DNA of 32,000 nt from Nostoc sp. PCC 7120 = FACHB-418 (GTDB taxonomy: Bacteria > Cyanobacteriota > Cyanobacteriia > Cyanobacteriales > Nostocaceae). The position numbers and the translations under genes were made by a program. The notes under the pieces are model-generated. The model ran no database searches and was not told where the DNA came from. It worked only from the letters and a program-made list of their open reading frames with translations. Each line of letters begins with the position of its first letter. Positions within the stretch are counted from its first letter, which is position 1. The DNA is taken from assembly GCF_000009705.1 (NCBI RefSeq), contig NC_003272.1, positions 570,001-602,000 on the forward strand. The letters are read 5' to 3'. Below, one piece after another: positions 1 to 32,000 of the stretch.

Positions 1-3000
1 TCACCCTTGGGCGACCATGCTACACCCAAGATTGCATCATCATGACCTTGCCAGGTTTTGAGTAGTTTACCGTCCCGATTCCAAAGCTTGATGTTTTTGT
101 CAGCACCTACGGAAGCGAGAGTTTGACCATCAGGTGTCCAAGCTATGCCCAAAACTGCATCATTATGACCTGATAAAGTGTTGAGTAATTTCCCTTCTCG
201 ACTCCATAGTTTTACCGTCTTGTCGCTACTCCCAGAAGCAATCAGGGAACCATCGGGGCTAAAACTAGCATTATTTACTACATCCCCATGCCCTTGTAGA
301 GTAGTCACTAATTGACCAACTCGGTTCCATAGTTTGACTGTTTTGTCTTGGCTAGCGGACGCAATTAACAAGGCATCAGGGCTGAAGTTGACGCTATTGA
401 CTACATTGGTATGTTTAGACAAGGTGTTAATTAAGCTGCCATCACTACGCCAGAGATTGATAGTATTATCGGCGCTGGCGGAAGCAATCAGGGAACCATC
501 GGGGCTGAAGACCGCACTGTTTACTCCTGCGGTATGCCCCTCTAAGCGGTTGTATTCCCTCACTCCCACAACGGCTTGATAGAGTGCTGTCTGTACCTGT
601 TCTCTGGTGTAAGGGTCTACCCAAATAGCCCGTTGCAGTTTTCTGGCGGCTTTGACACCTTCTTTCACCGCATCAAGCCCTTTTTGGGAAGCAAACAGGG
701 CTTCACTGGAGACGCTGAGGGTTTTAATTTCGCTGTCTACTGCCGTAATAATAGAAACACTTAACCCCAGAATGGCGAGACATGAGGCAGTCAGGGCAAT
801 TTTCAGTGAACGATTCAGCTTGGCTTCACTTAGCCTTTGTTGTTTCTGGCTTTCGGCTAGTTGGGCGGTTAATTCCTTTTCTTTCAGTTCCCCACGTAAT
901 TGTTCAATTTCTAGTTGAGTTAGTTCCTCTCGCTTGCGTAATTCCCGCAATTCCGTGACTAAATCTAAACCCTGTTGGGGATGAGTATCTGTGAGTTTAG
1001 ATTGCTTTTTTTGGCTGAGTTCGCTTTTGAGGCGGGCAATTTCACTTTGACTTTGTTGGACTTTACGGCGTAATTGGTCAAGTTGTGCTTGTAAGCTGGA
1101 TTCCTGTTGTTGGAGATAACGAATTAAATCGACTAAATAATCATGAATTAGTTGATAACGTTCGGGAATATCAGGAAACAACACAACTAAGCCAGAATTA
1201 ACTAAAATATCTAAGACCAAATCTAATTTTTCAGGGTCTTCTAACTCTGCCAATTCAGTAGCTAATTCGGCACGGGTTTTAAAAGGTCGTTTGTTGCTTT
1301 CATCTGTTAACAAATATAAAACAAGTAAAGCTGCACGCTCATTTTCAGGGCCACACTCTTTGATTAGTTCTTTGATATATCTTTCTATGAGTTTGTTTGG
1401 TCGATATTGCTGATATTGTTTTAAGGTATTAATGCGCTCATCTTGGATTTGTGCGCCAACCACCTGCAATTCAATGGGGCGGACTTCTCCTAGTTCGGTT
1501 GATAAATCTTCCACCACCGCATCAATTAAAGCTGGTTCCAAATTGACTTGAGAACGTGCTGTTAATTTTTGAATTATGACTTTGGCATATTCTGGCGAAA
1601 AATTATTTAATTGATAACGAATTTGTTTATCGAGAATATTATTATTAATCGCTTCCAGGTAGGAAAGATGTTTAAATTCTAATAAGCGATGTAAATAATC
1701 TTCTCTAATGGAAAGAATGATTTTGACAAAGGATATATTCAGACATTGACTAAGAAATTGATCAAATTCTTTTTTCTGTTGACGATCGCTATAACCAAAG
1801 AAGAATTCTTCAAACTGGTCGAAAATCAGCACCGTGATCAGGTGGTTGTTGGCATTTTGGCGTAATTGTCCTAATATATCAGCGATCGCCATCGGTCGAG
1901 CATAGCCTATATCCATCGGCGGTGTCGGTGTTGATAAAATCTCCGGCGCAATGCTGACATCTCCGGAAATATGAGTCACAGCCTCAGTTAAAGCCTTCCC
2001 TAATTCCCGCACCCAATCGGTGTATACTTGCAATACTACAGGCATGGCAATTTGATCACCGATCGCCCGATTTTGTAACGCTGGGACTAAACCAGCCGTC
2101 ACAGTGGAACTCTTCCCCACCCCTGAGGGACCGTGAATCACAATCAATTTTTGGTCAGCCCGGCTAATTCTGCCAATTAAGTTATTAATATCCTGTTCTC
2201 GACCGGAAGCGGCGATTTCTAAAGCAACGCTACTGCTTCCAGAAGGTGACATCAAAGCTGGGTTGGTTGCTTGTCTTTGGGGTTGTAGTCTTCCCGCACC
2301 AATAAAAGCCCGAAAGCCATATTGCTGTTCTACAGAACGCCGTTTTTGACGGATGCGGTAGGCTTCCAGATATCTACCTGCTTCAAAATAGAGCGATCGC
2401 AATGTCCGCAACATTCTAATATAACGATGGGCATCATATTGATGGGCGCTATTTTCTAAAGCGGCTGGTAATTCTTTGGCGGCTTTATCTAAATATTCCT
2501 GTGCAACTAACTGTTCACCTAAGTTTTGTTGGGCTTTGGCTAAAACTAAATAATATATTTGTGCTAATAGTAAGGGAAATAGGCAATGATGGCGGTCACT
2601 ATCGTTATGGTTTTGTGCCTCAGTTAATTTTAATAGTGATACGTGTGCCAAAATACTCGCCTGTACCCAGCGCGACTGCTGTAACGCCACCTGCGCCAGA
2701 AAACCATAATCACAAGCCAGTTGAATTTGACTACCGTAGGTATGATGCAACTCCAGTGCTTTCTCTGCAACGATTTGCAGTTCATCCCATGCTTGGAGAT
2801 GTTCTAAAACTTCTGCCAATTGACCAATAAATTCTGATGCAATATCTGGTCTTCCCGCTACCTGCAAAATCTCCAAACATTCTTGAAAATAGAATTTTGC
2901 TGTTTCCCAATGACGACGATTATCTAGCTGATTCTGCTCCGCTAGACGGCAATAACATAGTCCTATATATAATTGCAAAACCCCCTGTCTGAGAATTGGG

Positions 3001-3848
3001 GAAGATAAAGGAGTAGGGCGAACAGGAAAAGATATACCCCGTTCCCCAGTCCCCAATCCCGGTTCCCCAATCCCCAATCGTTGCCAAATTTGCAGACTTT
3101 GTTGAAAATGATTTAAGGCATGATGAATGCGATCGCTGACATAATCATCTAAGCCAAACACAAATTTTAAACTGGCGTTTAATTCTGGCTCTAAGGTGAT
3201 ACCGCGCTCATGCAGTTCCGCAATCGCGTAGTGCAGTTCATTACTATGTTCCCAGACCTGCTCTAAGGTAGAGTAATCATCACCGAATTGAGGCTGCTGG
3301 TGTTGTCCTATATCCTTGGGTAATACTCTGGCAAATAAAGAGTCGGTTTCCTGTCGGAGAAATTGCAACAACTCTGGTGTTGTCATCTCAAACCGAATTG
3401 GTGTCGCCGCCCAACTGGCAAAATCCGGTGCTAAACGGATGACTTTTTGTAAAACTTCTTCATTCACCCAAAATATCATCGGAAATGAATGACGTTTGGG
3501 AAACTCATCTCGGATATGATTAATGGCTCTGAGTAAATCGTCAATTTCTTCGACTGATTCTAAACCCAAAACCATCAAGGCTGATGGCTGTTGCTGTTGG
3601 GGGAGTGAATTTAAATGGAGGGTTGTATAAAGACTTCTGGTATTAGGAGGTAAGACAACTTTTTGAATGGGATTCTCAACAGATATTTCATCCAGTCGTT
3701 GCAGTATCTTCTCTTGCAAGACTCGATAATTACAGTAAACCAACGCAACAGAAAAACTACCATGAGAAAGAGCGATCGCTCTCCATAAACTTGTAAAAGC
3801 CCGCTCATTCGCTACTTTGATATCTACTGGTGGGTGTCCTTCAACCAT
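1..3848 (-). CDS. Large multidomain STAND protein, C-terminus beyond window: degenerate P-loop-like N-domain, TPR-like helical region, nSTAND1-type P-loop NTPase, coiled coil, one TM helix, WD40 repeats
   Basis: Hand translation of the minus strand gives one continuous open frame from the ATG at 3848-3846 to position 1. It is absent from the ORF track because it has no stop in the window. Walker A is GPSGVGKSS (2106-2132), followed by AGLVPAL. The Walker B-like motif is LITVLIFDQFEEFF. A heptad-rich stretch reads QAQLDQLRRKVQQSQSEIARLK...ELRKREELTQLEIEQLRGELKEKE. The hydrophobic segment is SLKIALTASCLAILGLSVSIITAV (about 741-812). At least 5 WD40 units follow (GHxxxVxxxxFSPDGxxIASxSxDKTVKLW) between about 560 and 1. 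The start codon is less certain; a TTG at 3860 is an alternative. Confidence 0.85.
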   Translation of the reverse strand, partial: MVEGHPPVDIKVANERAFTSLWRAIALSHGSFSVALVYCNYRVLQEKILQRLDEISVENPIQKVVLPPNTRSLYTTLHLNSLPQQQQPSALMVLGLESVEEIDDLLRAINHIRDEFPKRHSFPMIFWVNEEVLQKVIRLAPDFASWAATPIRFEMTTPELLQFLRQETDSLFARVLPKDIGQHQQPQFGDDYSTLEQVWEHSNELHYAIAELHERGITLEPELNASLKFVFGLDDYVSDRIHHALNHFQQSLQIWQRLGIGEPGLGTGERGISFPVRPTPLSSPILRQGVLQLYIGLCYCRLAEQNQLDNRRHWETAKFYFQECLEILQVAGRPDIASEFIGQLAEVLEHLQAWDELQIVAEKALELHHTYGSQIQLACDYGFLAQVALQQSRWVQASILAHVSLLKLTEAQNHNDSDRHHCLFPLLLAQIYYLVLAKAQQNLGEQLVAQEYLDKAAKELPAALENSAHQYDAHRYIRMLRTLRSLYFEAGRYLEAYRIRQKRRSVEQQYGFRAFIGAGRLQPQRQATNPALMSPSGSSSVALEIAASGREQDINNLIGRISRADQKLIVIHGPSGVGKSSTVTAGLVPALQNRAIGDQIAMPVVLQVYTDWVRELGKALTEAVTHISGDVSIAPEILSTPTPPMDIGYARPMAIADILGQLRQNANNHLITVLIFDQFEEFFFGYSDRQQKKEFDQFLSQCLNISFVKIILSIREDYLHRLLEFKHLSYLEAINNNILDKQIRYQLNNFSPEYAKVIIQKLTARSQVNLEPALIDAVVEDLSTELGEVRPIELQVVGAQIQDERINTLKQYQQYRPNKLIERYIKELIKECGPENERAALLVLYLLTDESNKRPFKTRAELATELAELEDPEKLDLVLDILVNSGLVVLFPDIPERYQLIHDYLVDLIRYLQQQESSLQAQLDQLRRKVQQSQSEIARLKSELSQKKQSKLTDTHPQQGLDLVTELRELRKREELTQLEIEQLRGELKEKELTAQLAESQKQQRLSEAKLNRSLKIALTASCLAILGLSVSIITAVDSEIKTLSVSSEALFASQKGLDAVKEGVKAARKLQRAIWVDPYTREQVQTALYQAVVGVREYNRLEGHTAGVNSAVFSPDGSLIASASADNTINLWRSDGSLINTLSKHTNVVNSVNFSPDALLIASASQDKTVKLWNRVGQLVTTLQGHGDVVNNASFSPDGSLIASGSSDKTVKLWSREGKLLNTLSGHNDAVLGIAWTPDGQTLASVGADKNIKLWNRDGKLLKTWQGHDDAILGVAWSPKG
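3036..3077. repeat. Six tandem STRR1-like heptamers (CCCCAGT/CCCCAAT family) lying in frame inside the giant CDS
   Basis: Plus strand reads ACCCCGT TCCCCAG TCCCCAA TCCCGGT TCCCCAA TCCCCAA. This is 42 nt, or 14 codons, translated on the minus strand as LGIGEPGLGTGERG. Confidence 0.85.
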
Positions 3849-5155
3849 AATTTGAATTTGTGTGTCTCCGCTATAACTGGGTTGACAGCAAACCAAGCTC
3901 CTTGATGGTCGCGGTATTCAAAAACAAACAGACTCCGCAATAATGTATGGTATTCAATATCACCTCTCACCCTCTGCTGCTGCACCACCTGAAAAATTAA
4001 CTCCCATTCGTGGGGGTCAATGGCGTTAGCACGGTAGTCTCGTTGTCTTTGAATCACCAATTCGACACATTCCCTCCCAAAAGGTGGGTCTTGTTCACGC
4101 AGACAGTCAAACAGCAATCCTAATAAATCCCGTACATGACCACCACTGATCAAGCACAAGCGATCTAATGTTTCTAAATTATCAAACACATCTGTAATTA
4201 AGCCTAACCGATCGCTAGGATTAATGTCAGGGAAGCTCCTGGCGAGGATCATTTGTCGCATCAGTGTTAATCCCTGGGTGAAAATTTCCCCAGACCGCAG
4301 GCGTACAGGTATCATGGGCAAAACTTTTGGTGCTACCCCTCCCCCCAAGCGTTGTTGCAGTTCCGCACTGTAGTTGGAAAAAGTTAAAGCCAAAGGAATG
4401 GTGTAAACTACATGACAATTAAGCTTGCGTAACTGCTCGCCTCTTTCAATAAACAAGTATTCTGGTAGCGATCGCCCGGATGGTAAAGGTCGAATTGCTA
4501 CTCGGTCTAAATTATCAACAATAACCACCAATCCCTTTTTGCCTAAGGCTTTAAGGTCTTTATTACCACGTTCAAGTAATTCTAAATTAATCGATTGCAG
4601 TATATTTTGAGTGCGCGGTTCTAAGTAATCTCGCAATCTCCGCCGTAACTGGGGACTTTCTTTAGTCTTGGCGGTAATCTTGGCAATACCCACAGATAAC
4701 TCACCTTCCACCCCTAGTTCAATCGGTGTTTGCAGAAAATCTACAACTTCCCCAAACAACTTAGTAAAGTAGTTGGGTTTGATGTGAATTTTTATGGCTT
4801 CTAAACTCTCGCTCACTTGACCTGCGATCGCTAGTAAAATATCAGTCACATCCACATCCGCCATTTCTAAGACGTGGGTAGACTCAAAATAAACTACATG
4901 AAATTGCTGTTCTTCTAACTCGGCTTTGAGTCGCAACAACTCTGTGGATTTTCCACAACCAAGATGCCCCGTAAATAACTGACAAGTCGGAGCATCCGGT
5001 GATATTCTAGTAATTGTACGTAGTAAAGCCTCAATGATTTTACCACCCCGTACCGCCGCAAAATCGATATAATAGCGGCGATCGCTAGCATTACCCATCA
5101 TCAAAGGTCTGCTAGGATTGCAAGCTTGATAAAATCTTTCTAAATCTAGGGGCAT
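3824..5155 (-). CDS. Stand-alone P-loop NTPase (STAND/ORC-Cdc6-like ATPase with helical C-terminal half), function unknown
   Basis: 443-aa ORF in the track. Walker A is FTGHLGCGKSTELLRL and Walker B is GLVVIVDNLDRV. The C-terminal half is helical. The TAG stop at 3824-3826 lies inside the first codons of the downstream giant gene (25-nt overlap). Confidence 0.8.
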   Translation of the reverse strand: MPLDLERFYQACNPSRPLMMGNASDRRYYIDFAAVRGGKIIEALLRTITRISPDAPTCQLFTGHLGCGKSTELLRLKAELEEQQFHVVYFESTHVLEMADVDVTDILLAIAGQVSESLEAIKIHIKPNYFTKLFGEVVDFLQTPIELGVEGELSVGIAKITAKTKESPQLRRRLRDYLEPRTQNILQSINLELLERGNKDLKALGKKGLVVIVDNLDRVAIRPLPSGRSLPEYLFIERGEQLRKLNCHVVYTIPLALTFSNYSAELQQRLGGGVAPKVLPMIPVRLRSGEIFTQGLTLMRQMILARSFPDINPSDRLGLITDVFDNLETLDRLCLISGGHVRDLLGLLFDCLREQDPPFGRECVELVIQRQRDYRANAIDPHEWELIFQVVQQQRVRGDIEYHTLLRSLFVFEYRDHQGAWFAVNPVIAETHKFKLWLKDTHQ

Positions 5156-5256
5156 AACTAATTAAATTTGCTGAGGAATGGGCAATATCAATCCTATTGA
5201 ATAAATATATTAATTTTGAGAAATTTATGCTGTAAATCAGTACAAATTCCCTAAGA

Positions 5257-5320
5257 ATGGGGAGTAGGGATTGGGGACTGGGGAGCAGGGGAAGAACTAA
5301 TGACAACTGACAATTGACTA
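5257..5320. repeat. STRR-type heptamer arrays in the divergent promoter region
   Basis: ATGGGGA GTAGGGA TTGGGGA CTGGGGA GCAGGGG, then ATGACAA CTGACAA TTGACTA. These lie between the minus-strand NTPase gene and the plus-strand SDR gene. Confidence 0.8.
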
Positions 5321-5337
5321 ATAAATCTAAATTAACT

Positions 5338-6162
5338 ATGAATATTGCAATTATTGGCTGTGGCTATGTTGGTTGTGCGATCGCTCAACATTGGCAACAA
5401 AACCCTCATCTGCTTGTAACTGCTACAACAACTACACCTGAACGTGTGACATCACTACAAAAAGTGGCACACAAGGTTGTAGTAACTCAAGGAGATGACC
5501 TAGATAAACTAACAGATATTCTCCAAAATCAAGATATTGTCTTGTTGAGTGTGGGAGCAAAAGGCGGCGACTTATATGAAGCAGCATACCTCAACACAGC
5601 CAAAACTTTAGTCTCCGCTTTACAACAAAATTCTCATGTTAAACAACTGATATATACAAGCAGCTATTCAGTTTACGGTAATAAAAATGGTGAGTGGGTA
5701 GATGAAGAAACACCTACTATACCCGGCAGTCGTAACGGAGAAATTCTTCAGGAAACAGAAGATATTTTACTATCAGCTTCTAGCGTCAATCTCCGTGTTT
5801 GTATCCTACGTTTAGGAGGCATTTATGGCCCCAGACGGGAACTAATGAAAATATTTAGTAGAGTTCCCGGTACAACTCGTCCTGGTGATGGCAGTGATGT
5901 CACAAACTGGATTCATTTAGATGATATTGTTGGAGCTATAGAATTTGTCCGCAACAATCCATTACAAGGCGTTTATAATCTAGTAGATGACGCACATTTA
6001 CCTAGTAGAAAATTGCTAGATACTCTATTGAGTAAATATAATCTCCCTCAGGTAATTTGGGATAATACAGCAAAAAGTAATCGCCCCTATAATGTCAAAG
6101 TTTCCAATCGCAAAATCAAAGAAGCTGGATATCAATTGATTCAGCCATATACGGTTTTTTAG
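5338..6162 (+). CDS. SDR-family NAD(P)-dependent oxidoreductase / NAD-dependent epimerase-dehydratase-like protein
   Basis: N-terminal Rossmann motif MNIAIIGCGYVGCAIA and an SSYSVYG active-site-like region. I prefer the ATG at 5338 over the track start at 5314, which is a TTG inside a heptamer repeat. Confidence 0.8.
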   Translation: MNIAIIGCGYVGCAIAQHWQQNPHLLVTATTTTPERVTSLQKVAHKVVVTQGDDLDKLTDILQNQDIVLLSVGAKGGDLYEAAYLNTAKTLVSALQQNSHVKQLIYTSSYSVYGNKNGEWVDEETPTIPGSRNGEILQETEDILLSASSVNLRVCILRLGGIYGPRRELMKIFSRVPGTTRPGDGSDVTNWIHLDDIVGAIEFVRNNPLQGVYNLVDDAHLPSRKLLDTLLSKYNLPQVIWDNTAKSNRPYNVKVSNRKIKEAGYQLIQPYTVF

Positions 6163-6230
6163 GATTGGGGATTGGCAGAACAATATTTTACTCAGGACAG
6201 ATTGAACACCCAATTAATTGCTAACAGCCC

Positions 6231-6794
6231 TTAGGAATTAACAGAATTGGAGATAACTTGTCGCATTTTCCGCATATTGGTAGGTAGTTCAAAGTTCATC
6301 GCTTGTTGGATGAAAATTGAGGGTACAGGAATATTAGGGGTAGCTTGAACACCATAAATTAGCAGGGTTCCGTCGCCACAATCTTTCAGTTCCAAATTGG
6401 CTGTGAAGTCAACGAAAGTCCCTTTTTCCATACGGAATTGAATTTTATGACCTATGACTTCGACAACATTGAGATAAATTTCGACTTGAGCAGTGAAAAA
6501 GAAAAAGGCTTTTTGTGCTGCTTGATACAGGCGTTTAACTTCACCACGCTGTAAAACTTCGCTCTTGGTAATGTCTGGAAAGTATTGTACCCAGCGAGGG
6601 TAATCAGTGATTTGCTGCCAGACCTGCGATCGCCTCAAGGGCAAATACATACAAGCAGACACAGCGCCACCCCAAGCCGTGTGCGATCGCGTTTCTACTA
6701 AGATTTCACCCTGCATCAACAAGCTTTGCTTTTCTTGACTCCAAGTCATATTTGTACCTGCAATAACTGGGTCTGAAATATAAGATGCAGACAT
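6231..6794 (-). CDS. SRPBCC (cyclase/dehydrase, START-like) family protein
   Basis: 187-aa ORF whose pattern resembles cyanobacterial polyketide-cyclase/dehydrase-like proteins (WxxITDYPRWVQYFP). The family call is from memory, not a search. Confidence 0.6.
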   Translation of the reverse strand: MSASYISDPVIAGTNMTWSQEKQSLLMQGEILVETRSHTAWGGAVSACMYLPLRRSQVWQQITDYPRWVQYFPDITKSEVLQRGEVKRLYQAAQKAFFFFTAQVEIYLNVVEVIGHKIQFRMEKGTFVDFTANLELKDCGDGTLLIYGVQATPNIPVPSIFIQQAMNFELPTNMRKMRQVISNSVNS

Positions 6795-7149
6795 AATTTA
6801 GATTTCACTCCTCAACTTATCCACCTTTTGGGTTGAATCAAAAACCATTCTCTGGCATCAAATTCAACATACCCAATTTTAGTTCCAGTTCAACACACAA
6901 GTTTTCCGGAACTAAATATTTTTAGGTTATTTTTCAGAAAATTTACGTAAAAAACCGTATATCTAACTACTATATGAATTTTGTTTAAAGTTACTTTGTC
7001 AAACTATTCAGGGCTTAATGACACAATAGGAGAAATAGAAACCAGATCGCCCACTTCTTGAAGAAGTCAAGGATATGAACACCTCGAATTATGAAAATCC
7101 CTGCTACCTTGACAATATAGAGCAAACTTGAAAATCAAAGGAAAAAGTA

Positions 7150-7344
7150 GTGAGCCAATCTTCCTTAAACCGCAGATTAATCCAGCTTCTAGGCGTGATT
7201 CTAGGCATTGGTATAGCTATCTGGCTGCTAAGAGGCTTTGGTATTCTCACCTTTATTCCTGGTGGAGTGATTTTATTATTTTTTCTGGGTGCGATCGCTA
7301 TCGGTCTAATTGCTTATGCTCAAAAAACTTGGTGGCGGTTTTAA
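7150..7344 (+). CDS. Small two-TM membrane protein (hypothetical)
   Basis: 64 aa with a GTG start and two hydrophobic stretches, LIQLLGVILGIGIAIWLL and GGVILLFFLGAIAIGLIAYA. The overlapping 7128..7367 frame is not membrane-like. Confidence 0.45.
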   Translation: MSQSSLNRRLIQLLGVILGIGIAIWLLRGFGILTFIPGGVILLFFLGAIAIGLIAYAQKTWWRF

Positions 7345-7371
7345 TAGCTAATAAGACTTACGGATGAAAAA

Positions 7372-7513
7372 GGGTATAGGGGTTGTAGGGGTTGTAGGGG
7401 TATAGGGGTTGTAGGGGTATAGGAGAAGAACAGTATTGATAAGGTATCTTGACTTAATTATTAATTGTTTCCTCTACACCCTTACACCCTCACAGCCTTA
7501 CACCCTCACACCC
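7372..7513. repeat. G-tract tandem array, AT-rich spacer and C-tract array (imperfect long inverted repeat with G-quadruplex-type spacing)
   Basis: Left arm: GGGG tracts at 7379, 7388, 7397, 7405 and 7414, separated by TTGTA/TATA. Right arm, 7471-7513: CCC tracts in ACACCCT-type 8-mers. Confidence 0.8.
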
Positions 7514-7592
7514 AAGTCCTAGCTAAATCAAAACTTAAAGTAGCTAAAATGTAGAGATGTGATATAGTATCTCTCTTACTTACCCTTGGTTT

Positions 7593-8954
7593 ATGGGACT
7601 GCCAATTGTTGCAATTATCGGTCGCCCAAATGTGGGCAAATCAACCCTGGTTAATCGTCTCGCCGGGGAACAAACGGCGATTGTCCACGATGAACCGGGT
7701 GTGACACGCGATCGCACTTACTTACCAGCCTACTGGAGCGATCGTGAATTTCAAGTGGTAGATACAGGCGGCTTAGTCTTTAACGATGACACAGAATTCT
7801 TGCCCCTGATTCGCCAACAAGCATTAGCTGCGCTTCACGAAGCCAGTGCTGCTATCTTCGTTGTTAATGGTCAAACAGGCCCCAATTCGGCAGATGAAGA
7901 AATTGCCGAGTGGTTACGCCAACAACCAGTACCAGTCTTTCTTGCAGTTAACAAATGTGAATCCCCAGACCAGGGATCGATTCAAGCCTCCGAATTTTGG
8001 GAACTGGGACTAGGAGAACCCTACCCAATCTCTGCAATTCATGGCAACGGTACAGGCGAATTACTCGATGAACTGATTAAACACCTTCCTCCTGTTACAG
8101 AATTAGAAGAGAATAACGAAATCAAAATTGCCATTATTGGCAGACCAAATGTTGGCAAATCAAGTTTATTAAACGCTTTTGCTGGCGAGGAACGGGTCAT
8201 AGTTAGCCCCATTTCTGGTACAACCCGTGATGCGATCGATACTTTTATCGAACGGGATGGGCAGAACTACCGCCTAATTGACACAGCCGGGATTCGCAAA
8301 AAGAAAAGCATTGACTATGGTACTGAATTTTTTAGTATTAACCGTGCTTTTAAAGCGATTCGCCGCGCCGATGTAGTTTTGTTGGTTATAGATGCCTTGG
8401 ATGGTGTCACCGAACAAGACCAAAAATTAGCTGGCAGAATTCTCGATGAAGGTAAGGCTTGTGTCGTCGTCGTCAATAAATGGGATGCCGTCGAGAAAGA
8501 CTCCTATACTATCTACGACTACGAGAAAAATCTGGAAGCGCGGCTACATTTTACAGAATGGGCAGACACTATCTACGTTAGTGCGGTAACAGGACAACGG
8601 GTAGAAAAGATTTTAGAGTTGGTGACTAAAGCCAATGAAGAACACAAACGCCGCGTTAGTACATCAGTAATTAACGAAGTCCTCGAAGACGCTGTTCGTT
8701 GGCACTCTCCCCCAACCTCTCGCGGTGGTCGCCAAGGGAGGATTTACTACGGTACACAAGTCAGCACCCAACCACCCACCATTGCTCTATTTGTCAACGA
8801 GGCTAAACGCTTTAACGACAACTACCGTCGTTACATCGAAAGACAATTCCGCCAACAATTAGGTTTTAAGGGGACTCCAATTCGCTTACTGTGGCGGAGT
8901 AAAAAAGTTAGGGATGTGGAAAGTGGTAGCGCTAACCGGGCAACTCGCGTTTAA
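7593..8954 (+). CDS. der: Ribosome-biogenesis GTPase Der (EngA), two tandem GTPase domains plus KH-like C-terminus
   Basis: Two G1 motifs, GRPNVGKST and GRPNVGKSS. Also DTGG/DTAG and NKCE/NKWD motifs. Confidence 0.97.
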
Positions 8955-9036
8955 TATTTGTCAATGGTCATTAGTCATAGAAGGCGGCGGGAAACCCACT
9001 CCCTTCAAGGGGTGGGAGGGATAGCTGCCCCGCCAC

Positions 9037-9071
9037 GGTTGACGGTTAACCGTTAACCGTCAACCGTCAAC
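9037..9071. repeat. Near-perfect palindrome GGTTGACGGTTAACCGTTAACCGTCAACCGTCAAC downstream of der
   Basis: Self-complementary around GTTAAC and built from CAACCGT-type heptamers. It could act as a hairpin terminator but has no U-tract. Confidence 0.6.
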
Positions 9072-9144
9072 GTAAAATCCCATTCCCTTTTAGGGGTGAG
9101 ATGAGCTTAATAGTCATTGGTCGTTAGTGTTTAGCTATGAACTG

Positions 9145-9207
9145 TTGACTATTGACTATGGATTATTGATTATGGACTATTGACTATGGACTATTGACTA
9201 TGGACTT
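9145..9207. repeat. Nine tandem heptamers (TTGACTA/TGGACTA/TTGATTA) running into the ecfT-like start codon
   Basis: Read directly: TTGACTA TTGACTA TGGATTA TTGATTA TGGACTA TTGACTA TGGACTA TTGACTA TGGACTT. ATGs recur every 14 nt at 9158, 9172, 9186 and 9200. Confidence 0.9.
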
Positions 9208-10126
9208 ACTGCGATCGCTACCCTTAGGATTATACTTAGAACAACCACAAACTTGGCTACATAAATTAGACCCGCGAGTCAAGTTTATTTGGTTAATGAG
9301 TTTCCTTACCAGCTATAGTTTTGCTAATAACCTCTGGCGGATACTACTGGTAGCATTATTAATCCTTTTTACTCTCATTGCCAGAATACCTCGGCGAGTG
9401 TGGCAACAACAGATGGGCTGGTTGTTAACATTATCATTTTTTGTGTTGGCGATCGCGGCCATTAGTCCTGATGGATTGGGTGTAGACTATCAATCACGTT
9501 TACCAACTAACCCACAAGTTTTAACCCAGTCAGCCAATACAAATAATTCTGCCACAGCCACAGAACAATTAAAGAGCAGTAAAAGCTATACTTACGTACT
9601 GTTTCACAAAGGCCCGGTGAAAGTAACTCGCCGTTCTTTAGATTTAGCGGTACGCATAAGTACAATTATATTCACTGTTATTTACAGCACCAATTTATAT
9701 CTTTTGACAACTGCACCAGAGGAAATTACAGCTGGCGTAGAAAGCCTCATGCAGCCTCTACGACGGTTTAAAATACCTGTAACCGAAATTACCTTGACTT
9801 TAACTTTATCCTTGCGTTTTATTCCCTTAGTCTTAGAAGAAGTGCAGAATTTAGTCCGTTCTGTCATGACTAGGGCGATTAACTGGAAAAAACTGGGCTT
9901 AAAAGGCGCGGTCAAAGTTTGGATGATTGTCGCCGAGAGACTATTAGAAAATTTGCTATTAAGGGCATCACAAATGGCCAGTGCCATGATGGTACGCGGT
10001 TTTACCAGTCCCAACGAACATCGAGTCCCCTGGCACGACCTACGCTTAAAATTACGGGATTGGTTAGCGATCGCCTCTTTGACTATATTCTGGGGAATAA
10101 GAGTAGTCTTTGGCAATCAAATTTAA
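9200..10126 (+). CDS. ecfT: ECF-transporter transmembrane (T) component, CbiQ/EcfT family
   Basis: Polytopic membrane protein that starts MDLLRSLPLGLYLEQPQTWLHKLDPRVKF. The conserved C-terminal region is SLRFIPLVLEEVQNLVRSVMTRA...MVRGF. I prefer the ATG at 9200 over the TTG at 9194. Confidence 0.8.
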   Translation: MDLLRSLPLGLYLEQPQTWLHKLDPRVKFIWLMSFLTSYSFANNLWRILLVALLILFTLIARIPRRVWQQQMGWLLTLSFFVLAIAAISPDGLGVDYQSRLPTNPQVLTQSANTNNSATATEQLKSSKSYTYVLFHKGPVKVTRRSLDLAVRISTIIFTVIYSTNLYLLTTAPEEITAGVESLMQPLRRFKIPVTEITLTLTLSLRFIPLVLEEVQNLVRSVMTRAINWKKLGLKGAVKVWMIVAERLLENLLLRASQMASAMMVRGFTSPNEHRVPWHDLRLKLRDWLAIASLTIFWGIRVVFGNQI

Positions 10127-10726
10127 TAGCTATATGAACTTACAAGCTAGAAGAAGCAGGAGAGCAATTGCCCCAGAACAGAGGAAAGAACTCATGACAA
10201 CTGACAACTAAACTAATGACCAATTACCAATTTCCTCTAAAACTGTAGCAATGCAGACTGTTGTTAGGAACAGTTATTAGGAGAATGCGCCTGTGGGCTA
10301 TTTTGCTCCAACGAAGGATAATTATGGCAACATGGAGAGAAGTTAGAGTAAACAGCAGTATGAGAGTCTGTGCCTACAACTTCAGAGGGCGCATCCCCAT
10401 GTCACTGGACACCGCAAATAAACGCATCAGGGATTTTCAGCGTTGTCAATAATTTTCTTATCTCCCTGCTCCTGGGCAATTGCTCCACTTGGGCAAAGCC
10501 CTTGGCGCAGCCTTTCGTAGAGAATACCGCATTGCTCCCCTACCTCTTCTCTTAGCATCGTCTACCTACAAGGATGAGATCAAGGTCTTTACAAGCTCCA
10601 TTTAAGGGTAAAATTTGCTGATTCTCACCTGACTTTATGCAAATATTCTGGCACAAGAGGTATTATTGTCCGAATATTTGTCTTTCACTGCGAAAAAAAT
10701 TATAGATTCTCCTACTCGATTGATAG

Positions 10727-11005
10727 ATGAATCCAGAAAACTCGGAAACTTACATAAATCACCCTACTTGGGGTTTGCTATATCGGATCTGCATGGTTGA
10801 TGAAAGCCAGGATTTGTTCACAACACTTTACGCTCAACGCTTATTCTTTCTAGTAGGGAATGACATTAAAGCTATAAAGTTTCAACCGATAGGACGCACT
10901 GAGGCGAGAATGTTGTTAGAAAATCGCTTGCGTAATTTGCGTCGCAATGGTCAATCACAGGAGTACGATCAGCTTCAGAGTGTTTTCCAACGCACCTTCC
11001 AATGA
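10727..11005 (+). CDS. pipX: PII-interacting protein PipX
   Basis: 92 aa. The stretch YINHPTWGLLYRICMVD...LFTTLYAQRLFFLV...FQPIGRTEARMLLENRLRNLRR matches my recollection of Synechococcus PipX. Confidence 0.93.
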   Translation: MNPENSETYINHPTWGLLYRICMVDESQDLFTTLYAQRLFFLVGNDIKAIKFQPIGRTEARMLLENRLRNLRRNGQSQEYDQLQSVFQRTFQ

Positions 11006-11670
11006 TTAGTTCGATCAACGAACGTATTACTCAAATTCGGGCTTCCCTACCGCCTTCAGTCAGGCTAATTGCTGTCACAAAGCAAATGCCGACTGAAGTT
11101 ATTCGTGCTGCTTATGCTGCTGGTATCCGCGATTTTGGCGAAAATCGTATCCAAGAAGCTGCTAGTAAAAAAGCCCAGTTACATGACTTACCGGATATTA
11201 CTTGGCACTTTATTGGACATTTGCAAGCGAACAAAGCCAAAAAAGCTCTAGAACAATTTCAATGGATTCACTCTGTAGATAATTTGAAACTAGCACAGCG
11301 TTTAGACCAACTAGCGCAACAGCTAGGAGTCAATCCTCAAGTTTGTCTACAGGTGAAAATCCTCCCAGATCCGAATAAGTCTGGTTGGACTGTACCAGAA
11401 CTGCTGACAGATTTACCTGCACTCAACCACTGTAAAACTTTACAAATTCAGGGTTTAATGACAATTCCGCCTTTTGGCTTAAATGATGCGGAAATTTTTT
11501 ATGTATTTAATACTACTTACAAATTAGCCAAAGATATTGCTGAACAAAACTGGGATCATATTCACATGGGTCAGTTGTCGATGGGTATGTCAGGGGACTA
11601 CCAACTTGCAGTACAAGCTGGGGCGACGATGGTAAGATTGGGGACTATATTATTTGGGCAGCGTACTTAA
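11002..11670 (+). CDS. pipY: YggS-family PLP-binding protein (PLP homeostasis; PipY)
   Basis: Has an AVTK PLP-lysine motif, FGENRIQE and HFIGHLQANK. Its ATGA start overlaps the pipX stop. Confidence 0.9.
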   Translation: MISSINERITQIRASLPPSVRLIAVTKQMPTEVIRAAYAAGIRDFGENRIQEAASKKAQLHDLPDITWHFIGHLQANKAKKALEQFQWIHSVDNLKLAQRLDQLAQQLGVNPQVCLQVKILPDPNKSGWTVPELLTDLPALNHCKTLQIQGLMTIPPFGLNDAEIFYVFNTTYKLAKDIAEQNWDHIHMGQLSMGMSGDYQLAVQAGATMVRLGTILFGQRT

Positions 11671-12042
11671 GCAATATTACTCGGATTTTTTTCTAGTATC
11701 AAATAGCCATGGGTATGGAATACGGACAATTATTTTCCATAATAGTGCAATAAGTTACAAGATTTCCACTGTAAATAAAAGTAAATAATCACGAGAACGC
11801 ACTAAAAATAACTTTAGTCAACTTTCTTTCGGATAATTGTTGGGATATAATCTTGACTCAATTATTGTATCTAGGTTAATGTACAGGCGTTCCCAATAGC
11901 GTTAGTCCATTGCCAATAGCAGTAGTAGATGCTACAAATAGCGATAAAATTAATAGGCTATTTGCCCTTAGTAGCTAGTTAAACAGCTACATTAACGATT
12001 AACCGGATAATTAGAGGCAATTTGCAGAAGGAGTGCAACTAA

Positions 12043-12639
12043 ATGAACAATATATTTTCTAAACTGCGAGACTTTGTTGGTCTCAACGAGCAGGTAGAAT
12101 ACGAGTACTACGAAGAAGAGGCAGATACAGATAACTACCAAAACCTGTATCAACAAGAAAATCCCCAACCAGCACCAGCAGAGGCTGCCCCAAACAATCG
12201 ACGTTGGCGCGAACCCATGACTACAATGGGTGATGACGTAGCAGCAGGAACAAAATCGGCGATGGGGAATGTGATTGGTATGCCAGGAGCAATTAACGGA
12301 ATTTCTGAAGTATTGGTGCTTGAACCTCGTACATTTGAAGAAATGCCCCAGGCAATTCAAGCATTGCGTGAACGTAAATCAGTAGTGCTGAACTTGACCA
12401 TCATGGACCCAGATCAAGCACAAAGAGCTGTTGATTTTGTTGCAGGTGGAACCTACGCGCTAGATGGACATCAAGAACGGATTGGCGAAAGTATCTTTTT
12501 GTTTACCCCCAGCTGTGTGCAAGTCAGCACCCAAGGTGGAGTTATTCATGAAGTACCCCAACCCCCAGCACGTCCAGCACGACCAGCTTCAACTAATCCG
12601 CCAGCTTGGGGCAACGAAACCAACCGGATGGCACAATAA
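12043..12639 (+). CDS. sepF: Cell-division protein SepF
   Basis: N-terminal [14 protein letters not shown] amphipathic helix and a low-complexity linker. The conserved core is [29 protein letters not shown]...[31 protein letters not shown]. Confidence 0.9.
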
Positions 12640-12688
12640 AGTTAAATTAGTCATTAGTCCATAGTCAAGAGTCCAAATGAGAAAATTT

Positions 12689-12744
12689 TTGACTATTGAC
12701 TATTGATTAACGAATAACGACTAACGACTAACGACTAATGACTA
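12689..12744. repeat. Eight tandem heptamers (TTGACTA / ACGACTA family); the last unit, ATGACTA, supplies the proC start codon
   Basis: TTGACTA TTGACTA TTGATTA ACGAATA ACGACTA ACGACTA ACGACTA ATGACTA. The proC ATG is at 12738. Confidence 0.9.
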
Positions 12745-13550
12745 TAAAATTTGGTTTAATTGGTGGCGGGGTAATGGGAGAAGCGCTCTTATCCCGCCTT
12801 ATTGCGCGGGGAATTTATCAACCATCAGAAGTCATAGTCAGCGAACCGCAAACAGCGCGACAAGCTTTTTTACAACAAAAATATCATGTGGGTGTGACCA
12901 CAGATAACAGTTTGGTATTCACACAAGCTCAAGACGTTGTATTCTTGGCGGTGAAACCACAAGTGTTTAGTGCGATCGCTCAAGAATTAGCAGATACAGT
13001 ATTCACAGACCATTCCCCCCTTGTCGTCTCCATTCTTGCAGGGGTGTCTCTAAGCCAGCTAGAAGCGGCGTTTCCCCAATCACCAGTCATTAGAGCCATG
13101 CCCAATACCCCAGCCACTGTAGGCTCAGGGATGACCGCTATCTGCTCTGGTGCCTACACTTATGCCCAACACCAAAAATTGGCGCAACAAATTTTTTCCG
13201 CAGTAGGGGAAGTAGTCGAAGTTTCCGAAAGTTTGATGGATGCAGTCACCGGGCTTTCTGGCAGTGGCCCGGCTTACGTAGCTTTATTGGTAGAAGCCCT
13301 CGCTGATGGGGGAGTGGCATCGGGTTTACCCAGAGGAATAGCCAATCAACTAGCATTACAAACTGTGCTAGGAACAGCCCAACTATTACACGAAAGTAAA
13401 CTCCACCCAGCCGAACTCAAAGACCGAGTTACTAGCCCTGGCGGTACTACCATCGCGGGGATTGCCCAACTAGAAAAAGCGGGATTCCGTTCAGCCTTAA
13501 TCGAAGCCGTCAAAGCAGCTACATGGCGATCGCAAGAACTAGGAAAATAG
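12738..13550 (+). CDS. proC: Pyrroline-5-carboxylate reductase
   Basis: Has IGGGVMGEAL Rossmann, AVKPQ, RAMPNTPA and VTSPGGTT motifs. Confidence 0.95.
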   Translation: MTIKFGLIGGGVMGEALLSRLIARGIYQPSEVIVSEPQTARQAFLQQKYHVGVTTDNSLVFTQAQDVVFLAVKPQVFSAIAQELADTVFTDHSPLVVSILAGVSLSQLEAAFPQSPVIRAMPNTPATVGSGMTAICSGAYTYAQHQKLAQQIFSAVGEVVEVSESLMDAVTGLSGSGPAYVALLVEALADGGVASGLPRGIANQLALQTVLGTAQLLHESKLHPAELKDRVTSPGGTTIAGIAQLEKAGFRSALIEAVKAATWRSQELGK

Positions 13551-13569
13551 TTATTAATCGATGTTTTGC

Positions 13570-13604
13570 CTGTTGACTGTTGACAGTTAAATAATGACTA
13601 ATGT
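13570..13604. repeat. STRR3-like heptamers (CTGTTGA CTGTTGA CAGTTAA ...)
   Basis: Read directly in the proC-helicase spacer. Confidence 0.7.
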
Positions 13605-13661
13605 CGAAGTTGACAAAAGACTCGTTAATATAGTAAACAGTCTGGTTGAAAAATTAATTGA

Positions 13662-16343
13662 GTGAATTATCCCGCGCCGTCTCCCGAACTAGACTTAGGG
13701 TTGATATTTCCCTTTGATCTGGATCAGTTTCAAAAAGATGCGATCGCGTCCCTTAACGCGGGACGCTCTGTTGTCGTGTGTGCGCCCACAGGTTCGGGCA
13801 AAACTTTAGTAGGAGAATACGCCATTTATCGTGCTTTAACACGGGGGAAACGAGTGTTTTACACCACTCCCTTAAAGGCGTTATCTAATCAAAAATTACG
13901 TGATTTTCGTGAGAAATTTGGGTTTGAGCAAGTTGGGCTGTTAACTGGTGATGCTTCCATCAACAGAGACGCGCCAATTTTGGTGATGACTACCGAGATT
14001 TTTCGGAATATGCTCTACGGTACACCAATCGGGCAAGTCGGCATCTCTCTTGTAGATGTGGAAGCGGTGGTACTAGACGAGTGCCACTACATGAACGATC
14101 GCCAAAGGGGTACAGTCTGGGAAGAGTCAATCATTTATTGTCCCCGTGGAGTACAGTTAGTAGCTTTATCTGCCACTGTCGCCAACAGTGATCAACTTAC
14201 CGACTGGCTAAGTCGTGTCCACGGCCCCACTGATCTGATTTACTCTGATTTTCGCCCTGTACCCTTAGAGTTTCACTACTGTAATCCCAAGGGACTGTTT
14301 CCCCTGTTGAATGATAGCAAAACTAAAATTAATCCTCGTTTAGCCAATAGAGGTAAAAAACGGCAAGGGGATAGAGGGAAAAATGGCAGACCAGAAGCCC
14401 CCAGCCTTATCTACACTTTGAACCACCTCCAACAAAGAGATATGCTGCCGGCGATTTATTTCATCTTCAGCCGTCGGGGATGCGATAAAGCCGTGGCAGA
14501 AGTGGGGGATTTATGGCTAGTTAATAATGAAGAGTCCCAGATACTACGACGGCAAATTGATGATTTTTTAGCCCGTAACCCCGAAGCCGGTCGTTCTGGA
14601 CAAATAGCCCCCCTTTATCGAGGGGTTGCTGCTCACCACGCCGGGATTTTACCAGCCTGGAAAGTTTTGGTAGAAGAACTATTTCAACAAGGACTGATTA
14701 AAGTCGTATTTGCCACAGAAACCTTGGCAGCAGGAATTAATATGCCTGCCCGGACAACGGTTATTTCCACCCTATCCAAACGCACCGACACCGGACACCG
14801 CCTCTTAAACGCATCGGAATTCTTACAAATGGCGGGTAGGGCGGGCCGTCGGGGGATGGATAAGCAAGGTCATGTGGTGACGGTGCAGACTCCTTTTGAA
14901 GGCTCAAAAGAAGCGGCATATTTAGCCACATCCAAACCAGACCCACTAGTCAGTCAGTTTACCCCTAGCTATGGCATGGTTTTGAACTTACTGCAAACCC
15001 ACACCATAGATGAAGCCAAGGAACTGATCGAACGTAGTTTTGGGCAGTACATGGCGACTTTGCATTTAAGACCAGATTACGAAGAAATTGCGGCTCTAGA
15101 AGGCGAATTAGCCAAACTACAAGAGCAAATCAACGCCGTTGACGAAAATGATATCCTGATTTATGAAAAATTACGGCAACGGTTGAAAGTAGAGCGTCAG
15201 CTACTAAAGACTCTACAAGAGCAAGCCCAGGAGGAGCGACAAGAACAAATTAAAATGCTCTTGGATTTTGCTGTTTTGGGAACGCTGTTGAGTTTGAAGG
15301 GTCAAAACTTTAAAGTTTCCACACCCATAACCGCAGTTTTAGTTGGCAAAACTTCCGGTTCTACTCAATCTGCTTGCTTGGTCTGCTTGGGACAAGATAA
15401 CCGATGGTATGTTGCTGCTACTGCGGATGTAGTTGATTTATATGCCGAACTTCCGCGAGTAGATGTACCGCCAGATATCTTACCACCACCAGAATTGATG
15501 CTCAAACCAGGGCAATCCAGTCGTGGTGCAAAAGAAACAATGGCGATCGCACAAAGTATCCCCGATCCTCAACAATCTCTGCATCTGTCCCCAGAGGTAG
15601 CCGAACAACTCAGCCGCACCGCCGCTATCCAAGCTCAATTAGAAGCTAATCCCCTGCATCAATCGGGTAATGTATCCATGGTCTTCAAAGCTCGCGCCCG
15701 CTATGTCGAACTGGAAGCCGAACTCGAAGAGATACAGGCGCAAGTAGAACAGCAATCTCAGCGCTATTGGGAAGAATTTCTCAATTTAATTACCATCTTG
15801 CAGCAATTCGATTGCTTAGATAACTTAGTTCCTACTGCACTCGGTCAAATTGCTGCCGCTATTCGCGGGGAAAATGAACTGTGGTTAGGTCTAGCTTTAG
15901 CTAGTGGAGAGTTAAATAACTTAGACCCCCACCATCTAGCAGCAACTATCGCCGCTTTAGTTACAGAAACTCCCCGTCCAGATAGCAGAGTTAACTTCAA
16001 CCTTTCCCCAGAAATAGACGACGCTTGGTCGAGATTACAAAAGACCCGTCGGGCTGTCTTAAAGGTGCAGTACCGACATGGTGTAGCCTTACCTGTAGGC
16101 TTGGAAAATCGCTATATTGGCTTGATTGCCCTTGTGGAACAGTGGGCTTTAGGGATCGAATGGGTTGAACTTTGCCAAAACACCACCTTAGATGAAGGTG
16201 ATGTAGTGCGAATTTTACGCCGTTCTTTAGACTTATTATCCCAGATACCCCACGTTCCTAATTTACCCGATGTTTTACAGCGTAATGCCTACCGTGCCAT
16301 GCAACTGATTGATCGATTCCCGGTGAATGAGGTTGTGGAGTAG
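13662..16343 (+). CDS. Ski2/HelY-like DEAD/DEAH-box (superfamily 2) RNA helicase with C-terminal DSHCT-like region
   Basis: Has CAPTGSGKT, DECH, SAT and QMAGRAGRRG motifs. GTG start. 893 aa. Confidence 0.9.
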   Translation: MNYPAPSPELDLGLIFPFDLDQFQKDAIASLNAGRSVVVCAPTGSGKTLVGEYAIYRALTRGKRVFYTTPLKALSNQKLRDFREKFGFEQVGLLTGDASINRDAPILVMTTEIFRNMLYGTPIGQVGISLVDVEAVVLDECHYMNDRQRGTVWEESIIYCPRGVQLVALSATVANSDQLTDWLSRVHGPTDLIYSDFRPVPLEFHYCNPKGLFPLLNDSKTKINPRLANRGKKRQGDRGKNGRPEAPSLIYTLNHLQQRDMLPAIYFIFSRRGCDKAVAEVGDLWLVNNEESQILRRQIDDFLARNPEAGRSGQIAPLYRGVAAHHAGILPAWKVLVEELFQQGLIKVVFATETLAAGINMPARTTVISTLSKRTDTGHRLLNASEFLQMAGRAGRRGMDKQGHVVTVQTPFEGSKEAAYLATSKPDPLVSQFTPSYGMVLNLLQTHTIDEAKELIERSFGQYMATLHLRPDYEEIAALEGELAKLQEQINAVDENDILIYEKLRQRLKVERQLLKTLQEQAQEERQEQIKMLLDFAVLGTLLSLKGQNFKVSTPITAVLVGKTSGSTQSACLVCLGQDNRWYVAATADVVDLYAELPRVDVPPDILPPPELMLKPGQSSRGAKETMAIAQSIPDPQQSLHLSPEVAEQLSRTAAIQAQLEANPLHQSGNVSMVFKARARYVELEAELEEIQAQVEQQSQRYWEEFLNLITILQQFDCLDNLVPTALGQIAAAIRGENELWLGLALASGELNNLDPHHLAATIAALVTETPRPDSRVNFNLSPEIDDAWSRLQKTRRAVLKVQYRHGVALPVGLENRYIGLIALVEQWALGIEWVELCQNTTLDEGDVVRILRRSLDLLSQIPHVPNLPDVLQRNAYRAMQLIDRFPVNEVVE

Positions 16344-16448
16344 GGAAGAGGGATTTGTAACAAAAGTTATTTATTAGTGAACAATGGGAAATGAGGAAGA
16401 GGGAATTGTAGACAGTAAGAGTGTACTTATTTTTCTACATCAAGGTAA

Positions 16449-17126
16449 ATGGTGAACCCATCTATTCAATCCATTGCAGCTGCTACCTTAGCTTTACTAG
16501 TAGGGTACTCAGTCAACCCAGTAGCTGCACTACCAAATAACAGTTATCAAAACCTGACCGTTGCTCAAGCGCCACAGTTAACAGATACCTTAATTGTCCC
16601 AGGGGAAAGGGTCGGCCCAGTGACACGCAAAACTACTCGGAGAGATTTAGCCAAAACTTTCGGTGCATCCCGTTTGGTTGATAAAACTATTGCCGGTGCT
16701 GAAGGTATAGGTAGTTTTGCCGCTACCCAAGTAAATCTCAGTCGTGGGCGTTCATTTTTGGTAGTCTGGAGTGATAAGACTCGGACGAAACCCTCAGATG
16801 TGCGCGAATTAGGTAGTGCATGGAAAACTCGTGAAGGTATTGGAGTCGGAACTCCTTGGAGCGAGTTACGCAATAAATTAGGTAATTTTAAACTATTTGG
16901 GCTGGGTTGGGACTACGGCGGCACTATTTTGTTAGAAAGTAGCAAGTTATCACGCTACCAAGGAAAATTGATTGTACGGGTAGAAGCTGCTACCAATGCT
17001 GGTGAAAAATATCCCAATGATTATCGTGCAGTTTCAGGCGATGGTACTTTTTCTTCTGGCGATCGCCACTGGAAACCTTTAGGAATGAAGGTATCACAGG
17101 TAATTGTGATTCTCAATCCCAATTAA
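16449..17126 (+). CDS. Secreted hypothetical protein
   Basis: 225-aa ORF with a signal-peptide-like N-terminus, SIAAATLALLVGYSVNPVAA. I recognise no family. Confidence 0.6.
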   Translation: MVNPSIQSIAAATLALLVGYSVNPVAALPNNSYQNLTVAQAPQLTDTLIVPGERVGPVTRKTTRRDLAKTFGASRLVDKTIAGAEGIGSFAATQVNLSRGRSFLVVWSDKTRTKPSDVRELGSAWKTREGIGVGTPWSELRNKLGNFKLFGLGWDYGGTILLESSKLSRYQGKLIVRVEAATNAGEKYPNDYRAVSGDGTFSSGDRHWKPLGMKVSQVIVILNPN

Positions 17127-17220
17127 TAAAACTGAATCAATACCTTAATCACTCGCTCAGTGATGCAATTCATCCCATTTTCCCGCACCTGATGGAAAAA
17201 TGGGCGATCGCTCTAACTGC

Positions 17221-17478
17221 TTACGGGTTTTTTTGATTATCTGACTTAAATCTACCCGCAAGAAAATCTCGTTTACCTAAGTGCTTGGTTTGACGCTTAT
17301 TAACTCGCTCTCGCCACATCCGAAAACTTGATTCTTTCATTTCGCGTTTCATGAGGGCAATTACCTGTTTCTCCAACAGCCCAAATTGAGCTTTAATTGC
17401 TTCAAAAGGAGTTCTGTCTTCCCAAGCCATTTCAATAATGCGATCTATAGTTTCGGTATCTAGTTCTGGTAGTTTCAT
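17221..17478 (-). CDS. DUF2805 / TIGR03643-family small protein
   Basis: IDRIIEMAWEDRTPFEAIKAQFGL...FRMWRERV matches my recollection of the family signature. Confidence 0.75.
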   Translation of the reverse strand: MKLPELDTETIDRIIEMAWEDRTPFEAIKAQFGLLEKQVIALMKREMKESSFRMWRERVNKRQTKHLGKRDFLAGRFKSDNQKNP

Positions 17479-17505
17479 AATATTGAGAATGGGAAAAAGC
17501 CATAT

Positions 17506-18186
17506 TTAAGCACTCTGTTCTGTTTCTGTTACTAGTTTCTGCCCAATTTTTGGTTCTGTACCTGCGAGCAAACGCTCAATATTACTCCGGTGACGCAAAA
17601 TAACATACAAGCCACCAGCAATACCAAATAAAATGTAGGGCAAGGGTTGCTGTAAAAACACCATCACAATAGAGACAGCGATCGCCCCCATGATGGAACT
17701 GAGTGATACAATCCTTGATATTGCTACCACAACAGCAAAGACACCAAAGGTAGCCAAACCTACCTGCCAATTCATGGCTAATAAAATCCCTAAGCTGGTA
17801 GCGACAGATTTACCACCTGTAAAGCCTAAGAAAATTGATTTACTATGTCCTAAGATGGCGGCGATACCTGCTAGAGTCACTAACCAAGGTTGCCAAAGTT
17901 CAATATTTACTGTTGTAGGAATCAAATTTTGATTACTGGCAAAGGTGAACAAATAGTAAACTAGAGCGATCGCCAATACGCCTTTTAAGCAGTCAAGTCC
18001 TAAAACAAATGCTCCAGGCCCTTTACCCAAGGTTCTCAAAACATTAGTTGCTCCCGTGGAACCCGAACCTACCTCACGGATATCAATACCCTTCAATTGT
18101 TTGACAGCAATATACCCCGTAGGAAAAGAACCCAACAGGTAAGCCACTAACACTACTGCACCGCATAAACTCAACCAAAAGCCCAT
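17506..18186 (-). CDS. plsY: Glycerol-3-phosphate acyltransferase PlsY
   Basis: YLLGSFPTGYI, GSGSTGATNVLR and HSKSIFLGFTGGK motifs; polytopic. Confidence 0.93.
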   Translation of the reverse strand: MGFWLSLCGAVVLVAYLLGSFPTGYIAVKQLKGIDIREVGSGSTGATNVLRTLGKGPGAFVLGLDCLKGVLAIALVYYLFTFASNQNLIPTTVNIELWQPWLVTLAGIAAILGHSKSIFLGFTGGKSVATSLGILLAMNWQVGLATFGVFAVVVAISRIVSLSSIMGAIAVSIVMVFLQQPLPYILFGIAGGLYVILRHRSNIERLLAGTEPKIGQKLVTETEQSA

Positions 18187-18266
18187 AACCGATTCACCAG
18201 AATTGATAGTCTATGGTCTATAGTTTACACTCCAGCAGTTTTCGAGTCATGACTTTTACGTCAAGG

Positions 18267-20450
18267 CTAGTTATTGCTGACACCAACGGAAATTTCTGAT
18301 TCTTCATCTCTTGTCCGTTCTTCCCCAGGTACTGAATCGGAGAATTCAGCCGAGGGTGGTAAAGAAACAGTAATATCAGCCCCGTTGATAATAACTCCCA
18401 CTAGTCCTAGTTCTGCTTCCACTAGTTGATCAATAGCTTCAGCCATCATGCTGTCCTGGGTGTAGTTAACTCGTGATACGAGTACTATGCCATCACTGTA
18501 GGGTTGAATTAACAAGGGATCGTTAGATACACTTAATGGGCTAGTATCTAAAATAACTAAGTCATAACGTTCTCTCACATCTTCCATCAGCCGCCGCATT
18601 TCGCTGGATTCTAAAATAGCAGCAGATTGACGCACAGGCCCAGGACTGGGTATGATGTATAAATTTTCGACTTCAGGGACTAAGCGGATACATTCGCTTA
18701 AGCTGCCATAATAACGCAGGGGTTCAAGTGTGGCATCCTCGTCAGAAGAAACCCTCAAAGAGGAACAACGTGAAGGCGATCTCAAATCTGTTTCGATGAT
18801 CAAGGTTCTTTTGCCAGCGCGGGCGGAGGCTATACCCAGGTTATAGGCGCTGGTTGTTTTACCTTCCTGGCTACTAGTACTAGTCACCAAAACCACTTTT
18901 AAGTTTCTGCCACCAATCCGCCTTAAGTTACTGCGTAATTTCTCGTAAAACTCTAAATACAAAGAATCGAGGGACAGGATCACAGGTAGGGCTTCTGGCG
19001 GTAAGTCATCCACTGGCAATACAGGTATTTCTCCCAACATTGCCACATCCCGTTGTTTGAGGCTATCTCTGATAGCTTCTCTGGTGCGGAGTGTCCCTTC
19101 TAAGGAACCTAGTAAGAAAATCACCCCACCACCAACTATCAATCCTAAGAAACCACCTACACCCAAGGTTAAAGGGACACTTTTGGCTGGTTTGGCATCA
19201 GCCCCCACCACAGGAACCTGAGCAATGCTAAAGCTGCTCACCGTCTCTGCTTCTGCTGTTTGAGCATCAGTTAGCTTGGCTTGCATTTGATCATAAACTG
19301 CTTTCTTCAGTCCTACTGCTTGTTCCAAGCGCGATCGCTCTAATTGTTTATTGGGTATTTGGGAATATTCTTGCCGCAATCGAATTTCATCTCGTATTTG
19401 CTGGGCTAATTGTTGTTGTAGGGTTTCTTTTTGCGTTTGCAAAGCTACCATCTGGTTAGCTAGCTGCTGTCGGGCTGGATCTAGACTACTTTGGGTGCGG
19501 ATACCACTAATATTTGTTGCTAAGGGTGCTGCTGTACCACCACCGCCAATTACTTCCGCCGCCCTTTGTTGGAGTAATTCTTCAGATGCTTGTTTTTGAC
19601 GCTGCAACTGAATCATATTCGGGTGTTCTGGGCGTAAATCTTTACGCAGTAAAGCGATTTGTGATTCTGTCTGATAAATTTGCGATCGCAAGTTGGCGAT
19701 AATTGGGTCGGCACTCAACGCAGAAGAAACATAAGATTGACCGACATCTAAACCCAACTTATCTTGCAGACTGAAAATCTGCGCCTCAATTCCCGTAATA
19801 GTTTGGCGAATCACCCGTTGCTGATTTTGGCTACCAGTAACAGCACCAAGTAAACTACCATTTTCTGCGGCTAATATAGCAGGTCGTTCTATGCGATCGT
19901 ACTGTTCCAGTCTTTTTTCAGCTGCTTGTAGCTCAGACCGTGCTTGTGGTATGCGTTCATTAATTTTGCCAATAATAGCTTTTAGTCGCCCAGTATTAAT
20001 ATCACTACTGAGCTTGACCATTGCCTGCATCAGCTCCAGCAATACTTCCTGCGCCCGCTTGGGATCACTATCTTTATATGCCAGAGAAATAACATTAGAT
20101 TCTAATTCTCCGGTGCGTGAGTTTCTTCTAGGTGGTGTAATTGCTACGCTGGAAGCAATCCTTCTTGACGGAATTTTCACCTTTGCCGACACATTATCAA
20201 TTACTTGATCTGATAGCAGCACTTCCTGGTTTAATTCCTGACCTTGTTGCTGAATTTCGCTACCTGTCGTAGAAAATGATACCGGGGGTCGAGAATATGT
20301 CAATGTGCCGCTTGCTGTATACGTAGGCGCTGGTTCTGGTTGGATAGCCACCACTGTTGACCCCGCTACAACTAAAGCAAAGCTGGCTAATCCAATCCAT
20401 TTATATTTTTCAAAAGCAATAATATAGCTCTTAACAATTGGTGGGGTCAT
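18267..20450 (-). CDS. GumC/Wzc-like polysaccharide co-polymerase with C-terminal BY-kinase-type P-loop domain
   Basis: N-terminal TM, long coiled-coil periplasmic region and a second TM (GGFLGLIVGGGVIFLLG). Walker A is TSSQEGKTT, Walker A' is LIIETDLR and Walker B is YDLVILDTSP. Confidence 0.85.
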   Translation of the reverse strand: MTPPIVKSYIIAFEKYKWIGLASFALVVAGSTVVAIQPEPAPTYTASGTLTYSRPPVSFSTTGSEIQQQGQELNQEVLLSDQVIDNVSAKVKIPSRRIASSVAITPPRRNSRTGELESNVISLAYKDSDPKRAQEVLLELMQAMVKLSSDINTGRLKAIIGKINERIPQARSELQAAEKRLEQYDRIERPAILAAENGSLLGAVTGSQNQQRVIRQTITGIEAQIFSLQDKLGLDVGQSYVSSALSADPIIANLRSQIYQTESQIALLRKDLRPEHPNMIQLQRQKQASEELLQQRAAEVIGGGGTAAPLATNISGIRTQSSLDPARQQLANQMVALQTQKETLQQQLAQQIRDEIRLRQEYSQIPNKQLERSRLEQAVGLKKAVYDQMQAKLTDAQTAEAETVSSFSIAQVPVVGADAKPAKSVPLTLGVGGFLGLIVGGGVIFLLGSLEGTLRTREAIRDSLKQRDVAMLGEIPVLPVDDLPPEALPVILSLDSLYLEFYEKLRSNLRRIGGRNLKVVLVTSTSSQEGKTTSAYNLGIASARAGKRTLIIETDLRSPSRCSSLRVSSDEDATLEPLRYYGSLSECIRLVPEVENLYIIPSPGPVRQSAAILESSEMRRLMEDVRERYDLVILDTSPLSVSNDPLLIQPYSDGIVLVSRVNYTQDSMMAEAIDQLVEAELGLVGVIINGADITVSLPPSAEFSDSVPGEERTRDEESEISVGVSNN

Positions 20451-20725
20451 AAAAGAGACATATAAAATTAATGAAAATTTATGCGGTCAATCAACAAGAT
20501 ATTGTCACATTTAGTAGCTATTATTCATCATTTATGATTCATAAGTCACCTGAATTACTTAATTCTTTATTTTCTGCCATCAGTATCAATGCGATCGCGT
20601 GCAAAAAACACTCTACTTTTGTGGAATTGAGAAATTTAGTTACTTAGTTCATGTATCCAGTACAAAGATGAAATTTCTGGTTCCCCAATTTCCCCAGCAA
20701 TTGATTATTTTTTAACATTCTCTTA

Positions 20726-22042
20726 CTACCTACTAAAGGTATCAAAAAAGTTGAGAAATGAGCGGACATTAAAGAAGGGTTGAGTAATAGTACTGAGGAA
20801 ATTTGTAATCCTGCCAACCAAGTTTCGTCCAACTACAATAACATCATTATCTTGTAGTGGCACATTCTGAGACACATCGCCTTCTAAAGCCTTTTTCCCA
20901 TCTAGTCTTTGTGTAACTGCCTTGCCACGTTCCGGGTCAAAGCGGACTAAAGCGATATCCCTAACGTTAGCAGTATCAAGATTAATTCCACCTAGTGCAT
21001 CTATAAAAGTACTGCCATTAGGCAAAGCTTGAGTTACAAGACCACCAGCAGCATAGTTCAATACGCGGACTCTAATTTGTGGTGTTGCCAAGGTGGAACG
21101 GGCTACTAAATTGCGGTCATAGCCATCGTCTGTGCCGATTTCACGGCGGGGAATAATTAGCGTATCGCCATCTTGCAAGCGTAAACTAGGTATCGAGCCA
21201 TCATTTTGCAATGCGGCATATAAATCTATGGTTTGCGAAATTGCCGAACCATCTACTAATCGCCGACGTACTTGCACTTGGCGCAAATCGGCGGCAATGG
21301 TGGAACCACCTGCCACCTGCAAAGCATCGCCAATTCGGGGTAGTGCAGCATTTAGGTTATAAATACCTGGTCTGAAAACTTCCCCACTAATACTAACTTG
21401 TACTGGTCGTGGGTTAGCTAGGGTGACGACAAAAAGCGGATCGTTGAGAATCTGGCTCAAACTCAAGCGGATTTTTTCTTGCGCTTCTTCCAAACTCAAG
21501 CCTTGTACAGATATAATTCCTACTTGGGGAACGACAATATTGCCTTCTGCATTCACTTGGGCTTGAAAACTTGCATCTGGACGCTGTGAAGACAAAGACA
21601 AAACTACTACGGGATTAATCACAAAACGATTCAGCAAAGAGCGAATCTTTTCTTGTGCTTCTAGCAAGGTTAAACCTTGTAGAGGAACAGTCTCCAGTAG
21701 CGGTACTATGATATTGCCTTCTGGATTAATTGCTGCTTGAAAACTCAAATCTGGAAAGCGTTGGACAATGACGCTAACTGCATCTCCCGGCCCCAAGCGG
21801 TAAGCACCAGGTGGGCGTTGAAATGTGACGTTGATTACATCACCTGGCCCCAATAAGTAACGGTTAAATTGGGGAGAAGTTTCGTTATTGGGATTCTGGG
21901 GTGCGCCTTCCGTCTCTGGTGGAGGCGTAGGAAATATTTGCCCAGAAGGAGGTAAAGTTTGAGCAATTACAGGCTGAAAGGGCGTAGCTAAGAAAACCCC
22001 TACATGTACACTTACAAGTGATAAAGCGCAGAATGCACGCAT
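20726..22042 (-). CDS. Polysaccharide export protein (Wza-like; duplicated Poly_export-type units plus SLBB-like repeats)
   Basis: I prefer the ATG at 22042, which gives a signal-like N-terminus MRAFCALSLVSVHVGVFLA. Repeated LGPGD and PxxGxIxVxGLTxxEAQEKI motifs. Confidence 0.85.
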   Translation of the reverse strand: MRAFCALSLVSVHVGVFLATPFQPVIAQTLPPSGQIFPTPPPETEGAPQNPNNETSPQFNRYLLGPGDVINVTFQRPPGAYRLGPGDAVSVIVQRFPDLSFQAAINPEGNIIVPLLETVPLQGLTLLEAQEKIRSLLNRFVINPVVVLSLSSQRPDASFQAQVNAEGNIVVPQVGIISVQGLSLEEAQEKIRLSLSQILNDPLFVVTLANPRPVQVSISGEVFRPGIYNLNAALPRIGDALQVAGGSTIAADLRQVQVRRRLVDGSAISQTIDLYAALQNDGSIPSLRLQDGDTLIIPRREIGTDDGYDRNLVARSTLATPQIRVRVLNYAAGGLVTQALPNGSTFIDALGGINLDTANVRDIALVRFDPERGKAVTQRLDGKKALEGDVSQNVPLQDNDVIVVGRNLVGRITNFLSTITQPFFNVRSFLNFFDTFSR

Positions 22043-22110
22043 ATAATCATGGAGAACTATTAACATCGTTGAATTCAGAATATACCGCAAGGAGTAGCTG
22101 CCATTATGAA

Positions 22111-22839
22111 CTAATTTTTAAATGGCCCGTCCATCAATGTGGATTGTACTGTTTCACCTATAGACTTGGCTAATGGCCAAGTAGTTTCCACCTGACCTAA
22201 AGGTTCCATCGGAATCAGAATACTCACGGCTACCCACGGAGCGCGAGTTTTTTGCAATTGTGCTAACTGATCCGCCAGAAACCAGCGAAATGGGGATGAA
22301 TAGCCACCATTGGGTAAGGCATACCATTGCAAAACTGCAAAGGTTTCCTGATCTGTTGAGGCACGAAAAAACATCGCCTCAACTGGAATTTTTCCATTTT
22401 CTGCGGAATTGGCAGGTTGTGTGACTGTAAATTCAGCAGAACGTGATTGTGCTACGTCCCATTTTCCCCAACGTATTTTTCCCCAACCACTAACATCTGT
22501 CCACTCTACTTCTGGTTGATTTTTGGGGCCGTTTTGCGGCAGTAACAGCAATAGCGCCTGATTCTTGGAGCCTGTTTGCTTAATAATCTGCAAAGACCAT
22601 TTATGTTGGCCGATAACTTGCTCTATTTGATTAACAGTTTGCCAGCCAGGAAGATTTAAGCCTTTATTCCGTATTTCTCTCAATTCTTTGAGGTTGGCAA
22701 TAGATGGTGGTTGTTTCCATTGCCAACGTCCGCTTAGATAACCAGGTACTGCTCCCACTGTCAATAGTAGTAGGAATAACAACAACACTACTAAAGTAGT
22801 TAAGTGCTTTTGTTTGAGAAATTTAGATAAAGGGATCAT
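22111..22839 (-). CDS. Cyanoexosortase system-associated (EpsI-like) protein
   Basis: N-terminal TM anchor, immediately downstream of the exosortase gene. This size and position are typical of exosortase-associated proteins. The family call is by context and memory. Confidence 0.6.
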   Translation of the reverse strand: MIPLSKFLKQKHLTTLVVLLLFLLLLTVGAVPGYLSGRWQWKQPPSIANLKELREIRNKGLNLPGWQTVNQIEQVIGQHKWSLQIIKQTGSKNQALLLLLPQNGPKNQPEVEWTDVSGWGKIRWGKWDVAQSRSAEFTVTQPANSAENGKIPVEAMFFRASTDQETFAVLQWYALPNGGYSSPFRWFLADQLAQLQKTRAPWVAVSILIPMEPLGQVETTWPLAKSIGETVQSTLMDGPFKN

Positions 22840-23050
22840 TAGTAAAAATTGCTATATTTACGCAAAATTTTACTGGAAAAAATGACACTATAGGTTCAGT
22901 AAAATTGTCAATCTATCTACGTTTATACCCTAGAATCTGTACAGTAAATTTATTCACTCTGTCCAAGTATGTGAAGTATTGGTAAATTTTCTCTGCTAGA
23001 TACCCAGAAGCTACTTATAAATTCAAATTCGCTCAATTTAAAACATGGTG

Positions 23051-23100
23051 AGGACTGAGGAAATATTTTTACTAAGATGCTTCCTCAGTCCACTTTTTTC
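23051..23100 (+). terminator. Rho-independent-terminator-like hairpin whose T-tract is on the plus strand
   Basis: Stem AGGACTGAGGAA (23051-23062) pairs with TTCCTCAGTCC (23081-23091) and is followed by ACTTTTTTC. On the minus strand the stem is followed only by TCACCATGTTTT. Confidence 0.5.
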
Positions 23101-23128
23101 TACGCAATAATACTCATGCAATGATGGT

Positions 23129-24061
23129 TTAATCAGTAATCTCAGGGGAAAGTAGCTGGCTTTCTCCCTCTATTTCACTCTCCAGAGGTGCTGAGAAATA
23201 ATCACTCATCCGATTCAAGATGGGTATTAAAGATAACAGCATCAAAGCAGAGTAGAGGTCGCCTCCCCAGCTATCATGTAGCCATTTAAAAGCTGCATCT
23301 TGGCCTGTGCCATGAAAAAAGCTGAGTATGGTGTTACGGATGATATTAGCAATGACACTAATAAGAACAGCAGCCGATAAAAACCAAACAGTTGTGCGAC
23401 GAGAAGATAAATTATCCGTCCAATAAAGCAGCATCAAACAAACGTAGATAGTTGTGAATAACATCTTTAAACCCGCACAGTAGGGAGCTACTTCAACTAT
23501 TCTGCCCGATACGTAAATATTGATACCATCGACAACTGCATCCATACCAAACTGATTGAGTATGAAACCAGCTGTACCTGCAATAAAGCTTTGCAAAGGA
23601 AAAGTATAAGGAGCGATGAGGTAAGGTATGGCTGTTGGGGTAGCTAAAAATAGCAGTAGTAAGGGAAAGCCTTGTAATCTCAATCCGGGAAAACCCTTGA
23701 ACCACAAGCACAATCCTGCCAAGATTGTGGGTAAGGAGAGATTCACCCATTCGGTAACACCAGTCAAATAAAACACTGCCCCAATGACGAGTAAAGTTGC
23801 TCCTAAGGGATGAGTTTTATTTGGTAGACGTTGCCACTTTTTGCGGTTACCCCAACTCAGATAAGCTGCAAATGGGATACCGATAATGCCATGACTGAAA
23901 TATTCGTGTTCTGTGCTGATGGTTTTATACAGCCAACCGTTTAACCAGTGCAGTAAAACAGGAGCATACAGCAGCGCTAAAAGACCTAAAATGCCTATGC
24001 CTAGTAATTGATCCGTGTTTCGGGTTCTAATCTGTTGCTGAAGTGCCATAAGCGTAAGCAA
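23129..24061 (-). CDS. Cyanoexosortase (exosortase-family transpeptidase; A vs B type not resolvable by eye)
   Basis: Polytopic protein with the exosortase catalytic pattern: VEVAPYCAGLK (Cys), ANIIRN (Arg) and WLHDSWG (His). The track start is a TTG at 24061; an ATG at 24049 is an alternative. Confidence 0.8.
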   Translation of the reverse strand: MLTLMALQQQIRTRNTDQLLGIGILGLLALLYAPVLLHWLNGWLYKTISTEHEYFSHGIIGIPFAAYLSWGNRKKWQRLPNKTHPLGATLLVIGAVFYLTGVTEWVNLSLPTILAGLCLWFKGFPGLRLQGFPLLLLFLATPTAIPYLIAPYTFPLQSFIAGTAGFILNQFGMDAVVDGINIYVSGRIVEVAPYCAGLKMLFTTIYVCLMLLYWTDNLSSRRTTVWFLSAAVLISVIANIIRNTILSFFHGTGQDAAFKWLHDSWGGDLYSALMLLSLIPILNRMSDYFSAPLESEIEGESQLLSPEITD

Positions 24062-24134
24062 TTCAAATTTTAAGTGTTCAAAAAATCAGAATATATAAGT
24101 TGATCAACTCTCTTTGAGGGAGTTCAAAATTAAG

Positions 24135-24171
24135 GGTACCATTGGTAATAGGTAATTATGAAAACACCAAT
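24135..24171. repeat. Perfect 13-bp-stem hairpin GTAATAGGTAATT / AATTACCTATTAC between the degT-like and exosortase genes
   Basis: Arms at 24135-24147 and 24159-24171 with an 11-nt loop. It contains the 10-mer AATAGGTAAT that recurs in the 27.6-30.5 kb island. Confidence 0.8.
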
Positions 24172-24223
24172 TACCTATTACGATATAACCTTGTGGGTAT
24201 TTAAAGAAATGCAGCACTGAAAC

Positions 24224-25411
24224 TTATGCTACTTTACTTTCCTGGGTAGTGGATGCTGGTTTTGCAGGAAAATCTCCTACTGCTTTGGCTATGGCTGCTA
24301 CAACTTCTCTAATTTGGCTTTGGTTCAAACCGGGATACATCGGTAAGGATAATATTTGCTTGGCTAGTTTTTCTGATTGGGGAAAATCTCCTGGTTTATA
24401 GCCTAAATCGGTAAATGCTGGCTGTAAATGACAAGGAATCGGGTAGTGGATGCCGGTTTGAATCCCTACGGCTGTCAGTTGTTCTTGGATATGCTGGCGT
24501 TCTACTGGACAGGAATCATCAATTTTAATTACGTAAAGATGATAAACATGACCTGTGCCACTTTGGTTTTGCATAGGGATAATGCCAGCAGATGCTAGTG
24601 GTGCTAATTCTAGATCGTATGTTTGGGCGATGGTGAGGCGATCGCTATTCCATTGCGGTAAATGAGGTAGTTTTTCTAGTAATACTGCTGCTTGTAAGGT
24701 GTCTAGACGGCTGTTTGTACCCAGTTCGACATGAACATACTTCTGGGATGAACCATAATTGCGTATGCTGGCAACTTTACTGGCTATATCTGCATCGCTA
24801 GTTAGTAATATTCCCCCATCACCCAATGCACCTAAATTCTTACTGGGATAAAAGCTAAAAGCGGCTGCTGTGCCTACAGAACCAGCTTTATATCCTTCCC
24901 TATGGGCTAGGTGCGCCTGGGCTGCGTCTTCAAAGATTAAAACCTTGTGAGTTTGAGCAAAATCTATTAACTGTTGGGGTGATACCATCTGTCCATACAG
25001 ATGCACCGGAATAATCGCTTTAGTATTTGTGGTGACTGCTTTGGCTGCTGCTTCTAAGTCAATTAAGGCCGTTAGGGGGTCGCAGTCTACGAGAATGGGT
25101 TTAGCTCCAACTTGGAGAACACCAATTAGTGTGGCGACAAAAGTATTAGCAGGTAAAATTACTTCATCACCAGGGCCTATATTACAAGCTTTTAAACCCA
25201 AGGCGATCGCATCAGTTCCCGAAGCTACACCCACCCCATAACCCACTCCTGAGGTGGCGGCAAAGGCGGATTCAAATTCGGAAACTGCTTTGCCTAATAT
25301 AAAGTCTCCCTGTTGCAATACTTTCTGAATCGCCTGCTGTATCTGATTTTCGATTGGCTGGTGTTGTAACTGCAAATCGACAAAAGGAATTTTTATAGTC
25401 ATTTTACTCAT
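24224..25411 (-). CDS. DegT/DnrJ/EryC1/StrS-family PLP-dependent sugar aminotransferase
   Basis: IPFVDL start, GDEVILPANTFVAT, and a SFYPSKNLGALGDGG PLP-lysine motif. Confidence 0.92.
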   Translation of the reverse strand: MSKMTIKIPFVDLQLQHQPIENQIQQAIQKVLQQGDFILGKAVSEFESAFAATSGVGYGVGVASGTDAIALGLKACNIGPGDEVILPANTFVATLIGVLQVGAKPILVDCDPLTALIDLEAAAKAVTTNTKAIIPVHLYGQMVSPQQLIDFAQTHKVLIFEDAAQAHLAHREGYKAGSVGTAAAFSFYPSKNLGALGDGGILLTSDADIASKVASIRNYGSSQKYVHVELGTNSRLDTLQAAVLLEKLPHLPQWNSDRLTIAQTYDLELAPLASAGIIPMQNQSGTGHVYHLYVIKIDDSCPVERQHIQEQLTAVGIQTGIHYPIPCHLQPAFTDLGYKPGDFPQSEKLAKQILSLPMYPGLNQSQIREVVAAIAKAVGDFPAKPASTTQESKVA

Positions 25412-25609
25412 TGCTAGTTAGCCTCAAGAATAAATACCAGTAATTTATCTAGTTCTAATATGATGTATTTATTACATAACAGCCAATGGAGAAAAAACTA
25501 TATCACTCCAAATTCATCAATTTTTCATGAATTCTGCTTATGTGTTAATCTTACGTTGCTTAGATACCGATTCTTAGCGGTGCTAGCGATCGCCCAGTAC
25601 AAGAGATAA

Positions 25610-27223
25610 ATGACGAACGGACAAAACGGACAAAAGAAAAAATTAGAAACCCAGCTTTGGAATATTGCCGACTCGCTGCGGGGCAAAATGAATGCTGATG
25701 AGTTTCGGGATTATTGCTTAGGGTTTATTTTTTACAAGTACCTGTCTGAGCGTCAGCATCTTTATGCTAATGAGGTGTTAGCAGAGGATGGCATTGATTT
25801 TATCAATATTGATGAATCTTCCAAAGAAGGACAAGAATATTTAGAGGCGATTAAAGAGGAGTCAATCGCCACCCTGGGGTATTTTCTCAAGCCGTCAGAG
25901 TTGTTTAGTTCCTTAGCAGAACGGGCTTTAGGGGCGAAAACAGCCAGTGAGGAAAATCTGGCAGATGAGGATTTTGAAGCATCTAACTTTATTTTAGATG
26001 ACTTGACCCAAGTGCTGAGTAGTATTGAACGCTCGACAATGGGGAAGGAAAGCGAAGAGGATTTTGATCACTTGTTTGAGGATCTGGATCTCACTTCCAC
26101 TAAGTTGGGGCGGACTCCCAAAGCGAAGAATGCTTTAATTGCTAAGATTTTAGTGCATCTCAATAAAATTGACTTTCGCCTAGAGGATACGGAAAGCGAT
26201 GTATTGGGCGATGCTTACGAATATTTAATTGGGCAGTTTGCTAGTGGTGCAGGGAAAAAAGCCGGGGAGTTTTACACGCCGCAGCAGGTTTCTAAGGTGT
26301 TGGCGAAGATTGTCACCACGGGGAAAAGTCGCCTGAAGTCGGTTTATGATCCCACCTGTGGTTCGGGTTCGTTGCTGTTGCGGGTGGCGCGGGAGGTGGA
26401 ATCAGTCGGGGATTTTTACGGGCAAGAAATGAACCGCACAACCTACAACCTGGCGCGAATGAATATGATTTTGCATGGGGTGCATTATCGTAATTTCGAT
26501 TTGCGCCAGGAAGATACCCTAGAGAATCCCCAGCATGAGGGTATGCGGTTTGAGGCGGTGGTGGCAAATCCGCCGTTTTCGGCACAGTGGAGTGCTAATA
26601 AACTATTTGAGTCGGATGATCGCTTTAGTCAGTATGGCAAGTTAGCCCCGGCTTCTAAGGCTGATTTTGCCTTTGTACAACACATGATCCATCACCTAGA
26701 TGATAATGGGATTATGGCGGTGGTGTTGCCTCATGGGGTTTTGTTTCGTGGTGCGGCGGAGGGACATATTCGCAAGTATGTGATCAAGGAACGCAATTGG
26801 TTAGATGCGGTGATTGGATTGCCTGCGAATATATTTTATGGGACGAGTATCCCGACTTGTATTTTAGTGTTTAAAAAGTGCCGAGAAAATCCTGACGATA
26901 TTTTATTTATTGATGCTAGTGCCTATTTTGAAAAGGCAAAGAATCAGAATTATTTGCGGGATGAGGATGTAGAGAAAATTGTTTCTACCTATCGGCAAAG
27001 GATACAGTCAGAAAAGTATAGTTATCGCGCCCCATTAACGGAAATTGCGGAGAATGATTTTAATTTAAATATTCCCCGGTATGTGGATACTTTTGAGGAA
27101 GAGGAGGAGATTGATTTAGATGCGGTGGCGCGGGAAATTCGGGAGATTGATCGGGAGATGGTGGAGACGGATCAATTAATTCGCGGGTTTTGTGAGGAAT
27201 TGGGGATTGAGTCACCGTTTTAG
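25610..27223 (+). CDS. hsdM: Type I restriction-modification system methyltransferase subunit HsdM
   Basis: HsdM N-domain LWNIADSLRGKMNADEFRDYCLGFIFYKYLSE, motif I DPTCGSGSLLL and motif IV VVANPPFS. Confidence 0.95.
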   Translation: MTNGQNGQKKKLETQLWNIADSLRGKMNADEFRDYCLGFIFYKYLSERQHLYANEVLAEDGIDFINIDESSKEGQEYLEAIKEESIATLGYFLKPSELFSSLAERALGAKTASEENLADEDFEASNFILDDLTQVLSSIERSTMGKESEEDFDHLFEDLDLTSTKLGRTPKAKNALIAKILVHLNKIDFRLEDTESDVLGDAYEYLIGQFASGAGKKAGEFYTPQQVSKVLAKIVTTGKSRLKSVYDPTCGSGSLLLRVAREVESVGDFYGQEMNRTTYNLARMNMILHGVHYRNFDLRQEDTLENPQHEGMRFEAVVANPPFSAQWSANKLFESDDRFSQYGKLAPASKADFAFVQHMIHHLDDNGIMAVVLPHGVLFRGAAEGHIRKYVIKERNWLDAVIGLPANIFYGTSIPTCILVFKKCRENPDDILFIDASAYFEKAKNQNYLRDEDVEKIVSTYRQRIQSEKYSYRAPLTEIAENDFNLNIPRYVDTFEEEEEIDLDAVAREIREIDREMVETDQLIRGFCEELGIESPF

Positions 27224-27586
27224 GGGTTGTTTGAAAAGTATTATATGAAACCCATAATTTCCAAAAACCTAACCCCCCTACCCCCATTCCCTTGTAGGGA
27301 AGGGGGGAAATTCAAAGCCTCTCCCCGCACTTCGTGCCGCTACGCGAACGCAGGGGCTACGGTGTACACACATCTCTGAGCTAGGTGCATAATGTGGTTC
27401 GATCCCCCTAAATCCCCCTTAAAAAGGGTGACTTTGATTCTAGTTCCCCCTTTTTTAAGGGGGGTTAGGGGGGATCAAAACGATGTGGGACAAGGTTATA
27501 AGACTTGTGTGTACACCGTAGCCTCGCAGGGGAGAGGTTTGGAGAGAGGTTTTTGGGTATATATTTTGACTTTTCAAACAACCTCT
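27222..27586. mobile_element. MITE-like element (about 365 bp) with 18-nt terminal inverted repeats, abutting the hsdM stop codon
   Basis: The left TIR is AGGGGTTGTTTGAAAAGT (27222-27239). The right TIR is ACTTTTCAAACAACCTCT (27569-27586). They match 17/18 as reverse complements. No coding capacity. Confidence 0.8.
27356..27522. mobile_element. Second MITE-like element nested inside the first, itself carrying a palindromic core
   Basis: Perfect 17-nt TIRs: GCTACGGTGTACACACA (27356-27372) and TGTGTGTACACCGTAGC (27506-27522). The inner palindrome is GATCCCCCTAA...TTAGGGGGGATC (27401-27476). Confidence 0.8.
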
Positions 27587-27657
27587 TAGGCAATAGGTAA
27601 TAGAATAAAAGCATTACCTCTGACTGATTATCTAATAGAAAATATAGAGTTTCGGCT

Positions 27658-27834
27658 ATGCTGACTTTGCAAATTACAAAAGAGCAATTATTTAGTTTAC
27701 TTGAACAATTATCTTACACAGAACAACAGGAGATTTTGCAATATCTCAGTCAAAAACTCCATAGCCAACCAGTTGATAGTCAATCTAATCCTGATGATAA
27801 TCTTAATGAAGTTGTCTTAAATGAAATCAATTGA
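27658..27834 (+). CDS. Small hypothetical protein, possible orphaned antitoxin
   Basis: 58-aa ATG ORF below the track cutoff (MLTLQITKEQLFSLLEQLSYTEQQEILQYLSQKL...). It lies directly upstream of a PIN N-terminal remnant. Confidence 0.35.
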   Translation: MLTLQITKEQLFSLLEQLSYTEQQEILQYLSQKLHSQPVDSQSNPDDNLNEVVLNEIN

Positions 27835-27871
27835 AACAATTTCTCATAGAAATTGGCAAGAGCAAGTTAGG

Positions 27872-27937
27872 AGTGAGTGGAATAAAGCTAGGTTATCTCA
27901 TTGATACTAATATTTTGTTCTCATTGTTCAAGCAATA
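27872..27937 (+). pseudogene. N-terminal stub of a PIN-domain (VapC-like) toxin
   Basis: Translates as VSGIKLGYLIDTNILFSLFKQ then stop. YLIDTNIL is the typical first acidic motif of PIN domains. Only about 21 codons remain. Confidence 0.35.
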
Positions 27938-27965
27938 ATTGATCTCACCCGTTACCCATTACCTT

Positions 27966-28904
27966 ATGATAGTATCTTCCTCTCAACTTTACGAGCGATT
28001 TATTGAACAGGTAATTGGTTTAAGTCAAAAAAAAGACTTTTCATTAACTGCTTTAATTAGTAACTATGTGAGGATGAATTATCAACTGAAATTAGAGCAA
28101 ATAGACAAGTTAAAGGCTTGGTTAGATGGGTTTAGACCTTTTGATCAAACAATGCTCGCTGAACTGAAAAAGCTCTATGATGTCCGCTTTACTTATAATT
28201 CTAATGCTATTGAAGGGAATACTTTAACTCAAAGTGAAACTGAATTAGTGTTAACTAAAGGGATTACCATTGGCGGTAAAACTCTCAATGAACATTTAGA
28301 GGTGATTGGACATAAGGAAGCGATAGACTATATTGAGAGTTTATCACAAAAAGATACGGAAATTAATGAATGGTAAATTAAACAAATTCATAATCTAATT
28401 CTAAGGAAAATTAACCCGAATGAAGCGGGTTGTTATCGGAATTTAGATGTGATGGCAGCAGGAACAAATTATATTTATCCTCCCCATTATTTACTGTCTC
28501 AATTAATGGCAGATTTTGTTATCTGGCTCAATTCAAATGCTGCTTTAACACTCCATCCGGTAGAATATGCGACAATGGCACATTATCGTTTTGTTTCTAT
28601 CCATCCTTTTCGAGATGGGAATGGGAGAACCGCTAGATTAATTATGAATTTATTGTTAATTCGTGCGGGGTATCCCATTGTGGTGATTAATAATCAAGTC
28701 CGCAATGATTATATTAATGCTTTGGCTTATGGACAACAAAACCAAGATGATTTAAGTGGGCTTTTTGATTTGGTTTGTGATGCGGTTATCAGTTCCTTGG
28801 TGGAAACTTTAAGGTTATTGGTAACTGCTAGTAGTAGTAGGGAAAAGGGGCAGGTTTTTTATCAGGAAATTATTGATTTTATTGATAAAAATGTGGGTAA
28901 ATAG
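27966..28904 (+). pseudogene. Class II Fic-domain protein (AMPylase-type) interrupted by one in-frame TAA
   Basis: Track ORFs 27939..28376 and 28449..28904 are in the same frame. The only interruption is the TAA at 28374-28376, and the reading continues EINEW*IKQIHNLILRKINPNEAGCYRNLDV. The Fic motif HPFRDGNGRTARL and the N-terminal inhibitory motif SNAIEGN are both present. Confidence 0.8.
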
Positions 28905-28956
28905 GTAATAGGTATTGCTGTAAAATTAATTGCACTAAGTTAGGGAGATGTAATCA

Positions 28957-29157
28957 ATGAATACAAGGATTCAATTTACTGCCAAGGTGGAGCAAGGTAA
29001 AATTATTATTCCTGATGAATATATTAGTATGGTTGGTGACAATTTAATTGAGGTAATTATTAAGCCTAAGCCTTCTCGTTTGATGGATCGTCTTGCAGAA
29101 AATCCTTTAACGGCTGTGGGTTGGCGTGATTTGTCAAGAGATGATATTCATGAATAA
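28957..29157 (+). CDS. AbrB/SpoVT-like antitoxin
   Basis: 66 aa with GKIIIPDEY-type looped-hinge-helix pattern. Its stop overlaps the start of the PIN gene. Confidence 0.6.
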   Translation: MNTRIQFTAKVEQGKIIIPDEYISMVGDNLIEVIIKPKPSRLMDRLAENPLTAVGWRDLSRDDIHE

Positions 29158-29608
29158 TTTTATAGATAAAAAGTTTATTGACTCTAATATTTGGCTGTAT
29201 CGGTTTCTTCATGATCCAAAAGTAGATCCTCAAGTGCAGCAATTAAAAAGAAGTATGGCTATTAATTTAACTCAAGCTGTTGATCGCAGTATTGTAGTTA
29301 GCACTCAGGTTATCACTGAAACTTGTGCTGTACTCAAACGGAAAACAGGAATTTCTGAACAGAATATTTTAGAGTTAGTAGAGGAGTTTGAAGAACAGTG
29401 TGAAATTGTCAACCTGACAACAAGTGAGATCAAAGAAGCTTGTCGATTAAGAGATAAATATTCTTTTTCGTATTGGGATAGTCTTGTTATTGCTACTGCT
29501 CTAAAGTCTCAGGCTAAGGTTCTATATTCGGAAGATATGCAAAATGGATTATTGATTGAAAATCAATTAACAATTATCAATCCGTTTGTAGGATCGGGAA
29601 ATAGGTAA
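29150..29608 (+). CDS. PIN-domain toxin (VapC-like ribonuclease)
   Basis: The ATG at 29150 overlaps the antitoxin stop by 8 nt. Acidic PIN residues appear in FIDSNIW, ITETCAV, YWDSLVIATAL and LYSEDMQ. Confidence 0.75.
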   Translation: MNNFIDKKFIDSNIWLYRFLHDPKVDPQVQQLKRSMAINLTQAVDRSIVVSTQVITETCAVLKRKTGISEQNILELVEEFEEQCEIVNLTTSEIKEACRLRDKYSFSYWDSLVIATALKSQAKVLYSEDMQNGLLIENQLTIINPFVGSGNR

Positions 29609-29784
29609 TGGGTAAGAAGGTAAAGAAAAATGTGCCTCAGTTGCGGTTTCCTGAGTTTGTGGAAGTTCTCAAACTTACATATCTTGGTGAAATATTAGAC
29701 TTCAAAAATGGTATCAATGCAGATAAATCACAGTATGGTAAAGGATATAAATTTATAAACGTTTTAGATATTATTAATGATTAA
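29608..29784 (+). pseudogene. hsdS: Truncated hsdS (type I R-M specificity subunit), N-terminal 58 codons only
   Basis: MGKKVKKNVPQLRFPEFVEVLKLTYLGEILDFKNGINADKSQYGKGYKFINVLDIIND then stop. This is a typical HsdS N-terminus, but full-length HsdS is several hundred aa. The ATG overlaps the PIN stop (TAATG). Confidence 0.7.
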
Positions 29785-29872
29785 AAGATGTTTGTGTAGA
29801 TTGTTAAAATCAAACCAACAACCCAGATCCATACCTGTCCCAAACAACTACAAACTTAGGAGGTAACGAGCG

Positions 29873-30457
29873 ATGATTGTGGCAAAAGATAATACCCCAC
29901 ACCTTACCCCTGAAGAATACTTTGCTTGGGAAGAACAGCAACTAGAAAAACACGAATATATCAACGGCGAAGTTTACGCCATGACTGGCGGTAGCATCAA
30001 TCATGGGCGTATCGGTATCCGCTTCACCGCCATGTTCGACAGCCACTTAGAAAATACAGGCTGCATCACTGGCAACTCTGATGTCAAGCTCAATATTTTT
30101 GGCAGTAATAATTATACCTACCCAGATGCCAGCGTTACTTGCGACGATCGCGACAAAACCACAACCCGATATATTACCTACCCCTGCTTAATCGTCGAAG
30201 TCCTCTCAAAAACTACCGAAGCTTATGACAGAGGCGGAAAATTTAGAATGTACCGCCAAAACCCAGCCTTAATAGATTACCTCCTAGTCAGTTCCACCAG
30301 CATCGAAATTGACCTTTATCACAAAAACGACGCAGGCGACTGGTTAATTATCAACTACAAACCAGGCGATACAATTGAACTCAAAAGCATTAACCTAAGT
30401 TTCCCCATTGAACAAGTCTATCGCGGTTTAACCCTTGAACCAGAGAATGGGGAATAG
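29873..30457 (+). CDS. Uma2-family (DUF820) PD-(D/E)XK putative endonuclease
   Basis: LTPEEYFAWEEQQLEKHEYINGEVYAM, then PDASV...IVEVLSK (D...ExK). Confidence 0.85.
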   Translation: MIVAKDNTPHLTPEEYFAWEEQQLEKHEYINGEVYAMTGGSINHGRIGIRFTAMFDSHLENTGCITGNSDVKLNIFGSNNYTYPDASVTCDDRDKTTTRYITYPCLIVEVLSKTTEAYDRGGKFRMYRQNPALIDYLLVSSTSIEIDLYHKNDAGDWLIINYKPGDTIELKSINLSFPIEQVYRGLTLEPENGE

Positions 30458-30491
30458 AATCAAAGTATTACCTATTAAGGTAAATTTAGTT

Positions 30492-31676
30492 ATGAAAATT
30501 GTTTCTATAAAAATTAAAAATTATCGAGCCTTTGAATCTCTAGAAATCAAAGAAATTCCCACCTTTTGCGTCATCATCGGAGCAAATGGTACAGGTAAAT
30601 CTACCCTATTCGATATTTTTGGCTTTCTCCGCGATGCCCTAAAAAATAACATTCGTCAAGCCCTTCAGATCCGGGGTGGATTTAATGAAGTCGTCACTAG
30701 AGGCAAAGAACAAGAAGATATCGAAATAGAACTAAAATTCCGCATGAATATTCTGGAGACAGAACGTCTCGTTACCTATATTTTAAATGTTGGACAAGAA
30801 GAAAGACGACCCTTAGTTAAAAGAGAAATACTCCGGTACAAGCGTGGCGAATATGGTTCTCCCTATCACTTTCTCGACTTCCAAAACGGTAAAGGATATG
30901 CCATCACCAACGAAGAAAACTTTGAACAAACCGACGAAGAACTACAACGTGAAGAACAACAACTCGAATCCAATGATATTTTAGCAATTAAAGGACTGGG
31001 GCAATTTCAACGCTTCAAAGCCGCCAGTGCCTTCCGTTCACTAATTGAAAATTGGCACGTTTCCGACTTCCATATCAGCGATGCTAGAGGCAGCAAAGAC
31101 GCACTCTATGCCGAACATCTCTCCCCCACAGGCGATAATATGGCACTTGTCGCCCAATACATTTATCAAAACCATCCCGATATATTCCAAACCATCCTCA
31201 CAAAAATGCAGGAAAGAGTCCCCGGTATTTCTAAAGTAGAAGCAAAGGAAACAGAAGACGGCAGATTAATCCTGAAATTTCAAGACCAAGCTTTTAAAGA
31301 TCCCTTCATTGATCGCTATGTTTCTGATGGCACAATGAAAATGTTTGCCTATTTAATTCTGCTCTTCGATCCTAAACCCCATCCTTTACTTTGCGTCGAA
31401 GAACCCGAAAACCAACTTTATCCTAGTTTGCTTCACGAACTCGCCGAAGAATTTGCCAGTTATGCCCACAGAGGCGGACAAGTCTTTGTGTCTACCCACT
31501 CCCCCGACTTTCTGAATGCTGTTCCCCTAGAAAGTATTTTCTGGTTGACAAAAGAACAAGGCACTACAAAAATTTTCCGAGCCAGCGATAATGAAACCCT
31601 GAACAACTTAGTGAAAGCAGGAGATTTACCTGGCTATCTCTGGAATCAAGGCTGGTTTGAAGGAGTCGCCCCCTGA
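30492..31676 (+). CDS. ABC-type AAA ATPase (AAA_21/AAA_15-like, OLD/RloA-like)
   Basis: I prefer the ATG at 30492 (MKIVSIKIKNYRAFESL). Walker A is GANGTGKST, the signature-like motif is SDGTMKMF, Walker B is LLCVEEPENQLYP and the H-loop is VSTHSP. Confidence 0.85.
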   Translation: MKIVSIKIKNYRAFESLEIKEIPTFCVIIGANGTGKSTLFDIFGFLRDALKNNIRQALQIRGGFNEVVTRGKEQEDIEIELKFRMNILETERLVTYILNVGQEERRPLVKREILRYKRGEYGSPYHFLDFQNGKGYAITNEENFEQTDEELQREEQQLESNDILAIKGLGQFQRFKAASAFRSLIENWHVSDFHISDARGSKDALYAEHLSPTGDNMALVAQYIYQNHPDIFQTILTKMQERVPGISKVEAKETEDGRLILKFQDQAFKDPFIDRYVSDGTMKMFAYLILLFDPKPHPLLCVEEPENQLYPSLLHELAEEFASYAHRGGQVFVSTHSPDFLNAVPLESIFWLTKEQGTTKIFRASDNETLNNLVKAGDLPGYLWNQGWFEGVAP

Positions 31677-32000
31677 TGAGCTATGACTTGATTTTTTTAC
31701 TAGAAGAACCTTCTATAGAAAATGTTTTAAAGGAAATCTTACCCAAAATAATTCCTGATGAAATTTCTTTTATTTGTATTCCTCACCAAGGTAAACAGGA
31801 CTTAGCTAAATCTATACCAAAAAAAATTAGAGCTTTTCAATTTAACCCTGACACAAAATTTGTTATTGTTCACGATCAAGACTCCCACGACTGTAAAAAC
31901 CTCAAATCAGAACTTTTAGAAATTTGTCAAAATGCAGGAAACAAAAACATACTGATCCGAATAATCTGTCATGAACTAGAATCTTGGTTTTTGGGTGATT
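31676..32000 (+). CDS. DUF4276-family protein (partial, continues beyond window)
   Basis: Not in the track because it has no stop in the window. The ATG at 31676 overlaps the ATPase stop (TGATG). Translation: MSYDLIFLLEEPSIENVLKEILPKIIP...FVIVHDQDSHDC...ICHELESWFLGD. The LLEEPS and ELESWFLGD patterns fit my memory of DUF4276. Confidence 0.6.
   Translation, partial: MSYDLIFLLEEPSIENVLKEILPKIIPDEISFICIPHQGKQDLAKSIPKKIRAFQFNPDTKFVIVHDQDSHDCKNLKSELLEICQNAGNKNILIRIICHELESWFLGD

What the first reader, a model, noticed from the sequence alone, without database searches (positions are those of the whole stretch)
1..5155. Overlapping pair of P-loop NTPases: a 443-aa stand-alone NTPase plus a giant nSTAND1/TPR/TM/WD40 protein (candidate NLR-like module)
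Seen in sequence: two minus-strand genes overlap by 25 nt (stop at 3824-3826, downstream ATG at 3848-3846), so they are almost certainly co-transcribed and translationally coupled. The first gene carries intact Walker A and B motifs (GHLGCGKST, VVIVDNLDR). The second carries GPSGVGKSS...DQFEE, followed by a coiled coil, a TM helix and WD40 repeats. Established knowledge: STAND NTPases fused to TPR/WD40 sensor repeats are the bacterial counterparts of NLR immune and apoptosis switches. Comparative genomics has described them as enriched in multicellular cyanobacteria and actinobacteria as NTP-dependent conflict systems. Inference: a dedicated small NTPase coupled to a giant STAND protein, with no recognisable effector domain in either, may be a two-component switch that existing defence-system catalogues do not name.
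Basis: partly seen in the sequence, partly recalled or inferred. Interest (0 to 1): 0.7.

Follow-up and report, generated by a model that had tools for sequence, protein, structure and literature searches.

The report
Conserved paired NLR-like ATPase module
Two overlapping cyanobacterial genes, a small Orc1/Cdc6-like ATPase and a giant, probably membrane-spanning STAND/WD40 protein, form a two-gene unit that recurs across cyanobacteria, resembles paired immune receptors, has no named counterpart in the defence catalogue searched here, and has an unknown output.

Summary
Gene A (443 aa, window 5155-3824, minus strand) overlaps gene B (ATG at 3848) by 25 nt. B runs off the window; its 98%-identical relative is 1716 aa.

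The pairing is not chance. All 80 related Nostocales loci have B starting inside A's 3' end; in the 69 loci with both ORFs complete the overlap is 25 or 31 nt, although flanking genes differ. Eleven more distant A-like genes (35-63% identity; chromosomes, plasmids, one tandem duplicate) are each followed by the same B-type N-terminus.

A models confidently as an Orc1/Cdc6/Apaf-1-like ATPase with a winged helix. It has no membrane segment and no effector domain.

B consists of a previously unnamed P-loop-less AAA+-like domain, helical repeats, nSTAND1, a coiled coil, one hydrophobic helix and 14 WD40 repeats predicted to lie outside the cytoplasm.

Relatives of A are fused to TIR, CHAT/TRADD-N, hydrolase, other STAND modules, or B's N-terminal domain.

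PADLOC, NCBIfam and the literature searched do not name the pair.

The Nostocales copy is as conserved as TatC, which is unusual for a defence gene.

Verdict: a new variant of STAND/NLR-like two-gene systems. Function is untested.

The parts
3824..5155 (-). Gene A: 443-aa Orc1/Cdc6/STAND-like AAA+ ATPase (nucleotide-binding domain, helical domain, C-terminal winged helix). No hydrophobic segment and no effector domain.
   Evidence: ORF. Pfam KAP_NTPase 31.4 bits, other families below cut-off. AlphaFold2 model with pLDDT 91.8. Foldseek top hits Orc1/Cdc6, ORC, archaeal ATPase_2 (2qen, 2fna), Apaf-1, CED-4, RdrA, mS29. No hydrophobic window.
4943..4969 (-). Walker A of A (GHLGCGKST, aa 63-71)
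   Evidence: G63, G66, C67, G68, K69, S70 and T71 are invariant in 51 family members.
4502..4528 (-). Walker B of A (VVIVDNLDR, aa 210-218)
   Evidence: V210, V211, I212, D214, N215, L216, D217 and R218 are invariant in 51 members.
3827..4018 (-). Winged-helix-like C-terminal domain of A (aa ~380-443), with the invariant wing motif WF..NP
   Evidence: Secondary structure of the model: H381-393, H400-407, E411-416, E419-424. Invariant W421, F422, N425, P426.
3824..3848 (-). 25-nt overlap between the stop codon of A (3826-3824) and the start codon of B (3848-3846)
   Evidence: Conserved as a 25- or 31-nt overlap in 69/69 complete Nostocales loci. Overlap is 26 nt in L094 and 4 nt in Acaryochloris pREB2. 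Other paralogues have intergenic gaps of 200-560 nt instead.
1..3848 (-). Gene B, first 1282 codons. The gene continues beyond the window; full length is 1716 aa in L001.
3339..3848 (-). N-terminal domain of B (NTD, aa 1-170): alpha/beta domain with an AAA+-like fold but no P-loop (CNY lies between strand 1 and helix 1). R113 is invariant and R138 nearly invariant. No Pfam family covers it.
   Evidence: Model pLDDT 89.8. Foldseek hits are all AAA+ folds (ORC4, Sir3, Rad17, clamp-loader delta, Hda), E 2e-4 to 4e-2, TM about 0.5. No Pfam match in 48 members. Conservation. Present at the N-terminus of every B-type partner.
2229..3281 (-). Helical, TPR-like region of B (aa ~190-540), with a variable Pro/Ser/Gly-rich insert at aa ~258-285 (window 2994-3077)
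   Evidence: TPR_12 at 26 bits, below cut-off. Alignment A3 shows the insert varying from 0 to about 70 residues. This is the least conserved part, 74% median identity.
1056..2204 (-). nSTAND1 NTPase module of B (aa 549-931), with Walker A GPSGVGKSS (window 2106-2132) and Walker B VLIFDQFEE (window 1806-1832)
   Evidence: Pfam PF20703 at 114.4 bits against a 27.1 cut-off. Motifs.
801..1046 (-). Charged heptad-rich segment (aa ~935-1016), probable coiled coil
   Evidence: Read from the translation. No coiled-coil predictor was available.
738..800 (-). Single hydrophobic helix (IALTASCLAILGLSVSIITAV, aa 1017-1037), probable transmembrane anchor with N-in / C-out orientation
   Evidence: Kyte-Doolittle value is at least 2.0 in all 69 orthologues. 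The N flank has a median net charge of +4 (5 K/R) and the C flank -2 (1 K/R). Present in 5 of 7 distant B-type proteins and absent in L091b and L092.
3..563 (-). First ~4.5 of 14 WD40 repeats (aa ~1096-1282 in the window; repeats reach about aa 1680 in L001)
   Evidence: Pfam WD40 at 168 bits. 41-residue period and full repeat region in L001.

Best explanation
**Proposed model**

The locus encodes a two-gene STAND/NLR-like nucleotide switch that works as one unit.

B is the sensor-switch. A single transmembrane helix places its double WD40 propeller (14 repeats) outside the cytoplasm. Its nSTAND1 NTPase, a helical platform and a degenerate, P-loop-less AAA+-like N-terminal domain remain in the cytoplasm.

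A is a sensor-less, effector-less Orc1/Cdc6/Apaf-1-type ATPase. I propose that it docks on, or co-oligomerises with, B's N-terminal domain. The assembly would then be a hetero-oligomer of two active NTPase modules and one inactive one, comparable to ORC, clamp loaders or helper/sensor NLR pairs. A is proposed to be the output-proximal arm.

Ligand binding by the propellers would be relayed through the coiled coil to nSTAND1. Nucleotide-dependent assembly with A would then give the output.

In this Nostocales orthologue group the output is not encoded in the pair. The genes behave like fixed core genes. I therefore favour a conserved surveillance or cell-fate signalling role, such as sensing envelope or periplasmic damage or invasion, over a rapidly adapting phage-specific receptor.

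**Shown**
- Gene structure.
- Conserved pairing.
- Domain identities and folds.
- Fusions in relatives.
- Conservation levels.

**Inferred**
- Physical A-B contact.
- Membrane topology.
- Direction of signalling.
- Biological role.
For: **Pairing**
- 80/80 Nostocales loci have B starting inside A's 3' end.
- The overlap is 25 or 31 nt in 69/69 complete loci, although flanks differ. tatC is upstream in 52/80, and the window-type flank occurs only in L001.
- All 11 distant A-like genes (35-63% identity) are followed by an ORF starting with the NTD; in the ten where the contig extends far enough, nSTAND1 follows.
- These include a tandem A-B-A-B duplication in Cyanothece and plasmid copies.

**Fusions in relatives**
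- P0154 is NTD followed by an A-like module.
- P0201 is an A-like fragment followed by NTD.
- P0138 and P0172 are A-like modules followed by nSTAND1- or nSTAND6-like modules.
- P0123 is AAA_16/nSTAND1 plus TPR followed by an A-like module.
- Effector-type fusions on A-like proteins: TIR_2 (P0141, 116 bits), CHAT plus TRADD-N (P0176), alpha/beta hydrolase (P0194), SAV_2336_NTERM (P0122, 518 bits).

**Folds**
- A model, pLDDT 91.8, matches Orc1/Cdc6, ATPase_2, Apaf-1, CED-4 and RdrA.
- NTD model, pLDDT 89.8, matches AAA+ folds but has no P-loop.

**Topology**
- The hydrophobic helix and the charge bias are conserved in all 69 orthologues.

**Core-gene behaviour**
- Median identity across 42 Nostoc genomes: A 94%, B NOD 90% and WD40 83%, against TatC 93% and a neighbouring SDR 85%.
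- B length stays within 1701-1761 aa.
- GC content is like the host's.
- Neighbours are housekeeping genes.

**Precedent**
- A two-gene system of one active and one inactive STAND module, predicted to form a hetero-toroid, is described for nSTAND2 (PMC8195603, section 15).
Against:
- Profile-profile comparison finds no similarity between NTD and the A family.
- The AAA+-like assignment of NTD rests on modest Foldseek scores (best E 2e-4, TM about 0.5).
- NTD also exists as a stand-alone ~165-aa cyanobacterial protein far from any NTPase gene. It may therefore have a function that does not need A.
- Two of seven distant B-type proteins lack the hydrophobic helix, so membrane insertion is not essential to the family.
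- Several paralogous pairs have intergenic gaps of 200-560 nt instead of an overlap, so translational coupling is not general.
- No effector is identifiable, so the output is unknown.
- The genomic context of the effector-fused A-like proteins could not be retrieved.
- Paralogues sit next to toxin-antitoxin genes, integrases and a NACHT gene on a conjugative plasmid. This fits a classical defence role better than a 'core signalling' role.
Confidence: 0.55

Rival explanations
1. It is a classical abortive-infection, anti-phage STAND system (Avs-like). B senses a phage protein. The pair kills or arrests the cell, for example by oligomerisation-driven membrane damage through the coiled coil and hydrophobic helix, or by recruiting an unlinked effector.
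For: The A family carries TIR, CHAT/TRADD-N and hydrolase fusions in relatives. Paralogous pairs lie on plasmids beside HicAB, RelE/ParE, integrases, a NACHT gene, TnpB and DUF499. There are several paralogous pairs per genome and a tandem duplication. nSTAND1 was defined in predicted conflict systems (PMC8195603).
Against: The copy in this window is as conserved as TatC across 42 Nostoc genomes. Its WD40 repeats are stable in number and sequence, with no diversification signal. The adjacent genes are housekeeping; the nearest defence-type gene in the window is about 20 kb away. There is no meaningful PADLOC hit and no relative on IMG/VR contigs. If the WD40 domain is extracytoplasmic, it cannot see intracellular phage proteins.
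Confidence: 0.25
2. It is a non-immune, 'institutionalised' housekeeping regulator of the cell envelope, septum or cell division in cyanobacteria, with NTPase-driven assembly at the membrane.
For: Conservation is at core-gene level and the chromosomal position is stable in Nostoc. In Lyngbya and Planktothrix the pair is divergent from ftsQ-ftsZ. In L001 murG lies immediately downstream, and yggS-sepF-proC lie 6-8 kb from A in the window. B has a membrane anchor and a probably periplasmic propeller.
Against: The division-gene neighbourhoods are lineage-specific. The window-type flank is found in 1 of 80 loci, and Lyngbya and Planktothrix share broad synteny anyway. Multiple paralogues, plasmid copies and effector fusions are not expected of a housekeeping regulator. 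No literature link was found.
Confidence: 0.15
3. The two genes are merely neighbours, with no functional coupling; the overlap is a by-product of compact gene packing.
For: None beyond the lack of direct interaction or transcript data.
Against: Adjacency holds in 80/80 close and 11/11 distant loci despite changing flanks. The pair duplicates and moves to plasmids as a unit. Natural fusions exist between A-like modules and NTD or nSTAND modules.
Confidence: 0.03

Closest known systems
nSTAND2 two-gene system (Kaur, Iyer, Burroughs & Aravind 2021, eLife; PMC8195603, section 15)
   Same: A two-gene operon in which both products are built around STAND-type NTPase modules. One module has eroded nucleotide-binding motifs, and the products are predicted to form a hetero-oligomeric ring. 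Effectors are variable.
   Different: In nSTAND2 the inactive module carries GT4 or HEPN effectors and the operon is described as mobile. Here there are three modules: active A, inactive NTD and active nSTAND1, with NTD and nSTAND1 on one polypeptide. There is also a coiled coil, a TM helix and WD40 repeats, but no effector. The Nostocales copy is a fixed chromosomal gene pair. Sequence membership in nSTAND2 could not be tested because no model was at hand.
Single-protein nSTAND1 conflict proteins (Kaur et al. 2021; DGR targets in Dore et al. 2024, PMC10907252)
   Same: B contains a bona fide nSTAND1 module (Pfam 114 bits) followed by a repeat or sensor region.
   Different: The described nSTAND1 proteins carry N-terminal effector-associated domains or effectors, and lectin/FGE or other sensors. 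A dedicated upstream partner ATPase and the P-loop-less N-terminal domain are not mentioned in the passages I read.
Apaf-1 / CED-4 apoptosome-type STAND proteins
   Same: An NTPase switch followed by two WD40 propellers (Apaf-1). The A model also hits Apaf-1 and CED-4 structurally.
   Different: Apaf-1 is one soluble chain with an N-terminal CARD. Here the sensor is separated from the NTPase by a coiled coil and a membrane helix, there is no death-fold or caspase domain, and a second ATPase gene is obligatory.
Genetically paired plant NLRs (RGA4/RGA5, RRS1/RPS4) and NAIP/NLRC4 (from my own knowledge, not tested here)
   Same: Two adjacent genes each encode an NLR-type NTPase. One partner acts as sensor and the other as helper or executor.
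   Different: The plant pairs are head-to-head and both partners are full NLRs with LRRs. Here the genes are co-directional and overlapping, and A has no sensor. This is an analogy of logic only, not homology at family level.
Orc1/Cdc6-ORC and clamp-loader AAA+ hetero-oligomers
   Same: Best structural matches for A (AAA+ base, lid and winged helix) and for NTD (ORC4, Rad17, clamp-loader delta, the Sir3 AAA+-like domain). These are assemblies that mix active and inactive subunits.
   Different: No sequence-level relationship: a PDB profile search gave only mS29 at E 0.4. Nothing indicates DNA replication; the context and fusions are those of STAND conflict proteins.
KAP family P-loop NTPases (Pfam PF07693; the label given to A in public annotations)
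   Same: A passes the Pfam gathering score (31.4 against 20), and many database entries call it 'KAP family NTPase'.
   Different: KAP NTPases are characterised by transmembrane helices inserted in the P-loop domain (Aravind et al. 2004, from my own knowledge). A has no hydrophobic segment. The match covers only profile positions 3-164 of 293.
Avs (antiviral STAND) and RADAR RdrA defence ATPases
   Same: STAND-type ATPase cores. RdrA is among the structural hits for A.
   Different: Avs proteins are single chains with an N-terminal effector and a TPR-like sensor. RdrA works with the RdrB deaminase. No PADLOC model of any named system matches A or B meaningfully.

Membership tests
STAND NTPase superfamily (protein B, nSTAND1 clade) | Match to the curated nSTAND1 profile above its gathering score | tested here: met
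   PF20703 scores 114.4 bits against a 27.1 cut-off, aa 549-931. The module is also present in all ten distant partners whose contigs extend that far.
STAND NTPase superfamily (protein B, nSTAND1 clade) | Intact Walker A and Walker B motifs | tested here: met
   GPSGVGKSS at aa 573-581 and VLIFDQFEE at aa 673-681.
STAND NTPase superfamily (protein B, nSTAND1 clade) | C-terminal repeat 'sensor' region | tested here: met
   WD40 scores 168 bits; 14 repeats in the full-length L001 protein.
STAND / Orc1-Cdc6-like AAA+ (protein A) | P-loop nucleotide-binding domain followed by a helical domain and a winged-helix domain | tested here: met
   AlphaFold2 model with pLDDT 91.8. Foldseek hits Orc1/Cdc6, ATPase_2 (2qen, 2fna), Apaf-1, CED-4 and RdrA at E 6e-6 to 1e-3.
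STAND / Orc1-Cdc6-like AAA+ (protein A) | Assignment to a named STAND clade by a curated profile | tested here: not met
   ATPase_2 24 bits (cut-off 33.2), nSTAND_NTPase5 19.3 (cut-off 34) and AAA_16 19.6 (cut-off 32.6) are all below cut-off. NCBIfam gives nothing. A possible link to the 'Npun2340/2341' family of Leipe et al. 2004 is recalled from memory and was not testable.
KAP family P-loop NTPase (protein A) | Pfam PF07693 gathering score | tested here: met
   31.4 bits against 20, but only profile positions 3-164 of 293 are matched.
KAP family P-loop NTPase (protein A) | Transmembrane helices inserted within the NTPase domain (defining trait per Aravind et al. 2004, from my own knowledge) | tested here: not met
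   No 19-residue window reaches a mean hydropathy of 1.4 in A. The model is a soluble three-domain protein.
Named anti-phage defence systems (PADLOC-DB v2.0.0) | Significant match of either protein to a system-specific model | tested here: not met
   A: PDC-S20 at E 5e-5 (21 bits, P-loop region only) and mad8 at E 3e-3. B: HEAT-ARM_XIII (E 3.1e-13, 46 bits, aa 1088-1185 against a 1972-position profile) and TPR, matches to repeat regions only. DefenseFinder could not be run.
nSTAND2-type two-gene STAND system (Kaur et al. 2021) | Two adjacent genes each encoding a STAND-type module, one with eroded NTP-binding motifs | tested here: inconclusive
   The architecture is analogous: active A, P-loop-less NTD and active nSTAND1. 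However, the inactive module is only an AAA+-like alpha/beta domain, and no effector is fused to it.
nSTAND2-type two-gene STAND system (Kaur et al. 2021) | Sequence membership in the nSTAND2 clade (close to S29/Dap3, RNA12, CR-ATPases) | not testable with these tools
   No nSTAND2 profile was in the libraries. The only hints are mS29 among the structural hits and a P-loop-only mS29 match at E 0.4.
Avs-type antiviral STAND | Single polypeptide with an N-terminal effector (nuclease, protease, TIR, etc.), a STAND core and a TPR-like sensor | tested here: not met
   No effector domain in A or B. There are two genes, and the sensor is WD40 behind a membrane helix.

The most novel reading that the evidence does not exclude
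The pair is a core-genome, membrane-spanning 'paired NLR' of multicellular cyanobacteria. An extracytoplasmic double WD40 propeller reads a periplasmic or septal cue such as envelope breach, a phage part or a neighbour-cell signal. It then drives assembly of a hetero-oligomer made of three NTPase-type modules: A, the P-loop-less AAA+-like domain (perhaps donating R113 or R138 in trans to A's active site) and nSTAND1. That assembly would control cell fate along the filament. This would be a bacterial transmembrane NLR with a dedicated helper ATPase. Neither the PADLOC hits nor the papers I read describe this architecture.
Probability: 0.3. Interest if true: 0.8.

Novelty: new variant of a known kind. 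Interest (0 to 1): 0.6.

Why it matters
STAND/NLR proteins are the common switch of innate immunity and programmed cell death in animals, plants, fungi and bacteria. Almost all characterised bacterial examples are single soluble chains with a fused effector.

This locus defines a constant core: a partner ATPase, a degenerate AAA+-like domain and nSTAND1. The core is inherited, duplicated and mobilised as a two-gene unit throughout cyanobacteria. In Nostocales it has become a slowly evolving, apparently fixed gene pair with a probable outside-facing sensor.

If the model holds, it would provide three things:
- A tractable bacterial analogue of helper/sensor NLR pairs.
- A case of NLR-type signalling across a membrane.
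- A test of the idea that conflict systems become 'institutionalised' in multicellular bacteria.

It also gives a name and a fold to a widespread, unannotated cyanobacterial domain (NTD). Finally, it corrects misleading public labels such as 'KAP family NTPase' and 'ribosome assembly protein 4'.

Tried and rejected
- **EACC1 as the identity of B's N-terminal domain.** Rejected: EACC1 is a single-TM domain of an actinobacterial caspase system.
- **SepT/All2459/All2461 (septal protein with neighbouring P-loop genes).** This is an unrelated locus.
- **NTD as a degenerate copy of A.** hhalign found nothing (probability 0.1).
- **Phage or prophage origin.** No relative was found in IMG/VR contigs.
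- **Context of the TIR-fused A-like protein P0141.** The metagenome scan returned only unfused pairs (L094) and short contigs. Whether effector-fused A-like proteins also pair with B-type genes therefore remains open.
- **Link to cell division.** ftsQ-ftsZ lie next to the pair in Lyngbya and Planktothrix, and murG and sepF lie near it in L001 and the window. The flanks are lineage-specific, so I keep this only as a low-probability rival.
- **Finding the Anabaena PCC 7120 orthologue and any genetics on it.** The cluster look-up gave no PCC 7120 entry, and the literature searches found nothing on the pair.
- **Promoter and terminator scan.** Results were at chance level and uninformative.
- **Compositional evidence for horizontal transfer.** None: GC is 0.43-0.44 against 0.42 for the window.

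Full report
**1. The observation**

On the minus strand, a 443-codon ATG ORF (gene A) runs from 5155 to its TAG stop at 3826-3824. A second frame opens at ATG 3848-3846 and stays open for 1282 codons to the left edge of the window (gene B).

The quoted motifs are present:
- A: GHLGCGKST (aa 63-71) and VVIVDNLDR (aa 210-218).
- B: GPSGVGKSS (aa 573-581) and VLIFDQFEE (aa 673-681).

Pfam places nSTAND1 (114 bits, cut-off 27.1, aa 549-931) and WD40 (168 bits) on B. On A it gives only a weak KAP_NTPase match (31.4 bits, cut-off 20, half of the profile), plus sub-threshold ATPase_2, AAA_22, nSTAND5 and AAA_16 hits. The 'TPR' label is weak: TPR_12 scores 26 bits, below its cut-off.

B is truncated by the window. 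In the closest genome found, Nostoc parmelioides FACHB-3921 (locus L001), A is 98% identical and B is 1716 aa.

**2. The pairing is not chance**

The best 80 loci are all Nostocales, with A at 89-98% identity.

In all 80 loci, B's homologue starts inside the last codons of A. In the 69 loci where both ORFs are complete, the overlap is 25 nt (38 loci) or 31 nt (31 loci), and B is 1701-1761 aa.

The surroundings are not constant. tatC lies upstream in 52 of 80 loci. The flank seen in this window (epimerase, SRPBCC protein, der, cbiQ, yggS, sepF, proC; murG beyond B) occurs only in L001.

More distant members of the A family (35-63% identical to A) show the same arrangement in every case examined:
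- A Trichormus paralogue.
- Lyngbya and Planktothrix.
- Two tandem pairs in Cyanothece sp. SIO1E1.
- Cyanosarcina.
- Fischerella.
- Two metagenome contigs.
- Plasmids of Acaryochloris marina and Nostoc sp. ATCC 53789.

Each A-like gene is followed directly by an ORF that begins with B's N-terminal domain. Wherever the contig extends far enough (all but the short contig L095), that ORF continues into nSTAND1.

The overlap itself is not universal. Some pairs overlap by 4 or 26 nt, and others are separated by 200-560 nt. Co-transcription is likely, but translational coupling is a feature of particular lineages. Neither was tested directly.

**3. What protein A is**

With a 51-sequence alignment (58-93% identity), AlphaFold2 gives a confident model (pLDDT 91.8, pTM 0.91). 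The model has an alpha/beta P-loop domain with a long helical insertion, a helical domain, and a C-terminal winged helix.

The Foldseek matches in the PDB are Orc1/Cdc6 and ORC subunits, the archaeal 'ATPase_2' proteins 2qen and 2fna, Apaf-1, CED-4, the RADAR ATPase RdrA and mS29 (E 6e-6 to 1e-3). By sequence alone nothing in the PDB matches: the best hit is mS29 at E 0.4, over the P-loop only.

A has no hydrophobic segment. It therefore lacks the membrane insertion that characterises true KAP NTPases, and the public 'KAP family' label is a name, not a classification.

The family is tightly conserved, with about 100 invariant columns in 51 sequences. These include Walker A, Walker B, T252, R269, an SGGHxR motif and the wing motif WF..NP.

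The family is sizeable: 2510 clusters at 50% identity with E below 1e-3, of which 343 are below 1e-30. All named close members are cyanobacterial. They include unicellular forms such as Acaryochloris. Several genomes hold more than one copy; for example, Nostoc sp. UHCC 0702 has both P0062 and P0290.

**4. What protein B is**

Its parts, from the N-terminus:

(i) *N-terminal domain (NTD), aa 1-170.* It is conserved in every partner protein and matches no Pfam family in any of 48 members. The model (pLDDT 89.8) is a five-stranded alpha/beta domain. Its PDB matches are exclusively AAA+ folds: ORC4, the inactive Sir3 AAA+-like domain, Rad17, clamp-loader delta, Hda and TnsC. Scores are modest (E 2e-4 to 4e-2, TM about 0.5). 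Where a P-loop would sit there are only three residues (CNY), so the domain cannot bind nucleotide in the canonical way. R113 is the only invariant residue, and R138 is nearly invariant. R138 lies between the fourth and fifth strands, which is where AAA+ arginine fingers sit. That positional reading is my inference.

(ii) *Helical region, aa ~190-540.* It is TPR-like and contains a Pro/Ser/Gly-rich insert that varies from 0 to about 70 residues between genomes.

(iii) *nSTAND1 module.*

(iv) *Charged, heptad-rich segment.*

(v) *One hydrophobic 21-mer, aa 1017-1037.* It is present in all 69 orthologues with hydropathy of at least 2.0. It is flanked by about five K/R on the N side and one on the C side. 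By the positive-inside rule, the NTPase part is cytoplasmic and the C-terminal part lies outside.

(vi) *Fourteen WD40 repeats,* enough for two seven-bladed propellers.

Five of seven distant B-type proteins keep the helix and two lack it. One paralogue (Trichormus, 1100 aa) lacks the WD40 region. The constant core of the system is therefore A, NTD-helical region and nSTAND1. The C-terminal sensor part is the variable end.

**5. Evidence for functional coupling beyond adjacency**

Among the 50%-identity representatives, several A-like modules are fused to other domains:
- P0154 is NTD followed by an A-like ATPase (NTD profile E 3e-65).
- P0201 joins an A-like fragment to NTD.
- P0138 and P0172 carry nSTAND1- or nSTAND6-like modules after the A-like module.
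- P0123 carries an AAA_16/nSTAND1 module plus TPR before it.
- Effector or adaptor fusions: TIR_2 (116 bits), CHAT plus TRADD-N, alpha/beta hydrolase, and the vWA-like SAV_2336 N-terminal domain (NCBIfam 518 bits).

This fusion repertoire is that of the STAND 'conflict systems' described by Kaur, Burroughs, Iyer and Aravind (PMC7159879, PMC8195603). It suggests that the A-type module is the arm to which outputs are attached. I could not retrieve the gene neighbourhoods of these fused forms.

**6. How this copy evolves**

I compared 42 Nostoc genomes that share the tatC flank. Median amino-acid identities to the L035 reference were:

| Protein or region | Median identity |
|---|---|
| TatC | 93% |
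| A | 94% |
| B nSTAND1 | 90% |
| NTD | 85.5% |
| Neighbouring SDR | 85% |
| WD40 | 83% |
| Helical region | 74% |

The number of WD40 repeats is stable. The propeller is no more variable than the rest of the protein. GC content matches the genome. Neighbouring genes are housekeeping, and the nearest defence-type gene, a type I hsdM, is about 20 kb away.

This is not the signature of a rapidly turning-over phage sensor. By contrast, paralogous pairs sit on a conjugative Acaryochloris plasmid between HicAB, RelE/ParE, two integrases and a NACHT gene. Another sits on a Nostoc plasmid next to TnpB and DUF499. One pair is tandemly duplicated.

The family as a whole thus behaves like a conflict system, while the Nostocales orthologue group looks 'institutionalised'.

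**7. Most likely mechanism**

Confidence is about 0.55; the steps are marked as shown or inferred.

*Shown:* a conserved two-gene unit encoding two intact NTPase switches and one degenerate AAA+-like domain; a sensor-type repeat domain behind a hydrophobic helix; no effector.

*Inferred:*
- B is a type II membrane protein whose propellers face the periplasm (or the thylakoid lumen).
- Ligand binding is relayed through the coiled coil to nSTAND1.
- NTD and the helical platform recruit A, forming a mixed active/inactive AAA+-type assembly as in ORC, clamp loaders or the predicted nSTAND2 hetero-toroid.
- A's nucleotide state and winged helix then engage an unlinked output.

*Rivals:*
- A classical abortive-infection system (0.25).
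- A non-immune envelope or division regulator (0.15). The adjacency of ftsQ-ftsZ, murG and sepF in some lineages is noted but is lineage-specific.
- Mere neighbours (0.03), which the comparative data contradict.

**8. Comparison with what is known**

B is a member of the nSTAND1 clade; this was tested and met. A is a STAND/Orc1-Cdc6-like AAA+ ATPase by fold, but it matches no curated clade profile. It passes the KAP Pfam threshold yet lacks the membrane insertion that I recall as the family's defining trait.

No PADLOC model of a named defence system matches meaningfully, and NCBIfam has no model for either protein. Six literature searches found nothing describing this pair or the NTD.

The closest described concept is the nSTAND2 two-gene system, which has active plus inactive STAND modules and variable effectors. 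The closest analogies in logic are paired plant NLRs and Apaf-1; these come from my own knowledge and were not tested.

A possible identity of A with the 'Npun2340/2341' family of Leipe et al. 2004, mentioned in PMC8195603, is a lead from memory that I could not test.

**9. Verdict**

The locus is a new variant of a known kind: a STAND/NLR-like two-gene system with a distinctive, conserved three-module core and a probable transmembrane sensor.

It is of moderate to high interest (0.6). The biology is untested and the output is unknown. However, the module is clearly delimited, widespread in cyanobacteria, present in genetically tractable Nostocales, and not named in the resources searched.

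Noticed in passing
L087 7001-7498; L088 6438-6941; L089 2704-3207; L090 7001-7498: B's N-terminal domain also exists as a stand-alone ~165-aa protein (39-57% identical to the window NTD) in Lyngbya, Microcoleus, Coleofasciculaceae and others. It sits in a conserved position next to a DUF423 gene; a Mg-protoporphyrin-methyltransferase-like gene (two of the three contexts) and an SLH/GHL10 gene (two of three) also lie nearby. It is far from any NTPase gene and has no Pfam family.
   Followed up: partly
L083/L084 5418-7791 and L085/L086 5491-7757: In Lyngbya aestuarii and Planktothrix rubescens the A/B pair is divergently adjacent to ftsQ (POTRA_1) and ftsZ. In L001 murG lies immediately downstream of B (16522-17595). 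These neighbourhoods are lineage-specific: the window-type flank occurs in 1 of 80 loci.
   Followed up: partly
window 11002-13550: A yggS (PLP-binding, Ala_racemase_N), sepF, proC cluster lies 6-8 kb from gene A. It is ordinary cyanobacterial housekeeping and cell-division context.
   Followed up: partly
window 25610-27223 (and ORFs to ~31676): A type I restriction-modification methylase (HsdM: N6_Mtase 366 bits, HsdM_N), followed by further ORFs that were not examined. This is the only defence-type gene found among the ten largest other ORFs of the window, which were the ones scanned; it lies about 20 kb from the pair.
   Followed up: no
window 2994-3077 (B aa ~258-285): A Gly/Pro/Ser-rich low-complexity insert in B's helical region varies from absent to about 70 residues among otherwise 72-96% identical orthologues. 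It is the only hypervariable spot in the protein.
   Followed up: partly
L091 474-13242: Cyanothece sp. SIO1E1 carries two complete A/B pairs in tandem (A-B-A-B). The first B has the hydrophobic helix and the second lacks it.
   Followed up: partly
window 13662-16343 and 18267-22090: A Ski2-like DEAD/DSHCT helicase (893 aa), and a Wzc-like tyrosine-kinase-type ATPase plus a Wza-type polysaccharide export protein. These are unrelated to the finding.
   Followed up: no
L098 10559-16093; L097 10308-15800: Public annotation of B-type proteins is misleading. One is labelled 'ribosome assembly protein 4' and another only 'WD repeat-containing protein'. A-type proteins are variously called KAP family NTPase, AAA family ATPase or THEP1.
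   Followed up: yes
P0122, P0127, P0134, P0139 (representative proteins, no locus): The closest non-orthologous relatives of A (48-69% identity) carry a ~555-aa N-terminal SAV_2336_NTERM domain (NCBIfam NF041121, 518 bits) with a vWA-like DxSxS motif. Another group (P0121, P0204) carries an unnamed ~250-aa helical N-terminal domain.
   Followed up: partly

Follow-up and report, generated by a model that had tools for sequence, protein, structure and literature searches.

The window analysed here, 32,000 nucleotides of Nostoc sp. PCC 7120 DNA (NC_003272.1, positions 570,001 to 602,000), carries two overlapping genes that together form an OLD-like candidate defence pair made up of an ABC ATPase plus a Toprim protein. 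As judged from its sequence, the pair is a member of the PADLOC candidate family HEC-01, for 'Hma-embedded candidate 01' (Payne et al., bioRxiv 10.1101/2024.01.29.577857), and the E-values behind both family assignments are far beyond what chance would give. ATPase/DUF4276 pairs of the HEC-01 type are already catalogued in PADLOC as candidates, and the sole published test was negative, in that one representative gave no protection in E. coli against any phage tried (bioRxiv 10.1101/2024.01.29.577857). A first-pass annotation of this DNA had called the pair a likely functional defence system, which the outcome of that test leaves unproven. We show here that the cyanobacterial pair is under strong selection and has outlived the decay of the type I restriction-modification (R-M) system that surrounds it.

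The upstream gene (30492..31676, + strand), assigned by Pfam, PADLOC and motifs, codes for an ABC-type ATPase of 394 aa, the ATPase component of HEC-01. Its reading frame has a TGA stop, ends at 31676 and could open either with the ATG at 30492 or with an upstream TTG at 30435; we take the ATG as the real start because of the alignment to the PADLOC model and the length of the homologues, 394-395 aa. PADLOC model PDLC04144 aligned residues 1-394 with model positions 1-394 of 395 (E-value 1.9e-204, 677 bits), ten more HEC-01 ATPase models in PADLOC also matched, and Pfam detected AAA_21 (6.9e-30) and AAA_15 (4.5e-24). The ABC motifs named by the first-pass annotation were all located on the + strand: the Walker A GANGTGKST (residues 30-38; 30579-30605), the signature SDGT (31323-31334) within SDGTMKMF (residues 278-285), the Walker B LLCVEE (31386-31403) within LLCVEEPEN (residues 299-307), and the H-loop His (31497-31499) within THSP (residues 335-338). 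The predicted motif set for ATP binding and hydrolysis is complete, and the key residues showed no variation across 72 orthologues. Foldseek with a weak AF2 model of the ATPase (pLDDT 65, pTM 0.67) returned the heads of PtuA, Rad50, SMC, OLD and GajA, with matches including 6p74 and 8sm3; because the model is weak, it was used just for placing the protein among Rad50/SMC/OLD/PtuA-type heads, not for naming its nearest relative. By sequence, the ATPase had marginal matches in the PDB. Its best-scoring relatives in PADLOC were all defence components, namely HEC-01, AriA, AbiLi, mad3, NsnB and GajA.

The downstream gene, assigned by Pfam PF14103, PADLOC and AF2 to DUF4276 (Toprim-like), is cut by the window end after its first 108 codons (31676..32000, + strand). 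The full protein, obtained from the source contig (L001:11185-11748), has 187 aa and would end at the window-equivalent position 32239. DUF4276 had been recognised at first in the reading frame within the window (MSYDLIFLLEEPS...HDQDS...HELESWFLGD), although the 108-residue fragment scores 29.5 bits against PF14103, slightly below the Pfam gathering threshold of 30.2 bits. With the remaining sequence in hand the assignment was upheld, as the full-length protein, aligned with model positions 2-191 of 192, reached 53.5 bits. PADLOC model PDLC04143 matched both the full-length protein (1.5e-65) and the window fragment (5.1e-39). All 15 PADLOC matches of the protein at E<=1 were HEC-01 models, and Pfam at E<=1 gave solely DUF4276 and a marginal SL4P. 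No NCBIfam family was found for DUF4276. The best 150 DUF4276 representatives ranged from 94 to 288 aa, mostly about 180-200 aa, and none was long enough for a fusion with the ATPase.

An AF2 model of the DUF4276 protein (pLDDT 84.1, pTM 0.81) showed a topology of four beta-alpha units, with strands at residues 5-9, 32-36, 61-68 and 92-98 and helices between them. In the model, a Glu lies past strand 1, a DxD past strand 3 and a further invariant ExE past strand 4. The acidic residues E10/E11 (31703-31708), D67xD69 (31874-31882) and E100xE102 (31973-31981), all encoded on the + strand, were conserved at 100% across 72 loci. The sole significant match of the model in the PDB, as assessed with Foldseek, was 6nk8_B (E 1.1e-4, prob 1.0, TM 0.52), the C-terminal Toprim region of the Burkholderia OLD nuclease (BpOLD). 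The partner is thus predicted to have the Toprim fold, as first proposed, with the three alpha/beta layers, the four parallel strands and the placing of Glu and DxD that mark this superfamily, and published analyses have independently placed DUF4276 in Toprim (PMC12065111; bioRxiv 10.1101/2024.01.29.577857). When compared with PDB chains by sequence, the DUF4276 profile stayed at noise level (best E 0.06); for this protein against the PDB, fold comparison alone was informative.

Direct reading of the junction shows the sequence TGATG (31674..31678, + strand), so that the stop codon of the ATPase gene and the ATG of the DUF4276 gene (31676) have one base in common, in agreement with the overlap described earlier. 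The overlap suggests translational coupling of the two genes. Of 81 loci, 61 have a 1-nt overlap (TAATG or TGATG), and an ATGA overlap is seen at several other junctions. Moreover, the expected conservation as a pair was borne out: the ATPase gene lies directly 5' of the DUF4276 gene in 79 of 80 related loci, which span Cyanobacteria, Methylococcales, Blastocatellia and Oceanobacter. Such a tight operon of two genes, coupled at stop and start, would also suit an addiction or stabilisation module, in which the Toprim protein acts as a toxin and the ATPase as its antidote, the pair serving mainly to keep the island or plasmid that bears it, with defence at most a by-product. Several of its features recall such toxin-antitoxin (TA)-like modules: it is carried on plasmids (pSYSM, pPSE7367.01 and pMtWR-220), it outlasts the decay of neighbouring genes, and it has TA neighbours, VapBC-like in the window, RelE/HigA on pSYSM and DarTG in Meiothermus. 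However, a 394-aa ATPase with a full catalytic site and a dN/dS of 0.07 is much more elaborate than a simple antitoxin, and the related systems PARIS, Gabija, Old and MADS3-4 have been documented in defence rather than as mere TA modules (PMC11464382). We consider a mere addiction module unlikely.

Purifying selection on both genes is strong, at dN/dS 0.071 for the ATPase and 0.147 for DUF4276. The ATPase is 81-98% identical across cyanobacterial orders, with dS saturated; this conservation is unusually high for an infection sensor and counts against a defence explanation. We counted two other observations in the same direction: no homologue turned up among 50,697 phage records, nor did a PHROG family, and the pair forms many stable insertions among housekeeping genes, as at one site in 10 Microcystis genomes and in the prfB/lysS gap of 4 Methylococcales. 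Together with the negative phage test of HEC-01 and the resemblance of the weak ATPase model to Rad50 and SMC heads, these traits could be accounted for by a cellular function in DNA or RNA metabolism, outside defence, such as repair or RNA processing by a Rad50/SbcC- or RecF-like ATPase partnered by a Toprim nuclease. Such a function is difficult to reconcile with the patchy spread of the clade (in 185,579 species genomes, 273 loci were confirmed), with its plasmid carriage and its recurrence within R-M or modification islands of distant phyla, or with the exclusively defensive top relatives of the ATPase. It is also at odds with the borders of the cassette. When a conserved leader or third component was sought, homology between loci ran no further than the two coding sequences, except for about 20 nt upstream of the cassette in some loci, and this is the pattern expected of a mobile cassette. 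We therefore regard a purely cellular role as doubtful. The pair's cyanobacterial clade is an old one, and its two genes are tightly coupled.

The window pair is embedded in a type I R-M locus, as the first-pass annotation had it, with an hsdS remnant on one side and hsdR on the other. The 5' border of the locus is an intact hsdM, the R-M methyltransferase gene (25610..27223, + strand; Pfam N6_Mtase 1.5e-109 and HsdM_N). Between hsdM and hsdS lies a Fic-domain gene (27939..28904, + strand; Pfam Fic 7.3e-17, in the C-terminal half), which is broken by an in-frame stop at 28374-28376; a frameshift was rejected, as tblastn with the intact Fic proteins of loci L023 and L038 gave a single-frame HSP (27966-28886) across the stop. 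A small ORF and an overlapping PIN-domain ORF then form a VapBC-like TA pair (28957..29608, + strand; Pfam PIN 4.7e-15), also present in L062. The specificity subunit gene hsdS is reduced to a stub of 58 aa (29608..29784, + strand), the only part matched in tblastn by the intact 419-aa HsdS of L065 (50% identity over 42 aa). In intact relatives the HsdS encoded in this place has 374-419 aa and, on this comparison, the remainder of the gene is deleted in the window genome. A Uma2-family (PD-(D/E)xK-like) gene (29873..30457, + strand; Pfam Uma2 4.2e-35) ends 34 nt 5' of the ATPase gene. Of 80 loci, 14 have an orthologue of it (71-91% identity) just 5' of the pair, and in 12 of these the two are directly adjacent; R-M and non-R-M contexts are both represented, and the Uma2 gene may be an accessory that travels with the pair. 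In the gene list of the source contig, hsdM, Fic, PIN, Uma2, the pair and hsdR are followed by housekeeping genes. Promoter and terminator scanning of L001 (6500-15000) gave sites not above those in shuffled sequence and no plus-strand terminator, a result that is compatible with one long operon without being evidence for one. Importantly, the hsdR of the window genome carries two frameshifts, while the pair is intact. Because the R-M system has decayed and the pair has not, we think that the pair probably acts alone.

The surroundings of related pairs bear on the same question. Some 85% of the 80 related loci are found away from restriction loci, with housekeeping flanks; the earlier description of the pair as riding on an R-M island thus fits the window locus, though the R-M system there has decayed, but does not extend to most relatives. 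The order hsdM-hsdS-(Uma2)-pair-hsdR, with intact R-M genes, was found in L005, from Nostoc sp. CHAB 5824, and in L016, L023 and L026, and a similar order in L065, where three small ORFs separate the pair from hsdR. In the R-M loci of cyanobacteria and in Meiothermus, the pair always lies immediately 5' of hsdR, separated from it by 5-7 nt or overlapping it; the Meiothermus plasmid pMtWR-220 has a pair only 28% identical in the same slot, beside DarTG and a DUF262 gene. This constant slot, and the DNA-modification genes that adjoin the pair on pSYSM, could mean that the pair is a working part of a type I R-M or methylation system, to which it would add an ATP-dependent restriction nuclease steered or restrained by HsdM/HsdS methylation. 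There is a precedent in MADS, in which mad3 and mad4 are needed for defence and the methyltransferase gene mad5 can be deleted solely when mad2 or mad3 is also deleted (bioRxiv 10.1101/2023.03.30.534895). Were the pair dependent on cognate methylation for self-protection, however, states in which the R-M genes are decayed or lost and the pair is kept should be lethal. The window genome, with its hsdS stub and twice-frameshifted hsdR, retains an intact and constrained pair; L003 and L008, at a syntenic site, have lost the R-M genes completely and kept the pair; and most relatives have no R-M genes nearby. We find a role as an integral R-M component improbable, and the least probable of the explanations considered.

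On pSYSM of Synechocystis, the pair, WP_011153560/WP_011153561, is found among phosphorothioation-associated, HNH, HEPN/MNT and RelE/HigA genes; we found no literature on pSYSM together with phosphorothioation. This close homologue resides in a modification-type defence island of the genetically tractable Synechocystis PCC 6803, which offers a native host for practical knock-outs, toxicity tests and searches for the trigger. Work in this native host could decide if the Toprim proteins of the DUF4276 family truly act as defence effectors; apart from this, the pair is an ordinary case of the large OLD-like class of ABC ATPases with Toprim partners.

We lean, if only slightly, towards a self-contained OLD-like module of two genes that is independent of R-M, in which the ABC ATPase would be the sensor or regulator and the small, separately encoded DUF4276 Toprim nuclease the effector. 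Analogy with PARIS AriA/AriB, Gabija, P2 Old and MADS Mad3/Mad4 suggests that oligomers of the ATPase keep the nuclease off. A cue linked to infection would then alter the nucleotide state or the conformation of the ATPase, and the freed or activated Toprim domain would cut nucleic acid, DNA or tRNA, in a metal-dependent manner, halting phage replication, probably at the expense of the cell. When present in the recurrent slot 5' of hsdR, the pair would probably be co-transcribed and serve as a second line of defence, its function having no need of the R-M system. Somewhat speculatively, and in our view with a small likelihood, the pair could instead be a conserved guard of a cellular state, such as the integrity or inhibition of R-M or a core nucleic-acid process, unlike sensors of fast-evolving phage proteins. 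The Toprim effector of such a guard might cut RNA such as tRNA, like AriB and PrrC. Guarding a cellular state would account for the recurrent slot 5' of hsdR in distant phyla, for the strong purifying selection on the sensor ATPase, for the persistence of the pair after decay of its host R-M system and for the failed heterologous test in E. coli.

The self-contained two-gene module that we favour shares its architecture with several known systems, and its first grouping with ATPase plus Toprim systems stood up to comparison, the class being that of OLD, Gabija, PARIS and AbiL. PD-T4-4, reportedly the system of Vassallo et al. 2022, had been suggested as a possible identity, and it also consists of two genes, with an AAA15-type ABC ATPase as component A. 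PD-T4-4_B, however, is a PD-(D/E)xK nuclease (PMC12137116; PMC10952713; bioRxiv 10.1101/2025.07.10.664194), whereas the partner described here has a predicted Toprim fold and no PD-T4-4 among its 15 PADLOC matches at E<=1; membership was rejected, and the correct name is HEC-01. P2 Old and GajA, OLD nucleases of classes 1-2, also pair an ABC ATPase head with a catalytic Toprim domain bearing Glu and DxD, and are represented among the structural matches (6nk8 for the nuclease; 6p74 and 8sm3 for the weakly modelled ATPase). In both, ATPase and Toprim are fused in one polypeptide, whereas the window pair is encoded by two separate genes. Gabija also requires the GajB helicase, and a helicase is absent at the window pair. 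The Toprim_OLD Pfam family was not matched.

The restriction-linked ORFs AbiL and RloA-RloB likewise combine an AAA_21-type ATPase with a small partner of the Toprim superfamily, sometimes within type I R-M loci, and one study put both RloB and DUF4276 in that superfamily (PMC12065111). The term 'rloA/rloB-like' used at first is apt as an analogy but does not hold as an identity: the partner has no RloB (PF13707) match at E<=1, so that membership was rejected and the likeness is one of architecture only. Against AbiLi in PADLOC the ATPase reached 2e-25, far from its HEC-01 value. PARIS, a class 4 OLD-like system, also has its ABC ATPase and Toprim nuclease as separate genes, and AriA and the window ATPase are distantly homologous (PADLOC, 1.1e-30). 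According to the PARIS model, the ATPase scaffold frees a Toprim (t)RNase upon sensing an anti-restriction protein (PMC11464382). Membership in PARIS was rejected, since the DUF4435 of AriB (PF14491) was not matched at E<=1 and no AriB was among the PADLOC matches of the partner; moreover, PARIS is typically found on phage satellites, whereas the window pair is without a phage homologue.

Mad3-Mad4 of MADS, the methylation-associated defence system of Pseudomonas aeruginosa, shares an AAA15/21-type ABC ATPase and a DUF4276-type Toprim protein, located in a methylation-based defence operon (PMC11464382, PMC12065111). The pair is nevertheless not a MADS: the ATPase scored 127.9 bits against NCBIfam MAD3, over residues 154-372, the equivalog cut-off being 420, and its PADLOC mad3 match (4e-25) is again far from that to HEC-01. 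In addition, the mandatory MADS genes mad6, mad7 and mad8 are absent at the locus from the gene list of the source contig, and pairs of the window type, unlike MADS, are also found standing alone. With HEC-01 the pair shares the ABC ATPase and DUF4276/Toprim partner, full-length HMM matches and the gene order. HEC-01 was originally defined by embedding in a multi-gene defence system, Hma; the window pair is embedded, in the same orientation, in a type I R-M locus, now decayed, and about 85% of the related loci have no such embedding. It also differs in belonging to a cyanobacterial clade. We conclude that the relatives of the window pair are HEC-01, together with MADS Mad3-Mad4 as validated cousins.

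The ATPase gene extends on the forward strand from an ATG at 30492 to a TGA ending at 31676 and encodes 394 residues. This ATG is the true start, since the best PADLOC model pairs residues 1-394 with positions 1-394 of 395, and the homologues have 394-395 residues. All four ABC motifs quoted in the first-pass annotation as a complete set are present (GANGTGKST, residues 30-38; SDGTMKMF, 278-285; LLCVEEPEN, 299-307; THSP, 335-338), and Pfam agrees (AAA_21, 6.9e-30; AAA_15, 4.5e-24). In PADLOC-DB the protein matches, over its full length, model PDLC04144 of the candidate system HEC-01 (1.9e-204); weaker matches are to AriA (1e-30), AbiLi (2e-25), mad3 (4e-25), NsnB and GajA. The Walker A lysine, the Walker B glutamates, the SDGT signature and the H-loop histidine are invariant across 72 orthologous loci. 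Using a weak structure model (pLDDT 65), Foldseek places the ATPase, provisionally, with the ABC heads of PtuA, Rad50, the OLD nuclease, retron-associated PtuA and GajA.

The next gene begins within the sequence TGATG (31674-31678), one base being common to the ATPase stop and the following ATG, an overlap already remarked on in the first-pass annotation and seen directly here. Its 108 codons to the window end (MSYDLIFLLEEPS...HDQDS...HELESWFLGD) scored 29.5 bits against Pfam DUF4276, narrowly missing the cut-off of 30.2. The remaining sequence, which had been suggested for retrieval, was recovered from a contig copy of the locus found by exact ATPase sequence (L001; GCA_014696465.1, JACJQC010000009.1; a metagenomic contig is identical). 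The complete protein has 187 residues and scores 53.5 bits, above the Pfam threshold; its best PADLOC-DB match is HEC-01 model PDLC04143 (1.5e-65), and every other match is also to HEC-01. The proposed DUF4276 identity thus holds. The A/B labels of these two models are reversed relative to other HEC-01 models, the ATPase best match being labelled 'HEC-01B' and that of the DUF4276 protein 'HEC-01A'. Residues 20-95 of the protein also match the nematode family SL4P (PF17618), at 29 bits (own cut-off, 28.1); that family may be a relative of DUF4276 or may stem from contamination.

An AlphaFold2 model of the DUF4276 protein, with 22 homologues as input (pLDDT 84.1, pTM 0.81), predicts strands at residues 5-9, 32-36, 61-68 and 92-98 with helices between them, followed by a helical C-terminal part. 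The sole significant PDB match found by Foldseek is 6nk8_B (E 1.1e-4, probability 1.0, TM 0.52), in the C-terminal Toprim region of the Burkholderia pseudomallei OLD nuclease, and the model therefore favours the Toprim-like fold that had been anticipated. Acidic residues follow strand 1 (E10/E11), end strand 3 (D67xD69) and follow strand 4 (E100xE102); all are invariant across the 72 orthologous loci.

Scanning a single genome from each species gave 273 confirmed loci, 80 of which were kept for analysis; these take in Methylococcales, a Blastocatellia MAG and Oceanobacter, where DUF4276 identity is 50-55%. In 79 of the 80, an ATPase homologue is the gene immediately upstream of DUF4276 and shares its strand, the lone exception (L050) having only a truncated DUF4276 copy; conservation as a pair, on which the first-pass annotation had made its proposal depend, was thus found. 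At 61 of 81 loci the junction is a one-base TAATG or TGATG overlap, and an ATGA overlap is present at several of the others. Pairwise comparisons give a median dN/dS of 0.071 (ATPase) and 0.147 (DUF4276), with saturation of synonymous sites between cyanobacterial orders. Linkage, overlaps, dN/dS and saturation together indicate that the pair is old, translationally coupled and strongly constrained. What the data show is a coupled two-gene module: its ABC ATPase is complete, and its partner has a Toprim fold in which the catalytic acidic residues are intact. Searching 1.84 billion representative proteins with the DUF4276 profile gave 1744 clusters at E<=1e-3; among the best 150, most stand alone and are about 180-200 residues long, and no ATPase-DUF4276 fusion was found. 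The DUF4276 gene falls into two tblastn segments at L062 (10001-10562) and at L055/L058 (Chrysosporum bergii; Pseudanabaena MAG), either as occasional pseudogenes or through assembly errors.

The pair lies in a decayed type I restriction-modification (R-M) locus (25610-29784, continuing past the window end at L001 11755-14639), between the hsdS stub/Uma2 and hsdR; the first-pass annotation had also put it within an R-M locus. The order is hsdM, a small ORF, Fic, a VapB-like ORF, PIN, the hsdS stub, Uma2, ATPase, DUF4276 and hsdR, followed by the housekeeping genes DUF2227, MazG, AhpC and ThyX. The hsdM gene is intact, hsdS is cut down to 58 codons, and the Fic gene has an in-frame stop (28374-28376). 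Alignment to the intact protein of locus L026 puts hsdR in three reading frames, so it is frameshifted twice (L001 about 11834-11847 and about 12480-12487). Directly after the hsdM stop lie nested inverted repeats (27222-27586), whose arms measure 18-31 nt and are 84-94% complementary; together they make a palindromic element, about 365 nt long, that looks MITE-like. Spurious ORFs across it give strings of the PPFLRGVRGD type that cyanobacterial repeats typically show. Between Fic and the hsdS stub (28957-29608), the VapB-like ORF overlaps the PIN-domain gene as a toxin-antitoxin pair, also present in Chrysosporum bergii. Uma2 (PD-(D/E)xK-like; 29873-30457) has an orthologue, 71-91% identical, just upstream of the pair in 14 of the 80 loci, directly adjoining it in 12; these loci span several cyanobacterial orders and both R-M and non-R-M contexts, and Uma2 may be an optional third cassette component.

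Four loci (L005, L016, L023, L026) have the order hsdM-hsdS-(Uma2)-ATPase-DUF4276-hsdR with hsdS (374-419 aa) and hsdR (about 955 aa) both intact. In a fifth, L065, this gene set recurs with three small ORFs separating the pair from hsdR; part of the order is visible on three shorter contigs, and remnants occur in L003, L038 and L062. In these loci 5-7 nt separate the DUF4276 stop from the hsdR start. The Meiothermus taiwanensis plasmid pMtWR-220 (47824-59681) carries a pair in the same slot (DUF4276 only 28% identical; hsdM-DUF262-hsdS-DarT-DarG-ATPase-DUF4276-hsdR), so that one type I R-M operon holds three modules between hsdM and hsdR: DUF262 (GmrSD/BrxU-like), DarT-DarG and an ATPase-DUF4276 pair. 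Such close packing would suit R-M-dependent restriction, a reading we hold to be very improbable: R-M genes are lacking from the neighbourhood of about 85% of the 80 loci. Moreover, two Anabaena genomes, those of Anabaena azotica FACHB-119 (L003) and of Anabaena sp. UHCC 0187 (L008), have DUF2227-MazG after Uma2-ATPase-DUF4276, as in the window locus, and have lost the R-M genes save for a 22-aa hsdR remnant in L003; the pair has therefore outlived the R-M system formerly around it. Stand-alone loci and this decay series support autonomy of the pair from R-M.

Outside R-M loci, the pair is flanked by an FAD reductase gene and aroB at one common site in ten Microcystis genomes, and by prfB and lysS in four Methylococcales genomes (DUF4276 50-52% and ATPase 62-64% identical). 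The latter two genes are ordinarily neighbours, co-transcribed in gammaproteobacteria. Further neighbours are IleRS, MutS, CobN, GyrA, PcrA, a penicillin-binding protein and NdhF, and homology between loci stops at the edges of the two coding sequences. On the Synechocystis PCC 6803 plasmid pSYSM (NC_005229.1 25994-27735), a 73%-identical pair (WP_011153560/WP_011153561) directly follows a cysteine desulfurase gene, near a phosphorothioation-associated methyltransferase, HNH, HEPN/MNT, RelE/HigA and DUF4007; a literature search found no published work on it.

We lean slightly towards a defence module, putatively one in which the ATPase, on the model of PARIS, Gabija, Old and MADS3-4, would sense an infection cue and activate or release the Toprim nuclease, which would then cleave DNA or RNA. 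Stable insertions among housekeeping genes and the very high conservation of a putative sensor ATPase argue against defence, and would fit a cellular nucleic-acid role, which seems unlikely to us. Also against defence, the pair is missing from phage genomes (no homologue in 50,697 phage records, nor a PHROG family), and a HEC-01 representative in E. coli gave no protection against any phage tried (bioRxiv 10.1101/2024.01.29.577857). Persistence after R-M loss might likewise suggest an addiction module, but the similarity to defence systems makes us doubt this. The analysis is of most use in pointing to native hosts that are tractable and in which DUF4276 pairs could be tested for their function.

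Several known systems combine these protein types. DUF4276 and RloB have been placed in the Toprim superfamily, with Mad4 as a DUF4276 homologue (Menshen study; PMC12065111), and AbiL and MADS3-4 were added to the ABC ATPase and TOPRIM systems in the PARIS study (PMC11464382). Defence by MADS, the methylation-associated system of Pseudomonas aeruginosa, needs mad3 and mad4, and its mad5 methyltransferase is deletable only jointly with mad2 or mad3 (bioRxiv 10.1101/2023.03.30.534895). The first-pass annotation was right about an ATPase/DUF4276 pair with a Toprim-like partner, but its attribution of the pair to PD-T4-4 was wrong; membership is ruled out, because the PD-T4-4 ATPase is partnered by a PD-(D/E)xK nuclease and not by a Toprim-fold DUF4276 protein. 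HEC-01, in contrast, pairs an ABC ATPase with a TOPRIM protein inside Hma systems, with a metal-binding site similar to that of BpOLD (Payne et al., bioRxiv 10.1101/2024.01.29.577857). It shares both protein families with the window pair, with full-length model matches, and differs in its host, which is Hma rather than type I R-M. The pair is thus a new cyanobacterial member of the known candidate family HEC-01, whose defence role is still a candidate one.
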